From positions 65,357 to 129,356 of the forward strand of contig JBMORU010000001.1 in the NCBI GenBank assembly GCA_049322215.1: a stretch of DNA of 64,000 nt, in the 5' to 3' direction. The notes beneath the pieces were generated by a model. That model was not told where the DNA came from. It saw only the letters and a list, made by a program, of their open reading frames with translations, and searched no databases. This stretch comes from Patescibacteria group bacterium (lineage in GTDB: Bacteria > Patescibacteriota > WWE3 > UBA101185 > UBA10185). Numbering within the stretch: the stretch's first letter is position 1; each line of letters opens with the position of its first letter. Position numbers and translations under genes: made by a program. Positions 1-64,000 of this stretch are shown piece by piece.

Positions 1-36
1 TTAATATAAAGTGTTTTTAATTATATAGCCAGTTTA

Positions 37-2328
37 TTAAGAGTTTATGTTTATTTCTAAAGACTCTTCTTTAGCTTGAGCAGTTAAATTCAAAGGCCGT
101 TTATTAGAGTTTAATATTATTTCTGCAACACTATCTAATAGTTCACTTTCAATTGTCCTGCGTAATGCACGTGCACCATATTCGTCTGAATAACCTTTTT
201 CCAGTAAAAGTTTTTTTGCTTCTGCGGTTACTTTTAGCTTTATACCTTGTTTTCTCAGGTGATCGAGTACATCTTTTAGCAGTACATTTAATATCTTCTT
301 TTGATCTACTTTTTTAAGTTTTTTGAAAACAATTACTTCATCAAAACGATTGATTAGTTCAGGCTTTAGTATTTTCTTTAAATTGTTCCTTAAGTGTTTT
401 TCTATTCTATCGTCAGATATAGGCGCGTTATCAAAACCTATTGTGTTTTCATGAGTTATTTTTGTACCTAAGTTACTCGTTAATACCACTACGGCGTTCG
501 AAAAGTCAAAAGTAGTGCCTTTAGCATCTACTAATTCACCCTCTTCCATAATTTGAAGCAGAATATTTAATACATCATGGTGAGCTTTTTCAATTTCATC
601 AAATAAAACTACTGAGTTAGGGTTTGCATCTATTTTTGTGGTTAATTCACCACCTTCTCCGTATCCTATATATCCCGGAGGAGCCCCCACCAAACGTGCA
701 ATTGTGTGCTTCTCGCCAAAGTCAGACATATCAAGTCGAATTAAAGAATGCGGCCCAAAAGCTTCAGCAGCAAGTAGTTTAGCTAACTCTGTTTTACCAA
801 CCCCTGTAGAACCCAAAAACAAAAAATTACCCAAAGGCCGTTTTTTTGCTCTTAAACCAAGTTTCCCTCTAATTAAAGCTTTAGCTACAGTATCTACAGC
901 ATGATTTTGTCCAATTAATTTCTTTTTTAGTTGCGAAGATAAATTACTCAAACCACTTAAATTTTGCGTGACATTTGACCCTGCATCCTCAGCAACATCA
1001 AACAGCACATAATCTATATCTTTTGTTGATAAAGTAAGTTTTGCTTCATTATCTGAGTTTACAAATAAGTCTTCTTCTAAATGTTTTAAACGGGTTTCTA
1101 GTCTACGAAGTTTAGTGCGTGTCTGTAGTGCAGAGTCATAATCAGAATTATCAAGCAATTTATTAATTTGAGCTCTCAAAAGAAACTCTTTACTTACTAA
1201 TTCCTTATAGCTATCAGGAACACGCTTTTCTTTTACTAACAAATTTGCACAGGCTTGATCTAAAATTTCCAAAGCTTTTTTTGGAAATCTATCTTGTTTT
1301 AATTCCCGCTTAGTAGCCTCATAGGCATGTTTAAAAACTTTACTTGGAATTTTAACATTGTGATGAGCACCTAATATTGCACTTTTTACCGCAAGTATTT
1401 CCATTGTTATCTCCTCGGAAGGTTCATTAACATTTATTAAAGCAAAACCATCGAATATTTGGTCGTTTTCAGAAGAAACCTTATCGTAAAAGGAATTGTT
1501 AATAATTGTTATCATAGGAATGCCTGCAGTTTGTAAGTCAGATTTTAAAATGTTAAATAGCAACGGAACTGTTAAACCTACATTTGTACTTATAAATATA
1601 TTCTGAACGTCTTTTATATACAAAATAACCTTTTTAAAGCTTCTTAGCTCTTCCAGCAATGTTGCTAAACCGTACTCTAACCCTTCTCTATTAGAAATAG
1701 ATGTTATAAAGCCAATTAAATCAAACTCTATAACTTCGTAGTCAACAAGTGCCGGAGGTACTTCCATTAGTTGAATCTGATTAACAAGTAATTCAACCAA
1801 TGTACGCTTGCCTACACCATAATCACCTACAATTAACGGGTTAAAGTCTTCTTTCTGCAGTAAAACTGCAATTATATCTTCGATTTCTTCCCTATATACT
1901 AGGTCTACACGAGCGCTAGATAACTTACGAGAGGTCAAATTTTCACCAAAAGTATCTAATAAAGGCGTTTTCTGAGAATCATGTGAATCGCCACTGTGAG
2001 GAAATGTGCTAAGTTTTACTAATTCACGCTTAATTAGCTCAAAATCAGGAGAATTAGTTAACGAAGCAAGAGCTAATAACAAATGCTCAGTACCAACATA
2101 AACATGACCCAGCTTTAAAGCGTGATAATAGGCTTCTTCCACCATATTATCCATATTTACAGCTCTAGCTCTATTTATGTTTAAACCTGGAATATTCCTT
2201 AGTATCAAAGACGCTAAACCCGAAGTGTTTTGCATTGAATCAAGAACAACTCCAACATCAATGTTAGAAACACCTTCAAGATCACTTAATATGAACTTAG
2301 CTCTTTTTGTTAGCCTGTTTAAACTCAT
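37..2328 (-). CDS. clpC: ClpC/ClpB-like AAA+ chaperone (Clp ATPase subunit); NBD1 Walker A degenerate, NBD2 canonical
   Basis: 763-aa ORF. N-terminal Clp_N-like repeats. NBD2 has Walker A GSTGVGKTELAK and Walker B VVLFDEIEKAH. NBD1 P-loop reads GDYGVGKRTL, which is degenerate. Confidence 0.8.
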   Translation of the reverse strand: MSLNRLTKRAKFILSDLEGVSNIDVGVVLDSMQNTSGLASLILRNIPGLNINRARAVNMDNMVEEAYYHALKLGHVYVGTEHLLLALASLTNSPDFELIKRELVKLSTFPHSGDSHDSQKTPLLDTFGENLTSRKLSSARVDLVYREEIEDIIAVLLQKEDFNPLIVGDYGVGKRTLVELLVNQIQLMEVPPALVDYEVIEFDLIGFITSISNREGLEYGLATLLEELRSFKKVILYIKDVQNIFISTNVGLTVPLLFNILKSDLQTAGIPMITIINNSFYDKVSSENDQIFDGFALINVNEPSEEITMEILAVKSAILGAHHNVKIPSKVFKHAYEATKRELKQDRFPKKALEILDQACANLLVKEKRVPDSYKELVSKEFLLRAQINKLLDNSDYDSALQTRTKLRRLETRLKHLEEDLFVNSDNEAKLTLSTKDIDYVLFDVAEDAGSNVTQNLSGLSNLSSQLKKKLIGQNHAVDTVAKALIRGKLGLRAKKRPLGNFLFLGSTGVGKTELAKLLAAEAFGPHSLIRLDMSDFGEKHTIARLVGAPPGYIGYGEGGELTTKIDANPNSVVLFDEIEKAHHDVLNILLQIMEEGELVDAKGTTFDFSNAVVVLTSNLGTKITHENTIGFDNAPISDDRIEKHLRNNLKKILKPELINRFDEVIVFKKLKKVDQKKILNVLLKDVLDHLRKQGIKLKVTAEAKKLLLEKGYSDEYGARALRRTIESELLDSVAEIILNSNKRPLNLTAQAKEESLEININS

Positions 2329-2412
2329 TTATTTATTTCTGTAGCGGTGATGAAAGCGTAAGCTTTCACCCGCAAAGAAAGAAGATACCACGTACTTTAG
2401 TATGTGGAAGCT

Positions 2413-3525
2413 TCATTCAGAGTCTGCTTGCCTTATACTTAGAGCAAGTTTTTGATTGGTACCGTCTACAAAAGTTACTACCGCAGTAACTTCGTTACCT
2501 TCTTCTAAAGAACCATCCATTTCTGAGATATGAATTAATCCATCTAACCCTTTTTCAAGGTTAACAAAGGCACCAAATGGAACCACTTTACTCACTTTGC
2601 CAGTTACGGTTGTACCTACAGGATATTTTTCTTCAACAGTGTCCCAAGGATTTGGCGTTAAACGTTTTACGCTCAAAGCAAGTTTTTTAGAATCGTCATC
2701 TATTCCTAAAACAACTACACCAATTGGAGACCCTACAGAATAGTAATCACCTGGATGACTTACTTTTTCCCAAGCAATCTCACTAATATGAACTAGACCT
2801 TCTAAGCCTTCCATATCAACAAAAATACCAAAAGGCATTACACCTGTTACAATTCCGTTTAACTTAGCACCTACCTCTACAGAAGCGAGCTTTTCTTCTT
2901 TAACTTCGGGACTATATTCGGTAATCGCATCCTTTTCGGATAAGACTAAACGATTTTTTTCTCGGTCAAATTCAATTACTTTAACTTTTAAAGGTTTTCC
3001 AGCTAAAACTTTTAGTGATTCTTTTAGTTCAGCTTCGCTTCCTGCAGCAAATTTGGCAACATCGTTTGCAAAGTGTACTCTATCTAAGTGAGATAAGGGT
3101 ACAAAACCTCTTAGTCCCATACAGTCAGCTAATAAACCACCTTTGTTGTATTCCAAAATAACAACTTCTAGCACAGAACCATCTTCAAAGGCATCTTCTA
3201 CCACACGCCATTTTCTTTCTTTTTCAGCGCGTTTTAAAGAAAGTACAATATATCCCTGATCGTTTTCTGCTTGTAAAACAGTGGCTAAAACTGTATCACC
3301 AGGGCTTAAATTTTTGTGAGATTTGTCGTTATCACCTAACTCTTCTCCGGTTATAATACCTTCAGATTTAGCACCAACGTCTAACAACAATTCGCCATGG
3401 TCAACACTAACCACAATACCTTCTACTAATTCTCCTGGATAAAATTGCTTAATTTCAAGATTCTTGTCTTTTAAGAGCTTGGTCATTATAGAATCTTCTT
3501 TATGTATTTCACGAGCTTTTGACAT
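2413..3525 (-). CDS. rpsA: 30S ribosomal protein S1 (four S1 domains, short form)
   Basis: 370 aa with repeated S1 OB-fold motifs (GELVEGIVV..., GDTVLATVL..., GFVPLSHL..., GAKLNGIVTGV..., GTTVTGKVSKVVPFGAFV). Confidence 0.8.
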   Translation of the reverse strand: MSKAREIHKEDSIMTKLLKDKNLEIKQFYPGELVEGIVVSVDHGELLLDVGAKSEGIITGEELGDNDKSHKNLSPGDTVLATVLQAENDQGYIVLSLKRAEKERKWRVVEDAFEDGSVLEVVILEYNKGGLLADCMGLRGFVPLSHLDRVHFANDVAKFAAGSEAELKESLKVLAGKPLKVKVIEFDREKNRLVLSEKDAITEYSPEVKEEKLASVEVGAKLNGIVTGVMPFGIFVDMEGLEGLVHISEIAWEKVSHPGDYYSVGSPIGVVVLGIDDDSKKLALSVKRLTPNPWDTVEEKYPVGTTVTGKVSKVVPFGAFVNLEKGLDGLIHISEMDGSLEEGNEVTAVVTFVDGTNQKLALSIRQADSE

Positions 3526-3675
3526 AATATATTTCGTTCACCAAAGATTAAATTATTATAATCCGGTTGGTTTTGTGTTGCTAAATTTAATACTTTAGTG
3601 ATAATGACAACACAAACGAGGTAAATCACTAGTGCGGGGGGATTATAACGTATTTATAAAGATACGTCGAGAATA

Positions 3676-3726
3676 ACAAAAAAAAGACGAGTTTTAACCT
3701 AACTTATTAATAAGCTAAAACTCGTC
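3676..3726 (-). terminator. Rho-independent terminator downstream of the 5S rRNA and the 135-aa gene
   Basis: Inverted repeat gacgagtttta...taaaactcgtc at 3686-3726. On the minus strand it is followed by a run of 8+ T (plus-strand A-tract 3677-3685). Confidence 0.6.
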
Positions 3727-3727
3727 A

Positions 3728-4135
3728 TTAATGCACATAGGCTGCGTGTTTGGCAAAAAATGTTTGAGCAGATGAAAATCCCGGAGGATCAAAAGCTTCA
3801 AACACTTGCCTAAAAGTGAATCCCATGTTTTCACCGTCTTTTAATGCAAGGCGAAAATTACCCAGATATCTAACAAAAAACCTAAAAATCAAGGTGTGTA
3901 TAAATATAACACCAGGACTTTTGAAGTTTCCTTTTACCTGTAGGTTATTAACTAGCTCTTCAAATTCGGGATTGCTTAGTAAACCACGTAGATAAAAGGT
4001 GAGAATTTGGTTGTACCGGCGTGCTGTAACTAAATCAAACACAACCAGTATTGGGTTTCCGTCCAGATCGGGTATAGAAAAAGAATCACCCTCTTTCGCG
4101 AGCCTATAAATGCGTTTAGGATCGTATTTGTGCAT
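3728..4135 (-). CDS. hypothetical protein (135 aa) co-directional with and immediately downstream of 5S rRNA
   Basis: ORF with an AAGGAGAG Shine-Dalgarno 6 nt upstream of the ATG (reverse complement of 4138-4150) and a terminator right after the stop. No recognisable family. Confidence 0.5.
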   Translation of the reverse strand: MHKYDPKRIYRLAKEGDSFSIPDLDGNPILVVFDLVTARRYNQILTFYLRGLLSNPEFEELVNNLQVKGNFKSPGVIFIHTLIFRFFVRYLGNFRLALKDGENMGFTFRQVFEAFDPPGFSSAQTFFAKHAAYVH

Positions 4136-4315
4136 TTGTCACTCTCCTTTTGCATTTGTATATAACGTAATTGCCACAATCTTAGCACAGTTAAAAAAAA
4201 TCGCCCTTGTGTTGGCGATAAAAAACTTATGTATACAATTCCGGTTAGAATATAGTTATCCACTAGGTCATCGAAGAGACTGTGGGCACTTTGCTTACAC
4301 AAAACACGCACAGTC

Positions 4316-4428
<113 letters not shown>

Positions 4429-4614
4429 TTATATACATAAATTTTTAAACTGCTAATTAGATTAGCTCATGCGCCTTTTCTCGTTCCAAGAAAGCAACCA
4501 AAAAAGGCGAAAAAGCCAACCTAATTAAAATTTGCATTACGTAAATAGCAAAAAGTCGAGTGCTTTTTACCAATGGTAAAAAGCCGTAGAAACTTTAACA
4601 CATAAACATTGTTT

Positions 4615-7640
<3,026 letters not shown>

Positions 7641-7912
7641 AGAGAATACGCAATTTATATTCAGAGAACACAAATCACGGTATATATTAAAGTCTCGTTG
7701 ACTTTTTACCTTAGTTTTAAAACATAAAGTAAAAAGCGTTTGAGTGACTTTTTGCTATTTGCCTAATGCAAATAAAGAATAAGTCATTTATTCTATATTA
7801 AGTTTACAAAGTACCTCTTTTTACAGAGTCAAAGTTAAAAACTTAATAAACTATATTAAGTTCTTAAATTTAACTACGTACCCAAATTTACAAGCTAAGC
7901 TATGCGATAACT

Positions 7913-7989
7913 TGGTGGACCCGACGGGAGTCGAACCCGTGACCTCCGCAGTGCAAATGCGGCGCTCTAGCCAACTGAGCTACAGGCCC
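7913..7989 (-). tRNA. tRNA-Ala (anticodon TGC), CCA encoded, G3:U70 identity pair present
   Basis: Reverse complement GGGCCTGTAGCTCAGTTGGCTAGAGCGCCGCATTTGCACTGCGGAGGTCACGGGTTCGACTCCCGTCGGGTCCACCA folds as a cloverleaf. Anticodon loop is TTTGCAC. Confidence 0.9.
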
Positions 7990-8201
7990 TCGCCTGTTTA
8001 GTTAAAATATTAATGTTAAGTTGGAATTAAGAGCTTCCGTCAAAAAGCTTTAAACCCGAAAAATCGAGTAGAAGGTAAATTCCCATTCCGTAGGAGTAAA
8101 TTATCACTTTGAGTAAACAATGTCAATAAAATTAATGGGTCTAAAGTTTATAGCAAAAAACTAAAAACTTTAAACCCAAATGTGTCAGAAATGGTTATTG
8201 A

Positions 8202-8588
8202 CTACGCAAGAACAAGCTTACCGTGCCGAGAACTTTTAACAGTATAAGTTTTGCCGCACAAGTGCACAAGCTCCCCTTTAGAAATGTGTGCCATTCCGTA
8301 AACAGTTTGCGCACCACCGCTACCACCAACTTGAACAGAATACTGGCTGTAACCGTTTGAACTTCGAGTATGCAACTGAACTGGCCCCTTATAGGACTGA
8401 AGCTGCAATGACCGACGATCAGTAAAACGCACCCAAAAAGTATCTCCATCGTAAGTTACTGAGTCACCATAGTTTAAACGTTTTGGTCCAAACAATGCTG
8501 TGGGGAGTTTTACGCCATCAACATAAACGTTATTGTACTTTTTTTGCTGACCATTACCTTGCCCTGTCAAAGTATCTTTCTTAGACAT
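8202..8588 (-). CDS. hypothetical protein (128 aa) embedded in the 16S-23S spacer
   Basis: ORF preceded by a strong SD (TAAGGAGAGACA-ATG, reverse complement of 8589-8603). Gly/Ser/Tyr-rich with no family recognised. Locally GC-richer than the surrounding spacer. Confidence 0.55.
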   Translation of the reverse strand: MSKKDTLTGQGNGQQKKYNNVYVDGVKLPTALFGPKRLNYGDSVTYDGDTFWVRFTDRRSLQLQSYKGPVQLHTRSSNGYSQYSVQVGGSGGAQTVYGMAHISKGELVHLCGKTYTVKSSRHGKLVLA

Positions 8589-8747
8589 TGTCTCTCCTTA
8601 GATAAATATTGGGATTTGTAAATTTCCTATGTTATAGGGTAAGGGCTATGGTAAAACATTGTATTGGCGTTGTCAATTAAGCAAAAACTATTACATACTC
8701 TTTACATATTCATGTTAATATATTAAAACGTATATGCCCTTTAGTAA

Positions 8748-8824
8748 GGGCTCGTAGCTCAGTTGGTTAGAGCGCTCCTCTGATAAGGGAGAGGTCGATG
8801 GTTCGAATCCATCCGAGCCCACCA
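8748..8824 (+). tRNA. tRNA-Ile (anticodon GAT), CCA encoded, on the strand opposite to the rRNA genes
   Basis: GGGCTCGTAGCTCAGTTGGTTAGAGCGCTCCTCTGATAAGGGAGAGGTCGATGGTTCGAATCCATCCGAGCCCACCA gives a clean cloverleaf with anticodon loop CTGATAA. Confidence 0.9.
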
Positions 8825-8861
8825 AGCTGTAAATCCACTAAACAAGTTAATATAAAACTTT

Positions 8862-8886
8862 AAAAAAAAGAGCACCGGAGTGCTAA
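8862..8886. terminator. Bidirectional hairpin terminator between tRNA-Ile (+) and the NUDIX gene (-)
   Basis: aaaaaaaag-AGCACC-gga-GTGCT-aacttttattt. The GC hairpin is flanked by an A-tract on one side and a T-rich tract on the other. On the minus strand it reads hairpin followed by TTTTTTTT. Confidence 0.5.
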
Positions 8887-8889
8887 CTT

Positions 8890-9303
8890 TTATTTGTTGT
8901 TAATAAATTCTAAAACAGGAGAAGCTAGATCGTAATAGACAAAATTAGAAAATAAGTCAGGTTCTACCCATCTAAACTGTTCAACTTCAGAAGTATCAAT
9001 TAACAATGTATATGCTTCAGACACTAGAGTACAAGCAAAGTAATGCAATACTACTTTTTGTGAGGGAATAATAATTTCATGAATTTTGCGAACTACCGAA
9101 ACTTCATGTCCAGTTTCTTCGTATGCTTCACGTACTGCTGCCTCTTCATGAGTTTCATCATCATAAACTTTACCCCCAGGAAATGTCCAGGAGAGTCTAT
9201 TTTCTAACCCATGTAATGAGGGATCATAGCGTTTTACTAACAAAACGCTGCCTGTAGGGTTTTTAACTACAGATAAAGCTACTTGTGTTTGATTATCTTC
9301 CAT
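8890..9303 (-). CDS. NUDIX hydrolase
   Basis: 137 aa with a Nudix box GGKVYDDETHEEAAVREAYEETGHEV (GX5EX7REUXEEXGU). Confidence 0.8.
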   Translation of the reverse strand: MEDNQTQVALSVVKNPTGSVLLVKRYDPSLHGLENRLSWTFPGGKVYDDETHEEAAVREAYEETGHEVSVVRKIHEIIIPSQKVVLHYFACTLVSEAYTLLIDTSEVEQFRWVEPDLFSNFVYYDLASPVLEFINNK

Positions 9304-9570
9304 AAATTATCTTAATTTCTATATCGTTTACACTTAGCGCTTCAAGGAATAATAAGCAAAAAGAATGTCTCATTTAAGGGTTTAGGCTCACCCTTGAACC
9401 TGCTCATCCAACCCCGTGAGGGGGGTGGTGTACAACTACTACCTATGAGCTGCTCGATAGTAGCGTATGTTTTTTCTTTCATCGGTCTTTTTAAGACACA
9501 CTGTCAAACACAAAGGATTGACCATCTTAAAAAGGTTCCGCGATCAAAAACATAATATTCTTTCTCTTTA

Positions 9571-11035
<1,465 letters not shown>

Positions 11036-11116
11036 AAACATTCTTTTTGCTTGCCATTCCTCGAAATAACAAGCATTCTTGAATACTAAGTAATATTAAA
11101 AAATCAAAGAGCAAAT

Positions 11117-11175
11117 CAGATTATACTGAGATTCACGCTTCCCGCAAGATACCAATAAATAAGATAATAGTCAAC
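11117..11175 (-). promoter_or_regulatory. Putative sigma70-type promoter(s) for the 16S rRNA gene
   Basis: On the minus strand, TTGCGG-16nt-TATAAT (plus-strand 11142-11147 and 11120-11125), about 80 nt upstream of the 16S 5' end. A second TTGACT-17nt-TATCTT lies just upstream (11146-11174). Confidence 0.35.
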
Positions 11176-11266
11176 AACTCACTACTTATTAGTTTCAGCG
11201 TAGTATCTACTATAAATAGAATTTAGATAATTGCAAATTTATCTATGTTTAAGGTAACTATTAAGA

Positions 11267-13618
11267 ATGCAAAAAGCGATCGTAGTTTCTATGCTCATTA
11301 TTACATTTTTCTCTATAAATACAAGTAAAGCTTTTGGACAAGAAATAATACCTACTACAGAAAATGGCTTTTACATTACCTCTGTCGAAATTACACCTTG
11401 GGGAATTATGAGTGGAGAATTTGATCAACGCGCGTGGAAAAACCCTTTTAATGGCATAAAAATTTCAAAAGATAAAGGCGTCTCCTGGACAGCGTCAGGA
11501 CTAAAAAATAGAGGTATTACAGATTTACACTACCAAAACGGTATTATATATGCAGCTACATACTATTTTGTAGAACAAGAAGCCGGTCTTTTTGTATCTT
11601 ACGATGCAGGAATAAACTGGACACATTTAGGGAACAACTTTTCAACTACAAAAGTAACTACAAGCAACGACACTATTTACCTAGGAACATATAGCCATGG
11701 GCTATGGAAGCATAGCAACGCAACAGGGTGGAAACAACTCATTGGCGATGGTTACTTTGGCCCTAAAATAACCCTCATAAAAGCAAAAGACAGCTACATA
11801 GTTGCACAAACATCGGTAGGTGTTTATGAATCAAATGATTTTGGAGAAACCTGGACAGTACCAGAAGTTTTTAAACAAACTACTATAAACGACGTTATCT
11901 TTATAGACGAGTTAACTATAGCTGCTACTAAAACTGGAATTTATACATCATCAGATAAGGGTATTACGTGGAATAAACAAAACAGTTTGAATGAAAAAAA
12001 CATAACAACATTATTCGCAACACCCAAACACATGTACGCCAGTGTTGAACAAAAACCTAATGAATTTGAGCTTTTGGTATCTTTAAACTCAGGAACTACT
12101 TGGAATAAATTTGCAACATTACCCATAAACAAGCCAAATGCCATAAAAGACATGACTTATATGTTTTCATTTCCATCAAAAATATATTTTGTGAGCCAAA
12201 CAAACGGAATATTTTACTTTTTAGAAGAATCAAACAACATAAAGGAGCCTTTGCTTAGAATTCCATGGCACTATAAAAAAGAATCTGAACTTGTCTCAAC
12301 TATAACATCTTATTTTGATCACGAATATCCATTCTCCGGGTATAAATACTACACAGAACCACCAGCTGTTAATGCAACAACTGTAAATTATCTTGGACAA
12401 AGAGCCAGAGAACCAATTTTATACTATAGTAAACACGATGGTGTGGATTTTGCACTGCCTTACGGTACTGAAATTGTAGCGGCACATTCTGGGCAGGCAA
12501 CTTATGCGTACGAAGAAAATGGTTTGGGTCATCATATAAATGTAGTCAGCGAAAACGGATTTCAAACTACATATGCACATATGCAAGAAAGTGGTTTAGC
12601 CACTAAAACAACTACTTGGATTGAAGAAGGAAATAAAGTTGGATTAGTAGGACTAACAGGAAAAACTACAGGACCCCACTTACACTTTGCAGTAACATAC
12701 GACAAAAATGAAAATGAAAACTTTACTGATAATGAAACAAATGGAAAAACAGATCCTTTTGGATGGCAAACACCGTTTTATGCTGATCCATGGGCAACAT
12801 ACACCTGGTTGGATAGTTTAGGTACCCATAACGGCATGGAAAGCTATTATATGTGGAAAAACAACCTACCAAAAAGCACTTTTAATATTACTAACAATTT
12901 GCAAAATATCACGCACGAAAACATAAGTATGCAGCTTCCTGAAAACTTTACACAACACGAAATCACTATTTCTATTCAAAACCATTCGATACCTGCAGTA
13001 CCACCTGAAAAAAACAAACTTGTTTATATAACAGGAACATCCTTTTTACTTAATGCCTACAACAACTTAGGGCAAGAACCTCCCGAGTTTTTAAAGCCTG
13101 TTCGAATTGAAATTGACTTTAGTGAAGCTGATTTACAAAACATTTTGCTGAATACACTTAGTATTTACTACCTAAATGACTCAACAAACAGTTGGGAAAA
13201 AGTTAACTCAGTATTAGATTTAGTAAACAAAAAACTTACAGCAGAAACTTCCCACTTTTCAAACTATGCTGTTTTTGCTGAAAAAATAGATTATGACGCC
13301 CCAAATACAATCATTGCAGTAATAGGTGCAAAAACAGGAAACTGGTTTACACAGTATCCAACTATAGAACTTAGTTATAATGATGCAGACGTTAACTATG
13401 TGTTTTATAAATTAAACAACGAAGTTACTTGGCGTGAGTATAGTGAACCATTTGAACTACAAAAAGAAGGAATAAATAAAATAGAATATAAGGCGGTAGA
13501 TGGCAACAACAACTGGGAAAATGCACACGACATTGTTATACCTATAGATACGAAAAATAAATGGAAAGATACTTCCAAGGTCTCAGAAATAGTAGTTGGC
13601 ACTGAAACTCAAAATTAA
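11267..13618 (+). CDS. Secreted BNR/Asp-box repeat protein fused to an M23 (LytM-type) metallopeptidase domain
   Basis: 783 aa with a signal peptide (MQKAIVVSMLIITFFSINTSKAFG). At least five S-x-D-x-G-x-T-W BNR repeats (SKDKGVSWT, SYDAGINWT, SNDFGETWT, SSDKGITWN, SLNSGTTWN). M23 motifs HDGVDFALPYGTEIVAAHSG and GPHLHFAV. Confidence 0.75.
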   Translation: MQKAIVVSMLIITFFSINTSKAFGQEIIPTTENGFYITSVEITPWGIMSGEFDQRAWKNPFNGIKISKDKGVSWTASGLKNRGITDLHYQNGIIYAATYYFVEQEAGLFVSYDAGINWTHLGNNFSTTKVTTSNDTIYLGTYSHGLWKHSNATGWKQLIGDGYFGPKITLIKAKDSYIVAQTSVGVYESNDFGETWTVPEVFKQTTINDVIFIDELTIAATKTGIYTSSDKGITWNKQNSLNEKNITTLFATPKHMYASVEQKPNEFELLVSLNSGTTWNKFATLPINKPNAIKDMTYMFSFPSKIYFVSQTNGIFYFLEESNNIKEPLLRIPWHYKKESELVSTITSYFDHEYPFSGYKYYTEPPAVNATTVNYLGQRAREPILYYSKHDGVDFALPYGTEIVAAHSGQATYAYEENGLGHHINVVSENGFQTTYAHMQESGLATKTTTWIEEGNKVGLVGLTGKTTGPHLHFAVTYDKNENENFTDNETNGKTDPFGWQTPFYADPWATYTWLDSLGTHNGMESYYMWKNNLPKSTFNITNNLQNITHENISMQLPENFTQHEITISIQNHSIPAVPPEKNKLVYITGTSFLLNAYNNLGQEPPEFLKPVRIEIDFSEADLQNILLNTLSIYYLNDSTNSWEKVNSVLDLVNKKLTAETSHFSNYAVFAEKIDYDAPNTIIAVIGAKTGNWFTQYPTIELSYNDADVNYVFYKLNNEVTWREYSEPFELQKEGINKIEYKAVDGNNNWENAHDIVIPIDTKNKWKDTSKVSEIVVGTETQN

Positions 13619-14673
13619 AAGGTAATAACACCACCACCAATTACCAAGTCTTTTTTGTAAACTACAGCACTTTGACCTTCAGCAACACCAAATACAGGTT
13701 TTGCTAGTTTAATTGTCCAAACCCCATTATTTTCTTCAAGAGTACCTTTATGAAACTCACCTAAATGCCTAATTCTTATTAAATATTCACCACCTTCAAT
13801 AGGTCTTTCATTTATCCAATGCGAGTCTTTTATGTTAAATATGTCAAACTTACAATCCTCTTTAGTTCCAACAACAATTTGATTTTTGGGTACAATTTTT
13901 TTGACCACATATAAAGGCGCACCGTGATAAGTTTTTGTGCTAAATCCGTGTCTTTGACCAATTGTGTAAAAAGGTATTCCATCATGCTCTCCAATTACAT
14001 TACCTTCTAAATCAAGTACCTCACCTTTTTTCTCTTTAATGCGCTTTTTTAAAAAGTCAGATATTTTTACTTCGCCAATAAAACAAATACCCACGCTGTC
14101 GGGCTTATCAAAAGTATGGAGTCCTACCTTTTCTGCTGTTTTTCGAACTTCTTCTTTTTTTAACGCGCCAAGAGGAAACAGCGTTTTTTCTAATACATGT
14201 TGCTCAAGCAAATACAAAAAGTAAGACTGATCTTTGCTATCATCAACCCCCTTTAATAAATCACCATTTTGAGAGCGTGCGTAATGCCCTGTTGCCACAT
14301 AATCAAACTCATTTTCTATAGCCCAATCAAAAAACAAACCAAACTTAATTTCTTTATTGCACATTACATCGGGGTTAGGAGTACGACCTAATTCATACTC
14401 TTTGTAAAAGTAATCAATGACTCTATTTTTATAAGCTTCAATAAAATCTAAATATTCAAACTTTATACCAAGTTTAGAAGCAACTTTCACCGCATCAGCC
14501 CTATCTTCGTCGGCTTTACAACCATCTGCTTTGGAATCCCAACATTGCATATAAATTCCGGTTACATCGTAACCTTGCTCTTTTAATAAATATGCAGCAA
14601 CAGAAGAATCAACCCCACCACTGAGGCCAACTGCAACTTTTATTAAAGTATTTGCATTTTGTGCTTTCATCAA
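13615..14673 (-). CDS. mnmA: tRNA-specific 2-thiouridylase MnmA
   Basis: 352 aa. PP-loop VAVGLSGGVDSSVAAYLL, conserved CWD/CNKEIKF motifs. Confidence 0.85.
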   Translation of the reverse strand: MMKAQNANTLIKVAVGLSGGVDSSVAAYLLKEQGYDVTGIYMQCWDSKADGCKADEDRADAVKVASKLGIKFEYLDFIEAYKNRVIDYFYKEYELGRTPNPDVMCNKEIKFGLFFDWAIENEFDYVATGHYARSQNGDLLKGVDDSKDQSYFLYLLEQHVLEKTLFPLGALKKEEVRKTAEKVGLHTFDKPDSVGICFIGEVKISDFLKKRIKEKKGEVLDLEGNVIGEHDGIPFYTIGQRHGFSTKTYHGAPLYVVKKIVPKNQIVVGTKEDCKFDIFNIKDSHWINERPIEGGEYLIRIRHLGEFHKGTLEENNGVWTIKLAKPVFGVAEGQSAVVYKKDLVIGGGVITF

Positions 14674-14701
14674 ATGAAATTATACACGTGTGTAATAATT
14701 A

Positions 14702-15187
14702 TTAAGGTAAAGAAATATCACATTTAGCAGCAGCTACCGTCATAACTTCGATTTCTTCTTTTATTATGCCTAAGGCTTCATCAAAACTTAATTTTCTATA
14801 GTTATGCGGAAAATAGTGAAAAACCTGATTTCTACCCTTTTTCCATACTTGCCAAAGTTTATCGGTAACGTCAGCGCCCCCTTTATCGTGTAAACATAGC
14901 TTTTGATAAATAGAAGTGTGTTCTTTCATAAACATGGGGTTTAAAATGCGCCCTATTCTTATTGAATCACCATAATATTCATCTTCTTTTATTAAATCTA
15001 AATCAAGAAAAAGTTGCTTTAAAAAGCCTTCATAAGCTTTTGAAAAAGGAAATACCAAAAAGGAGTAATCAGAAACACTTTTAAAGTGTACAACGTCGGT
15101 GAGCAATTGTTCCCCATCGAGTATTAGTTCTCTTTGATCTTCAGCCAAGTACTGCCAAAGATGTGATTTTTTATCTACTACTTCCAC
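14702..15187 (-). CDS. hypothetical protein (161 aa) with a C-terminal R-x4-H-Y motif (HEPN-like?)
   Basis: ORF, predicted mostly helical. GRNQVFHYFPH near the C-terminus resembles the Rx4-6H HEPN signature. This is a weak assignment. Confidence 0.45.
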   Translation of the reverse strand: MEVVDKKSHLWQYLAEDQRELILDGEQLLTDVVHFKSVSDYSFLVFPFSKAYEGFLKQLFLDLDLIKEDEYYGDSIRIGRILNPMFMKEHTSIYQKLCLHDKGGADVTDKLWQVWKKGRNQVFHYFPHNYRKLSFDEALGIIKEEIEVMTVAAAKCDISLP

Positions 15188-15273
15188 GAAAGAATCTTAG
15201 CATAAAAAAAATGCCGTAGAAAATATATATAGTTTTTAGCTACATATACCTTTTACGGCATTTGATGTTGAAA

Positions 15274-15969
15274 CTAACCGTGAGCTTCCTGCCGGTTGGC
15301 TTCAAACAGTTGAATCAATTGCCCAGCTTGATGCATACTAAGTCTGCTAATGAACATACGCCACACAATCGGGTTTCCCATTGCGTTTAGAGCATTGAAC
15401 AGCAAATCAGGATCAATTTGTCGCATCATTTTGTCTAGTCTTTTGGCAGCCTGCAGTTGATTTTCAGTAACCACCCCGTAGGCATCCATTTCTTCTTGCA
15501 AACGGATCTCACCATAGGTCAAACCGGCCAACTTTGCAGCAAACCCGTGGTAACCATGCCCTACAATTGTGTAGTACACGTCAAAACGACCCAAGCGCAC
15601 GTCTGGTCTAATCTGCCCCTGTTGGTAGCCAAAATTATCCACCTGGGTCAACTCCTCTACAAGCCCAAACCATGCCGTATGACCATGATTAGCACGCAAC
15701 CCATCCAAGTGTTTTTTCCACCACTCAAACGCGCGTTCCTCAATTGACTTCGGATCGGTTTGCGTAGGGCCAGCATAAGACTCCAGCACCATCAAAACCT
15801 GGTCCAAAACATTACGTTCAGCCGCATTCATCGCAGCGTTGAACAAATTCGGTTTTTTGGGATCTGCGTTCAAAATTTGTAATGCGGCAGCCTGATCTTC
15901 TTCATTTGCCCGGTTAAACAGCTTCCCCAATTTCTTCTTCAACATTGCAGTTTTCATTACGGTTTTCAT
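15274..15969 (-). CDS. hypothetical protein (231 aa) in locally GC-richer DNA
   Basis: Long ORF with conspicuously higher GC than neighbours. No signal peptide and no family recognised. Confidence 0.5.
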   Translation of the reverse strand: MKTVMKTAMLKKKLGKLFNRANEEDQAAALQILNADPKKPNLFNAAMNAAERNVLDQVLMVLESYAGPTQTDPKSIEERAFEWWKKHLDGLRANHGHTAWFGLVEELTQVDNFGYQQGQIRPDVRLGRFDVYYTIVGHGYHGFAAKLAGLTYGEIRLQEEMDAYGVVTENQLQAAKRLDKMMRQIDPDLLFNALNAMGNPIVWRMFISRLSMHQAGQLIQLFEANRQEAHG

Positions 15970-16111
15970 TTTTTAATCTCCTTATGATCTGTATATGAAA
16001 ATGAAACGATATTGCTGTAAATTATACTATAGGTCTGCATAGTTGGCAATAGAAAACACTCTTACAACAAGCTTATAAAGGTTTTCTACAATTAGCTTCA
16101 AATTACTATAA

Positions 16112-18565
16112 CTACTTTTCTTCTGTAAATAAAAAGTGAGTACTTAACTCAATCACAGCAAATAATAAAAAGGCCATACCTAAAGCAACAAACCAATAAG
16201 TACCTATGGGAACAAGCCCGAAAAATTCACGTGTAGCGGCAGTAGAAAAAGGTACAAATTGCAAAAGTGCGCCACCAATTACGGCTAAAACTAACCACTT
16301 GTTGCCGAATAGGCTTTCTTTCCAAAACGGCTGGCTTAATGTTCTAACAGAAAACACGTAAATTAAAGAATTAATACCTAAAGAAACAAAAGTAACCGAT
16401 TGAGCTAAAAGTAAGTCTTGGGATGTTGTGTAAACGTACCAAAATATTAAAAATGCAAATACGCCTCCAACAACAGATACAAGGGCAATAAGCTTAGTCA
16501 TCCATTTAGCCACTAAAAGCTCTTTAGGGGAGCGTGGAGGCTTTTGCATTATGCCTTTTGACTTAGGATCAATAGTTAACGCTAAGCTAGGAAAGCCGTC
16601 GGAAATTAAGTTTACCCAAAGTATTTGAGAGGCTGTAACAGGAAGAACCGGCAAAAATAATAATGCAAGTAAAATAGTTAAAATTGCTTGAAAAGCATCA
16701 CTCATTAAATACAAAATTATTTTACGGATATTATCAAAAATACCTCGTCCTTCTTCAATTGCTGCAATAATTGTTGAAAAGCTGGAATCTAGTAAAACCA
16801 AATCCGCAGACTCTTTAGCTACATCACTTGCCTCACCAACCACTATACCAATATCTGCTTTAGATACAGCAGGGGCATCATTTACACCATCACCTGTCAT
16901 TGCAACCACCTCACCAGTACGTTTTAGTGATTCAATGATTTTTAATTTTTGATCGGGAGTAGTTCTTGCAAAAAGTTTAATTTTGTCGCCGTCAGATACT
17001 TCTGCATCTATTTGTGTATTAGACATGTTACGAAGTTCTGAACCTAAAACTATGTTGTCATCGCTTATGTGCAAACCAAGTTGCTGCATTACTGCCATAG
17101 CTGTTTTAGAGTAATCTCCTGTAATAACAAATATTCTAATTCCTGCATCCATAGCTTTTTGTAGTGCATTAGAAACATCTTCACGAACAGGATCAGAAAA
17201 AGCCAACATACCAATAAAAGTTAAATTTCCACTCGTTATATCGTTAATCTCAAGTCCGGTTTTACTATTGTTCTCGCGTTTTTGTGCAAATCCAATTACA
17301 CGTTTACCTTGAGCAGATAAGCTTTCTACCTTTTGTCGGTAAGAGTCCTTTTCTTCATGAGATAGTGTAGATAAATTTATCAGCTTTTCAGGAGCACCAT
17401 TTACAAAAATTAAGTTACTCTCATTGTCAAAATCGTTTAGAGAAGCAAAAAACATGTTGTCTGAATTAAACGGCAGGCTATCTAAACGCTTATATTTAGA
17501 AGTTATTTCCCCAGTATCAACAAGTTTACTTTTTCCCCATTCGGCAGCTGCTATAACAATTGGATCATCTAAATCATTAGCAACTAAAACTTGTAAAGCT
17601 AATATGTCTTCGTCACCTATAATATCTACAACAGACATAGAGCCTTTTGTTAAAGTGCCCGTTTTATCCACACAAATGCAGGTAACGCCACCTAAGGTTT
17701 CTGCAGATACTAAGTTTCTAACTAAACCTTTACGCTTTAAAATACGCTGCATTCCTATAGCCAAAACTACAGTTAAAGCAACTAATAAGCCCTCGGGAAT
17801 AGCAGAAACAGCTAAAGCAACGGATGTAGTAAAAATTTGTGCAGGTGAGTTTCCAAAAAGTATTCCGGTAATGAAGACTAATACGCTTAAACCAAGCACT
17901 ACATACGTTAACTGCTTACTAAACTTTTCCAGCTGACGTTTTAATGGAGTCGATTCTTTGAGCTCCTGTACGCTAATGGCAATTTTACCCATTTCAGTGT
18001 GTTCTCCAGTTACTGAAACCTTCATTAACCCGCGACCACCCGAAGCCACGGTTCCCATATAAACAATGTCTCCCATTTCTTTTGTAACAGGCACAGATTC
18101 ACCTGTTAAAATTGCTTCAGTCAAATATAAACGGTTTGCTTCAACAAGTTCACCATCTGCAGAAATTTTGTCTCCCTGGTTTATAACAACTAAATCACCA
18201 GGAACAATTTCACCCACAGGAATAGTGACTTGTTCACCATTTCTTATAACGTTAGCCTGAGGATGCAGCATGCGCTTAAGAGCCTCTAAGGCTTCTCCAG
18301 CACGTTTTTCTTGATAAAAACCTAAAACTGTATTTAAAAGCACTGCAATAAGAATAATATAGGTATCTTCATGATCACCTAACCACCATGTAATAACTGC
18401 GGCCACTATTAAAATGTAAACAAGGGGACTTTTAAGCTGTGATAAAAATATTACTAAACCACTAGGTGGCGGATTTTCGGGCAATAAATTAGGACCGTAT
18501 TCTTTTAAACGTTTTTGAGCTTCTTGTGTGCTTAAACCCTTTAAATCTGTTTCTTGCATAGACAT
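16112..18565 (-). CDS. P-type cation-transporting ATPase, Ca2+-ATPase-like (type II)
   Basis: 817 aa. DKTGTLT phosphorylation motif, PEGL motif, TGDGVNDAPA hinge and 8-10 predicted TM helices. Confidence 0.85.
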   Translation of the reverse strand: MSMQETDLKGLSTQEAQKRLKEYGPNLLPENPPPSGLVIFLSQLKSPLVYILIVAAVITWWLGDHEDTYIILIAVLLNTVLGFYQEKRAGEALEALKRMLHPQANVIRNGEQVTIPVGEIVPGDLVVINQGDKISADGELVEANRLYLTEAILTGESVPVTKEMGDIVYMGTVASGGRGLMKVSVTGEHTEMGKIAISVQELKESTPLKRQLEKFSKQLTYVVLGLSVLVFITGILFGNSPAQIFTTSVALAVSAIPEGLLVALTVVLAIGMQRILKRKGLVRNLVSAETLGGVTCICVDKTGTLTKGSMSVVDIIGDEDILALQVLVANDLDDPIVIAAAEWGKSKLVDTGEITSKYKRLDSLPFNSDNMFFASLNDFDNESNLIFVNGAPEKLINLSTLSHEEKDSYRQKVESLSAQGKRVIGFAQKRENNSKTGLEINDITSGNLTFIGMLAFSDPVREDVSNALQKAMDAGIRIFVITGDYSKTAMAVMQQLGLHISDDNIVLGSELRNMSNTQIDAEVSDGDKIKLFARTTPDQKLKIIESLKRTGEVVAMTGDGVNDAPAVSKADIGIVVGEASDVAKESADLVLLDSSFSTIIAAIEEGRGIFDNIRKIILYLMSDAFQAILTILLALLFLPVLPVTASQILWVNLISDGFPSLALTIDPKSKGIMQKPPRSPKELLVAKWMTKLIALVSVVGGVFAFLIFWYVYTTSQDLLLAQSVTFVSLGINSLIYVFSVRTLSQPFWKESLFGNKWLVLAVIGGALLQFVPFSTAATREFFGLVPIGTYWFVALGMAFLLFAVIELSTHFLFTEEK

Positions 18566-18628
18566 GTAATAATGCTAGCACAAAAAAAGACCGGGCAATA
18601 TGTAAGGGTTACACACTGCCCGAGTAAG

Positions 18629-18994
18629 TTAGCGCTTTCCTGCCAAAGTAAAAAAAGTTAGAACGTAAATTGCAATGAACACAAACATGTAAACCACAAT
18701 ACGCTCAAACATTGATATTCCTGGAGGAAAAAGCATACTTAGAAAAAAACATCCAGAGAAGTACATGGTAACCCATAAAAACAACAGCTGACTCACACCC
18801 GGATCTTTATAATCTCCCATCATATCTGTTGCCTGTTTATCTATACTTTTAAACATGTTGAAGTCGTTTTGATCCATGTTGAACCACTTCACAATTAGAT
18901 AATAATAAACTAAGCGAGAAAAATGAAGACCCAAGTACAAACCTATCAGCATTAGCATCCAGTCAAAGGGATAGTTTATTTCAAGCATTCGCAC
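18629..18994 (-). CDS. hypothetical membrane protein (121 aa)
   Basis: ORF with 3-4 hydrophobic segments. No family recognised. Confidence 0.45.
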   Translation of the reverse strand: MRMLEINYPFDWMLMLIGLYLGLHFSRLVYYYLIVKWFNMDQNDFNMFKSIDKQATDMMGDYKDPGVSQLLFLWVTMYFSGCFFLSMLFPPGISMFERIVVYMFVFIAIYVLTFFTLAGKR

Positions 18995-19103
18995 TCTCCT
19001 AACATAACGTTTTTGGTATGTTAGTTGGATTATAACCTTATAGTTGAAATAATAACAAATTGTATATATAATTGTACCCTATAGCAAAATCACGTTAAGG
19101 AGA

Positions 19104-19517
19104 TTGATAATGACTCAAAAAACAAAGCAACAACCAAAGGGTAGTGGCACTTTCTTGCTTTTCCAACTAGGGTTAGCGTCAAGTGTTGCGAGCCTAATTT
19201 TTGCTTTTTTGGTGGGATGGACAATGCCCGGATATGTGCATAAGTTCATTGTGTCAATGATTCTAGTAAATGTTCCTTTGCTAACCATGTGGATGCCCTA
19301 CATGCACCGGGATCAAGACAACCTACTAGCTTCAAAAAATATAAGCACCGTAGGGGTTTTTATCTATGGCATGGGCGTATTGGGAATCGTTGGAATTGGA
19401 CACTGGTTGCGGTTTTTCGAAACATCCAGCAACCTCTCCAATCTTGGACTGGTAACCTGCATTTTATTGTACGCAGTGGGGCTCACTATGTTTACCACCA
19501 AACTCCGCAAAAACTAA
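19104..19517 (+). CDS. hypothetical membrane protein (137 aa)
   Basis: ORF with 4 hydrophobic segments. No family recognised. Confidence 0.45.
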   Translation: MIMTQKTKQQPKGSGTFLLFQLGLASSVASLIFAFLVGWTMPGYVHKFIVSMILVNVPLLTMWMPYMHRDQDNLLASKNISTVGVFIYGMGVLGIVGIGHWLRFFETSSNLSNLGLVTCILLYAVGLTMFTTKLRKN

Positions 19518-19535
19518 TCACCTAAAATCCATGTT

Positions 19536-20555
19536 TTGAGAAACAAAAAAACTCTCAAAACATGGATTACCTTTACACTGCAAAAAAAATCACGCATTAT
19601 TAATATTATGGAACCTGTGCTTTACATATTTTTGATACTTGTTGCGTGTGGTGTTTTAATAAAAGCGGTAAATGCCTTTATTGAATCTTCAACTATTATT
19701 GCTCATCACCTCAATATATCTACATATACAATTAGTTTTTTAATAATATCTATAGCTACATCATTACCCGAACTAGTCGTTGGAATTAATTCTGGATTAA
19801 GCGGCAACCCAATTTTAGCTTATGGTGCTGTAATAGGATCAAATATTGCACTACTAACTTTAGTAATTGCTATACCTGTTTTACTAGGAGAAACGCTTTC
19901 AACTAACACCATTCTTTATAATAAAGATGCTTATTTAGGAGCTTTATTTACTATTATGCCACTTGCAATGTCTATAGATGGTAAATTAACACGAATTGAC
20001 GGCCTACTGTTACTAAGCGGATATGTAATTTACTTTATAGCTGTTTTAAAAAGAGGAAGTTTTTTTGAAAACCTTATAGAAAAATTTGAACATAGAAATA
20101 TGTGGAAACAAGGAACTTTATTTGTTGGATCCTTACTAGTAGTACTTGCTGCAAGCGAAGTTATTGTAGAATCAGCGCTGAATTTAAGTACATTAGTTGC
20201 ATTAGAATTAGGCTTTATAGGACTTTCTATAACGGCTTTAGGAACATCCTTACCTGAAATTGCTTACACTGTTTCAGCTTCGAAGCGTATTCATAAAGAC
20301 AGCGCACTGGGAGATATAATTGGAAGCGTAATTGCTAATTCTACAGCGGTACTAGGTACCGTGGCTGTAATAAAACCTATAATAATAACTAATGCCACCG
20401 TAGGTTTATCTTCGTTAACATTTTTGCTATTCACTATTTTGTTATTTTTGAGATTTGTAAAAACTAAAGAAACACTTGATAAAAAGGAAGCGTTACTTTT
20501 ATTTGTAATTTATATCGCCTTTATAATTTTTGAATATCAAATGCAATTAAAGTAG
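19536..20555 (+). CDS. Na+/Ca2+ exchanger family (CaCA, YrbG-like) membrane transporter
   Basis: 339 aa with two alpha-repeat signatures, GTSLPELVV and GTSLPEIAYTVSA. The true start may be the internal MEPVLYIF. Confidence 0.75.
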   Translation: MRNKKTLKTWITFTLQKKSRIINIMEPVLYIFLILVACGVLIKAVNAFIESSTIIAHHLNISTYTISFLIISIATSLPELVVGINSGLSGNPILAYGAVIGSNIALLTLVIAIPVLLGETLSTNTILYNKDAYLGALFTIMPLAMSIDGKLTRIDGLLLLSGYVIYFIAVLKRGSFFENLIEKFEHRNMWKQGTLFVGSLLVVLAASEVIVESALNLSTLVALELGFIGLSITALGTSLPEIAYTVSASKRIHKDSALGDIIGSVIANSTAVLGTVAVIKPIIITNATVGLSSLTFLLFTILLFLRFVKTKETLDKKEALLLFVIYIAFIIFEYQMQLK

Positions 20556-20556
20556 T

Positions 20557-21831
20557 TTACTCTAAAGCCCCAGTATCAGTATAAATACCGAAATCATAAA
20601 GCGAAGGAAGTCCTGGGAAACGTCTATAAACTGTAACTGACTTAGTTGGCTGATCCCCCGCAACGTCATTTGTTATACTTCCCGTCGAAGTTATTTTATA
20701 CCCTTGAACAGGCAACCCATTGGAATCTTGCGTAGGAAACAAAACCATTTTTGCAGATTCATTAATAGTGCGTAATCTTAAATGGGTTATGTTGTTATCC
20801 ATAGTAATTATATGCCCATCGTAATTTTCGTACCCAACATGGTTGCAAGTACTTGCACTTTCAAAGTTATTTTCATAATCAATTGGAAATCTATTTATGC
20901 GATCGTTACTTGCAACACCATTTTTTTCCATTTCTACAGGCAACTCTGGTAGAGTTATATCTAATTTTCCAACAATATTTACATCATTAATCAATAAGTC
21001 TTCTTGAGTTCCAGAAAAACACTCGGCAGCAGGATACTGGGCTTGTTTTGTAGTATTAAAAGATCCTGATGAAATGTAAAAGGTGACATCCTCGCTGGCA
21101 ATGCTTGATACAGAAGTTGGGAGTTCCCAATATATAGATTCGCCGGGTAAAACCGCTTGCTCTTGCCCATCAATACCTAAAGACTCAACGCTTGCTATTA
21201 CATCAAATTCACAGCTAGCTTGGTTTGAATCAAAGTTCACAAAAGAGGCATATACAATACCATTTCCGTCTGCAGTGCATGCAGAAGAAGCCCAATAGTC
21301 CACAAAACATCCAGAGCGTATTTCTGTACCAACGTCATTTGCTGAATAAGAAGTATAGTACAAATCACTACCGTTGTTTGTATTAACTGACTGCCAACAC
21401 ACCTCTATAGAATTAGAAGCATAAGAGCCCATGCGTACATCATACGTTTGGCCATTTTCAGCAGTAAAATCAAAACCATTTGGGTACTGAGTACTACCAA
21501 AATAATCAACAGTAACTGAAGCATTAGTAAAAATAGGATCTGTAGAACTTTGTCCGGAACTGTAATCAATTACTGTAACATCTCCGGAATCTGCTAACGT
21601 TGCAAGCTCATTAAAAGGGCGAACTAAAAAGTTTTCTATTCCACCTTCGGCTGCGGCCAAAACACGCGCAGAAGTGTCAGTGTTTGTTACTCTAGAAACA
21701 GTGGACAATGTGCGTAACGAAATACCAACACCTAAAGCTAAAGCTATAACCATAACCGCTACAGCAAAGGCAAGAGCCTGTCCTTTTTCATTATTCACTA
21801 ATTTATTATTTTTCATTTTCCGTACTCCCAA
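20557..21831 (-). CDS. Secreted Cys-containing protein with a prepilin-type (class III signal-like) N-terminus; putative minor pilin or adhesin
   Basis: 424 aa. N-terminus is a K/N-rich leader, then G, then a hydrophobic helix (NEKGQALAFAVAVMVIALALGVG). Ser/Thr/Asn-rich extracellular region with paired Cys. Confidence 0.5.
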   Translation of the reverse strand: MGVRKMKNNKLVNNEKGQALAFAVAVMVIALALGVGISLRTLSTVSRVTNTDTSARVLAAAEGGIENFLVRPFNELATLADSGDVTVIDYSSGQSSTDPIFTNASVTVDYFGSTQYPNGFDFTAENGQTYDVRMGSYASNSIEVCWQSVNTNNGSDLYYTSYSANDVGTEIRSGCFVDYWASSACTADGNGIVYASFVNFDSNQASCEFDVIASVESLGIDGQEQAVLPGESIYWELPTSVSSIASEDVTFYISSGSFNTTKQAQYPAAECFSGTQEDLLINDVNIVGKLDITLPELPVEMEKNGVASNDRINRFPIDYENNFESASTCNHVGYENYDGHIITMDNNITHLRLRTINESAKMVLFPTQDSNGLPVQGYKITSTGSITNDVAGDQPTKSVTVYRRFPGLPSLYDFGIYTDTGALE

Positions 21832-23771
21832 GTTAAACCTTCTTGAAATAAACCAGAATAATTTCTGTTTAAATTATCTTCACTTAACTCCTGTTTTACT
21901 AACTGTAGGTAGTAATAAGGATTATACTTCACAACTTCCACAGGTAATTCGTTTCGTGCACGTCCATCACGTGCAAAAATCACAGTACCCTCTTTAGATA
22001 TTAAAGGACTTTCTACAATAATTGGTAAATCAAAAATTATGTCAGCGTCATTAGCCCCTAATTGACTACTAAAAACTATATTTCCATTAACAATAAAAGA
22101 GGCCTCTATATTAGGTCTTGTGGTGGGTAAGGGATAAATAGTGTTTAAAGTAGAATCAAATATAACCGATCTGCTTACTACAAATATAATGCGCTGATAT
22201 GGAGAAACAGAATGTATGTTTTTATTTATATTCAAGTCACCATCTGTAACATAAATTACTACAACACCATTTTTCGATAACGAATAAGTTGCGGTTTCTG
22301 AAGCACCGTTTAGTGCACCTTCTATACAAGAGGAACTAGCTTTATAAGCGCGCATAGGGTTAAGCTTTTCATCTTCCTTGTTTGTGCTAAACATAGTATT
22401 ACAACTAATACCAAGTTCGTTATCTTCAATGCTTATTGCACCAACTGGGGGCTTAAAATTATATGAAGTAGGCCATGTAGCAACTTGAGATCTAATATTT
22501 TTCTGGTATCTATTATTGTCTTCGGAGTAACGGTCTTCGCCGTCGGGATTAACTACACTCAAATCTCTATTGCCAAATACTGTGCCTATCTGCTGTATTA
22601 AATAAGTTTTAAACGTATCGGTACCTAATACAATGTCTGAAGGAATTTCTGCATCTACACTGTGGAAACAATCAGAACAACCCCCATATATATCTCCAAA
22701 TAAAGAGGTAAACCACCCTGTAGATACAAGTTCGTAACCTAAGTTAATATTTTCAGACAAATCGTCTATATCTTTAATAGCACAGGCACTGGTTTGTACA
22801 CCGGAATCACTATTATCCACACATTTTAATCTATAAAAAGCATTTGGAGTGCTAGTTGGCGTTGAAACACTTCCACAAATAACACTATTATCTGCAATTG
22901 GAACATTGTTTATTTCATAACTGTAACCGCTAAAATCATTAGGATCCCAAGTACCATAAATATTTGGATCTCCTGAAACGAAAACTTCTACACCATCTTC
23001 TACATCATTAGGTTGAATTTCTAGAGAATTCTTGTCAGTGTCAGATATATTACAAGAGCTATCAGTGGCATCCCAAATTAGTCCTCTAATACGTGACAAG
23101 GAAGCAGAATCAGCGCAGTATGGAGTGCCTATAACTTTACCTTTAACTAGTCTATAGCTGTCGCTATACCAATTAATACCGGGTTCACCGTCGGGGTATG
23201 AAAACGGATTTACAGAAGGGCCTATGTGAACATCTGCCTGAATTCTACACAAACTGTCCGCGTCATCGGGTAAAAACAGTTCAAACGATGTTGATTCCCC
23301 AGGAGCCAACAATACCAAAGGTGTTTCCTCAACAAAACGCTGTAAGTTTAATCCTTCCATAGGGTCACCTCCTGCAGGTATTTCATAATAGGTTAAGCCA
23401 ACCCAATACCAACAGTTGTAAATAGTGTTGTTTTTGGCAGTACCAAATATAGAACCGCCGGTTTTAAAATCTACTGATAATGTTCCTGTAACTTCTTCTA
23501 CTCTCTTGTTTTCTTTCATATCACATATTTTAAATTGAGAGCTTTGAGTAGATGATAAATCGGGTAAGTAAGTGCGATTCACATCGTTAGTGTAATCATG
23601 GTTATCTATGATGGTATCTAACTTTATGCTTTCTGCTTGTGTGTCTGTAATAAATTCGTAGTCGTTGGTAGTTTGAGCCAAAACAGAAGAAGTGAAAAAA
23701 GAAACATAAACCAAGCCAAGAATTAAGGAATTAGAAATCGTAAAAATTATAGGCCTAGGAACAGAATTCAT
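21813..23771 (-). CDS. Large secreted hypothetical protein (652 aa), Cys-rich
   Basis: Signal peptide MNSVPRPIIFTISNSLILGLVYVSFFTSSVLAQ. No family recognised. Overlaps the downstream gene by 19 nt, implying an operon. Confidence 0.55.
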   Translation of the reverse strand: MNSVPRPIIFTISNSLILGLVYVSFFTSSVLAQTTNDYEFITDTQAESIKLDTIIDNHDYTNDVNRTYLPDLSSTQSSQFKICDMKENKRVEEVTGTLSVDFKTGGSIFGTAKNNTIYNCWYWVGLTYYEIPAGGDPMEGLNLQRFVEETPLVLLAPGESTSFELFLPDDADSLCRIQADVHIGPSVNPFSYPDGEPGINWYSDSYRLVKGKVIGTPYCADSASLSRIRGLIWDATDSSCNISDTDKNSLEIQPNDVEDGVEVFVSGDPNIYGTWDPNDFSGYSYEINNVPIADNSVICGSVSTPTSTPNAFYRLKCVDNSDSGVQTSACAIKDIDDLSENINLGYELVSTGWFTSLFGDIYGGCSDCFHSVDAEIPSDIVLGTDTFKTYLIQQIGTVFGNRDLSVVNPDGEDRYSEDNNRYQKNIRSQVATWPTSYNFKPPVGAISIEDNELGISCNTMFSTNKEDEKLNPMRAYKASSSCIEGALNGASETATYSLSKNGVVVIYVTDGDLNINKNIHSVSPYQRIIFVVSRSVIFDSTLNTIYPLPTTRPNIEASFIVNGNIVFSSQLGANDADIIFDLPIIVESPLISKEGTVIFARDGRARNELPVEVVKYNPYYYLQLVKQELSEDNLNRNYSGLFQEGLTWEYGK

Positions 23772-23811
23772 ACACTAATAATAAACACACGAAGAGAGTT
23801 TTACAATACAG

Positions 23812-24354
23812 CTAATTGCTATTACTAAAAGTAGCAGACTTATAAAAACTTGAAGCAACTTTTTCAATAGGCACTATAACAGCCTCTGCAGAATAAGATC
23901 CCTCAGCTAGTGTATAAACCTCAGACTCGGGAAAACTACCCAAATCTAATACCGCAAGGTGATTATTTGATAAAGGCGTTTTAACGTAAAACTTCATATA
24001 TTTATAACCGTTCCAGGTTGGTGATGTTTCTACTAAAATTTGATGTAAATCAGATTTATCACCACTTACACTTCCCCAACGTTTACCTGACGTTAAACTT
24101 TTAGTGCAGATTTCTTTTTCTTCACATAAATATTCAACTAATTCCCATGGGGAATTTTTGGACATTATAGAAACACTAAACCCGGGTTTTGCGTAAGGAT
24201 CTTTAATGGTGGAGGTTCCTTTTACATCGGTTGAGGACGCTAAATTAACATCGTTATTTGCTATCCAAAATACAACGGGCAGTACTAACACTAATGTAAC
24301 TATTAAAACTACAGGCAGAGCGAATCCTTTTTGCATTGTTACTATTAAACACAT
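23812..24354 (-). CDS. Type IV pilin-like / pseudopilin-like protein (180 aa)
   Basis: N-terminus MQKGFALPVVLIVTLVLVLPVVFW resembles a prepilin leader (KG|F + hydrophobic helix) but lacks Glu at +5. Confidence 0.5.
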   Translation of the reverse strand: MCLIVTMQKGFALPVVLIVTLVLVLPVVFWIANNDVNLASSTDVKGTSTIKDPYAKPGFSVSIMSKNSPWELVEYLCEEKEICTKSLTSGKRWGSVSGDKSDLHQILVETSPTWNGYKYMKFYVKTPLSNNHLAVLDLGSFPESEVYTLAEGSYSAEAVIVPIEKVASSFYKSATFSNSN

Positions 24355-24597
24355 GAAATTAAAAACACGTCAAGAACTAAAACGGTTATTTTATATTATT
24401 ATCACGCACTAAAACAAAAAACCCCAAGATTAACCAAACTTTTACTCAACCATTGATTTGTCCTGCATTTAAAGGAAATCTCTTTTTTCTTAAGAATGTG
24501 AGTACAAAAGTTAGACAAAATTTTTTAACAAATATCCTTCAAAAAGATCCTCGTAGGGTAATTAGCTAAAAATAACATTAAAAGCTATAATAACAGC

Positions 24598-25743
24598 ATG
24601 AAACAACCAAAAGTATGCTTAGTTCATGATTATTTAGTTCAATATGGTGGTGCAGAAAAAACTCTTGAGGCTTTTTTGGAGATTTTTCCACAAGCAGACA
24701 TATTTACAAGTACATACAAAGCCGTGGCTATGTCTTCTATAATAAACAAAAGCAAAGTTGTAACAATAGGAAATACAACTAACAAGTTAAAAACAAAAAT
24801 CCCCATACTCTCAAAATATCTAACTTTTTTAAATCCAATAGGATTTGAGAATTTTGACTTAAGTAACTACGATATTGTAGTTTCAGACAGTAGTTCATAT
24901 GCCAAGGGTGTTATAACAAAACCAGAACAACTGCATATAAGCTACATACACACACCCCCCAGATTTTTATATAAGTATTCTGTTGAAAGTACAAAAAGAG
25001 ACAACTGGTACTATAAACCAATTGTGAAGTATATTGATCACTACTTAAGAATTTGGGACTTTCTTGCCGCACAAAGAGCTGACTATATAGTATGCAATTC
25101 TTATGAGGTTAAAAAAAGAATAGCTAAATTTTATAAACGCGATGCAACTGTAATATATCCTCCTGTAGAAGTAGAAAAGGCAGCCAAAAAACATGAATTT
25201 GATAACCTAGAAGAACCATTTTATTTAACTGTAGGCCGATTATCGGCATATAAAAATGTGGATATGCTTGTAGAAGCATTTAATTTACTTGGGATAAGAC
25301 TAAAGGTTGTGGGTACAGGTTCGGAGGAAAAGAGATTAAAAAAAATGGCTAAACCAAATGTTGCAATTTTAGGAAAAGTATCTGAAAAAGAAAAACACAG
25401 ATTATTGGCACAATGCAAAGGGTTTTTATTTCCTGTAGTAGAAGAAGACTTTGGAATTGGTGTAATAGAAGCTATGGCGCACGGAAAACCAATACTAGCA
25501 CACAAATCTGGAGGTCCCCTAGAAACAATAAGAGATGGTATAGATGGTATGTTTTTTGATTCTATAAAAATAGAGCATTTTATGAATCAGGTGAAAAAGT
25601 TTGACGAAAACATAAGGCAAAATAAGTATGATTCAGAAAAAATAAAAGCGCATGCAATGCATTTCAACAAAAACAGGTTTAAGCAAGAATTTGAAGAGTT
25701 TGTAAAAGAAAAATGGGAAGGAAAAAATAGCCCTGAGAAATAA
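24598..25743 (+). CDS. Glycosyltransferase family 4 (GT-B, retaining)
   Basis: 381 aa. C-terminal EDFGIGVIEAMAHGKPILAHKSGGPLETI matches the GT4 E-x7-E region. Confidence 0.8.
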   Translation: MKQPKVCLVHDYLVQYGGAEKTLEAFLEIFPQADIFTSTYKAVAMSSIINKSKVVTIGNTTNKLKTKIPILSKYLTFLNPIGFENFDLSNYDIVVSDSSSYAKGVITKPEQLHISYIHTPPRFLYKYSVESTKRDNWYYKPIVKYIDHYLRIWDFLAAQRADYIVCNSYEVKKRIAKFYKRDATVIYPPVEVEKAAKKHEFDNLEEPFYLTVGRLSAYKNVDMLVEAFNLLGIRLKVVGTGSEEKRLKKMAKPNVAILGKVSEKEKHRLLAQCKGFLFPVVEEDFGIGVIEAMAHGKPILAHKSGGPLETIRDGIDGMFFDSIKIEHFMNQVKKFDENIRQNKYDSEKIKAHAMHFNKNRFKQEFEEFVKEKWEGKNSPEK

Positions 25744-25794
25744 GTGTAATTTACACGTTACTTCTGCAGAGCCTTATTTGGCTAAATAATTGTG

Positions 25795-26154
25795 CTAAGG
25801 TTTTCCTTCTGGTACCACAAAAATTTGCCACTCTATTAAACGTGTGTAGTAGCTTGCGCTGCCGTCGGGAATTGTTTCCTTTTTGACGAATACTTCGAGC
25901 GTATAGGCTCTAAAGCTTTTTTCAGCACCAAATTCTACAATGTTGTGACGAATTCCCACACCCACCAGCTGTCCAGCAGTCCAAAAAGTGCTGTGATTAG
26001 CGTCTTTTTGAACATTGCCGGTAAAACCAATGGCCATAAGTGCTATTAGTAAAAGCACTAGTATTGTGACCAAAACTTTTTGAGCAGACGAGCTTAGTTT
26101 GTACATTTCTGCTCCTTTAGCTTGAAAACTTGCGACGCCGTTTTGTGTCTGCAA
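25795..26154 (-). CDS. hypothetical membrane-anchored protein
   Basis: ORF with one TM segment. It probably starts at the internal Met (MYKLSS, about 26106) to avoid overlap with the upstream gene. Confidence 0.4.
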   Translation of the reverse strand: MQTQNGVASFQAKGAEMYKLSSSAQKVLVTILVLLLIALMAIGFTGNVQKDANHSTFWTAGQLVGVGIRHNIVEFGAEKSFRAYTLEVFVKKETIPDGSASYYTRLIEWQIFVVPEGKP

Positions 26155-26413
26155 AGTAATTCCAAATTCGCGCCATCAGCAAAATTGGCTGATAATACAA
26201 GGGCAAACGAATTTGATCAGGATAAAATCGCAGGTGGTCACTACTATCTCCGTTTACAGCAACCCAAGCCATTTTGTTACCCAATAAAGGAAACGACTCC
26301 ATTAAACTCCCCTCAAAAGGATAAGATAAATCGTTATAACCATAATCGGGAACTAATATAGACTTGATCACTGTTACGTTAGTACCAACAGGTAATTCCA
26401 ATAAAATTCTCAT
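26117..26413 (-). CDS. hypothetical protein (98 aa)
   Basis: ORF only. No family recognised. Confidence 0.35.
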   Translation of the reverse strand: MRILLELPVGTNVTVIKSILVPDYGYNDLSYPFEGSLMESFPLLGNKMAWVAVNGDSSDHLRFYPDQIRLPLYYQPILLMARIWNYFADTKRRRKFSS

Positions 26414-26490
26414 TTGAACTTAACCTCCATCAAGAATGTGTAGGTTATTATACTATAGGTTTGAACTGGGGTAAATGATAAAATAAAGCG

Positions 26491-27333
26491 ATGCCAGAAC
26501 TACCCGAAGTACACACAATTACTAACGATATTAAACCCTTTGTAAAAGGAGCAACTATTACAAATGTTAAGCTTGTAAATGGGTACATACCCTATCCCGA
26601 TTCTGAAACATTTGTTACTACGCTTAAAGGTAAAAAAATACTTAAGGCAGATAGAATTGCAAAAAACATATTGCTAGAAATTGAAGATGAGTACTTTGTA
26701 ACAATACACTTAGCAATGACTGGGCGCGCTTTATTAAGAAGAAAAAACTTTCTACAAGATAAATGGGAACGCATAATTTTTGAATTAAAAAACAAAGATA
26801 AAAACTTAGAATTACGCTTTTGCGATATGCGTATGTTTGGCAAAGTGAAATTGTTGGATAAACTCGAACTAAATGAGCTGAAAAACAAATACGGACCAGA
26901 ACCAATTGACGAAAATTTGACCCCGGAAGAGTTTTTAGAACAAATAAAAAGTAAGCAAACCAGTATAAAAAATGTACTTTTAGATCAGGCCAAAGTTGCG
27001 GGACTCGGTAATGTGTATGCGACGGAGGCACTTTGGATGTCTAAAATTCACCCAGAAACATCCACCAAAAACATTACATTAAAAGAGGCTACAGCTTTAC
27101 TCAAAGCTTCTCGTGAAATTTTAAACGAAGGTATAAAAAATAGAGGTATATCAATGAGTGACTATGTAGATGCTTTTGGGAAAAAAGGAAATCAACAAAA
27201 CTTTTTTAGAATATATCAAAAAGATATATGCTCCGAATGTAAAACAAATGTAGAATTTAAAAAAATAAACGGACGAGGAACATACTTTTGCCCCACCTGC
27301 CAATCTAAAGATGGTAAAAACAGATTAATTTAA
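26491..27333 (+). CDS. mutM: Formamidopyrimidine-DNA glycosylase (Fpg/MutM)
   Basis: 280 aa. N-terminal MPELPEV (Pro2 and Glu3 catalytic), H2TH region and a C-terminal CxxC...CxxC zinc finger. Confidence 0.85.
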   Translation: MPELPEVHTITNDIKPFVKGATITNVKLVNGYIPYPDSETFVTTLKGKKILKADRIAKNILLEIEDEYFVTIHLAMTGRALLRRKNFLQDKWERIIFELKNKDKNLELRFCDMRMFGKVKLLDKLELNELKNKYGPEPIDENLTPEEFLEQIKSKQTSIKNVLLDQAKVAGLGNVYATEALWMSKIHPETSTKNITLKEATALLKASREILNEGIKNRGISMSDYVDAFGKKGNQQNFFRIYQKDICSECKTNVEFKKINGRGTYFCPTCQSKDGKNRLI

Positions 27334-27335
27334 AT

Positions 27336-28397
27336 ATGCAAATTCACAACCTTAAACTTAAAAATTTCAGAAACCACGAAAACCTTGAACTAAGCTTTAA
27401 TGGAAAATCTCAAATCATAATAGGACAAAACGGAATCGGAAAAAGCAACATACTTGAGGCTATTTACTTAGTGGCCACAACTAAGTCGTTAAGAGCAGAA
27501 TACGATAGAGATATGATTAACCACAACAATGACTTTGCAATAGTTGAGGTAAGCGTAACAAACCATGAAGATAACAAACTAGAGGTGATTTTAACAAAAA
27601 GCGAAAAGTTTCAAAATGCTGCAAGCAAAAAAGTTAAACTAAACGGTGTAAGCAAAAAATTACGAGATTTTGCTGAGCACTTCAACAGTGTGCTGTTTTC
27701 TCCCCCTGATATTGAGCTATTTACGGGAACACCCTCAAACAGGAGAAAATACCTAGACCTGGTTTTGTCTCAAATAGATGTTGAATATAAAAGAGCTTTA
27801 GCCGATTACACAAAAGCAGTAAAACAAAGAAACAAAATTTTAGAGCTAATAAGTGAATTTGGACGCGGCGAGGATCAGTTAGAGTTTTGGACAAAAAAAA
27901 CAGTAACTACGGGCACCTATATTCAAAAAAAACGTACCGAATATTTTAATTTTTTAGCCGTCAAAGTGCAAAACCATGGTAAAGAACTAAACAGTGAAAC
28001 CTCAAATCACGAGGTGATATACGATATTAGCCAAATATCTGAAGAAATCTTAAGCAAATACGCTCAAAAAGAAATTTACGCAAAAAGAACATTAATTGGC
28101 CCGCATAGGGATGACTTTAGAATTATTTTAAACAACTACAATATTGCCAAATTTGGTTCTAGGGGTCAGCAACGTGCTGCCTTACTGGCCTTAAAAATTT
28201 CCGAAATGGATTTTATAAACGAGGCTACAGGCATGCGGCCTGTTTTGCTTTTAGACGACATATTCTCCGAACTTGATTACAAACATAAACAAGCGGTATT
28301 TAAAGTAATTCCTTTACAACAAACCATTATTACAAGTGCAGAACCAATTGACCTGGAAGAATTCTCATCACAAGAAATGAGCGTTATCAACCTTTAG
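27336..28397 (+). CDS. recF: DNA replication/repair protein RecF
   Basis: 353 aa. Walker A GQNGIGKSNILEAI and a C-terminal LLLDDIFSELD signature/Walker B region. Start is 3 nt after the mutM stop. Confidence 0.85.
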   Translation: MQIHNLKLKNFRNHENLELSFNGKSQIIIGQNGIGKSNILEAIYLVATTKSLRAEYDRDMINHNNDFAIVEVSVTNHEDNKLEVILTKSEKFQNAASKKVKLNGVSKKLRDFAEHFNSVLFSPPDIELFTGTPSNRRKYLDLVLSQIDVEYKRALADYTKAVKQRNKILELISEFGRGEDQLEFWTKKTVTTGTYIQKKRTEYFNFLAVKVQNHGKELNSETSNHEVIYDISQISEEILSKYAQKEIYAKRTLIGPHRDDFRIILNNYNIAKFGSRGQQRAALLALKISEMDFINEATGMRPVLLLDDIFSELDYKHKQAVFKVIPLQQTIITSAEPIDLEEFSSQEMSVINL

Positions 28398-28436
28398 CTT
28401 TGTTATACTTGCAAAAAATGAAATAAGGAGACGAAA

Positions 28437-28805
28437 ATGACACTAATATCAAAAGGCTTTGCAGCAGTAGTTAAAAAAGGACAAACGAGTCCCGTAATTA
28501 AGCTGGCATTGATTCTTTTTGCAGTTTGGGTTTCACTAACAAACATAAATGAAAACTATTGGTTTATTGTTTTTGGAAGTTCCAGTGCGGGTTTGCTTAT
28601 TGCAGGCTTATGGAATTTAAAAAAAACTAAAGAACAAAAAACAGAGATTGACTCAGTACTATCCTGGTTAATTGCTCTCTCAATACTAACTCAGGGAGTT
28701 GCTATGTTAGTTACTGGGATGGCTTATAAAAGTACAGAACACGTTTTAGCCGGAATATCCCTTATTATATGGGTAAGCCTAGAAATCTTTAACTTAAAGC
28801 AATAG
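28437..28805 (+). CDS. hypothetical membrane protein (122 aa)
   Basis: ORF with 4 hydrophobic segments. Confidence 0.45.
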   Translation: MTLISKGFAAVVKKGQTSPVIKLALILFAVWVSLTNINENYWFIVFGSSSAGLLIAGLWNLKKTKEQKTEIDSVLSWLIALSILTQGVAMLVTGMAYKSTEHVLAGISLIIWVSLEIFNLKQ

Positions 28806-28906
28806 TAGCAAATACGCCATAAGTGATAAAAACTTTATTACTTATGGTTTTTTTTATTTCAACTTTGCGGGAAATATGCGAGAATTACTTATAAAAGGCT
28901 TTAACC

Positions 28907-29896
28907 ATGCTTATACCTGAATACTCAGTTACAACCGAAATACTTAAAAATATATCTGCTATTGAGTATGGCAGAGGTATTATAGAAAACACAACAATAT
29001 TGCCCAGTTGGGATAGACAGCTTAAAAGAGAAGCACTAATAAAAGACACCTTTAATATACTTTCGTTAGGCGGGCACAGTATTTTAAAAGAAATTATTAA
29101 AAAAGCAGTAGATGAAGTTTCGGAAAGAACACCAAAAGAAATTAGTAATTACCTAAATGCAAAAGAAGAACTTACACAACTGGCAAGCTTTAGAGATTTT
29201 GAAGAACAAGACATAAAAAAACTCCATACTATAGCCTCTACACAAGCACTAAACAAAAAAGGTAGATATAGAGGAATCGAGCTTACATACGGTACCAAAC
29301 CTCAAGAAATTCTTGCTGAAATGGTAGAACTTATGGATTGGTATCATAGTATTGATGCAAAAGACACGCATCCTGTGCTAACCGCCGGAATAATGCACGG
29401 ATACATTGAGCACATAGTACCCTTTGAAAGTTCTAACCGTGTAATAGCTAACTTAACGGCTTTGCTTATATTAAAATCCCATAATTATCATATTAGTGAA
29501 TACTTTTGTTTGTCAGAATTTTATAACCAAGATTTAAAAAGCTACGATTTTGCTATTAACTCAATAGATAAAAACGAGGAAGACTTAACTAAGTGGCTGG
29601 AGTACTTTACAAGAGGCATGGCAAACGAAATAAGTACTTTAACTGACAAAGTACTACTTTTAGCAAAAGATACTAAAATTGCACAAGCCTCAGGAAAAGC
29701 AGAACTCAGCCGCAGACAAGAAAAAATAGTTCTTTACTTACAAGATTATGGAAGAATACAAAACGTTGATTTTGAAAAATTGTTTCCACACTTATCAGAA
29801 GATACCGTACTAAGAGATTTAAAAACACTTATTGATAAAGGAATTGTGGAAAAAAAGGGTAAAACAAAATCTTCAAGGTATGAGCTCAAAAAATAA
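28907..29896 (+). CDS. Fic/DOC family protein with a degenerate Fic motif and a C-terminal winged-helix domain
   Basis: 329 aa. HIVPFESSNRVIANL occupies the place of HPFx[DE]GNGRxxR, with an insertion and G-to-S changes. The C-terminal about 70 aa look like a wHTH. Confidence 0.6.
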   Translation: MLIPEYSVTTEILKNISAIEYGRGIIENTTILPSWDRQLKREALIKDTFNILSLGGHSILKEIIKKAVDEVSERTPKEISNYLNAKEELTQLASFRDFEEQDIKKLHTIASTQALNKKGRYRGIELTYGTKPQEILAEMVELMDWYHSIDAKDTHPVLTAGIMHGYIEHIVPFESSNRVIANLTALLILKSHNYHISEYFCLSEFYNQDLKSYDFAINSIDKNEEDLTKWLEYFTRGMANEISTLTDKVLLLAKDTKIAQASGKAELSRRQEKIVLYLQDYGRIQNVDFEKLFPHLSEDTVLRDLKTLIDKGIVEKKGKTKSSRYELKK

Positions 29897-29987
29897 TCCT
29901 ATAATGTTTATTTTCCTTACTTTTTGTGTTAAAAATTAATTCCTCAAATAAAGATACAAATTAACATGGTTTGAAAAAGGAGAAAAC

Positions 29988-30197
29988 ATGTATAACGTAA
30001 ATGATCAAACACATTGTTTTATGAAAACAAACAGATGGGAGTTTGTAGAAAATGTTCCTGATGATAATGTACATACCGCACGCAGAAAGCTTGAAACAGC
30101 AGAAACCGAAGGCGGGAGTACTGCAGCAGCCTACAACGAAGCAGGCGAACTAATGCCGGGATACACCGCAATTTGGAAGAGAGCAAGAAAAAGGTAA
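29988..30197 (+). CDS. small hypothetical protein (69 aa), GC-richer
   Basis: ORF only, with an atypical composition. Confidence 0.3.
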   Translation: MYNVNDQTHCFMKTNRWEFVENVPDDNVHTARRKLETAETEGGSTAAAYNEAGELMPGYTAIWKRARKR

Positions 30198-30224
30198 AAA
30201 TAACTGCCTAAGTTAACGCACAGT

Positions 30225-30262
30225 GCTCGCATTTTTGAAGCCAAAATTCAAAAAATGCGAGC
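30225..30262 (+). terminator. Near-perfect 15-16 bp hairpin (terminator-like or regulatory) just upstream of the DNA ligase gene
   Basis: GCTCGCATTTTTGAA-gccaaaa-TTCAAAAAATGCGAGC, followed by an AT-rich tract. Confidence 0.35.
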
Positions 30263-30279
30263 ATTACTTTAATTAAACC

Positions 30280-32061
30280 TTGTATAATGCCCCCATGAAG
30301 ATTTCAAAATTCGCAGAATACCTTTTAAAACTAGAAGAAACATCAAAAAGACTTGAAATTACTGAAATATTAAAAAAACTTTTAGAAGAACTTGATCCAA
30401 ACGAAACAAGAAACGCAATAAATTTAACTTTAGGCCAATTAAAAGCTCCCTTCGACTCTGAACGCTTCAACATAGCAGAAAAAATGATGATGAGAATAAT
30501 TGAAAACTCTTACGAAACTAAGTCGGAAAAAATTAAAGAGCTATACAAAAATACAGGAGACTTAGGTAGTGTTGCTTTTGAACTTTCAGAAAATCATAAA
30601 ATAGCAAATATAGAACTAAACGAGGTATATGAAAAATTGCTAGAAATTGCAAAATTCGAAGGAACAGGTTCTCAAGAAAAAAAAGTATCCCATTTATCTG
30701 CCCTGCTAACTAAAGTTGACGGATTATCGGCAAAATTCATTATAAGAATGGTTTTAGGTACAACCAGACTAGGTTTTACAGCTTTAACTATAGTAGATGC
30801 CCTATCTAGCTTAGCTGCAGGAGATAAATCGCTAAAAAAGAAAATTGAAGGCAAATATAATGTACACCCTGATATTGCTTTAATTGCTGAACTAATTAAA
30901 AAAGAGGGGATAAAAGGGATTAATAGCATTGCAATGGAACCAGGAGTACCTTTATTGCCACAAAAACCACAAAGAATTGGTTCTCCAGAAGAAATCATTG
31001 AAAAAATGGGTGGTGAAGTTTGGGCGGAGTTTAAATTTGATGGGACAAGAGTGCAACTTCATTTAGATAGAAGTAAAAAAGTGTCCTCAACAGCACTCGA
31101 CTTATTTAATAGCGTAAGTGATACAACTTTTATAAAAACATTTACAAGAAATTTAGACGAAACCACGCATCAGTTTCCAGATATTATTGAAGCAGCAAAT
31201 AAGTTTATTAAAGCAGACTCAGTAATACTTGATGGGGAAGCAATTGGTTTTGATAAAAACACAGGTGAGTTTTTAAATTTTCAGGAAACCATACAAAGAA
31301 AAAGAAAACACGATATAAAATATATAGCTAAGCAAATACCCCTTAAATATCTTGTTTTCGATATTCTTTACCTTAACGGTAAATCGCTTTTAGACACTCC
31401 TCTAGTACAAAGGAGAGCACGAATTAACGAAATTATAAAAGAAAACGAAATTATAGAAATAGACAAGCACTTAACTACGGATGATCCGAAAAAACTGGGA
31501 AATTTTTTTAATGAAGCAAAAGAAAAAAGTTTAGAGGGCCTTGTAGTTAAAAATCCAAACACTGGCTACCAAGCAGGGGCAAGATCTTTTGCGTGGGTAA
31601 AACTAAAGAGATTAGAAGAAAGCAACCTAGATGACACAATAGATTGTGTTGTACTCGGCTATTACAATGGAAAAGGAGCACGCGCAGATTTTGGTATAGG
31701 CGGATTCTTAGTAGGTGTTTATGACAAAAAAAATGAAATCTTTAAAACAGTTTCAAAAATTGGAACAGGGTTGAAAGACGAAGATTGGGTTTATTTAAAA
31801 AAAGAATGCGACAAAATTAAAATAAGTAATGCCCCAGCTAATGTTGAATTTCCAAAAGAACTTGAGCCTGACGTATGGACCTCACCAAAAATTGTTGTAG
31901 TTATAAGAGCCGATGAAATATCAAAATCATCACAACATACAGCAGAATATGCACTAAGGTTTCCACGGTTAATGGAGTTTCGTAAAGATAAAGCACCTGA
32001 AGATGTGACTACTGTGGAAGAAATAAAAAGTTTATATAAAATCCAAACAGAAAAAAAGTAA
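30280..32061 (+). CDS. lig: ATP-dependent DNA ligase (Lig1/archaeal-eukaryal type)
   Basis: 593 aa. Adenylation motif I AEFKFDGTRVQ (KxDG) and OB/ligase motifs further downstream. It may start at the internal MKISKF. Confidence 0.85.
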   Translation: MYNAPMKISKFAEYLLKLEETSKRLEITEILKKLLEELDPNETRNAINLTLGQLKAPFDSERFNIAEKMMMRIIENSYETKSEKIKELYKNTGDLGSVAFELSENHKIANIELNEVYEKLLEIAKFEGTGSQEKKVSHLSALLTKVDGLSAKFIIRMVLGTTRLGFTALTIVDALSSLAAGDKSLKKKIEGKYNVHPDIALIAELIKKEGIKGINSIAMEPGVPLLPQKPQRIGSPEEIIEKMGGEVWAEFKFDGTRVQLHLDRSKKVSSTALDLFNSVSDTTFIKTFTRNLDETTHQFPDIIEAANKFIKADSVILDGEAIGFDKNTGEFLNFQETIQRKRKHDIKYIAKQIPLKYLVFDILYLNGKSLLDTPLVQRRARINEIIKENEIIEIDKHLTTDDPKKLGNFFNEAKEKSLEGLVVKNPNTGYQAGARSFAWVKLKRLEESNLDDTIDCVVLGYYNGKGARADFGIGGFLVGVYDKKNEIFKTVSKIGTGLKDEDWVYLKKECDKIKISNAPANVEFPKELEPDVWTSPKIVVVIRADEISKSSQHTAEYALRFPRLMEFRKDKAPEDVTTVEEIKSLYKIQTEKK

Positions 32062-32065
32062 AAAA

Positions 32066-32108
32066 AGCCTTTGATTAATGAAGTAAAATATCACTAATCA
32101 AAGGCCTA
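32066..32108. terminator. Bidirectional hairpin between convergent genes (ligase / M15 peptidase)
   Basis: GCCTTTGATTAATGA...TCACTAATCAAAGGC inverted repeat with one mismatch. Confidence 0.35.
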
Positions 32109-32221
32109 ATGCTATGAGGCTTTCACTACAATGTAGACACTGTAACGAAAAGTCAAAGCTATGTAACGCTTGAGTAAAACGTTAGGGTATATTTTGAATG
32201 TACTCAACTTTAGCCTCTCCC

Positions 32222-33217
32222 TTATTGCCCACTAACGCAGAAAGGCGTGTATTGTAGCCCATTTTGCGCGTACAGCCATTCGGTAAAAGACAACTGTGCA
32301 TTTTGCTCTTGTGCTTGTTTAAAGGCTTGAGCGTTTTCAGTGCCAATCCAGCGCCAATGCCAAGTTTCTGCATTTACGCCAGTTTTGCACTCATCACCCA
32401 TAGGATAAGGCATTACAAACCCAAACAAATGAGCATTGCTCTGCAAAAAATTTCCGGCAGGGCTTTGCGCAAAATCATTGGTCCAACCCGCAGCACCATT
32501 AAAATCTTCAATGCAAACGCCACTACTACAGTAGTTTGTAGTGAAATCTAACGCCAAACCAGTATGGTGCTCGGTATGCCCTGGACGCAGCGAGTATTCA
32601 TCTGCCAATGGATCTAGTCCAAGCCAGTACTCGTAAGCTGTTCTCTGACGTTCAACCCCACGGCAAGCTGTGCGCAAAGCCAGGTCAATTCCTTGTTCCT
32701 TGGCAGCGGTTACCAGCGCAGTCAAATCGGGAAGCATATCGCTTACAATATACTGTGCATCCAAAACCTCGCGAATACCTGTAGCAGATGCAGGCTGTAA
32801 ATGCGCTGCAACCGACAGGTCACCGTCAGGACATTGAATTTGCTCAGGAGTTAAACGATAATGTCGATCAACAACAATCAAACGAAAGTCGTTTACATAA
32901 ACCGAGTCCTGCACAGCATCAGGGTAACGCGCCCATTCTGTAAGTGTGGGTGCTGTGATGCTGTCTACCGTAGATGAAGTATCTGCAGGCAACTCATTAG
33001 TGCTATTTTCTGCAGAAATACTGTCACCTTCAACAACAAGGGTTGGTGTAGCAATGGCAAGGGTTTTTTTACTTTCTCCCATAGGTGCAACTAAAGTTTC
33101 CTCTTCACTTCCTGGAAACTCAGGCGCCGATAGAGAAGATAAAACAAAGCGTCCCACTAAAACCACGACTACAATGCCCACTAAAATCGCGACATGTTTT
33201 GCTTTCAAGTATTTCAC
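32222..33217 (-). CDS. Membrane-anchored D-alanyl-D-alanine carboxypeptidase-like zinc peptidase (M15/VanY, LAS superfamily), GC-richer
   Basis: 331 aa. N-terminal TM, S/T/E-rich linker, then PGHTEHHTGLALDF (H-x6-D metal site) and a later H. Confidence 0.6.
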   Translation of the reverse strand: MKYLKAKHVAILVGIVVVVLVGRFVLSSLSAPEFPGSEEETLVAPMGESKKTLAIATPTLVVEGDSISAENSTNELPADTSSTVDSITAPTLTEWARYPDAVQDSVYVNDFRLIVVDRHYRLTPEQIQCPDGDLSVAAHLQPASATGIREVLDAQYIVSDMLPDLTALVTAAKEQGIDLALRTACRGVERQRTAYEYWLGLDPLADEYSLRPGHTEHHTGLALDFTTNYCSSGVCIEDFNGAAGWTNDFAQSPAGNFLQSNAHLFGFVMPYPMGDECKTGVNAETWHWRWIGTENAQAFKQAQEQNAQLSFTEWLYAQNGLQYTPFCVSGQ

Positions 33218-33320
33218 TTGTCACACTCCTTATGTTCAATATTTATTAGAGATTTGAGCAATTATACGGTAACTTAAGCTTAATTTCAACACTATAGGTC
33301 TAGTTGATAGAATCCCCCAC

Positions 33321-33755
33321 TTGCAAACAAATGTAAAAAAAGCGTATTATTTACACATGGATAATGAAACAAACAATACTGCCGAGATAGTAAATACAAA
33401 ATCAACCATAGAAACAAACAAACCATATAAAATGGATCAAAACATGGAGGCCGCTTTTGCATACATACTTACTCCAATAACGGGCTTTGTTGTATACCAT
33501 TTCGAAAAAGAAAATAAGTTCATTAGATTTCACGCAATGCAATCAATTGTATTTGGCATAGCTTCAGTAATAGCATTAACAATTGCAGATGCTTTAGTAG
33601 CTGTATTCATTGGGATAATACTGTCACCAATTGTTACCATGGTAGTTTTCGGCCTTTGGCTCTTTTTAATGTGGAAAGCTTACAATAACGAGGAATTTGA
33701 ATTGCCGTTTTTAGGTCAAATTGTTCGCGACATATTAAAACCAAAAAGCAAGTAA
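33321..33755 (+). CDS. hypothetical membrane protein (144 aa)
   Basis: ORF with 3 hydrophobic segments. Confidence 0.45.
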   Translation: MQTNVKKAYYLHMDNETNNTAEIVNTKSTIETNKPYKMDQNMEAAFAYILTPITGFVVYHFEKENKFIRFHAMQSIVFGIASVIALTIADALVAVFIGIILSPIVTMVVFGLWLFLMWKAYNNEEFELPFLGQIVRDILKPKSK

Positions 33756-33775
33756 TCTTTGCTACTATATAAAAT

Positions 33776-34315
33776 ATGGAACCAATAAATTTCGACGCTA
33801 TAGATTTAATCCAAAAACTCAAAGTAACCGGAGTCACTAACCCTTCTCTGCTAGATGCCATATATGAAGTTCAAAATATGTTTCCTAAGTTAGATGAAAA
33901 GGAAGTTTATGCTGAAGCAAAACTATTACAACTACTTGATCCTGATGTAAATTCCGAAGTTTTAATAATTGGAACACACTCAATTACTTTATATTATATT
34001 CTCGGGAAACTGGTTAAAAAAACGTATATGTATGAATTGAAGGCACAAGACATTTTGGAAAAATCACGGGAAATAAGAAAACATGGATATGGAAACATTG
34101 TAACTGCAAACACTATAGAAGCTAACGCTCCATATGCACATATAATAATAGACACCTGCCAAGAAGAAGAACCCAAAGAGTACATTAAGTTACTAGCAAA
34201 AACAGGCAGCCTGATAATAAAAGCAACAGAAAATAGCAACGATCTAATAAAAATAACAAACACAAATAAGGGATACATAAGAGAAAACTATTCTAAAATT
34301 TTCTTGAAATATTAA
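33776..34315 (+). CDS. hypothetical protein (179 aa)
   Basis: ORF tightly packed with its neighbours. No family recognised. Confidence 0.45.
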   Translation: MEPINFDAIDLIQKLKVTGVTNPSLLDAIYEVQNMFPKLDEKEVYAEAKLLQLLDPDVNSEVLIIGTHSITLYYILGKLVKKTYMYELKAQDILEKSREIRKHGYGNIVTANTIEANAPYAHIIIDTCQEEEPKEYIKLLAKTGSLIIKATENSNDLIKITNTNKGYIRENYSKIFLKY

Positions 34316-34599
34316 TGAAGAGTTTAGGCGAAATACTGAAAAAAAAAGAAATAAAAGGAGACACTAGAAACACATACGAGTTTCAGGCATATGGCAACCG
34401 ATTAGCAGAAGAATTGGGAGATATGAAACACCGGGCTTTATATATAAAACTTGCAAAAGAAGAGGATCGAAGTTTATTAGAGCAAGCTCGAGAACACGTA
34501 CTAAAATCAGAAAGGGCCTCTACAAAAGGCAGGCTGTTTATGTGGAAACTAGGGCAGCTACGCAAAGAGCGTCAGAACGGGCAAGAAAAGGTTGAATGA
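34315..34599 (+). CDS. hypothetical basic/helical protein (94 aa)
   Basis: ORF whose start overlaps the upstream stop (ATGA). Confidence 0.4.
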   Translation: MKSLGEILKKKEIKGDTRNTYEFQAYGNRLAEELGDMKHRALYIKLAKEEDRSLLEQAREHVLKSERASTKGRLFMWKLGQLRKERQNGQEKVE

Positions 34600-34630
34600 C
34601 AAATTTAAATAGCATATTATTAATTTATAA

Positions 34631-35182
34631 ATGAGTAACGAAGCAAGTTTCGCTAAAACAAATAAAGTTCAGTTACTTCTATCAGCCACACTAGTAGTGG
34701 TTTTAATAGCATTAAGAGTAGAAAGAGATGCGCTACAAATAGCTTTAGTGATTTTAGGTAGTTTTTTTGGAACTTACTTGCTTAAACTCGACTATTTAAT
34801 ACACGCTTACTTTGTTGAACCTGATTCTGACTTTTCTAAAACCCTGTTAGCATTTTTAAAGCACTTTGATTTGATAGGGGCTTTAAAGTATGCGTACTAC
34901 AACGGAGATAGCGTAAAAGAAAAAACGTTAAACAGTGTACAGTTTCAAGTAATTCTAATACCGTTAACAGTTTTTGTACTATCTTCAACAACAAGCGTAT
35001 TTTTTAAAGCACTAGTATTATCAACTTTACTTAATTCCTTATACTTGCTTGTGGAACACTTTTTTAATAATGATTTAAACGAATGGTTTTGGGCCTTAAA
35101 AAATAAACCAAACAAAAGAACATTTTATATATACTCAGGAATGCTAGTTTTAGTGTTTCTGTTCTGCCTAAGTATGTTTTAA
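34631..35182 (+). CDS. hypothetical membrane protein (183 aa)
   Basis: ORF with 4-5 hydrophobic segments. Confidence 0.45.
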   Translation: MSNEASFAKTNKVQLLLSATLVVVLIALRVERDALQIALVILGSFFGTYLLKLDYLIHAYFVEPDSDFSKTLLAFLKHFDLIGALKYAYYNGDSVKEKTLNSVQFQVILIPLTVFVLSSTTSVFFKALVLSTLLNSLYLLVEHFFNNDLNEWFWALKNKPNKRTFYIYSGMLVLVFLFCLSMF

Positions 35183-35187
35183 AACAT

Positions 35188-36273
35188 ATGTATGGAGCAA
35201 TAATCTCTTTAGCAATAGCAATAAGTGTTTACGTCGCAGAAAAGTATTTTCTGCGAAAAAAAATGTCCCCTGAAATAATGTGGGAAGGATTGTTTTGGGG
35301 CATATTAACAGGTTTAGTTGGTGCCCGATTATTTCACGTAATAAGTTTATGGTCTTTTTACGAAGTAAACCCTACCTTAATTATTCAGTTTTGGCAGGGT
35401 GGCCTAAATATATTTGGCGGAATTTTAGGATTTTTAGTAGCTATTTCACTTTATTTAAAAAGTAAAAAGCAAAAGGTTTTACCCTGGTTAGATGTAGCAG
35501 CACAAGTAACACCTTTAGGTCAGGCTTTGGGTAGATGGGCAAACTATATTAATAAAGAAATTTATGGCCCCGAAACAAACCTGCCTTGGGGAATAAACAT
35601 TAACGGCTATAAACATCACCCACTTTTTCTATACGAAATGATACTAGATTTATGGCTATTTTCCTTGCTTATTTTAATAAAAACCAAAGTTAAAAAAGTA
35701 AAGAAAGGCACATTTTTGTATGTATATTTGGCAGGATACTCCACAATTAGAATTCTTCTTGAAGATTTCAGACTGCAAAAATGGGAATGGAGAAGCCTAA
35801 ATATTACAAATACAATTGCTCTTGTATTAATTGTATATGCTGGAACAATGTTGTTTAAAATATATAGAAAAAGACTCAATGTAAAGCTTATATTTAAAGC
35901 TCTAGCAACCACAGGAATTATAATTTCTTTATATCTAACTTATACAAAAATAAGTGGCGTTGAACCCTTATGCGGAGTGGGAACTTGCGAAATAGTTCAA
36001 AATAGTAGATACGCAACAATGCTTGGAATTCCAACAGCACTATACGGAGTGTTTTACTACATTGTTTTTTATATTTTGGCAGAAAAAAGCTTAAACAAAC
36101 AATTGTCCCTACTAATTCTTGTGGGACTTATCTTTTCAGCCTACTTAGCTTATTTAGAACTGTTTATTATTAATGCTTTCTGTAAATGGTGTGTAGGCTC
36201 TTTATTAGTAATACTATTAGCTTCGGGAATTCAGTACATAAGAATTAAGTATGATAATATTCATAACAGATGA
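35188..36273 (+). CDS. lgt: Prolipoprotein diacylglyceryl transferase (Lgt) fused to a C-terminal vitamin K epoxide reductase (VKOR) domain
   Basis: 361 aa. Lgt signature GQALGRWANYINKEIYGPETNLPWG. C-terminal VKOR motifs CGVGTC...NSRYATMLGIPTALYG and an active-site CKWC within a TM helix. Confidence 0.75.
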   Translation: MYGAIISLAIAISVYVAEKYFLRKKMSPEIMWEGLFWGILTGLVGARLFHVISLWSFYEVNPTLIIQFWQGGLNIFGGILGFLVAISLYLKSKKQKVLPWLDVAAQVTPLGQALGRWANYINKEIYGPETNLPWGININGYKHHPLFLYEMILDLWLFSLLILIKTKVKKVKKGTFLYVYLAGYSTIRILLEDFRLQKWEWRSLNITNTIALVLIVYAGTMLFKIYRKRLNVKLIFKALATTGIIISLYLTYTKISGVEPLCGVGTCEIVQNSRYATMLGIPTALYGVFYYIVFYILAEKSLNKQLSLLILVGLIFSAYLAYLELFIINAFCKWCVGSLLVILLASGIQYIRIKYDNIHNR

Positions 36274-36719
36274 TAATTTATATTGCCTCTGATCATGGAG
36301 GATTTGATTTAAAAACAGAACTTGTACCCCACTTAAAATCTTCAGGCCATGAAGTTATAGACATGGGACCATTAGAACTCCAACCAGAAGATGATTATCC
36401 TGATTACATTGTTCCAGCAATAAACAAAATAAAAGAAAATCTAAGTAGCGAAGTCAGAGGAATTTTATTGTGTAGAAACGGTGTGGGTGTAAGTATGCTT
36501 GCTAATAAATACATTGGAATTCGATGTGCATTATCGTGGACAGAAGATCACGCAAAAACAACAAGAACAGATGATGATACTAATGTATTAGCACTACCCG
36601 CTGACTATATAAACACTAAACAGGCGCAACAAATAACTGATACCTGGTTAAACACTCCTTTCAGTGGCGAGGAAAGACATATACGAAGATTGAGCAAGTT
36701 CAGCACAATTGGAGAATAA
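36270..36719 (+). CDS. rpiB: Ribose-5-phosphate isomerase B
   Basis: 149 aa. MIIYIASDHGGFDLK N-terminus typical of RpiB/LacAB. Confidence 0.85.
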   Translation: MIIYIASDHGGFDLKTELVPHLKSSGHEVIDMGPLELQPEDDYPDYIVPAINKIKENLSSEVRGILLCRNGVGVSMLANKYIGIRCALSWTEDHAKTTRTDDDTNVLALPADYINTKQAQQITDTWLNTPFSGEERHIRRLSKFSTIGE

Positions 36720-37346
36720 ATGATCATACCAGGAATATTAGAAAGTGAGTTTTCTGAGGTAGTGAAAAAAGTAAACTCACTTCAAAACAAAGCATCTTTA
36801 ATTCATATAGATATAATTGATGGAATTTTACTCCCTACAAAAACTTTTTTAGACTTAGGTGATATAGAAAAAGAGTTGTTTAATCAACAAATAGAGCTAC
36901 ATTTAATGGTTACAGATGCTTATAACTATGCGGCGAAAAAATTGCTAAATGTAGTAAGCATTTGTGCACAGCTCGAAGGGTTAAATATTGATAAATTTAT
37001 CAAAAGTTCTAAAGAAAACGGCTATAAAACCGGACTATCTATTTCACCCAACACGCCAATAGCCGATTTAAAACCATATCTAAATTCAATTGACTTTGTT
37101 CAATTTATGACCGTAGAACCCGGAGCCCAGGGTAAACCCTTTAGAAAAGATGTTATAAATAAAATCGAAAAATTTAAAGCATCGTCAGACATTAGGATTC
37201 AAGTAGATGGGGGCATTGATGAGGAAAAAGTAAAGTTTTTTAAAGCTTTAGGAATTAAAAACATTGTAGTGGGTTCAAAAATATTTAACCAAAATAATCC
37301 AATGACAGCTTACAAAAATTTAGTTAAAGTACTAGAAGATGCCTAA
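36720..37346 (+). CDS. rpe: Ribulose-phosphate 3-epimerase
   Basis: 208 aa TIM-barrel with an IHIDIIDG metal-binding motif, HLMV and DGGI. Confidence 0.85.
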   Translation: MIIPGILESEFSEVVKKVNSLQNKASLIHIDIIDGILLPTKTFLDLGDIEKELFNQQIELHLMVTDAYNYAAKKLLNVVSICAQLEGLNIDKFIKSSKENGYKTGLSISPNTPIADLKPYLNSIDFVQFMTVEPGAQGKPFRKDVINKIEKFKASSDIRIQVDGGIDEEKVKFFKALGIKNIVVGSKIFNQNNPMTAYKNLVKVLEDA

Positions 37347-37360
37347 TTACAGGAGAAAAT

Positions 37361-37939
37361 ATGCAAAATAAATCATACAGCATTGCATTTTTAGGAGGAG
37401 CTGCCTGGCGTGAAGATGACGAACCCTACAAAGATGCGTTTAACGTAGCAAAAGCTGTTGCCGAGGCAGGCTTTCATGTGGTAAATGGGGGCGGTCCCGG
37501 TGTAATGAGAGCTTCTACAAAAGGGGCACATGCCGGAGGTTGCAATGACGTGTTAGCTATAACTTATCATCCAAACAAACCAAAAAGACACTATGAAGGT
37601 GTGGACCCAAAAAACGATTATGATTTTGAAGTAAAAACCCTAGACTACTTTGATAGAACCAAAGTAATGTTACAAACAACTGAAGCACACATTGTATTTA
37701 GAGGAAGTATCGGCACACTAAGTGAGTTTGGAATGACTTGGATAAGCTCATGGATACACGATCCTCACAATAAACCCATTATTTTATATGGGTCCTTTTG
37801 GGATGCATTGCTAGATACAATTGAATCAACTATGAAAATAGACTTAGGAGAAAGAAATATGTTTGAGATATGCACTTCTCCAGAAGAGGTTGTTTCCTAC
37901 TTAAAACAAACGCTAACAAGCACAAGCACACTACTGTGA
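37361..37939 (+). CDS. LOG family protein (TIGR00730; cytokinin riboside 5'-monophosphate phosphoribohydrolase-like)
   Basis: 192 aa. GGGPGVM and GSIGTLSE motifs. Confidence 0.75.
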   Translation: MQNKSYSIAFLGGAAWREDDEPYKDAFNVAKAVAEAGFHVVNGGGPGVMRASTKGAHAGGCNDVLAITYHPNKPKRHYEGVDPKNDYDFEVKTLDYFDRTKVMLQTTEAHIVFRGSIGTLSEFGMTWISSWIHDPHNKPIILYGSFWDALLDTIESTMKIDLGERNMFEICTSPEEVVSYLKQTLTSTSTLL

Positions 37940-37951
37940 AAGCACTAAAAG

Positions 37952-38860
37952 TTGAAGTATAAAGGCATAAATCGTATACTCTTAACAATGCCTAAGACTC
38001 ATATTCACGCGCACTATGAAGATATTCAACGATTAGAAGAAAAAGCACTAGAAGTGCGAAAATCAATAGTTGAAATGCTTGTAAAAGCAAAATCAGGACA
38101 CTCCGCAGGACCCTTAGGCATGGCTGATATTTTCACCACGCTATACTTTCAAGTTTTAAATATTGATCCAAAAAACCCACAAGATCCTGAAAGAGATAGA
38201 GTTATACTTTCTAACGGACATATTTGTCCAGTAATGTATGCCACATTAGCTCATAAAGGATTTTTTCCACTAGAAGAGCTTAATACTTTCAGAAAAATTA
38301 GTAGCAGACTACAAGGGCACCCTCACTATGGCGAACTACCTGGAATAGAAAATTCCAGCGGCCCGCTAGGACAAGGATTATCACAAGCGGTCGGAATAGC
38401 GCTTGCTGCAAGCATAAACGACGCGCATTACGAAGTTTTTTGCTTAGGAAGTGACGGCGAATTAAATGAAGGACAAACTTGGGAAGCAGCAATGTTTGCA
38501 GGCAATAACCATTTACACAATTTAACATGGATAATAGACAGAAATAATATTCAAATCGATGGTTACACTGAGCATGTTATGCCCTTACAACCTCTAAGAG
38601 ATAAACTTGAAGCTTTTAACTGGTACGTTTTAGAAATTGATGGACATAACATTGAAGAAATAATTAACGCTTGTAGAATGGCTAGGTCAGTATTTGAGAG
38701 ACCTGTTGCAATAATTGCACATACCATACCAGGCAAAGATTTAGAAACCATGGAGTATAAATTTGAATGGCACGGCAAGCCTCCAAGTTCTAAAGAAGCC
38801 AAAGAAATGCTGAAAGAACTTAGAACGCTTGGCGGAAAAATTAGGAGTGAACATGACTAA
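37952..38860 (+). CDS. Transketolase, N-terminal (TPP-binding) subunit
   Basis: 302 aa. SGHSAGPLGMADI, GHPxxG and GDGELNEG motifs. Confidence 0.85.
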   Translation: MKYKGINRILLTMPKTHIHAHYEDIQRLEEKALEVRKSIVEMLVKAKSGHSAGPLGMADIFTTLYFQVLNIDPKNPQDPERDRVILSNGHICPVMYATLAHKGFFPLEELNTFRKISSRLQGHPHYGELPGIENSSGPLGQGLSQAVGIALAASINDAHYEVFCLGSDGELNEGQTWEAAMFAGNNHLHNLTWIIDRNNIQIDGYTEHVMPLQPLRDKLEAFNWYVLEIDGHNIEEIINACRMARSVFERPVAIIAHTIPGKDLETMEYKFEWHGKPPSSKEAKEMLKELRTLGGKIRSEHD

Positions 38861-39386
38861 AAACAAAAGTCTAAAACTAAATATAAGCATAATACCTGTG
38901 ATAATAATTTTACTAGTTATAGTGGGAGGCGTTTATTTTTTTAGTAAAGGAGAAATACCCTTTTTAGAAGAAGATGACGGAAAAATAGAAACCTCAAGGC
39001 TAGAAGGGTTTCCATTAATCGTAGATACCCCAAACATAGTAGATAAACAAAGAGCTATAATAACAAGCGAAGAAGAACTAAATGCCTTTTTAGAAACATT
39101 TGATACGTATAACTCAGTAGCAATACAAGAAAACATAGATTTTGAGAAAGACATGCTTATAGGTGTTTCTTCAAAAACTTTAGACACCTCCGGATACAGA
39201 CTTAAAATACAAAAAATCATTGAAGACCCTGAAAACGGAGGGCTACTTGTTTCTGCAGAATTAGAAGAACCAGGAGACACCTGTGAGGTAGAAGAATATC
39301 CAAATGTTGCCGTAGATATAATTAAAATGGAAAAAACCGACAAACCTATTGATTTTGAAAGATTCAAAAAGGAAGTTGAATGCTAA
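38829..39386 (+). CDS. hypothetical membrane-anchored acidic protein inserted between the transketolase halves
   Basis: 185 aa with a single N-terminal TM (IIPVIIILLVIVGGVYFF). It probably starts at MTKNKS (about 38853). Confidence 0.5.
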   Translation: MAEKLGVNMTKNKSLKLNISIIPVIIILLVIVGGVYFFSKGEIPFLEEDDGKIETSRLEGFPLIVDTPNIVDKQRAIITSEEELNAFLETFDTYNSVAIQENIDFEKDMLIGVSSKTLDTSGYRLKIQKIIEDPENGGLLVSAELEEPGDTCEVEEYPNVAVDIIKMEKTDKPIDFERFKKEVEC

Positions 39387-40360
39387 ATACTGAACTTGGT
39401 CTGGTAGAAAACTTTTTAGACGAAAACGCTGAAAGTGCAGCTACCAGAGATGGGTTTGGAGAGGGGTTAGTATTAGCAGGAGATGAAAATGAAAACGTAG
39501 TAGCAGTTTGTGCAGATTTAACAGAATCAGTGCGAATTAATAAATTTGCAGAGAAATATCCAAACAGGTTTTTTCAAGTAGGTGTTGCAGAACAAAACCT
39601 TGCAGGAGTTTCTGCAGGACTCGCCTTAAACGGAAAAATACCTTTTGCGGGATCTTTTGCTGTTTTTAACCCCGGAAGAAACTGGGATCAAGTTAGAGTA
39701 TCTATAGCCTATACAAATGCAAACGTTAAAATTATTGGTAGTCATGCAGGATTTTCTAATGGCCCCGATGGGGCTACACATCAAGCTTTAGAAGATATAG
39801 CTCTAACTAGAGTTTTACCTAACTTTACCGTTTTAAGTCCATGCGATTCAGTAGAAGCAAAAAAAGCAACACAAGCTGCTGCAAAAATAAATGGGCCTGT
39901 GTATATAAGACTGGCCAGAAACAAAACCCCTATAATAACTACTGAAAATACACCATTTGAAATAGGAAAAGCTAATATATTTGTCAAAGGATCTGATTTA
40001 ACACTAATTTCTACCGGACCTATTATATTAGAGGCGTTAAAAGCTGCTAAAGAAGTAAAAAGCAAATACCAACTTTCTGTAGAGGTAATAAACTTACATA
40101 CTATTAAACCATTAGATGAAAAAACAGTTTTGGAATCTGTTAAAAAAACAGGAAAAGTTGTAACTGTAGAGGAACATCAAATTGCTGGCGGAATGGGAAG
40201 CGCAATTGCAGAACTGCTGTCAGAAAAGTTTCCAGTGCCAATAAAGCGTATTGGAGCACATGATACTTTTGGAGAATCTGGACTACCTGACCAGTTGTTA
40301 GAAAAGTACGAAATTAGCGCTCAGCATATTGAAATTGCTGTTAAAAACTTATGCCTTTAG
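39380..40360 (+). CDS. Transketolase, C-terminal (pyrimidine-binding) subunit
   Basis: 326 aa. VGVAEQNLAGVSAGLA, HAGFSNGPDGATHQ. Confidence 0.85.
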   Translation: MLNTELGLVENFLDENAESAATRDGFGEGLVLAGDENENVVAVCADLTESVRINKFAEKYPNRFFQVGVAEQNLAGVSAGLALNGKIPFAGSFAVFNPGRNWDQVRVSIAYTNANVKIIGSHAGFSNGPDGATHQALEDIALTRVLPNFTVLSPCDSVEAKKATQAAAKINGPVYIRLARNKTPIITTENTPFEIGKANIFVKGSDLTLISTGPIILEALKAAKEVKSKYQLSVEVINLHTIKPLDEKTVLESVKKTGKVVTVEEHQIAGGMGSAIAELLSEKFPVPIKRIGAHDTFGESGLPDQLLEKYEISAQHIEIAVKNLCL

Positions 40361-41325
40361 ATATTTTAACCATAGGCGATTGTTCTATAGACGAGTACAT
40401 GAAAGTTGATGAAGCTAGTGTAATTTGTGATATAGACCATAAAAACTGCAAAATCTGCTTTAACTATGCAGATAAAATTCCTGTAGAAGAATTTCATAGC
40501 TTCGTAGCAGGAAATGCCTGTAACACAGCAGTGAGTTTTACAGCCCAGGGTTTAAACGCAGCGGTATATACCGAACTTGGTGATGATCCCAACTCAGAGA
40601 AATTTTTACAAACATTTAAAGATTTAGGTATTTCCACAGAATTCTGCAGAAAAAACAAAGACGAAGAAACAGATGTGCACACCGTAATAATATACAAAGG
40701 TGAAAGAACAATACTTTCATATCATAACGTTAAAAAATATAAATTGCTAAATTGGCCAAAACCTAACTGGATTTACTACACTTCCCTATCTAAGGGATTT
40801 GAAACCTTTCAAGCCGACTTAGTGACATATTTAAAAGAAAACCCCGAAATTTTAGTTGCATTTAATCCTGGAACATTTCAATTTAAAGCTGGTGTAGAAA
40901 GTCTGTTAGATATTATGAAGGTTACAGACGTGCTTTTTGTAAATAAAGAAGAAGCTCAGGAACTGACAAATCTAAATACCAATGAAATCATTAAACTACA
41001 CAAAGCTTTGCAAAAACTAGGTTGTAAAATGACAGTAATAACTGACGGAAAAAACGGAGCCTCTGCGCACGACGGTAATAATGAATTCACAAAAGGTATA
41101 ATTAAAACCAAAGTAATAGATAAAACAGGCGCAGGAGATGCGTTTGCTGCAGGATTTATTTCAGCCATGTATTATGGTAAAAACGTACAAGAAGCACTAA
41201 AGTGGGGAGCTATAAATGCTGCAGGAGTAGTAACACGAGTAGGCGCTGTACGTGGGGTAAAAACACAAAAAGATATAGCAAATGTATTAAAGTCAAACCC
41301 CGAATTTAGTAATTATTCAATGTGA
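40351..41325 (+). CDS. PfkB-family carbohydrate kinase (ribokinase-like)
   Basis: 324 aa. C-terminal DKTGAGDAFAAGFI signature. Confidence 0.8.
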   Translation: MPLDILTIGDCSIDEYMKVDEASVICDIDHKNCKICFNYADKIPVEEFHSFVAGNACNTAVSFTAQGLNAAVYTELGDDPNSEKFLQTFKDLGISTEFCRKNKDEETDVHTVIIYKGERTILSYHNVKKYKLLNWPKPNWIYYTSLSKGFETFQADLVTYLKENPEILVAFNPGTFQFKAGVESLLDIMKVTDVLFVNKEEAQELTNLNTNEIIKLHKALQKLGCKMTVITDGKNGASAHDGNNEFTKGIIKTKVIDKTGAGDAFAAGFISAMYYGKNVQEALKWGAINAAGVVTRVGAVRGVKTQKDIANVLKSNPEFSNYSM

Positions 41326-41350
41326 TAAAATCATTGAAGGAGGAATATTT

Positions 41351-42406
41351 ATGGATTTTTTAAAAAGAAACTTTCCAGTACTGTTTTTACTGTCTATAAC
41401 AATATTAATTTTTGCTGGAATAATTATAGCTTCAAAAGATGAAACAAATACAGATGCACCTTCTTTAGAAGTTGCTAGTACATCAAAGTTGGTGCCTGCA
41501 CACGCCTACACCTTAGGTAACCCAGAGGCAGTAGTAACAATAGTAGAGTTTTCAGATTTTCAATGCCCCGCTTGTAAAACAGCAGCTCCTGTAGTTAAGA
41601 CACTTCTTAGAAAGTACGATGGCGATGTGAGACTAGTTTATCGTAACTTCCCTCTTCCACAACACAGAAACGCTGAAATGGCTGCAATAGCAGCACAAGC
41701 AGCAGGACAACAAGGAAAGTTTTGGGAATATCACGATGTTCTTTTTGCAAATCAGGACAAACTAAGAGAACAGGATCTTGTTAAATATGCAGACGATTTA
41801 GAGCTTGATGTAGCGCAATTTGAGCAAGATCTTAAAAATGAAATATTCGAAAACGTAATAGCTGAAGATATTAGAGATGCACGAGCTATAGGAGTTTCTT
41901 CCACACCTACTTTTTATGTAAACGGTGAAAAAGCAGAATTAAGAGCATTCACAGACCTAGAAACTTTAATAATTCAGGCTATTGAAAAAGCACGTACTGA
42001 TGAAAATTCTGATGAGGAAACAGAAGAATCCACAAGTACTACTTCTTTAGGACAACCATCGGTAGCTTCTGTAACTAAAGAATTAGGCCCCGCAGAAATT
42101 GATGCAGTGTTCGGCTCTGTAAATATATCCTTTTCGGAAAATACCGGATTTGAACCTGTAGAACCCTCGGTAATGCTGGGACAAAAGGTGGTTTGGACTA
42201 ACGCTAGCGACAAAACAATTACCTTAAAGCAAAATAAAGATTTATTTAGCGAGTTTGAGTCAACAATTCAAATTCCTGCAGGAGAAACCTTTGAATTTAG
42301 ACCATATACTAAAGATCTTTGGGTCTATGAAGAAGTTGAATCTGGGTTAAGGGGAAGCATGCTAATAAAAGATGCAATCGAATTCACAGTAGCGCCAAAT
42401 CAGTAA
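41351..42406 (+). CDS. Membrane-anchored DsbA-like thiol:disulfide oxidoreductase with a C-terminal beta-rich extension
   Basis: 351 aa. N-terminal TM and a thioredoxin fold with FSDFQCPACK. About 130 aa of additional C-terminal domain. Confidence 0.7.
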   Translation: MDFLKRNFPVLFLLSITILIFAGIIIASKDETNTDAPSLEVASTSKLVPAHAYTLGNPEAVVTIVEFSDFQCPACKTAAPVVKTLLRKYDGDVRLVYRNFPLPQHRNAEMAAIAAQAAGQQGKFWEYHDVLFANQDKLREQDLVKYADDLELDVAQFEQDLKNEIFENVIAEDIRDARAIGVSSTPTFYVNGEKAELRAFTDLETLIIQAIEKARTDENSDEETEESTSTTSLGQPSVASVTKELGPAEIDAVFGSVNISFSENTGFEPVEPSVMLGQKVVWTNASDKTITLKQNKDLFSEFESTIQIPAGETFEFRPYTKDLWVYEEVESGLRGSMLIKDAIEFTVAPNQ

Positions 42407-42409
42407 TAA

Positions 42410-43063
42410 TCAGGCATCAAAACTAAACGCCGATGGGCAAATTTCATTTAACATACACTTAGCACACTCAGGTTTTCGTGCTTTACATACATAGCGCCCA
42501 TGTAATACCAGAGACCCAGAAAAGTTTCTCCAATACTCTTTAGGCAACAATTTTATTAGTTCATTTTCTATTTTTACGGCATTGGTCTCAGTAGTTAAAC
42601 CTAACCTATTAGACACACGCGTTACATGTGTATCAACAACTATTCCCTCTGCAATATCCCAAATTTCCTGCAAAATAACATTTGCAGTTTTTCTTGCTAC
42701 CCCAGGCAGTTTTATAAGCTCTTTAATAGTTCTTGGTAATTTGCCATTAAAGTCAGTTACCATCATTTGACCCATTTTAATTAATCTTTCTGCTTTCCCT
42801 TTATGAAAATTTACACCTTTTATATCGTTGGTAATTTCCTGTAAATCGGCGTTAGCAAAATCTTCCCATGTTTTGTATTTTTTAAATAAGGTAGAAGTTA
42901 TTTCGTTTACTTTTTTATCGGTTGTTTGAGCAGATAATGCAACAGCAACTGCAAGTTGCAATTCGTTTTCATGGTTTAACTCTGTAACAGGGTTAGGATG
43001 TTCTTTTTTTAATAATTGTGCAGCTTTTAAAGCTCTTTCGTTTTTTGATAAGTTTTCAGTCAT
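42410..43063 (-). CDS. nth: Endonuclease III (Nth), HhH-GPD with 4Fe-4S loop
   Basis: 217 aa. HhH motif LPGVARKTANVIL. C-terminal C-x6-C-x2-C-x5-C. Confidence 0.85.
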   Translation of the reverse strand: MTENLSKNERALKAAQLLKKEHPNPVTELNHENELQLAVAVALSAQTTDKKVNEITSTLFKKYKTWEDFANADLQEITNDIKGVNFHKGKAERLIKMGQMMVTDFNGKLPRTIKELIKLPGVARKTANVILQEIWDIAEGIVVDTHVTRVSNRLGLTTETNAVKIENELIKLLPKEYWRNFSGSLVLHGRYVCKARKPECAKCMLNEICPSAFSFDA

Positions 43064-43144
43064 GTTTGGATTATACAGAAAAAAAGAGCCAATATACTTG
43101 TGTGTTTAAAACAAGCATATCAGCTCTGTAAGGTAGATTAAGCG

Positions 43145-44176
43145 TTATTCATTGGTTTCGTAAGGAACAACCTTAACCCAAATACGCGAATCCGGATTGG
43201 CAAAGTTTGTGAAAGGCACGGCGTTAACGTAGGTGGAACCGAGTTGCAATACATCTACAACGTTGCCCACATTCCCTGCATCGTCTGTATGAAAGCCGTA
43301 CACCGTAACCGCTAGTGCGTAACAACCGCCTTGAGGTTCAATGGCCTGCACGTTAATTTTGATGTTATCACTAGCTTCAGTTCCCCAGCGAATAGGGTTT
43401 GCAACAATTGGGTCAGAACTGAGCAAAGTAACACCAAAACCTAAACCACCCCAACTTGGCGAAATTGGCGAATGCGGATTATGCCAAGCCACCTTACCAT
43501 TAGGTACAATGCATGTTTCAGACATTGGAACCTCGGCAGGAGCCTCCGCATAGGAACATAAAGCGCTCGAACCAACAAAAAGCTCTTCTACGGTAGCTAC
43601 ATCTTCAAGAGACCAATCGTGGTATGTACGTGCTTCGGCAATCCAACCTGTAAGGGCAATACCGACGGCACCGGTGCCATTGATTTGGGTTTCTTCCGCG
43701 GTAATGTGTAGCATGCCGTCTACTGAGCGAGTCCACACGCGTACTTCTGCACCTTCGGGCACATAGTACTTAGTAGCATCATCGGTAGAAGCACCACACA
43801 CCGAACCATTGCGGCTGTGCGAAAGATAAACAACAGCATTTTCAGTAATTGTTGCAGTGTGCGTGGAAGTTATCACACTAGCAATAGAAACCCCATCAAG
43901 TTCGGTTAAATCCGTATCTTCTTCAGCGGTGGTTTCAGGCTCCGGAGTAACTTCAACAATACGCGTTACTTCTACTTCCTCATAAATTAGCGTAACGGGA
44001 ATTTCACCTTCTTCCGGGGCATCAATGACCACTCGCGTTACCTCAACTTGACGCACCACAACTGGCGCATTGGTTTTGGAAATTAAGGATAAACCTAAAA
44101 CCAAGTTCCCCAATAGCGAAACCATTAGCAACACCGCAAAAACCAGCGCAGCTGTTTTCCAATATTTAGTTTGCAT
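43145..44176 (-). CDS. Secreted/membrane-anchored hypothetical protein (343 aa), GC-richer
   Basis: Signal anchor, then an E/T/V-rich linker. No family recognised. Distinct composition. Confidence 0.5.
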   Translation of the reverse strand: MQTKYWKTAALVFAVLLMVSLLGNLVLGLSLISKTNAPVVVRQVEVTRVVIDAPEEGEIPVTLIYEEVEVTRIVEVTPEPETTAEEDTDLTELDGVSIASVITSTHTATITENAVVYLSHSRNGSVCGASTDDATKYYVPEGAEVRVWTRSVDGMLHITAEETQINGTGAVGIALTGWIAEARTYHDWSLEDVATVEELFVGSSALCSYAEAPAEVPMSETCIVPNGKVAWHNPHSPISPSWGGLGFGVTLLSSDPIVANPIRWGTEASDNIKINVQAIEPQGGCYALAVTVYGFHTDDAGNVGNVVDVLQLGSTYVNAVPFTNFANPDSRIWVKVVPYETNE

Positions 44177-44247
44177 TAGAAAATCTCTCCTTATGTGCTT
44201 ATTTGTTAATGGAAGGATTATAACACACTATAGGGTCATTTGGATGC

Positions 44248-45168
44248 TTAAAGAAGCGAAAGCTGACTATCAGGAGGAGTTTCTATTTTTTTATTAGGCA
44301 AGTCAAAACCCATACGTTTTATAAGAGATTTAAAATTGTACTTAAGTAGGGCATCTTTTACATTACCCTTGTTAAACTCCTGGTATAAACAGTCGCTTAA
44401 TTCAACATCTAAATCCAGGTCAGTAACAATCGTAGCTAACATTTTGCTTATAAACGCATCTTCTTTGTACACTTCAAGTTTCTCTTTAAGGGAATTAGGA
44501 TTAATTTTACTTAAGTTTTCATAAACTGCATCTAAAGAATCAAATTCGTCTAGTAATGCCTTTGCAGTTTTGTCACCAATGCCTTTAACTCCTGGTATGT
44601 TGTCACTAGGATCCCCTCGAAGCGCCTTATAATCAATCATTTTGTCAGGTTTAAATCCCATTCTTTTTTCTACTTCTTTAGCTCCAACCCACTCTACTTG
44701 CCCCCCATTTACAGGCATCATAACTAACACATTATCATTTATTAACTGCCACAAATCTCTATCATTAGAAACTATAATTACTTCTATATCATCTTTACCA
44801 AATCGTGTAGCTAATGTTCCTATAATATCGTCAGCTTCATAACCTGGAATAGTTAATTGCCTTAAGCCAAACGCACTTATAATGTCATAAACTTTTGGAA
44901 TTTGCATTTTTAGGTCTTCATCCATTGGTTTACGATGCGCTTTATAGTTTTCATAAGCTTCAACACGCTTTATTTTTTCTTTACTCTCATTAGCTACTAC
45001 CGCATAATCTGGATGTAAAGAATCAAAAACACTTAAAAGCATAGAAGTAACACCATATACTGCGTTTGTTGGATTGCCTTCTTTATCGGTTAAAGACTTT
45101 GGCAATGCATGATAAGCACGGTGCAAAAAGTTAAATGTGTCTATAAGTACTAAACGTTTTTTTTTCAT
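44248..45168 (-). CDS. Stand-alone 5'-3' exonuclease (Pol I N-terminal/FEN-like domain)
   Basis: 306 aa. LVLIDTFNFLHRAYHA and YKAHRK motifs, H3TH region GIPGVKGIGDKTA. Confidence 0.8.
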   Translation of the reverse strand: MKKKRLVLIDTFNFLHRAYHALPKSLTDKEGNPTNAVYGVTSMLLSVFDSLHPDYAVVANESKEKIKRVEAYENYKAHRKPMDEDLKMQIPKVYDIISAFGLRQLTIPGYEADDIIGTLATRFGKDDIEVIIVSNDRDLWQLINDNVLVMMPVNGGQVEWVGAKEVEKRMGFKPDKMIDYKALRGDPSDNIPGVKGIGDKTAKALLDEFDSLDAVYENLSKINPNSLKEKLEVYKEDAFISKMLATIVTDLDLDVELSDCLYQEFNKGNVKDALLKYNFKSLIKRMGFDLPNKKIETPPDSQLSLL

Positions 45169-45182
45169 AACGAGAATTTAAA

Positions 45183-47045
45183 TTATCCTTCAAGTAATTC
45201 TCTGTATTCGTCTTCTAAAATAGTTTCTTTTTCTAATAAGGCACCGGAAATTCTATCAAGAGTGTTTCGGTGTTTATTTAATATTTCCTTAGCTTTTTCA
45301 TAGGAATTCTCTATTATTTTGCTTACTTCTTTATCTATTTCTGCTGCAACCTGTTGGCTGTAGTGTAATGCTTCACCCATTTCTCTAGCTAACCACACTC
45401 TTTGGTTTTCTCCATCAAATGAAATAGGCCCTAAAGAACTCATACCAAATTCTCTAACCATTTTACGGGCAATTTCAGTTGCACGTTCAATGTCGTTTGC
45501 AGCACCAACAGTCATTTCATTAAATACTAATTCTTCTGCAGCACGCCCACCTAAAGCAGTGGAAATTAATGATAGTAAGCGGGTTTTTGTTTCGTTATAA
45601 CGATCTCTTTCGGGTGGAAAACTTGTATGCCCTAAAGAACCACCTCGTGCTACTATAGAAACTCTATGAACTGTGTCCATTTCAGGTAAATTAGATGCTA
45701 CAAGAGCATGCCCGGCCTCGTGATATGCAACCATTTTCTTTTCCGTATCAGATTGAAGTGTTTTACGCTCAGACCCCATGGTTACTTTAAGTGCAGCTTC
45801 TTCTAAATCTGCAGGAGAAATTGCGTCTTTTCTGTCACGTGCTGCTAATATTGCTGCTTCATTTAGCATGTTTTCAATGTCAGCACCACTAAAGCCTACT
45901 GTTCTTTTTGCTATTCTTTCAACATTTACTTCTGGTGTAAAAGGTTTACCACGCATATGAATTTGAATAATCCCTTTACGAGAATCAAGATCTGGCATTG
46001 GAATAGTTATGCGTCTATCAAAACGGCCTGCACGCACTAAAGCAGGATCAAGCATATCAGGTCGGTTTGTTGCCGCTAAAACTATTACATCAGTTCTTGG
46101 ATCAAAACCATCCATTTCTATTAATATTTGATTAAGTGTTTGCTCACGCTCATCATGACCACCACCAATACCCATACCACGTTGCCTTCCTATTGCGTCT
46201 ATTTCATCAATAAATATCAAACTAGGCTGATTTTCTTTAGCCATTCTAAACAAGTCACGGGCTCTTGCAGAACCAACACCTACAAGCATTTCCATAAATT
46301 CACTACCTGCTACAGAAAAAAACGGAACATTTGCTTCGCCGGCAATTGCTTTAGCCAACAAAGTTTTACCGACTCCAGCAGGACCTACCAGTAAAACACC
46401 CTTTGGAATACGAGCACCTAGCTTACGATAGCGCTGAGGATACTTTAAGAAATCAACTATTTCCTTTAATTCCGTTTTGGCCTCATCTACTCCGGCCACA
46501 TCGTTAAACGTAGTGGTAGGAGAATCTTTACTAAACATTTTTGCTCTTGATTTTCCAAATGACAAAATATCGCCACTTGCACCTCGCATTTGTCTAAAAA
46601 TGAAAAATATTAAAAGAATAGGAAGTCCAAAAGTTATTAAAGGGGTAATTACCTGTTCAAATGTAGGACTTTGATCAACTGTTAACTCACCCGCTATTTT
46701 ACTTCTGTCTATATCGTTATTGGCTAGTATTTCATCAAAACTAATTGTAGATTCTTTTTTAGAAGTAAAAGACTCACCATCTCTTAGTAAAACTTCAATT
46801 GTGTCTTGCGCTACCGTTATGTCTTGAACTTGATCTTCTTTAATTGAAGTAATCACATCACTAATAGGACGCTCGTCACTTAAAGTTTGCTGCTGTAAAA
46901 AATAGCCTAAAACTACATAGCCTATTAAAATTACAAAAATATAAAAGAAAATGTTATTAAAAATACTTGGATTTTTTGGAGCTTTTATAGGAGTTTTTAT
47001 TTTATTTTTTATGTTTTTTTGTTGATTTTCTTGGTTATTTTGCAT
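45183..47045 (-). CDS. ftsH: ATP-dependent zinc metalloprotease FtsH
   Basis: 620 aa. Two N-terminal TM segments, AAA Walker A GPAGVGKT, SRH region and zinc site HEAGHAL. Confidence 0.9.
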   Translation of the reverse strand: MQNNQENQQKNIKNKIKTPIKAPKNPSIFNNIFFYIFVILIGYVVLGYFLQQQTLSDERPISDVITSIKEDQVQDITVAQDTIEVLLRDGESFTSKKESTISFDEILANNDIDRSKIAGELTVDQSPTFEQVITPLITFGLPILLIFFIFRQMRGASGDILSFGKSRAKMFSKDSPTTTFNDVAGVDEAKTELKEIVDFLKYPQRYRKLGARIPKGVLLVGPAGVGKTLLAKAIAGEANVPFFSVAGSEFMEMLVGVGSARARDLFRMAKENQPSLIFIDEIDAIGRQRGMGIGGGHDEREQTLNQILIEMDGFDPRTDVIVLAATNRPDMLDPALVRAGRFDRRITIPMPDLDSRKGIIQIHMRGKPFTPEVNVERIAKRTVGFSGADIENMLNEAAILAARDRKDAISPADLEEAALKVTMGSERKTLQSDTEKKMVAYHEAGHALVASNLPEMDTVHRVSIVARGGSLGHTSFPPERDRYNETKTRLLSLISTALGGRAAEELVFNEMTVGAANDIERATEIARKMVREFGMSSLGPISFDGENQRVWLAREMGEALHYSQQVAAEIDKEVSKIIENSYEKAKEILNKHRNTLDRISGALLEKETILEDEYRELLEG

Positions 47046-47066
47046 AGCGAACGAAGGGATTATACA

Positions 47067-48122
47067 TTAAAAGAGGGGTAGTTGCATCCCATCACGAACT
47101 TGATTTAAAACGCCTTGAACTTCTCTTCTAGTTCTTGCGGTTCCATCTTGCAGTATGTCTTTAACCTCATCTAAATTACTTTCGTAATGAAAATACCTCT
47201 CGCGTATTGGTTCAATAAATTCTTTTATTGCAAAAAACAACTTTTCCTTAACCTCAACATCACCTACGGTACCTTTTTCATAACGATCTTTTAAGTCAGC
47301 TACTTCCTCGATGTTGGAGTTAAATGCATCGTGATATATAAACACAGGATTTCCCTCTACGGTACCCTTGTCAGTAGCACGCAGTCTGTTTGGATCTGTA
47401 TACATACTCATTATTTTTTTCTTTAAAGAAGCATCTTCTTCATTTAAGTAAATAGTGTTGTCTAAAGATTTGCTCATTTTGGCATTTCCATCTAAACCAA
47501 CTAAACGGGCAATTCTACCAATTTTGGCTTCAGGTTCTTTAAAAACAGGTTTATATGTATGATTAAATCTTCTTGCTATTTCACGAGTTAATTCAATATG
47601 TGGCAATTGATCTTCTCCCACGGGAACTAAATCAGCGTTAACACCTAAAATATCCGCAGCCATTAAAACAGGAAAATTTAGAAATCCCAATGAAAAATTA
47701 TCACCTAGTTGTTTTTCACGAATTTCGTCTTTTATAGTGGGGTTACGCAACGCTCTGTTATGAGAAACCAACATAGTAAAAATTAAAGCGAGTTCAAATA
47801 CCTCAGGAATTAATGATTCTACGTACATCGTAACTTTTTTTGGATCCAACCCTACTGCCAAATTACCAATAGCTACCTCTAAAATTGATTGAGAAACTAC
47901 TTTAGGGTTTTCTACGTATTTTGGGTAAGCATAAGCATGCATGTCGGCAAGAATTATGAAAGTTTCATATTCGTCCTGAAGCTTAACACGATTTTCTAGC
48001 GATCCAACATAGTGCCCTATATGAAGCTTTCCAGTTGTGTTATCTCCGGTAAGGATTCGTTTTTTTGCTGACATTAAAATGATTTTAACATTAAATAAGA
48101 TCTTTGGTGCAGCTTGGTGCAC
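47067..48122 (-). CDS. trpS: Tryptophan--tRNA ligase
   Basis: 351 aa class I aaRS. HIGH-like TGKLHIGHYVG and KMSKS. Confidence 0.85.
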   Translation of the reverse strand: MHQAAPKILFNVKIILMSAKKRILTGDNTTGKLHIGHYVGSLENRVKLQDEYETFIILADMHAYAYPKYVENPKVVSQSILEVAIGNLAVGLDPKKVTMYVESLIPEVFELALIFTMLVSHNRALRNPTIKDEIREKQLGDNFSLGFLNFPVLMAADILGVNADLVPVGEDQLPHIELTREIARRFNHTYKPVFKEPEAKIGRIARLVGLDGNAKMSKSLDNTIYLNEEDASLKKKIMSMYTDPNRLRATDKGTVEGNPVFIYHDAFNSNIEEVADLKDRYEKGTVGDVEVKEKLFFAIKEFIEPIRERYFHYESNLDEVKDILQDGTARTRREVQGVLNQVRDGMQLPLF

Positions 48123-48169
48123 CTAAACAGGTACCCCAATCTGTAAGCTTTGCATGCAAAGCAACAGCT

Positions 48170-48246
48170 TGGTGCCAACGGGTGGAATCGAACCACCGAC
48201 CTGACGCGTATGAAACGTCCGCTCTAACCGACTGAGCTACGTTGGC
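48170..48246 (-). tRNA. tRNA-Met (anticodon CAT), elongator-type acceptor; could alternatively be a lysidine-modified Ile2
   Basis: Reverse complement GCCAACGTAGCTCAGTCGGTTAGAGCGGACGTTTCATACGCGTCAGGTCGGTGGTTCGATTCCACCCGTTGGCACCA. Anticodon loop TTCATAC. Pairing 1G:72C. Confidence 0.8.
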
Positions 48247-48318
48247 AAATAAAGCATAACGATTATAGCAAATAATTAACGGCAAAATTTTATAAAAATT
48301 AAATGCCCTTAACAAGTG

Positions 48319-49569
48319 TTAAAACTTAGGAAAATTATCACGCAAACTATTTAGCAAAAAGGTATTAAACTCGGCACTAGCTAAAATTAAAACTTTTGAT
48401 AACGCTGGTAACCTTTTTTTGTCGAAGGCATCTAAAAGTAACAAATAGGCAAAAGGCAAAAAATCTAAAGTGTATCGAGGGCCAAGTTGAACCCAACCCG
48501 GCCAATAATAAGTAAGTAAAAAAGCTAAAACAAACAAAACAGATAATAAGGACTTAAGATTTTCCTTTTTTTTATAGTTAACTTTAAGCAAATATAAAAA
48601 TATAGGCGATACTACAAAAAAACTTGTTCCAGGATAATTAACTTTGAAGTACGGATATTTCAAAATGAAGGTATTACCAAATAAAGTTTCTTTCTCTAAT
48701 AAAATTGGATCTATGCTTTTCAAAAAATAATAGTAAAAATTTGTTGGAATATTGCGTAGTTGAAATAAACCATAGTTAATTTGCTCAAAACGGGCATCAT
48801 CATTCATAGTCACTTCATTACTGGTGTAGTAGCCATTGTCAAATGGGTTTTGAAATCTCGCGTAGTTGTAGCTTAAAAGCAACAATCCAGATAAAACTAC
48901 AGGTAGAATTAACATGACTATATCCTTGAATTTTTTGTCAAAAGAGTATTTGCTTAAAAAAATCGAAAGAACAAAGAAAATTACTGTAAAACCAGCAGTA
49001 AATCTAGACATAAATATAAACCCGTAAAATAAACCAATTAACCAATATCTCTTTTTACTTTTATATTCATAAATTGCTAAAAATTGAAATAAAACGGCAA
49101 TCGCTTGCACAAAATTCCAGCTCCATGGAATATAAGCCACAACAACATAAACGCTAGAGAAAATAAAAGCAAAAGCCAAATATATTGAATCATATAATTT
49201 GTAACCAAACTTCATAGCTAAAGATAAGCAAAGCAAAAAAATACCAAAAGTCAAAAATACCTGTAGATAACCTTGCAGAAATAAGGAATCAGCAAAAGCA
49301 TCCCAAAGGCCAACAAAGGGCATTAAAAGCAATGCAGGAAAAGGAGCTAAATGCCAAAACAGTTTACCGTCAAAAAAAACAATATCTTGTAGCCCACCTG
49401 GAATTTCTAAAAAACTTAATGATCCGGCCAAAAAGGCACGGGCTAAATAAGAGTACTGATTATTTTCTACATAGGTAAAATTAGTAATAATCACTTGAAC
49501 AAATTTACCTAATGAAAGTATCAAAATTAATACACCCCAAACACTGGTGGGTAGTTTTATCTTGTACAT
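48319..49569 (-). CDS. Polytopic membrane protein, putative GT-C-fold glycosyltransferase (ArnT/PMT-like)
   Basis: 416 aa with 10+ TM helices and an aromatic-rich composition. The family assignment is tentative. Confidence 0.4.
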   Translation of the reverse strand: MYKIKLPTSVWGVLILILSLGKFVQVIITNFTYVENNQYSYLARAFLAGSLSFLEIPGGLQDIVFFDGKLFWHLAPFPALLLMPFVGLWDAFADSLFLQGYLQVFLTFGIFLLCLSLAMKFGYKLYDSIYLAFAFIFSSVYVVVAYIPWSWNFVQAIAVLFQFLAIYEYKSKKRYWLIGLFYGFIFMSRFTAGFTVIFFVLSIFLSKYSFDKKFKDIVMLILPVVLSGLLLLSYNYARFQNPFDNGYYTSNEVTMNDDARFEQINYGLFQLRNIPTNFYYYFLKSIDPILLEKETLFGNTFILKYPYFKVNYPGTSFFVVSPIFLYLLKVNYKKKENLKSLLSVLFVLAFLLTYYWPGWVQLGPRYTLDFLPFAYLLLLDAFDKKRLPALSKVLILASAEFNTFLLNSLRDNFPKF

Positions 49570-49653
49570 AAATACTATATTAACCTAATATAATTGGATT
49601 TAAAAAACTTCTTTGGTTGCGGGGCCCGGATTTGCACCGGGACCTTCAGATTA

Positions 49654-49727
49654 TGAGCCTGACGAGGTACTATTCCTCCACCCCGCGTCGTTAAGTAAAG
49701 AATGCATATTACAATGCGTGGGTAGTG
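49654..49727 (-). tRNA. Initiator tRNA-fMet (anticodon CAT), C1:A72 mismatch, CCA encoded
   Basis: Reverse complement CGCGGGGTGGAGGAATAGTACCTCGTCAGGCTCATAATCTGAAGGTCCCGGTGCAAATCCGGGCCCCGCAACCA. It closely parallels the E. coli tRNA-fMet ends (CGCGGGGTGGAG...CCCCGCAACCA). Confidence 0.85.
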
Positions 49728-49734
49728 TACCAAA

Positions 49735-50115
49735 TCAGAATAGCAGATTCAACCATAACTCAATATTCGAACTCATTTCTCTTGCTTCTGAAGACTTCTC
49801 AGATGACTCTAACTCTGAAATAGCACGGACATCGCTACCTGATAAAACAGTAGGTCGTATAAAAACTTTATCTCCAGGTTTTATCATATTTAAACGATCC
49901 CTGGCTTGTTCCTCTAAATATGAACTGGTTTCTCTATAGGACAACTCATCTTCTAGTGTGTTTTTTTCTTCTTCTAATACAGAAACTTCACTACGCAATT
50001 CCTCTAATCTTTTACTGCTATGCATTATTTCTAGAGTTGTGCGCGTAAAGTTTACTCCTGCCAAAATAAACAATAGGGACATTACTATATACTTGACATG
50101 AGATGGTATGGACAT
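49735..50115 (-). CDS. ftsB: Septum formation initiator FtsB/DivIC-like
   Basis: 126 aa. N-terminal TM, coiled coil, then LEEQARDRLNMIKPGDKVFI matching the FtsB C-terminal consensus. Confidence 0.6.
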   Translation of the reverse strand: MSIPSHVKYIVMSLLFILAGVNFTRTTLEIMHSSKRLEELRSEVSVLEEEKNTLEDELSYRETSSYLEEQARDRLNMIKPGDKVFIRPTVLSGSDVRAISELESSEKSSEAREMSSNIELWLNLLF

Positions 50116-50268
50116 TATCTTGATTATATAGTAAAAATATTCTTTGTTAAATTAATCACCTGCGCAGCTTGACAGTGGTTACTGCTAGTGATAGTATATG
50201 TCCCATAGAAAAATTCACCAAGTTACGTATTTATTTAAGTAATTAAGTCTATAGAAGGAGTTTAGTTT

Positions 50269-51132
50269 ATGATTAAGTTAGAAAAAGCCCACAAGAGCTT
50301 TGTAGACCACTTACAAGATCTCAAAAGATCAGAGTCTACAATAATAGCTTATAGTAAAGACGTGGAGCAATTAATTGAACACCTCCTGGAAAAAGGTGTG
50401 AATCTTGTTCACGAAATAGAAACACATCACTTAGAAGACTTTATGGGTAAATTAGCCAACGAAAGCTATACGCCTAAGTCAATTTCCAGAAAAACCAACT
50501 CTACTAAAACCTTTTTTAGGTTTTTAATAGCAGAAGGTTATATTGAGGTAAATGCTGCAGACCAACTAAAACATCCTAAGGTTGAAGTGAAAGCACCAAG
50601 AATTCTATCTAGACTAGAATACGGAGCTTTACGCGATGTAGCTAAGGAAGATAATAGAACGTTTGCAATAATCGAAGTCTTGCTTCAAACAGGAATTAGA
50701 ATTTCGGAACTTGCCCAAATTAAACTAGAAGATGTGGACCTTAAAAACGGAACATTAACTATACCTGAAAGGGGTAACAACATGAGTAGAAGAATACCTC
50801 TTAATAAGGCTGTAGTTTCGGCTATCTCTTCTTACTTAGAAGAAAGACCAGAGATTGAAAGTGAATACTTATTCATAACAAAAACTGGACGTCCCCTTTT
50901 AGTAAGAAACATCAGAGCTACAATCGACAGGTACTTTAAAACTGCCGGTATTTCTGATGCTAAGGTAAATGACCTAAGACACACTTTTGTAGCCTTTCAC
51001 TTGGCTCAAGGTACAAATCTTTTGACAGTATCTAAAATTGCTGGTCACAAAAGAATTTCTACAACAGAAAGATACCTTGAATATATTGAAAAGGTTACAG
51101 AAGAAGAAAAAACGGAATTAGGAGTTCTTTAA
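50269..51132 (+). CDS. Tyrosine site-specific recombinase (XerC/XerD-like, phage integrase family)
   Basis: 287 aa. N-terminal SAM-like domain. Catalytic residues R (GIRISEL), LRHTF (HxxR), GHKRIS, and a Tyr in ERYLEY. Confidence 0.8.
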   Translation: MIKLEKAHKSFVDHLQDLKRSESTIIAYSKDVEQLIEHLLEKGVNLVHEIETHHLEDFMGKLANESYTPKSISRKTNSTKTFFRFLIAEGYIEVNAADQLKHPKVEVKAPRILSRLEYGALRDVAKEDNRTFAIIEVLLQTGIRISELAQIKLEDVDLKNGTLTIPERGNNMSRRIPLNKAVVSAISSYLEERPEIESEYLFITKTGRPLLVRNIRATIDRYFKTAGISDAKVNDLRHTFVAFHLAQGTNLLTVSKIAGHKRISTTERYLEYIEKVTEEEKTELGVL

Positions 51133-51175
51133 AGAATTTTTAATTTAGATTTTTAGTTTAATTAAGCTTGAAATG

Positions 51176-51204
51176 TCAAAAAGCCCCTACTAGGGGCTTT
51201 TTTG
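51176..51204 (+). terminator. Rho-independent terminator after the recombinase gene
   Basis: GCCCCTACTAGGGGC hairpin at 51183-51197, followed by TTTTTT. Confidence 0.55.
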
Positions 51205-51205
51205 G

Positions 51206-51252
51206 TGCAAAAAAAAGCTGATTTTGTATAAAGTTTAAACTTATACAAAACC
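51206..51252 (-). terminator. Second hairpin serving the convergent minus-strand gene
   Basis: GCTGATTTTGTATAA-agtttaaac-TTATACAAAACCAGC (one mismatch), preceded on the plus strand by AAAAAAAA, which is a T-tract on the minus strand. Confidence 0.45.
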
Positions 51253-51268
51253 AGCCGAATGTAATAGA

Positions 51269-51643
51269 TTACCGCACAGGCATAGCATGATGTAAAAAGC
51301 GCACCCCCGTGCGATCACTGTAGAGTAGCTTTTTCAATTCAGCAATTGCATGGGCATCTGATAGAGTTGCATCGCGATCACCCACAAAAATACCAATATC
51401 ATCTTCAGTGATGCCAAAAAAGAAAATAACCTTTTCGGCATTTTGGGACACTTGATGAACATGGGAAAATTTGGTGCGATACATTCTATCAGGATTTTTT
51501 TCTTCGGCCATTTGAAACATTAGGTTTAATACCAAAAACAAACCAGCTATAAACCTAAATGGTGCTTTAACTGTAGCGTAATAAAAACGGAGTTGCCTTG
51601 TAGCTACATCCTCAACATACGCGGTCATCGCAAAATTGGGCAT
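51269..51643 (-). CDS. hypothetical membrane protein (124 aa), GC-richer
   Basis: ORF with one or two TM segments and a distinct composition. Confidence 0.45.
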   Translation of the reverse strand: MPNFAMTAYVEDVATRQLRFYYATVKAPFRFIAGLFLVLNLMFQMAEEKNPDRMYRTKFSHVHQVSQNAEKVIFFFGITEDDIGIFVGDRDATLSDAHAIAELKKLLYSDRTGVRFLHHAMPVR

Positions 51644-51739
51644 TTCTTTCTCCTTTTATCTAACAGGGATTTGATAGCGCTATTATATTATAAGTTTTAG
51701 GTAAAGGCTATAGGGCACTGATGATAAAATAAAGTAAGC

Positions 51740-51815
51740 TGGTGGGTGATCCTGGGCTCGAACCAGGGACCGCTCGTGTATAAGACGAGTGCTCTACCAA
51801 CTGAGCTAATCACCC
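51740..51815 (-). tRNA. tRNA with anticodon TAT (UAU), formally tRNA-Ile reading AUA
   Basis: Reverse complement GGGTGATTAGCTCAGTTGGTAGAGCACTCGTCTTATACACGAGCGGTCCCTGGTTCGAGCCCAGGATCACCCACCA. Perfect acceptor, D and T arms, 5-bp anticodon stem CTCGT/ACGAG and loop CTTATAC. Confidence 0.75.
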
Positions 51816-51872
51816 TAATATTAAAACAAAGGGCAAAAGGATTTTATCACAATACTAGTATTTAGCTAAAGA

Positions 51873-52277
51873 TTATAACTCTTCTGTTTCTACTTCCTCT
51901 ACTTCTACTTCTACTTCACCATCCTCATCTATTGGATACCTTTTCATTTCGCGGGCTTCTTCCCAACCCTCGCTGTCACGCTTCGATTTTTCTTTAACAT
52001 ACTGACGCTCTACCTCCTCTACGGCACTTATTAAAGCAGTTTCTAAACTGTAGCCAGTGGAATCCCCAATAAACTGCATCTTGCCTAAATTCATTTCTAT
52101 TTTTGCATTAAAACTATCTTCTTCCTCCCCTTTATTCATTACTACTCTAAATGATACAAGTTCCTTATTCGTGTCAGCAAAGTGGCTTTTTAATTTTTCC
52201 AATTTACTATGTGCTAATTCTTGCATACTGGGGGAAATATCTATATTGTCAGAAGTTATTTGTACGTTCATAACCAC
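51873..52277 (-). CDS. hpf: Ribosome hibernation promoting factor (HPF/RaiA family) with an acidic C-terminal tail
   Basis: 134 aa. MNVQITSDNIDISPSMQELAHSKLEKL N-terminus typical of YfiA/HPF. Tail EVEVEVEEVETEEL. Confidence 0.8.
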   Translation of the reverse strand: MVMNVQITSDNIDISPSMQELAHSKLEKLKSHFADTNKELVSFRVVMNKGEEEDSFNAKIEMNLGKMQFIGDSTGYSLETALISAVEEVERQYVKEKSKRDSEGWEEAREMKRYPIDEDGEVEVEVEEVETEEL

Positions 52278-52294
52278 CTTTCCAAAATATATAA

Positions 52295-52558
52295 CTACAA
52301 GGAGAGTTCTTCTCCATTTTCATCAAAAAGATGAATTGCCTGTGTAGGGCATGATTGCGCTGCCATAAAAAGCTGGTTATCGTCAAGTTCTGTTGCTCCG
52401 GGTTTTACTACAGCAATATTTTCTTCATTTAATTCAAAGGCTTTTGGAGAAATTACTACACACGTACCTGCGCCAATACATGCATCTTTATCGACTTTTA
52501 TAGAGTAAACTTTCTTTCTATTATTCTTCATACTGAATTGCTTCATTAATGCGATCAA
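52295..52558 (-). CDS. Small single-cluster ferredoxin
   Basis: 87 aa. CIGAGTC...SCP arrangement. It probably starts at the internal MKNNRK. Confidence 0.55.
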   Translation of the reverse strand: MIALMKQFSMKNNRKKVYSIKVDKDACIGAGTCVVISPKAFELNEENIAVVKPGATELDDNQLFMAAQSCPTQAIHLFDENGEELSL

Positions 52559-52754
52559 TCATTTCTTCTAGTTCTTCTTCGTCCATGCCATGTATTTCAG
52601 CACCTCCGCCTATTGTATCAAACGCATTTGCAAAACAACCGGCACAATGAAGACCATAATCTAACATAACCTCTTCAACTTGAGGGTACATAAACACAAT
52701 ATTAGCTATATTTGTATTTCTATCAACTTTAATTTGTTTTTTATTTTTGTTCAT
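52521..52754 (-). CDS. DUF1858-like small redox protein (HCxGC motif)
   Basis: 77 aa. MYPQVEEVMLDYGLHCAGCFANAFDTIGGGAEIHG resembles the hybrid-cluster-associated DUF1858 family. Confidence 0.55.
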   Translation of the reverse strand: MNKNKKQIKVDRNTNIANIVFMYPQVEEVMLDYGLHCAGCFANAFDTIGGGAEIHGMDEEELEEMIDRINEAIQYEE

Positions 52755-53121
52755 AAATTTTTATTGAATTTTTTAAAGCTTCTAAAGGTAACATAGCACA
52801 CTTTATTCTGCTAGTGGTTAACTCAATGCCTATTAAATCAAGTAGATCCTGCTTTGAAAACCCCTTGGCTATGTTTATATCAAATTTTTCGTGCAAAACT
52901 TTATCAGTCAAAATAGAGGCAGCAGCAATACAAACACCGCAAGCCTCCCCATCATAGCCAATTTCAGCAACTTTTCCCTCAGCTACTTTTATCTGCATTT
53001 TTATTATATCGCCACACATTGGGTTTTTCTCAATTACCTCTGCATCCGGACTACTTAGTAGCCCCTTATTTAAAGGGTTTTTTATATGTTCTAACAATTC
53101 CTCCCTATACAATGACTCCAT
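52741..53121 (-). CDS. sufU: SufU/IscU-like Fe-S cluster scaffold (NifU N-terminal domain)
   Basis: 126 aa. NPMCGD, GEACGVC and a C-terminal Cys (IKCAML). Confidence 0.75.
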   Translation of the reverse strand: MESLYREELLEHIKNPLNKGLLSSPDAEVIEKNPMCGDIIKMQIKVAEGKVAEIGYDGEACGVCIAAASILTDKVLHEKFDINIAKGFSKQDLLDLIGIELTTSRIKCAMLPLEALKNSIKIYEQK

Positions 53122-53123
53122 AA

Positions 53124-54356
53124 CTAGCCTAAAACCTCCTTTGCTTTCAAAATACCGCTTACTAGTTTGTCTATATCACCTTTATCGTTATACAAATAAT
53201 AACTTGCTCTTGTAGAGGCAACTATTTGCAATGTAGTGTGCAAAGGCATGGTACAGTGATGCCCCGACCTAACTGCTACACCCTGCTCATTTAACACCGC
53301 AGCAACATCATGCGCATGAATTCCCTTTAAGGTAAATGCTACTAAACCAGTACGTTTAAGAGCATCCGTGGGACCCAATATTTCTAAACCTTCTATTCCT
53401 TGTAATTTTTCTAAAGCATATTTAGTTAGTAGTACTTCATGCTCTCTTATATTATCTATACCTACACTATTCAAATATTTTATTGCAGCAGAAAGTCCTA
53501 CTGCGCCAGCAATATTTGGGGTACCACCCTCAAATTTTTCAGGAACCTTGGCCCAAGTAGAGTTTGTAAATGCCACTTCATGAATCATACCGCCACCAAA
53601 CTTTATTGGAGACATATCTTCTAACAATTGTTGCTTACCCCATAAAACACCAATTCCTGTAGGGCCAAGCATTTTATGCCCGGAAAATGCATAAAAGTCA
53701 CATCCAAGGTTTTGGACGTTTACAGGCATATGCGGAATTGCTTGTGCGCCATCAACAATAACTTTAGTATTGTAATTCGACACTAACTTTTTTATATCTT
53801 TAATGGGTGTAATAGTACCTAAAACATTTGAGGCATGGCTGATTACAATAGCTTTAACTTTATTTTCGTACAAATCCAAAAAGTTTTTTATATCTTCTAA
53901 TAACAGTGTTCCCGTTATGTCAAAAGGGATTACTTCTAATTTAGCCTTAGCTGCCTTAGCAACTTGCTGCCAGGGCACTAAATTACTATGGTGTTCTATT
54001 CCAGAAATCAATATAACATCGTCTTCAAACACATTAAGCATACCCCAACCATAAGCTACTAAGTTTAAGCCTTCTGTAGTACCACTAGTAAACACTACTT
54101 CGCTGTCTTTATTAGCATTAATAAATTGTGCAACTGTGGTACGGGAGTATTCATACATATCTGTAGCCTCTTCGCTAAGCATGTGAATACCCCTATGAAC
54201 ATTAGCATTATGATTTAAATAGTAGTCGGATATTGCTTCAACAACCTGAACAGGCTTTTGCGAGGTAGCTGCGTTATCAAGATAAACTAGGGAATAATCG
54301 CCTACCTTCCTACTTAAAATAGGAAAGTCCTTTTTTATTTCATCCACATTAATCAT
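53124..54356 (-). CDS. sufS: Cysteine desulfurase, SufS type (class II aminotransferase class V)
   Basis: 410 aa. PLP Lys in FSGHKMLGPTG. Active-site Cys in RSGHHC. Confidence 0.9.
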   Translation of the reverse strand: MINVDEIKKDFPILSRKVGDYSLVYLDNAATSQKPVQVVEAISDYYLNHNANVHRGIHMLSEEATDMYEYSRTTVAQFINANKDSEVVFTSGTTEGLNLVAYGWGMLNVFEDDVILISGIEHHSNLVPWQQVAKAAKAKLEVIPFDITGTLLLEDIKNFLDLYENKVKAIVISHASNVLGTITPIKDIKKLVSNYNTKVIVDGAQAIPHMPVNVQNLGCDFYAFSGHKMLGPTGIGVLWGKQQLLEDMSPIKFGGGMIHEVAFTNSTWAKVPEKFEGGTPNIAGAVGLSAAIKYLNSVGIDNIREHEVLLTKYALEKLQGIEGLEILGPTDALKRTGLVAFTLKGIHAHDVAAVLNEQGVAVRSGHHCTMPLHTTLQIVASTRASYYLYNDKGDIDKLVSGILKAKEVLG

Positions 54357-54939
54357 TGAGAGATAAAGTATCCTTTAACTTTTGACGAATTTCGTCTGAC
54401 TTAATTGTAGCAAGAACACTTTCAAAAAAACCATCCACTATTAAATCTTGAGCTTCGACTCTAGTTAATCCACGACTTGTTAAGTAGTAAATTTGATTTT
54501 CATCTATTCTCCCTGTAGTTGCGCCATGGGAAGCTTTAACGTCGTCTGCTTCAATTTCTAAAATTGGTTGAGAATTGTTGTGAGTATTTTCACCTAGAAT
54601 CAAAACAGAATCATCAAGATAAGAACTTGTTTGCTGAGCTTTTTTATTTATCAAAATTTTCCCAATATAATCCGACTTAGAACCATTGGTTAAAACTCCT
54701 TTTACGTTAGTAACACATGTGGTATGCGGAGCTAGGTGATTGGCAATTGTCGTTAAGTGCAAATTATCACCCATGCCTAATTTGTACAAGCCAATAATTT
54801 CAGCTGCAACACCTTCTTTTTCAAATTTAAGTTCAACAACATATTTGCCACTTTTAAAGGGAATGTCTAAAACAAATTGAGTGTCTTCTGTTACAGAAAT
54901 TGAGTTATTTTCTTTTAATTTTAAAAATTCTACTTTCAC
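54349..54939 (-). CDS. sufD: SufD-like Fe-S assembly protein (short form, C-terminal core only)
   Basis: 196 aa. HGATTGRIDENQIYYLTSRGLTRVEAQDLIVDGFF is the SufB/SufD C-terminal signature. Confidence 0.65.
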   Translation of the reverse strand: MKVEFLKLKENNSISVTEDTQFVLDIPFKSGKYVVELKFEKEGVAAEIIGLYKLGMGDNLHLTTIANHLAPHTTCVTNVKGVLTNGSKSDYIGKILINKKAQQTSSYLDDSVLILGENTHNNSQPILEIEADDVKASHGATTGRIDENQIYYLTSRGLTRVEAQDLIVDGFFESVLATIKSDEIRQKLKDTLSLND

Positions 54940-55030
54940 TTAGTGTATTATTTGCTAAATAAAGTACATGTTATATGGAGCGATTCCGCAGCGAAGCGAA
55001 GACTTAGTGACATGTAACTTGTAGTTTTAT

Positions 55031-56470
55031 CTAACCAACAGAGCCCTCCATTTCCAACTCAATTAACCTATTTAGTTCTACAGAATATTCCATGGGCAAT
55101 TCTTTAACAATAGGCTCTATAAACCCAGACACTATTAAGCTCATTGCTTCTGCTTCACTTAAACCACGACTCATTAAGTAAAACATTTTTTCTTCACCTA
55201 TTTTACTCACTGTTGCTTCATGCTCTATTTGGGCACTACTATTGTCAATTTTCATTACGGGAAATGTGTCTGTTGCAGACTCAGCGTCTAAAATTAACGC
55301 ATCGCATTCAACCCTACTTTTGGCGTTTTTTGCAGATGGAGTAACAGCCACCATTCCTCTATAACTAGTCCTGCCACCATTAGCACTTATAGACTTGGAA
55401 ATTATTGTTGAAGATGTATTTGGAGCAATATGTATCATTTTAGCTCCTGCATCTTGGTGTTGATTTTCGTTAGCATACGCAATAGATAAAACCTCGCCAT
55501 GCGCACCCTCACCCACTAAGTAACAACTTGGATACTTCATTGTTAAACGAGATCCCAAATTACCGTCTATCCATTCCATTATTCCGTTTTTTTCTACACG
55601 AGCACGTTTTGTTACTAAGTTATAAACATCATTTGACCAATTTTGAATAGTCGTATACCTGCAACGGGCACCAGGCTTAACAATTATTTCTACAACAGCA
55701 GAATGTAAAGAATCTGTTGAGTAAACAGGAGCTGTACAACCCTCAACATAATGAAATTCGCTACCTTCATCGGCTATTATTAAAGTTCTCTCAAACTGAC
55801 CCATATTTTCTGCATTTATTCTAAAGTAAGCTTGTAACGGTCTTTTTAACTTTACTCCTTTTGGAACATAAACAAACGAACCTCCAGACCATACAGCACT
55901 ATTTAGTGCAGCAAATTTATTATCGTTAGGGGGAATAACTGTTCCAAAATACTCTTCGAAAAATTCTGGATGTTTTTGTAACGCTTCGTCTGTTCCCATA
56001 AATAAAACACCGTCTTCTTCAAGTTCTGACATTAAAGAGCCATAAATTACTTCAGAATCAAATTGTGCTTTAACTCCCGCTAAATGTTTTCTTTCGGCTT
56101 CGGGAATACCTAAGCGCTCGAATGTTTGTTTCATTTCTGCCGGAACATCATCCCAACTACGCTTTTCATCGTCAGTGGGTTTTAAGTAGTAGTAAATATT
56201 ATCGTAATTGATTTTGCTTAAGTCGCCACCCCAAGTTGGAGTAGGTTTTTCCTTAAAAATTCGGTAAGCCTTGAGTCTAAAATCAAGCATCCATGCAGGT
56301 TCATTTTTCATGGCTGAAATTTTTACAATTACATCTTCGTTTAAGCCCTTTTCGGCTTTAAAAACATAGTTTTCAGGAACATTAAAACCATACTTTGTTT
56401 TATAATCGGCATTAACGTTTACAGACGCCTCAGACTTTTTTTGATTTTCTGCCATTTGTTTTTTACCCAT
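55031..56470 (-). CDS. sufB: Fe-S cluster assembly protein SufB
   Basis: 479 aa. Conserved SufB core ([34 protein letters not shown]) and N-terminal region. Confidence 0.9.
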
Positions 56471-57202
56471 TTATTCACCAAAAGGCGCATAGCCCTTTTC
56501 TTCTAGTTCGTGCGCCAATTCAGAACCTCCTGTTTTTACAATTTTTCCATCCTGCATTATATGTACAAAATCAGGCTCAATATGCTTTAAAACACGTGTA
56601 TAGTGTGTGATTAAAAGTACTGTCATATCTTTCTTATCTTTTAAGTGATTAACAGCTTTTCCTACTACTTTTAAAGCATCTACATCTAAACCACTATCGG
56701 TTTCATCTAAAATGGCCAGTTTTGGTTCCATAATAAGCATTTGCAACATTTCCATACGCTTTTTTTCACCACCAGAAAAACCCTCGTTTAAATAGCGCGT
56801 CATAAAACTTTCATCCATATTCAACAGGTCCATTTTCTCTTTTAAAATTTTTCTGAAACGTGCCGGGGGTAGTTTTTCACCGTGCATTTTGTTATGAATC
56901 ATTCTCAAAAAATTAGATATTGTAACTCCTGTTACTTCGCTTGGGTATTGAAACGATAAAAAAACACCGGCAAGAGCACGCTCGTCGGGCTCCATTGCCA
57001 GTAAATCTTCGCCATTAAGTAAAACTGTACCTTTATTTATTTCATACATTGGATGTCCCATTAAAGATTGTGCTAAAGTGCTTTTACCAGAACCGTTTGG
57101 TCCCATAAGTACATGAACTTTACCTTTTGTAACTTCTAAATCTACACCCTTTAAAATAAGTTTTTCTTCAATTGATACCTTTAAATCTGTGATTTTTAAC
57201 AT
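56471..57202 (-). CDS. sufC: Fe-S cluster assembly ATPase SufC
   Basis: 243 aa ABC ATPase. GPNGSGKSTL, FSGGEKKR and DETDSGLD. Confidence 0.9.
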   Translation of the reverse strand: MLKITDLKVSIEEKLILKGVDLEVTKGKVHVLMGPNGSGKSTLAQSLMGHPMYEINKGTVLLNGEDLLAMEPDERALAGVFLSFQYPSEVTGVTISNFLRMIHNKMHGEKLPPARFRKILKEKMDLLNMDESFMTRYLNEGFSGGEKKRMEMLQMLIMEPKLAILDETDSGLDVDALKVVGKAVNHLKDKKDMTVLLITHYTRVLKHIEPDFVHIMQDGKIVKTGGSELAHELEEKGYAPFGE

Positions 57203-57507
57203 TAATTTTTCTCCGGGAATTTAATATCATGCACTACACAGTTTGCACTATAATGAGGGCATACTTCGTTTGCACTATAAATAACTTCTTTTCCATCTTT
57301 TCTAGAATCAAGAAGTCCGTTTTCACGCATTTCTTTTAAATGATATGAAACTGTAGGCTGCTTTAGATTTAAAAGTGAAACCAACTCAGACACAGAGGCT
57401 TCACCCTCATGTACTAAGTATTGGTAAATATTCATACGTGAAGAAACCCCTAAAGATTTAAAACATTGCGTACATTTTACTTTTTCGTTTGCTTTTAAAA
57501 TTTGCAC
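57202..57507 (-). CDS. ArsR/SmtB-family transcriptional regulator (putative suf operon regulator, Cys-containing)
   Basis: 101 aa with a wHTH (VSELVSLLNLKQPTVSYHLKEM) and Cys pairs near both termini. Its stop overlaps the sufC start. Confidence 0.7.
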   Translation of the reverse strand: MQILKANEKVKCTQCFKSLGVSSRMNIYQYLVHEGEASVSELVSLLNLKQPTVSYHLKEMRENGLLDSRKDGKEVIYSANEVCPHYSANCVVHDIKFPEKN

Positions 57508-57558
57508 AAATTGATACTAATCTATATGTACCATTGTGTCAAAAGAATGTGAATATTA

Positions 57559-60500
57559 TTAAAGATTATTCATTGGAGGTTCGGGAAAGTCATTTATACA
57601 TTCCTCAGGATCATCTGACTCACAGTGAACCGGATCTTGTACTGCATTTCTTAGCATGCTTCCCCAAACATGAATTTGCTCGGGACCGGCAGCACCAGAA
57701 TCAGCGCCACGACCTTGACCTTGTGGAGGGTCTTTTTCGTTAGATGCAATTTGATCTAGGGTCATAATAGAACCAATATCTGTCAAAGGCTCTAATTCTT
57801 GCGGAGGTGCAAACGGAAGCACAACCTCTAACGAGCACTTACCAACAGCAATTCCTCGACGTGCTTCAACAAAGGTATAGGCATCTAAGTCAGTTTCAAT
57901 ATCACCTAAACAAGCCGTGTCCCCATCCTCACCGTAACCTTGGGGTTCATCTTGGCTTCTATGCGTGCACGAAGTTACAATAAAGCCATCTGGTACAGAA
58001 GAGTAGTCACCATCTTCACACACGGCGCTTGCGCTAACACCATAGTCACTACATGAACATGTCCCAGCAGTACATGGAGGCCCGTCTAAAGTACAACTAT
58101 TTTCACAAGGAAACTCACTGTCTGCAGGACAACCCCCACCGCTCCAACTACCCCATGTATAAGGGTTACAGGTAGAGTTAGCAGGAATATCGTTACCCCA
58201 GACTCCAAATACCGATAGCAAGTTTGCAAAAAACTGTAAAACAGCACCAAAAATAGATTCGTTAAAGAATAGCCCTTGTGCTATTGGAGGTACTTCCTCG
58301 GTTAAGTATTTATACCCCTCAGATCCTCTATGAGTTTCATCACGAATAAACCATTCTTCATTAGTTGGATCTGTGGAACCAGTAGAGTGGTTGTAGGTAC
58401 AAAGTGATTGCTGCAAACCAATACGATACCAACCTCTGTTGCCTCCTTGGGGCAACTCAGTGTCAGGATTAAAGGCGTTGCCTTCGGTAGAATCTATACA
58501 CTGCACTTGAAATGGACTATGCCAAATCATAGAAGGAGGACCTCCCCATTGTGTATGAGAAACAGCCTGGTTTGAATACAAAATATTAGCCCAAGGCAGC
58601 GAATAAATACCTTGAGGTCCTGCAGGGTGTACAACATAGTTTAGTCCAAAAAATGGGCGGTCAGCTTTTGTACCATCTTCAAACGGAGCAATTCTCCATA
58701 CAGGATCTGCATTATTAATAAAAGAGTCATTAGTTGCCTCATTAAATTCTTTTGTTTGATAAGTTTTCTCTAAAGCACCACCTTCGTTGTATAGCAAAGC
58801 CACAGGAAAGTAGCGGCAATCCAAACTGTAACCACTTAATCCTGGAATATTAGGATCATTTTCGTCATAGGCTAAACGATCATCACAAGCATCATCCCAG
58901 GGAGGTTGAATTTGATCTAACATTACAACACCGCCACTATCGGTTTCGCAAGCGGGAACTGCGCTTGGGTCACTCATTAAGCCATAGCGTTCTTCCCACT
59001 CAAATGGACCTGCCCCACCAACGGCAGGACCCCCACATGTTTGACCGTTACGACCTTCATTTTCTTCTAAAGCAATTGGGTATGTGCATGCTGCGTTTCT
59101 TCTACATAAGGGTAATTCCTCTTCATCTATAGTTTCGTTCCTTGGGGGCGTAATATCATCTCGATAATTGTACCCGTAACCTGTTAATAAATAATTGGCT
59201 CCGTAGTACGAGGTTGCGTCTGTAGAATTATAAACACCATTTCTACCTTCTAACGGGTCTTTAGAAGTAACTTCATTATTTTGAGGAGGACATAATTGAG
59301 TAGCGGGGTCACAATCTGGGTCATCGGTAGGGGCGCCAATATACGAATCATCTACATCTTCTTTTAATAATTCAACGTTATAAACTACTGACGGAGTATT
59401 AGTAAAGCCATCTAAATCAAAGTTTTGCTCATTACATGTTAAATACTCAACCCTATCTACATACGATAAATCTCCCGGACAGGGCACTTGAGGTAAACCT
59501 CCGGGCAATGGCTCAACGTCTAAATTAATTGGCTGATAAATTTGAATATCGTGATCTAAGCTTACTTTTAAAATTTCCTTAGGTTCTCCGAAAGCGCAAA
59601 AAGCTATGTAGTTAGAGTTGTCAAAACTATCTGGAGTTCTATAGGTAGTTAATTCAAAATTACCGTTTTCATCTGTAAAAACAGTAGCTTCAGAATTTAC
59701 TATATGTCCTGCGTTTCTTTTACCAGTACCATAGTCCCAACTACCCTGATATGCAGTTACCGATACACCCGTTAACTTTTTATTAAGAGTTTCTGTTCCA
59801 TCACTTTCTACAAATTTTCTGGTAGAGCGCACACGACCTTTTATAACCACAGGCCATTCACAACTGGTATCGCTGTAATTACCTGTAGGCAAAGCACCTG
59901 ATGCTCTAACACCGAATTCTCCAATATAAAATAACTTTCCTAAAGCCGCTGCTTGTTGAGAAGCAAGCGCCATATTATTTTTTTCTGTAATCGTATAATA
60001 GTGACCCGATGCAATATCTATATTTGGATTGTCGTTACTTACAGTAAAATCAGCGGGGCTTTCAGCAGAAAGAGCACTATCCCCTAAGGTACAAGGCTGA
60101 CCCGACATTTGCCCAATTCCAACCAATTTAGACGAATCTACAGATTTTAATGCCGCTGCCATATCAGCAGCCCACTCAGCATAAAATGGTAAACAACCAC
60201 CTAAACCACCGCAGTGAGGCTCATTTAAAAGTTCGTAAGCATAAACACCGTTGCTACCAATAAAGTTGGCAGCAAGGTCTTGTGCATACGAATAATACGA
60301 CCCAACATAGTTGGGGCCTGTAATTTGAGATCTATAACCACCTGCGTACCAATTGGTTGGGTTAGATCTTACATTTCCATCAATACCTAATTCACAAGTG
60401 TTAGCAAAGTCACAAATTACAACAATCAAACGAATACCATAAGTGTTATATGCTAAATCAGCAATTTGCCTTGCAATTGGGTCGTTACCGTTTCTGTCAG

Positions 60501-60894
60501 GACTACCAAAAACACGCACCATATTCACACCACAACTTTGCAAATAGGCTAAAGCTTGGTCTGCAGCACCTGAGTTAAACAAATTAGGAACATTAACGCC
60601 TACCCAGTCAAAAGCCCCTGCATTGTTAGCTAAAGCCTGACAAGTATCGTCGCCTAAATAAAATGAAAACTCATCCTGACCAAAAACACCTGGACCACCT
60701 AATTCATGAGAATACTGCCAATATAAAAAGCCACGGGCTCCAATAGCTGCCATAGCCTGCATTTCGGCTTCCACGGTTGAAGAGCGCGCATCAGCGTACA
60801 CAGGTTTTACGTCAACGAATAGTGAAAAAACACTAAAAATAAAGGCGTTGACCAATATTATTAAAAAATATCGCGCGAATATTTTCATATTCAA
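57559..60894 (-). CDS. Giant secreted glycoside hydrolase family 5 (GH5) protein with an about 780-aa Cys/Gly/Asp/Pro-rich C-terminal extension
   Basis: 1111 aa. Signal peptide, GH5 catalytic motifs VRVFGSP (Arg), ELLNEPH (acid/base in NEP), GHYY and IGEFG (nucleophile). Then a long low-complexity Cys-rich region. GC-richer than flanking DNA. Confidence 0.75.
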   Translation of the reverse strand: MNMKIFARYFLIILVNAFIFSVFSLFVDVKPVYADARSSTVEAEMQAMAAIGARGFLYWQYSHELGGPGVFGQDEFSFYLGDDTCQALANNAGAFDWVGVNVPNLFNSGAADQALAYLQSCGVNMVRVFGSPDRNGNDPIARQIADLAYNTYGIRLIVVICDFANTCELGIDGNVRSNPTNWYAGGYRSQITGPNYVGSYYSYAQDLAANFIGSNGVYAYELLNEPHCGGLGGCLPFYAEWAADMAAALKSVDSSKLVGIGQMSGQPCTLGDSALSAESPADFTVSNDNPNIDIASGHYYTITEKNNMALASQQAAALGKLFYIGEFGVRASGALPTGNYSDTSCEWPVVIKGRVRSTRKFVESDGTETLNKKLTGVSVTAYQGSWDYGTGKRNAGHIVNSEATVFTDENGNFELTTYRTPDSFDNSNYIAFCAFGEPKEILKVSLDHDIQIYQPINLDVEPLPGGLPQVPCPGDLSYVDRVEYLTCNEQNFDLDGFTNTPSVVYNVELLKEDVDDSYIGAPTDDPDCDPATQLCPPQNNEVTSKDPLEGRNGVYNSTDATSYYGANYLLTGYGYNYRDDITPPRNETIDEEELPLCRRNAACTYPIALEENEGRNGQTCGGPAVGGAGPFEWEERYGLMSDPSAVPACETDSGGVVMLDQIQPPWDDACDDRLAYDENDPNIPGLSGYSLDCRYFPVALLYNEGGALEKTYQTKEFNEATNDSFINNADPVWRIAPFEDGTKADRPFFGLNYVVHPAGPQGIYSLPWANILYSNQAVSHTQWGGPPSMIWHSPFQVQCIDSTEGNAFNPDTELPQGGNRGWYRIGLQQSLCTYNHSTGSTDPTNEEWFIRDETHRGSEGYKYLTEEVPPIAQGLFFNESIFGAVLQFFANLLSVFGVWGNDIPANSTCNPYTWGSWSGGGCPADSEFPCENSCTLDGPPCTAGTCSCSDYGVSASAVCEDGDYSSVPDGFIVTSCTHRSQDEPQGYGEDGDTACLGDIETDLDAYTFVEARRGIAVGKCSLEVVLPFAPPQELEPLTDIGSIMTLDQIASNEKDPPQGQGRGADSGAAGPEQIHVWGSMLRNAVQDPVHCESDDPEECINDFPEPPMNNL

Positions 60895-61963
60895 AAAAAT
60901 TATACCAAAATTTGCTAAACTAATAAGTATGAAAAAGATTAAAGCGTTTTTTTACGTATATATAAAAAGTATAACTTCAATTGATTATTACAAAGATCTT
61001 ACCAAAGTAGGATTTGGATTTTCTTTTAAATACTTTGTTATTTTAGCAGCCCTTGCGGCTATAGTGGCAAGTGTAGGAATTTCGTTACCTGCATCTAAAA
61101 GTATAAACGAAGCAGTAAACAAAGGTTTAGATAGCTTGGTAAACCACTATCCTGAAGATTTGGAAATTACAATTAAAGAAGGCTTACTATCAATTAATAA
61201 ACCAGAACCTTACATAGTTAAGTTTCCAGAAGAGCTAACACAAGATTCTGAAGAATTTAAAGATCAAAATTTAATAGTTTTTGATTCAGAAGGAACAATA
61301 GACGATTTAGAAAACTACAACACTGTAATTTTAGTCAACAGAAAAAACATATTAGTAAACAACCCGGAGGCAACGGGAACAGATCAAATTAGAGTTTTAC
61401 CTTTAAGAGACTTTGAAGAAGGTACCTTAAACAAAGAAACCGTAATGTATTTAATAAATGAGTTTCGACCTTTAGCTAAATTTATTCCATACATAGTATT
61501 TACTGCAATTGCAGGTGCTATGATATTTTATTTCTTTGCTTACCGTCTTACCTATTTACTTGTGGTTACTGCAATTTTAATGCTTGTAGGAAACATAGTT
61601 AAAGTTAAACTACAGTTTTCTAAGTACTATCAAATAGGTTTACATGCTATGACTTTACCCCTAACTATAGACGTAATAACATTAGTAGCTAAGCAACAAG
61701 TACCGATACCTTTGTGGTTTTTGTTAATTAATACTGCAATTGGTGTTTTTGCTTTGTTGCGAATGAAGGAAGCAAGTGGCGAAATGAATAAAGTAAGTGA
61801 GGAAAATGCTAATGGTGAAGATGTAACGCATTGGCCCCAACCTCCAGTAGAAGTTGAGAAAACAGAAGAGAAGCCCATGGAAGTTGAGCAACCTGAAACA
61901 GTGGAAAACTCTGAAAGCGCAGATAATAGTGCTGATCAAGAAGAAACTAATTTAGGTAATTGA
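60848..61963 (+). CDS. hypothetical polytopic membrane protein with an acidic C-terminal tail
   Basis: 371 aa with 5-6 TM segments. The annotated start overlaps the divergent GH5 gene start, so the true start is probably the internal MKKIKAFF (about 60929). Confidence 0.5.
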   Translation: MTNIIKKYRANIFIFKKIIPKFAKLISMKKIKAFFYVYIKSITSIDYYKDLTKVGFGFSFKYFVILAALAAIVASVGISLPASKSINEAVNKGLDSLVNHYPEDLEITIKEGLLSINKPEPYIVKFPEELTQDSEEFKDQNLIVFDSEGTIDDLENYNTVILVNRKNILVNNPEATGTDQIRVLPLRDFEEGTLNKETVMYLINEFRPLAKFIPYIVFTAIAGAMIFYFFAYRLTYLLVVTAILMLVGNIVKVKLQFSKYYQIGLHAMTLPLTIDVITLVAKQQVPIPLWFLLINTAIGVFALLRMKEASGEMNKVSEENANGEDVTHWPQPPVEVEKTEEKPMEVEQPETVENSESADNSADQEETNLGN

Positions 61964-62020
61964 TCGCAGTTAAACGCTGTGATAGCATAGCGATGCACTT
62001 TTAAAGAGTGTTTTTAATGA

Positions 62021-62095
62021 TCCTCGGTAGCTCAGTGGTAGAGCAGGAAGCTGTTAACTTCAAGGTCGTAGGTTCGAATCCTACCCGAGGAGCCA
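62021..62095 (+). tRNA. tRNA-Asn (anticodon GTT), CCA encoded
   Basis: TCCTCGGTAGCTCAGTGGTAGAGCAGGAAGCTGTTAACTTCAAGGTCGTAGGTTCGAATCCTACCCGAGGAGCCA. Acceptor ends mirror the E. coli tRNA-Asn (TCCTC...GAGGAGCCA). Confidence 0.9.
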
Positions 62096-62098
62096 AAA

Positions 62099-62905
62099 TC
62101 ACTTACAATAGTCACTCATTTTCCCACTTTGGGAATCCGAAGAAGGCAGTGATAATACTTTCTCTCTATCTGCAGGAGATATCCAATCGAACCAACAAAC
62201 AGCATATTGATAAGTGTCGGAAAGATGGCTGGCAGCCCAAACCGAATCTTTTGAAGATTCGTTTTTTTCTCTGTAGTCGTATACTCCCCAGTCCAAAAAG
62301 GTATTTGTTCCGTCTTTACTCGAGCCGTTTTTTGTTGTTCCTACCGCAGTGGCGATAACTTCTCCTTGTTTAACTTCGATTGGCGGATAGACTTGAGTGG
62401 TTCTTGAATCCATTTCTTTTGGCATCGGAAATTTTTCAGCAATTTCTTGAAATTTAGGAGAAAGCGTCAATAGATGTCCAACTCGATAGCGAATTCCGCA
62501 AGGGTGCTCAAAGTCGAATGTGTACTGGATATCACCTGTAATAACGGGGTACCTTGCGCCAGCAATCACCTTGGCATCGATGGGTGCTGTTACCAAAATG
62601 TCAGTTGGGAGAGAGTTATCAAATCTGAAACCTCCGTGGGCTTTGAATTCACCTCCGCGGATCTGTCCAGGGTAAAGTATTGAGGTTGCTTTGCTAATTT
62701 CAATAGGCAAAGGAAAGATAAACGGGTCTGGGCAAGTTGTTTTCTCACTTTCTCTTTCTATAGATACTGGATACGCATTACTATTACTAACAATGGCAGG
62801 CGCACGATTCTTAAACGACTTTAGAGTAACTAAACCAACAATAAGAATTACTACAACGGTAATTAAAACGGGAATAACTGCCAATCCCTTTTGTTTCTTC
62901 ATCAC
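62099..62905 (-). CDS. Membrane-anchored secreted hypothetical protein (268 aa), GC-richer
   Basis: N-terminal TM (LAVIPVLITVVVILIVGLVTL). No family recognised. The stop lies 4 nt from the tRNA-Asn 3' end. Confidence 0.45.
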   Translation of the reverse strand: MMKKQKGLAVIPVLITVVVILIVGLVTLKSFKNRAPAIVSNSNAYPVSIERESEKTTCPDPFIFPLPIEISKATSILYPGQIRGGEFKAHGGFRFDNSLPTDILVTAPIDAKVIAGARYPVITGDIQYTFDFEHPCGIRYRVGHLLTLSPKFQEIAEKFPMPKEMDSRTTQVYPPIEVKQGEVIATAVGTTKNGSSKDGTNTFLDWGVYDYREKNESSKDSVWAASHLSDTYQYAVCWFDWISPADREKVLSLPSSDSQSGKMSDYCK

Positions 62906-63132
62906 AGTTTTATCTTATCACAAGACTTTTATAATTCGGAGTAATTGAACTTGTCTGAGAAATTCAAACTGTTCATAAAACACTTTAATCTCGTGGAAAT
63001 GGGTATTTAACTCAATTTCTCTGTTGAGAAACATGTCAATCAAGAGGAGCTAGTACCCCATAGTGTTTACAGGCGGCAATTTCCACGATATAATAAGCAA
63101 AACTTAATCTCAAACAAAAAAAGGAGTAAACA

Positions 63133-63453
63133 ATGCCTGAATTTTTGAAAAAACTGTACTATCGTTGCTTTGTTTACAAGTCTGTTGCTCGACCCGATAA
63201 TTTCAGTTATGTCCGAAAAGGCGATGTTTTAGTCCGCGTAACGCCTGGATTCAAAAAAGATACACTTTGGTATACAGAAGCTGAGGTTATCGAAGTAACA
63301 AGCACCCAAATCGTTTGCAAGGTTTATGTAGATGTTCCACGCACAATGAAATTTGATCGCGTAACAGGACAAATGCAAAACCTTCCTGAAGATTGGGATC
63401 CCCAATGGCTTGAATTCCCACTGACCGAAGAAGCAAAATTGGCGATTAAGTAG
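63133..63453 (+). CDS. hypothetical protein (106 aa)
   Basis: ORF preceded by AAAGGAG 6 nt upstream of the ATG. Confidence 0.45.
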   Translation: MPEFLKKLYYRCFVYKSVARPDNFSYVRKGDVLVRVTPGFKKDTLWYTEAEVIEVTSTQIVCKVYVDVPRTMKFDRVTGQMQNLPEDWDPQWLEFPLTEEAKLAIK

Positions 63454-63480
63454 CATAACTCAACTATTGACGAGGTAAAA

Positions 63481-63774
63481 ATGAGAACAATAAACGATCT
63501 GCTAGTTGTAACGCTTTTGGTTAATGACCTTTTGGGTTTAATAGAACCAAGCCTAGAAGAAAAATTAGGACAGCTCTCTGAAGAAGAATTCCGGTTTTTC
63601 CTGCAAGAGCTTGGCAAATTGGAAATTCCCAAAGCATTTTACCAGGTATTTCGCCGTAAAGGTGACAAATATTACCACATCGGCAGCTACTTAAGCTTTC
63701 TTCCCATAAAAAAGTCGGATGAAATTCTTATGGGAATCGCTGATCAAGTGTTACTGATGCGCCAAAAAGCGTAA
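63481..63774 (+). CDS. hypothetical protein (97 aa)
   Basis: ORF preceded by GAGG 8 nt upstream of the ATG. Confidence 0.4.
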   Translation: MRTINDLLVVTLLVNDLLGLIEPSLEEKLGQLSEEEFRFFLQELGKLEIPKAFYQVFRRKGDKYYHIGSYLSFLPIKKSDEILMGIADQVLLMRQKA

Positions 63775-64000
63775 ACATTAAATAGGCTGTATATATTTAT
63801 TGGAAATTAAATTCCTTAAAAGTATATACAGTCTCTTTTTTTGCTTGAATTCCAAATCCAAAGAATGAGAGTTAAATCATCTAGTTATTGGAGTTCCACT
63901 TTCATCAATACATTCAGGAATAAGGTAAGTAGAATACCCAGGATAATCTTGCAACATAGTGCACATAATTGCACCATTACCATCAGCAATTATTTTAACA

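Follow-up and report, generated by a model that had tools for sequence, protein, structure and literature searches.

Which tRNA reads the codon AUA in a small bacterial genome, and is lysidine required for this task? The question was raised by a tRNA gene with the anticodon TAT located in a 64-kb stretch of genomic DNA, which was analyzed in full and is referred to as the window. Its G+C content is about 36%. The window originates from a WWE3-related genome of the Patescibacteria (CPR). Its gene content is typical for CPR, with a separate 5'-3' exonuclease, an ATP-dependent DNA ligase, a split transketolase and numerous ORFs without an assigned family. Its TrpS (335-aa form) is identical to an NCBI protein of a 'Patescibacteria group bacterium' MAG, and proteins with 63-74% identity to it come, among others, from several genomes of candidate division WWE3. 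The GC skew of the window reverses near 24 kb and again near 44 kb, where the coding strand also switches (minus, plus, minus); it tracks the direction of transcription and bears no mark of a replication origin. The following features are referred to below.

8748-8824, plus strand: tRNA-Ile(GAU), the major isoacceptor for AUU and AUC
13615-14673, minus strand: mnmA, encoding the tRNA 2-thiouridine-34 synthase (NF001138, 417 bits)
45183-47045, minus strand: ftsH (TIGR01241, 742 bits)
47067-48122, minus strand: trpS (TIGR00233, 300 bits), directly upstream of ftsH
48170-48246, minus strand: elongator tRNA-Met(CAU) with the acceptor stem GCCAACG (ARAGORN)
49614-49687, minus strand: initiator tRNA-fMet(CAU) with a C1xA72 mismatch (ARAGORN; Rfam, 55.7 bits)
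50269-51132, plus strand: XerC/XerD-like tyrosine recombinase (family scan)
51740-51815, minus strand: tRNA-Ile(UAU), the predicted AUA decoder (ARAGORN, Rfam, cloverleaf fold and an HMM of 127 other tRNA-Ile(UAU) genes)

The tRNA gene and its amino acid identity

Six tRNA genes were detected in the window by ARAGORN, one of which, at exactly 51740-51815 (minus strand), is a tRNA-Ile with the anticodon tat. The gene is intact and 76 nt long, and the predicted transcript is GGGUGAUUAGCUCAGUUGGUAGAGCACUCGUCUUAUACACGAGCGGUCCCUGGUUCGAGCCCAGGAUCACCCACCA. It scores 70.1 bits with the Rfam model RF00005 (gathering score 29), covers the full model and contains no non-canonical pair. The minimum-free-energy fold is a cloverleaf (-27.6 kcal/mol, z = -2.5). 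The acceptor stem is G1-G2-G3-U-G-A-U, the anticodon stem is CUCGU/ACGAG, and the anticodon loop consists of C32-U33-U34-A35-U36-A37-C38 (CUUAUAC). The discriminator is A73 and the CCA end is encoded in the gene; an encoded CCA end occurs in all six tRNA genes of the window. A well-folding tRNA with a TAT anticodon had been proposed for this position in the preliminary description, and ARAGORN, the Rfam score and the predicted fold agree on it. A different anticodon or a pseudogene-like score, which had been named there as reasons to discard the gene, were not found by these programs. The tRNA-Ile(UAU) at 51740-51815 is a genuine, intact gene. A scan of its strand for sigma-70 consensus sequences, which is crude for Patescibacteria, revealed no promoter. 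A near-identical copy of the locus is present in the Logan assembly of SRR32167788.

It is very improbable that this gene is a relic without function, an assembly artefact or an att site left behind by an element that entered through the neighbouring tyrosine recombinase. tRNA genes often serve as integration sites, and the gene of the XerC-like recombinase is located only about 600 bp from the tRNA. However, the perfect cloverleaf, the retention of all conserved tRNA positions and the high Rfam score argue against a relic, and AUA, at 3% of the codons, needs a decoder. Mis-assembly is contradicted by the identical tRNA sequence in the independent Logan assembly. The recombinase is also encoded beside tRNA-Ile(tat) in at least 12 loci, with protein identities of 39-70% (tblastn), and as this pairing is kept in a dozen divergent genomes the att-site reading was rejected. 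The order tRNA-Ile(tat), recombinase, fMet, Met(CAU), followed by ftsH at a distance of 5-6 kb, is common to the window and to loci of WS6/Dojkabacteria. The recombinase is a conserved neighbour of tRNA-Ile(UAU) in related lineages and not a sign of recent integration.

The tRNA was also analyzed for its isoleucine identity, which the preliminary description had assumed. The tRNA-Ile(UAU) and the tRNA-Ile(GAU) of the window share G1-G2-G3:C70-C71-C72, A73 and C27-U28-C29/G41-A42-G43, whereas the elongator CAU tRNA has the acceptor stem GCCAACG and the anticodon stem GACGU/GCGUC. For a quantitative comparison, 241 tRNAs were scored with an HMM built from 127 tRNA-Ile(UAU) genes, from which the copy of the window was left out. 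The tRNA-Ile(UAU) of the window reached 58.6 bits and the tRNA-Ile(GAU) 60.3 bits, whereas tRNAs for Val, Ala, Met, Asn and every other isotype reached at most 50.1 bits. The elongator CAU tRNA of the window, with 43.7 bits, falls inside the range of the Val, Ala and Met tRNAs. The shared stem features, A73 and the HMM score suggest that the body of the tRNA-Ile(UAU) is Ile-like, and the assumed isotype is thereby supported. A BLAST comparison of the UAU and CAU tRNAs with E. coli genomes had tRNA-Val and tRNA-Lys as best matches; it is uninformative on the isotype because the matches ran through the generic D and T arms.

The tRNA-Ile(GAU) is part of a 16S-23S spacer of about 1.9 kb (window positions 7630-9572) that is not a plain spacer. 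A small, putatively NUDIX-like ORF (about 9303-8890, minus strand; motif recognised by eye in the translation) and another small ORF (about 8588-8204, also minus strand) flank the tRNA-Ile(GAU) at 8748-8824, which runs against the rRNA genes; a tRNA-Ala(UGC) on the rRNA strand comes next.

AUA is clearly used in this genome, as had been stated before: ATA accounts for 448 of the 14,644 codons in 36 long ORFs, corresponding to 30.6 per 1000 codons and 41% of the isoleucine codons. The meaning of the codon was assessed by comparing the 21 ATA columns of the ftsH gene of the window with 36 FtsH homologues. The homologues have AUU or AUC in 41%, valine codons in 24%, ATA in 14%, leucine codons in 10% and methionine in 2.5% of the cases; at the ATG columns of the same gene methionine makes up 30%. 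This conservation pattern indicates that AUA specifies isoleucine. A tRNA(UAU) that is not specific for isoleucine, for example a Met-accepting tRNA in a code with AUA reassigned as in many mitochondria, would be conceivable in Patescibacteria, as altered genetic codes occur in some of them, such as UGA read as glycine in SR1 (PMC3812714). Yet the AUA columns of ftsH align with isoleucine and valine codons and hardly with methionine, the body of the tRNA scores close to tRNA-Ile(GAU) and unlike Met tRNAs, and A73 and the G1-G3 acceptor stem are common to both Ile tRNAs. Reassignment is therefore regarded as extremely unlikely.

Occurrence of tRNA-Ile(UAU) in GTDB genomes

One genome per GTDB species was scanned with a pattern that combined a common D arm and an unconstrained anticodon stem with the loop CTTATA and GGTC. 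At least 120 loci of about 8 kb each were obtained; as no variation was allowed in the D arm and at positions 32-37, this number is not a census. All 120 loci listed contain a tRNA-Ile(tat) according to ARAGORN. At least 83 of them bear lineage names of Patescibacteria, including Saccharibacteria, Kaiser-, Taylor-, Nomura-, Uhr-, Magasanik-, Falkow-, Vogel-, Dojka-/WS6, Peri-/Peregrinibacteria and Paceibacteria/Parcubacteria. For 23 others the lineage name is missing or doubtful, and several of these share the synteny of CPR. The remaining 14 belong to Dormibacterota, Chloroflexota/Limnocylindrus, Planctomycetota, Ignavibacteria, Gemmatimonadaceae, Abditibacteriaceae, Actinosynnema, a Bacilli MAG and two archaea. 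Among the 119 distinct tRNA-Ile(UAU) sequences, 99.4% of the pairs are canonical, compensatory changes are abundant in three stems and A73 is present in 118. The maintenance of pairing through compensatory changes indicates that tRNA-Ile(UAU) is a selected gene family and not noise. tRNA-Ile(tat) genes that were found independently of the pattern have other D arms, which indicates that the pattern under-samples rather than over-samples these genes.

The distribution is suggestive of an enrichment of tRNA-Ile(UAU) in Patescibacteria, and by these sequences the gene appears to be usual in this group and not a rarity for the lineage of the host. This differs from the literature. A count from 2013 lists nine bacterial species without tilS (PMC3575796), the TAT anticodon was found in 19 species of tRNADB-CE in 2014 (PMC4013482), and a preprint from 2026 still refers to bacterial tRNA-Ile(UAU) as 'rare cases' (bioRxiv 10.64898/2026.02.03.703510). 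The same view had been taken over in the preliminary description, which confined the gene to a few lineages; with at least 83 of the 120 listed GTDB loci assigned to Patescibacteria, it does not hold for this organism.

Two further observations concern individual loci. MAGs titled 'uncultured Gammaproteobacteria/Pseudomonadales' (L003, L017, L033, L047, L066, L067, L078, L103 and L105, the last one a chromosome of 931 kb) look like mislabelled Patescibacteria; the tRNA-Ile(tat)/Met/fMet cluster of L017 equals that of the 'Patescibacteria group' locus L068. The matches from Dormibacterota and Chloroflexota (Limnocylindrus; L024, L073, L039, L094 and L077) carry U38 (loop CUUAUAU) and have near-identical sequences. 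Both phyla are placed next to CPR in some phylogenies.

TilS, ftsH and the decoding of AUA

If AUA were read in the usual bacterial way, a tRNA-Ile2(CAU) and TilS would be expected. The window harbors two CAU tRNAs, the initiator tRNA-fMet and a Met-type tRNA, and a third CAU tRNA of the Ile2 type was not detected in the 64 kb by ARAGORN. The earlier annotation of two nearby CAT tRNAs was correct as to their existence and the position of the elongator, but its initiator coordinates (49654-49727) are off by 40 nt, as the gene is located at 49614-49687. The UAU tRNA and the two CAU tRNAs are three separate genes in the ARAGORN prediction, as had been described. The initiator type is evident from pair 1-72, which was flagged as non-canonical in the Rfam alignment. 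The acceptor stem of the tRNA at 48170-48246 resembles the GCCAGCG stem of a Met-type tRNA in the two TilS-bearing loci L134 and L204, where this tRNA stands beside fMet and a separate CAU tRNA with a GGG-type acceptor stem. The HMM of tRNA-Ile(UAU) genes was rejected as a classifier of tRNA-Ile2(CAU), for the putative Ile2 tRNAs of TilS contigs score only 31-49 bits, no better than Met tRNAs; the assignment of the tRNA at 48170 thus rests on the orthology of the acceptor stem, by which it is most likely a Met-type tRNA and not a substrate for lysidine formation.

The initiator tRNA is atypical in that A29-U41, G30-C40 and G31-U39 replace the three G-C pairs. It also has an unusual D arm, GGAGGAAUAGUACCUC, and reaches only 55.7 bits with Rfam. 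Other CPR initiators in the collected loci have A29-U41, G30-C40 and G31-C39.

No tilS was found in the 64-kb window by NCBIfam and Pfam scans of 40 ORFs, by tblastn and phmmer searches with E. coli TilS, by the PP-loop motif or by a profile of Patescibacteria TilS. The only protein with a PP-loop motif (SGGxDS) in the window is MnmA, which was ruled out as a TilS candidate by its NF001138 score of 417 bits and by the lack of a match to the TilS profile. The slot directly upstream of ftsH is occupied by trpS and not by tilS. No match labelled WWE3 is included in the best 120 of 7,883 matches of the TilS profile search.

The neighbourhood of ftsH deserves attention in this context. Many bacteria have tilS in the classical arrangement tilS-(hpt)-ftsH, which makes a linkage of tRNA-Ile(tat) to ftsH notable. 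ftsH is present in 48 of the 120 listed GTDB loci with tRNA-Ile(tat); in 36 of the 120 the start of the tRNA follows the end of ftsH within 1 kb, and a tRNA-Val(GAC) often comes next. In addition, metagenome contigs were scanned with a profile of CPR FtsH, and the resulting 80 ftsH loci were searched with the Patescibacteria TilS profile. A TilS ORF was detected in 37 of these loci, none of which contains tRNA-Ile(tat), and tRNA-Ile(tat) in seven, none of which contains TilS (Fisher one-sided p = 0.010). Six of the seven carry the tRNA just downstream of ftsH and one is arranged like the window. None of the 128 loci with a tat tRNA, the window included, yielded a TilS in searches with the Patescibacteria TilS profile, with E. 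coli TilS (tblastn/phmmer) and for the PP-loop motif. The negative result with E. coli TilS for the window and the 120 loci was uninformative alone, before positive controls were available; for the Patescibacteria profile the 37 TilS proteins that it detected in other ftsH loci serve as such a control. TilS and tRNA-Ile(tat) co-occur in none of 208 loci.

In a neighbor-joining tree of FtsH, one large clade comprises most of the tat loci, and a separate long branch holds the window together with its nearest relatives and the loci of WS6. The TilS-bearing loci L134 and L156 branch beside the large tat clade. Their TilS proteins score 189 and 169 bits with TIGR02432 (cutoff 93.6) and have 327 and 378 amino acids, which points to genuine but short enzymes. 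The TilS of L156 is an NCBI protein of a 'Patescibacteria group bacterium' with relatives in 'Candidatus Berkelbacteria'. Three further TilS genes that were picked solely by TilS similarity, labelled Patescibacteria in one case and Berkelbacteria in another and located on a 560-kb contig in the third, are each positioned directly upstream of ftsH. The same position was found for tilS in every Patescibacteria TilS contig examined (L134, L156, L204, L205 and L207/L208), the proteins having a size of about 320-380 amino acids. A tRNA-Ile(tat) was not found in these contigs within the 10 kb read on either side. Most of these regions harbor three CAU tRNAs; among the contigs picked by TilS similarity alone, L205 is the exception. 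These are the initiator, an elongator with GCCAGCG or GGCUGCG and a third tRNA with a GGG...CCC-A73 acceptor stem (GGGCCCG, GGGCGCG or GGGCCUG); the sole CAU tRNA seen in L205, with GGGACCA, is of the same type. We take this third CAU tRNA to be the putative tRNA-Ile2(CAU) of the TilS contigs. Its counterpart in the window carries T34. The apparatus for AUA is thus tied to ftsH in two ways, either by an adjoining tRNA-Ile(UAU) or by a short TilS encoded directly upstream, and never by both in the loci examined.

L204, a TilS-bearing Patescibacteria-like contig, additionally contains a 90-nt tRNA-like gene downstream of murJ (14790-14879), for which ARAGORN reports a two-base anticodon 'ac'. 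Possibly this tRNA contains an intron or is aberrant in another way.

The absence of tilS and of an Ile2-type CAU tRNA from the window, together with trpS in the slot of every Patescibacteria tilS inspected, makes a lysidine-free system likely. From a window that covers 64 kb of a genome of about 1.1 Mb, we consider it probable that AUA is decoded without lysidine in the host. The only serious rival is redundant decoding, with tilS and tRNA-Ile2(CAU) encoded elsewhere in the genome and the UAU tRNA as a supplementary reader of AUA in a transitional state. About 94% of the genome lies outside the region examined, TilS is kept by some Patescibacteria, and a co-occurrence of both systems has been reported in a few bacteria and proposed to be transitional in Lactobacillus casei and L. 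plantarum (PMC3575796). However, all tilS genes of Patescibacteria that were examined lie directly upstream of ftsH, where the window has trpS, the two systems are found together in none of the 208 loci, no TilS labelled WWE3 is among the best 120 matches of two TilS searches, and redundancy would be unlikely to persist in a genome of about 1 Mb. Redundant decoding is thus considered unlikely. The gene is probably a functional tRNA-Ile(UAU) of a WWE3-related member of the Patescibacteria, which most likely replaces tRNA-Ile2(CAU) and TilS as in Mycoplasma mobile.

For such a lysidine-free system, the following mechanism is proposed. The tRNA-Ile(UAU) would be charged with isoleucine by IleRS and would read AUA via U34:A pairing, while AUU and AUC would be read by tRNA-Ile(GAU) and AUG by the Met-type CAU tRNA. 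It would stand in for the usual bacterial combination of tRNA-Ile2(CAU) and the lysidine synthetase TilS, and tilS would be missing from the rest of the genome. Misreading of AUG might be avoided by competition with tRNA-Met, by the ribosome or by a modification of U34. An IleRS that accepts U34 would be expected to have Arg or Lys at the position of Trp905 in the E. coli enzyme (Arg865 in M. mobile) or to be of the IleRS2 type. An IleRS gene was not found in the 64-kb window. IleRS was also considered as a neighbour of tRNA-Ile(tat), but the class-I synthetases encoded there in bacterial loci are ValRS, and IleRS was found in one archaeal locus only. Two matches among the listed GTDB loci are labelled 'archaeon', one of which adjoins IleRS: in the archaeal MAG L030 (788-kb contig; 863-3775 and 3810-3849) the tRNA-Ile(UAU) is located directly beside IleRS (TIGR00392, 791 bits).

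Significance and comparison with known systems

The locus alone is of small significance, as it encodes a normal tRNA of a kind first characterized in Mycoplasma mobile. The collected loci, however, suggest that a whole superphylum, and with it a sizeable share of bacterial diversity, mostly relies on the UAU solution. On balance, we lean towards the view that most Patescibacteria decode AUA by tRNA-Ile(UAU) after the loss of TilS and tRNA-Ile2(CAU), and that a minority, Berkelbacteria-like, keeps a short TilS upstream of ftsH and a third CAU tRNA. If this is true, no lysidine-free clade of bacteria would come near CPR in size, against the view of TilS as near-universal and evolutionarily stable. 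TilS has been found in 98% of the bacteria surveyed (PMC6063277). No paper linking lysidine or TilS to CPR, Patescibacteria or Saccharibacteria was found in the literature searched; the phylum-wide pattern and its mutual exclusion with tilS at ftsH therefore appear to be undescribed. As tRNA-Ile(UAU) also occurs in Dormibacterota and in some Chloroflexota matches, it might be useful as a phylogenetic marker. For annotation pipelines and for lists of essential genes or genes used for completeness estimates, the pattern would mean that tilS is not to be expected in CPR genomes. It also raises the questions of how AUG escapes reading as isoleucine, whether U34 is modified and which features of IleRS permit charging.

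A UAU anticodon for AUA is also found in archaeal tRNA-Ile(UAU) (Nanoarchaeum, Korarchaeum) and, as pseudouridine-A-pseudouridine, in a eukaryotic tRNA. In contrast to these, the tRNA of the window is of the bacterial type and has no intron. With the canonical system of tRNA-Ile2(CAU) and TilS (k2C34), including the short TilS of Berkelbacteria, the window system would share the reading of AUA as isoleucine. It also shares with the TilS-bearing Patescibacteria the neighbourhood of ftsH and of initiator and elongator Met tRNAs, and the GGG...CCC-A73 stem of its UAU tRNA resembles that of their putative tRNA-Ile2(CAU). The difference lies in position 34, which is T instead of C, so that a modification of C34 is neither possible nor needed, and in the lack of TilS in the window.

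In Bifidobacterium and Neorickettsia, tRNA-Ile(UAU) occurs without tilS and together with a eukaryote-type IleRS2 (PMC3575796). A lysidine-free reading of AUA by a UAU tRNA extends there across a genus or lineage, which is likely to apply here as well; the trait of these bacteria is explained by the horizontally acquired IleRS2. The closest parallel is the tRNA-Ile2(UAU) of Mycoplasma mobile, which decodes AUA independently of TilS (Taniguchi et al. 2013, PMC3575796). Both are genome-encoded bacterial Ile tRNAs with a UAU anticodon and A37, in small AT-rich genomes with frequent AUA, and in both cases tilS was not found at the place where relatives have retained it. For M. mobile the unmodified U34, Arg865 of IleRS as a determinant and the discrimination of AUG by the ribosome have been shown by experiment (PMC3575796), whereas the system of the window is predicted from its sequence and belongs to an unrelated lineage, Patescibacteria/WWE3 instead of Mollicutes. 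Moreover, the trait of M. mobile is a late loss in one species, whereas that of the Patescibacteria looks ancestral to a very large clade.

Follow-up and report, generated by a model that had tools for sequence, protein, structure and literature searches.

The source of this DNA is a member of the Patescibacteria, i.e., a tiny, host-dependent bacterium with a small genome, and the question that the locus raises is what kind of enzyme sits at the front of a giant open reading frame beside its suf genes, and what that enzyme would be cutting. Pfam and NCBI annotate the protein as a plain GH5/cellulase, and NCBIfam profiles produced no meaningful match to it. The reading that we favor, and to which we assign a probability of about 85%, is that it is a Sec-exported Patescibacteria protein in which a circularly permuted GH5 head is joined to a lineage-specific module. 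The features of the locus within the window (the whole stretch of DNA analysed, 64 kb) are as follows.

53124..57507, minus: ArsR-type HTH regulator, then sufC, sufB, sufD and sufS, immediately downstream of the giant gene; conserved synteny
57559..60894, minus: whole open reading frame, uninterrupted; 1111 aa if the start is TTG
57607..59454, minus: Cys/Gly/Asp/Pro-rich lineage-specific module, aa 481-1096, shared with relatives
59455..59862, minus: beta-sandwich domain of eight predicted strands, aa 345-480; from sequence pattern and AF2 (pLDDT 50-80)
59899..60612, minus: barrel strands 1 to 7, aa 95-332; from Pfam, alignments and the AF2 model
59917-59919, minus: E326, nucleophile; the domain stops just past the nucleophile strand
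59995-60003, minus: H298/Y300, within the barrel core
60220-60225, minus: N224-E225, acid/base, within the barrel core
60514-60516, minus: R127, within the barrel core
60613..60792, minus: helix 7, strand 8 and helix 8, aa 35-94, the putatively relocated segment, with W59-Q60-Y61 (strand-8 Trp) and the FSFY-GD-C85 hairpin; from homology
60793..60894, minus: signal-peptide-like N-terminus, aa 1-34, MNMKIFARYFLIILVNAFIFSVFSLFVDVKPVYA/D; read by eye, homologues' N-termini similar
60899..60907, minus: extended -10 promoter-like element TGgTATAAT, read from the sequence, 10 nt 5' of the ATG at 60888
60929..61963, plus: DUF1189 membrane protein, divergent to the giant gene; its position beside the giant gene is conserved among related genomes

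The sequence-only reading had described a secreted protein of 1111 aa, and the frame is indeed open over that length from a TTG, while the NCBI entry for the identical protein has 1109 aa and begins at the ATG at 60888. The ATG is the probable true start, since the extended -10 element lies just 10 nt upstream of it; that element has no -35 box matches, hence its absence from the consensus promoter scan, and its position suggests that the 5' leader would be very short or absent. A promoter-like TTGACA-17-TAGTAT lies at 57542-57514, and ArsR-sufCBDS is probably a transcription unit separate from the giant gene. Read by eye, the N-terminus has a basic n-region, then a hydrophobic core, then a VYA/D site; it reads as a Sec signal peptide, in keeping with the secretion that had been claimed, and the protein would be exported.

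Active site and segment order of the barrel

The assignment to GH5, made earlier from NEP, GEFG and HxY signatures, was borne out by the match of the native protein to PF00150 (32.8 bits against a cut-off of 23.5, E=6.5e-8, aa 110-347) and by the motifs themselves: N224-E225-P226 for NEP, H298 and Y300 for HxY, and IGEFG with E326, which align with the acid/base, the His/Tyr pair and the nucleophile of the Trichoderma reesei and Podospora GH5_7 mannanases. In the alignment with 1QNO, N224/E225, E326, H298, Y300 and W59 of the window protein correspond to N168/E169, E276, H241, Y243 and W306, respectively; the alignment of R127 to the conserved GH5 Arg is weak, and the conserved strand-3 His of GH5 was not identified in the window protein, which has D162 in that region. 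Across 24 diverse family members there was no variation in the two catalytic Glu, the Asn, the His/Tyr pair, the Arg or the Trp, and in 45 the catalytic residue set was nearly invariant. As the canonical active-site residues R127, N224, E225, H298, Y300, E326 and W59 are all retained, the protein most likely hydrolyses a beta-linked glycan by the retaining, double-displacement route.

Among solved structures, beta-mannanases and mannosidases came nearest in both sequence and fold, with GH5_7 enzymes on top, and the catalytic head appears closest to the GH5_7 beta-mannanases of clan GH-A, albeit at an identity to solved mannanases of only 18-26%. With enzymes such as Trichoderma reesei Man5A (1QNO) and those of Podospora anserina (3ZIZ), Talaromyces (3WFL) and tomato (1RH9), it has in common the (beta/alpha)8 fold of clan GH-A, the positions of NEP (after strand 4), HxY (after strand 6) and the nucleophile Glu (after strand 7), the strand-8 Trp and the C-terminal hairpin GxLxWQ[WY]...D.[FY][ST].[FY]. 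It differs from them in its extra conserved cysteines, in its fusion to a module of ~770 aa without known family, and in the order of its barrel, in which a7-b8-a8 comes first.

The first hint of that altered order came from a PDB search with the native full-length protein, in which aa 48-88 had a weak counterpart in residues 307-346, at the C-terminal end of the 3ziz mannanase. When a de-permuted construct was assembled in silico (aa 95-332 followed by aa 35-94), it produced a single collinear alignment running across the junction up to the ends of the mannanase chains, and scores rose from 39.6 to 45.4 bits for 3ziz, 38.8 to 45.2 for 1qno, 32.7 to 43.8 for 3wfl and 29.3 to 39.3 for 3wh9. In this comparison PF00150 scored 33.6 bits with the native order, for which the match ended at position 239-252 of the 272 in the profile, and 41.7 bits with the construct, for which it reached position 269.

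Separate HMMs for the N-segment and for the core were then run on 151 representatives from an exhaustive search. The N-segment preceded the core in 79 of them and followed it, i.e., stood in the canonical order, in 36, with E-values down to 2e-21. The canonical relatives have a mature protein that begins at strand 1 (KF[IL]GVN), and their FYIGEAGF-Cys loop-RAQ..E...F.AGA.GYL.WQYS...ND.FSFF.GDP.C corresponds, position for position, to aa 35-94 of our query. Those of Patescibacteria type (P0035, P0052, P0068, P0075 and others; P0075 carries PF26410, GH5_mannosidase, in its precomputed record) share with the permuted proteins homologous cores (hmmsearch E 1e-46 to 1e-60), the same a7-b8-a8 segment, signal peptides, the same kind of multidomain architecture (partners being M23 or SLT), and type IV secretion system (T4SS) neighbours. 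They differ in having retained the ancestral order b1...b8, and the Cys loop that they carry between strand 7 and helix 7 is the site at which the chain of the permuted proteins ends; permuted members have, after FYIGE.G, a variable low-complexity linker, e.g., polyproline in P0003.

The AF2 model of the catalytic head (pLDDT 90.9, pTM 0.91) shows one compact domain whose elements run H-E(b8)-H-E(b1)...E(b7), and the order of secondary structures, the high pTM and homology together suggest that strand 8 packs between strands 7 and 1. We therefore regard the protein, which has the (beta/alpha)8 barrel fold of GH5 but, in place of the canonical b1...b8, the order a7-b8-a8-b1...b7, as a permuted GH5 variant, homologous to the family with a rearranged topology and still a member of it. 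The earlier placement of GH5 in the N-terminal ~330 aa stands as far as the catalytic motifs are concerned and falls with respect to a canonical domain. In the rearrangement that we propose, the segment helix 7-strand 8-helix 8 would have moved from behind the nucleophile strand, its place in every canonical GH5, to the N-terminus, and the chain would now terminate right after Glu326. All 76 permuted cores fell into one clade of an NJ tree (built without bootstrap values), which suggests that the permutation arose once. No tandem GH5-GH5 intermediate, as would mark a duplication-and-truncation route, was present among the 151 matches.

Could the protein instead be an ordinary collinear GH5 with an unrelated N-terminal extension of ~60 aa, its strand 8 being absent or supplied by the sequence after the nucleophile? 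The simple GH5/cellulase call of the databases would fit this, as would a native-order Pfam match that is already above the cut-off. That match, however, stops short of the end of the profile, the supposed extension has its homologues in the C-terminal segments of canonical relatives and PDB mannanases, W59-Q60-Y61 is invariant among family members, and what follows the nucleophile is the variable linker, so that we consider a collinear enzyme scarcely credible.

A natural precedent for a circularly permuted (beta/alpha)8 barrel with its catalytic residues kept exists in the GH70 glucansucrases relative to GH13, although these belong to another clan (GH-H), are active on alpha-glucans and have a break point unlike that of the permuted GH5. 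Our search of the literature, in a collection that is incomplete, found no natural permutation for GH5, mannanases or clan GH-A barrels, and on GH5 in Patescibacteria it yielded nothing informative. GH5 is among the largest and best-studied glycosidase families, and a natural and widespread permutation within it shows that its barrel tolerates termini immediately after the nucleophile strand. There is a practical consequence as well: only 26 of 45 family members passed the PF00150 cut-off, since standard profiles truncate or miss proteins with the permuted order, and the permutation marks out a CPR-specific enzyme clade, to which annotation in the style of CAZy would wrongly give the name of an ordinary "cellulase".

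The C-terminal module and its locus

Behind the catalytic head lies the greater part of the protein. The beta-sandwich and the Cys-rich module together form a unit of ~750 aa that also occurs without GH5, in P0015, P0032 and P0105. By its sequence pattern alone, aa 345-480 resembles a prealbumin/CarboxypepD_reg-type fold: a weak match to TTR-52 was obtained with the region of P0105 homologous to the window beta-sandwich, and P0077 has a CarboxypepD_reg domain after its GH5. A PDB profile search with the beta-sandwich (aa 345-482) produced no match. The Cys-rich character of the extension that had been remarked on earlier is real, the protein having 34 Cys (3.1%) where the figure for the remaining ORFs of the window is 0.7%, and the module of ~620 aa is probably disulfide-bonded.

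The view that the region holds no recognisable carbohydrate-binding module was likewise upheld, in that Pfam gave nothing at E<=0.01 over the C-terminal ~770 aa. More broadly, neither Pfam nor the PDB profile of the beta-sandwich detected a known CBM, dockerin or adhesin there, while at the level of fold the comparison is limited by an AF2 model of aa 340-1111 (8 sequences) whose pLDDT of 37 is too low for a fold search. A weak Pfam match to GH45 in aa 641-696 (E 0.014, below the cut-off) was set aside as a compositional artefact.

The same unit is found in the same place in related genomes. P0015 and P0032 match the window protein over aa ~365-1090 (E 1e-57 and 1e-39, respectively), whereas their heads of ~300 aa are unrelated to it, that of P0015 having no Pfam match and no meaningful PDB match. 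The genes for both lie between DUF1189 and sufC, as in the window (with ArsR present in L019), and so does that for P0005, which has a permuted GH5 head; SufB from the P0015, P0032 and P0005 loci is 86%, 79% and 68% identical to that of the window. The C-terminal module would thus have been inherited at a fixed position (DUF1189, giant protein, in some cases ArsR, sufCBDS), with heads that vary between related genomes. Since the module stays at the locus while the N-terminal head differs, our interpretation of this synteny and conservation is that the module is a conserved scaffold or anchor and GH5 an exchangeable enzymatic head.

Candidate substrates of the permuted head

The relatives provide most of what can be said of a substrate. 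They carry this GH5 fused to Peptidase_M23, SLT, SGNH or VanY-type domains, and genes for PrgI, TraC-like and VirB4 proteins of the Patescibacteria T4SS adjoin that of P0002, the closest GH5 head (53% core identity, locus L021), as well as locus L001 and the canonical P0075 (L016). In these three the GH5 occupies the position usual for the VirB1/PrgK/TraG-type hydrolases of monoderm-type systems, beside PrgI/TraC-like/VirB4, with M23 peptidases as fusion partners or neighbours. The VirB1-type enzymes that are known comprise lytic transglycosylases, muramidases and CHAP/M23 peptidases and do not include GH5, but it has been proposed that other glycosidases may stand in for VirB1 in the T4SS of Patescibacteria (PMC12102498). 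In a Saccharibacterium, essential envelope proteins whose domains bind or degrade polysaccharides have been found, and it was speculated that host glycans are what they act on (PMC10633639). The window gene differs from these three relatives in lying outside any T4SS cluster: tblastn with VirB4, TraC-like and PrgI queries found no match within the 64 kb, and the protein itself has no SLT, muramidase, CHAP or M23 domain of the kind seen in some family members.

Based on these fusions to cell-wall hydrolase domains and these T4SS neighbours, we take the most probable target to be a polysaccharide, either of the cell envelope or extracellular, that belongs to the host, to a neighbour or to the producer, rather than plant mannan taken as food, and this is the weakest link in our account. 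The sequence-only reading had suggested attack on a host cell wall or EPS, or nutrient scavenging; both are reasonable candidates, and the context in relatives tilts the balance toward envelope glycans. In its fullest form, that account would have a Patescibacteria-specific, monophyletic permuted GH5 serve as a swappable head, either on a DUF1189-suf surface scaffold or among T4SS-linked wall hydrolases, and cut the envelope glycan of a host or neighbour during episymbiotic attachment or assembly of a secretion channel. The enzyme would then act at the host interface instead of in feeding, and its barrel might be the first case of natural circular permutation to be described for GH5. As a whole this is speculative, and we think it rather unlikely that every part of it is right.

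A different view of the head, possible though still on the unlikely side, is that of a nutrient-scavenging endo-beta-1,4-mannanase or glucanase with which a fermentative CPR cell attacks plant, algal or fungal polysaccharide, the C-terminal region being its substrate-binding module. A secreted protein with intact catalytic residues, whose nearest solved structures are beta-mannanases and mannosidases, is what such a view would lead one to expect. It is at odds with surroundings made up of DUF1189, ArsR and suf, with no sugar transporter, other CAZyme or utilisation-locus regulator, with the lack of any known CBM in the Pfam and profile searches, and with relatives that have peptidoglycan hydrolases and T4SS genes as fusion partners or neighbours; nor would close relatives be expected to have an unrelated head at the same locus if this were a core nutritional enzyme.

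That the GH5-like domain has lost its activity and serves a giant adhesin as a lectin or adhesin domain is, in our estimation, very unlikely, even though the great length of the protein, its many Cys residues, its extracellular location and its restriction to one lineage would suit such a role. Saccharibacteria do have essential adhesin-like glycan-binding proteins (PMC10633639), but the conservation of the catalytic Glu pair and its companion residues across the family is typical of active enzymes. Few catalytic domains can be recognised on the giant secreted proteins of ultrasmall episymbionts; under the preferred reading of an active, permuted glycosidase, the head is one of them, and its links to peptidoglycan hydrolases, to the T4SS and to a conserved locus with swappable heads offer a concrete way to test how these bacteria act on the envelopes of their hosts.

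Base composition and the question of transfer

The sequence-only reading had also called the gene much GC-richer than its neighbours and had taken this as an argument for horizontal acquisition, a tempting inference that our analyses correct. The GC content of the gene is about 0.416, compared with a mean of 0.356 for the 40 other ORFs of the window, a difference (z=1.5) that "much" overstates, and its GC3 is 0.276 compared with 0.262 (z=0.25), so the excess is confined to codon positions 1 and 2. When the protein was re-coded with the codon usage of its neighbours, the expected GC was 0.421 and that observed 0.417. As amino-acid composition alone predicts the observed value, the signal stems entirely from a protein rich in Gly, Ala, Pro and Cys and poor in Lys and Ile, and is no evidence of transfer.

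Distribution and position tell the same way. Relatives were recovered from Patescibacteria, Saccharibacteria and Woesebacteria MAGs and from bins labelled Gammaproteobacteria/Pseudomonadales (labels taken as given), and the permuted clade came only from Patescibacteria-type MAGs, subject to those unconfirmed bin labels; neither the deviant synonymous sites nor the patchy distribution of a horizontally acquired island was found. A recent transfer from a GC-richer polysaccharide degrader, for which the overall GC speaks, is therefore exceedingly improbable given the native GC3 and codon usage, the restriction of the permuted clade, and a synteny that is kept in genomes whose SufB proteins are 68-86% identical to that of the window. 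This conclusion covers recent transfer, as distinct from an ancient entry of the canonical ancestor into CPR. Within the window, it is the rRNA operon that shows the highest GC peaks.

A circularly permuted GH5 barrel

Homology of the giant secreted protein to GH5, and the conservation of its catalytic constellation, were established by several lines of evidence: Pfam PF00150 matched aa 110-347 at 32.8 bits (cut-off 23.5), a PDB sequence search returned the fungal GH5_7 beta-mannanases 1qno, 3ziz and 3wfl as the top solved relatives, and N224-E225, H298, Y300, E326 and W59, which align with catalytic or substrate-binding residues of T. reesei Man5A, were invariant in the family alignment. Pfam thus assigned GH5 and the catalytic residues aligned, the two points on which the sequence-only reading of a GH5 enzyme had been staked beforehand. 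A curated model that fits better than PF00150, such as PF26410, may exist; a precomputed annotation gives PF26410 (GH5_mannosidase) for the relative P0075 at locus L016, and our Pfam profile search reported it for neither P0075 nor the window protein.

The first search of the PDB gave a weak match of aa 48-88 (GARGFLYWQY...FSFYLGD) to the C-terminal part (residues 307-346) of the 3ziz mannanase, and this lead to a permutation was examined in four independent ways: by construct, segment order, domain boundary and structure model. A de-permuted construct, in which the core (aa 95-332, strands 1 to 7) was followed by the N-segment (aa 35-94, helix 7, strand 8 and helix 8), gave one collinear alignment across the artificial junction up to the ends of the mannanase chains, outscored the native order for every mannanase compared, and extended the PF00150 match to profile position 269/272.

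Scores (bits) of the native and de-permuted orders
3ziz: native 39.6, de-permuted 45.4
1qno: native 38.8, de-permuted 45.2
3wfl: native 32.7, de-permuted 43.8
3wh9: native 29.3, de-permuted 39.3
PF00150: native 33.6, de-permuted 41.7

An exhaustive HMMER search over 1.84 billion cluster representatives produced 206 matches, and separate HMMs for the N-segment and the core were run on the best 151 of these. The permuted order, N-segment before core, was found in 79 of the 151, the canonical order in 36 (with E-values as low as 2e-21), and the core alone in 33. The mature chain of canonical relatives begins at strand 1 (KF[IL]GVN), and the stretch after their nucleophile strand matches query aa 35-94 residue by residue; in permuted members, FYIGE.G is followed by a variable low-complexity linker, which is polyproline in the relative P0003. 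The break point coincides with a loop, bracketed by cysteines, that joins strand 7 to helix 7 in canonical relatives. A confident AlphaFold2 model of aa 25-345 (24 family sequences as input; pLDDT 90.9, pTM 0.91) had the same permuted order of elements, i.e., helix, strand (b8, bearing W59) and helix, then seven strand/helix units, the last being the nucleophile strand, and sequential structure aligners superposed only ~210 of ~300 residues (TM ~0.5), as expected from a permutation.

In a neighbor-joining tree of the cores, built without bootstrap values, one clade held all 76 full-length permuted proteins and, as its only other leaves, three N-truncated fragments, which suggests that the permutation arose once. 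A tandem-duplication intermediate was not found among the 151 best matches. The gene belongs to a CPR-restricted, circularly permuted GH5 clade that has hitherto gone unremarked; the literature, incompletely covered and so offering absence of evidence only, yielded no natural permutation for GH5, mannanases or clan GH-A.

Composition and origin of the gene

That the gene is GC-richer than its neighbors was correct overall (0.416-0.417 against a mean of 0.356 for the 40 other ORFs in the window), but not at synonymous sites, where its GC3 of 0.276 lay near their 0.262 (z=0.25); the excess sat in codon position 2 (z=2.3). The protein is rich in Gly (9.8% versus 6.3% in the other ORFs), Pro (6.8% versus 3.7%) and Cys (3.1% versus 0.7%) and poor in Lys (1.9% versus 7.5%), and when it was re-coded with the codon preferences of its neighbors the predicted GC was 0.421, against 0.417 observed, so the GC signal is due entirely to amino-acid composition. 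When one genome per GTDB species was scanned, relatives turned up at 15 loci, in Patescibacteria, Saccharibacteria or Woesebacteria MAGs and in some bins bearing Gammaproteobacteria/Pseudomonadales labels. The horizontal acquisition that had been proposed from GC content was therefore rejected as a recent event, given the native GC3, the amino-acid explanation and the CPR-type relatives, and that the gene is a permuted GH5 native to CPR is the reading to which we give a probability of about 90%.

The remainder of the window is consistent with a small AT-rich CPR genome (~35% GC), also encoding ClpB, FtsH, a P-type ATPase, an ATP-dependent ligase and suf genes. Its largest GC peaks are the rRNA operon, in which the 16S-23S spacer is ~1.9 kb and holds tRNA-Ala on the same strand as the rRNAs and tRNA-Ile(GAT) on the opposite one. 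The first ORF below is a true compositional outlier (against the mean GC3 of 0.262) and a better candidate than the GH5 gene for foreign DNA, a non-coding stretch or a mis-called region; the next two also exceed the GH5 gene in GC, synonymous sites included.

15274-15969, minus: 231-aa ORF, GC 0.466, GC3 0.496, no Pfam match
32222-33217, minus: VanY-type D-Ala-D-Ala carboxypeptidase, GC 0.461, GC3 0.364
43145-44176, minus: 343-aa protein, GC 0.468, GC3 0.384, no Pfam match
4314-11036, minus: rRNA operon (16S 9572-11036, 23S 4615-7630, 5S 4314-4427)
8748-8824, plus: tRNA-Ile(GAT)
51740-51815, minus: tRNA-Ile, anticodon TAT, which would decode AUA directly
50269-51132, plus: tyrosine recombinase/integrase (Phage_integrase and SAM-like N-domain), near tRNA-Ile(TAT)

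A conserved locus with a variable head

The ORF listing gave a single unbroken ORF (57559..60894, minus strand) of 1111 aa counted from TTG. NCBI entry MFZ5424279.1, encoded on a contig of 1.11 Mb, is 100% identical and has 1109 aa, the gap of two residues arising because the start codons differ (TTG versus ATG). The position of an extended -10 element favors the ATG and suggests a very short leader.

60907-60899, minus: extended -10 element TGgTATAAT, 10 nt 5' of the ATG at 60888

On one side of the gene lies a divergently transcribed DUF1189 membrane-protein gene and on the other ArsR-sufC-sufB-sufD-sufS; this arrangement recurs at four other loci, with heads that are or are not GH5; at a further locus, L005, DUF1189 lies upstream of a GH5 relative and no suf gene was detected within the flank covered.

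Relatives' loci with the DUF1189/giant protein/suf arrangement (SufB identity to that of the window)
L017: giant protein P0015, head not GH5; SufB 86%
L019: giant protein P0032, head not GH5, VanY-type tail; ArsR present; SufB 79%
L020: giant protein P0005, permuted GH5 head; SufB 68%
L003: GH5 relative, permuted GH5 head; DUF1189 upstream, sufC downstream

The ~770 residues after GH5 had been described as a Cys-rich extension without a recognizable carbohydrate-binding module, and so they proved, with no Pfam family at E<=0.01. AlphaFold2 modelled only a beta-sandwich there (aa ~348-480, pLDDT 50-80), whose profile had no match in the PDB; beyond it the region was unmodelled (mean pLDDT 37). 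In iterative searches, aa ~350-1096 aligned with P0015, P0032 and P0105, all of which lack the GH5 core, and also with the GH5-bearing P0004, P0005, P0014 and P0017; by these alignments it is a conserved unit. Since locus and C-terminal module are shared across genomes, both appear to have been passed on vertically, whereas related genomes differ in the ~300-aa head. The window core is nearest to those of P0002 (53% identity) and P0007 (50%) and more distant from those of the suf-locus group P0004/5/14/17 (44-46%), which hints at domain shuffling.

The DUF1189 gene (window 60929-61963, plus strand) is always divergent beside the giant protein, whatever its head, at L017, L019, L020, L003 and L005 as well; in the window the two ATG starts are only 40 bp apart, and its product may be a functional partner, e.g., an anchor or export helper. 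The SufB of L017 (10185-12728) carries, in a precomputed record, an intein (Hint_2, Intein_splicing, LAGLIDADG_3), unlike that of the window. In P0003, P0006, P0011, P0016, P0018, P0020, P0022, P0023, P0030 and P0036, the permuted GH5 is followed by a second, different module, recognizable by the motif E[FY]H.LRPYP.SPC and without a Pfam match.

Possible roles

In this protein a member of the permuted GH5 clade is joined to a giant putative scaffold specific to the lineage and encoded at a conserved locus, a combination of relevance to CAZyme structural biology and to research on the episymbiont-host interface. From family knowledge, it would be exported by Sec and would hydrolyze its substrate by retaining double displacement, in which E225 would be the acid/base and E326 the nucleophile; from its context, the C-terminal module could act as scaffold or anchor.

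Family members carry Peptidase_M23, SLT, SLT_3, SGNH or VanY-type domains. The P0002 gene is flanked by genes for an M23 protein and PrgI/TraC-like/VirB4, PrgI lies downstream at the relative's locus L001, and the canonical P0075 (GH5 plus M23) directly follows PrgI/TraC-like/VirB4; the window gene has no T4SS neighbors within the 64-kb window. Tn-seq in a Saccharibacterium showed a T4SS to be essential, and likewise envelope proteins whose domains bind or degrade polysaccharides; its authors speculate that these proteins target host glycans (PMC10633639). Attack on host cell wall or EPS, or nutrient scavenging, as guessed from sequence, are both plausible. Such context leads us, tentatively and at somewhat below even odds, to a bacterial envelope or extracellular glycan and not dietary mannan as the substrate; a nutritional mannanase seems somewhat less likely.

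The same genome probably secretes another large cell-wall-active protein, and P0004 and P0005 seem, by sequence, also to have BNR-like repeats in their C-terminal extensions.

11267-13618, plus: 783-aa protein with BNR/Asp-box repeats and a Peptidase_M23 domain
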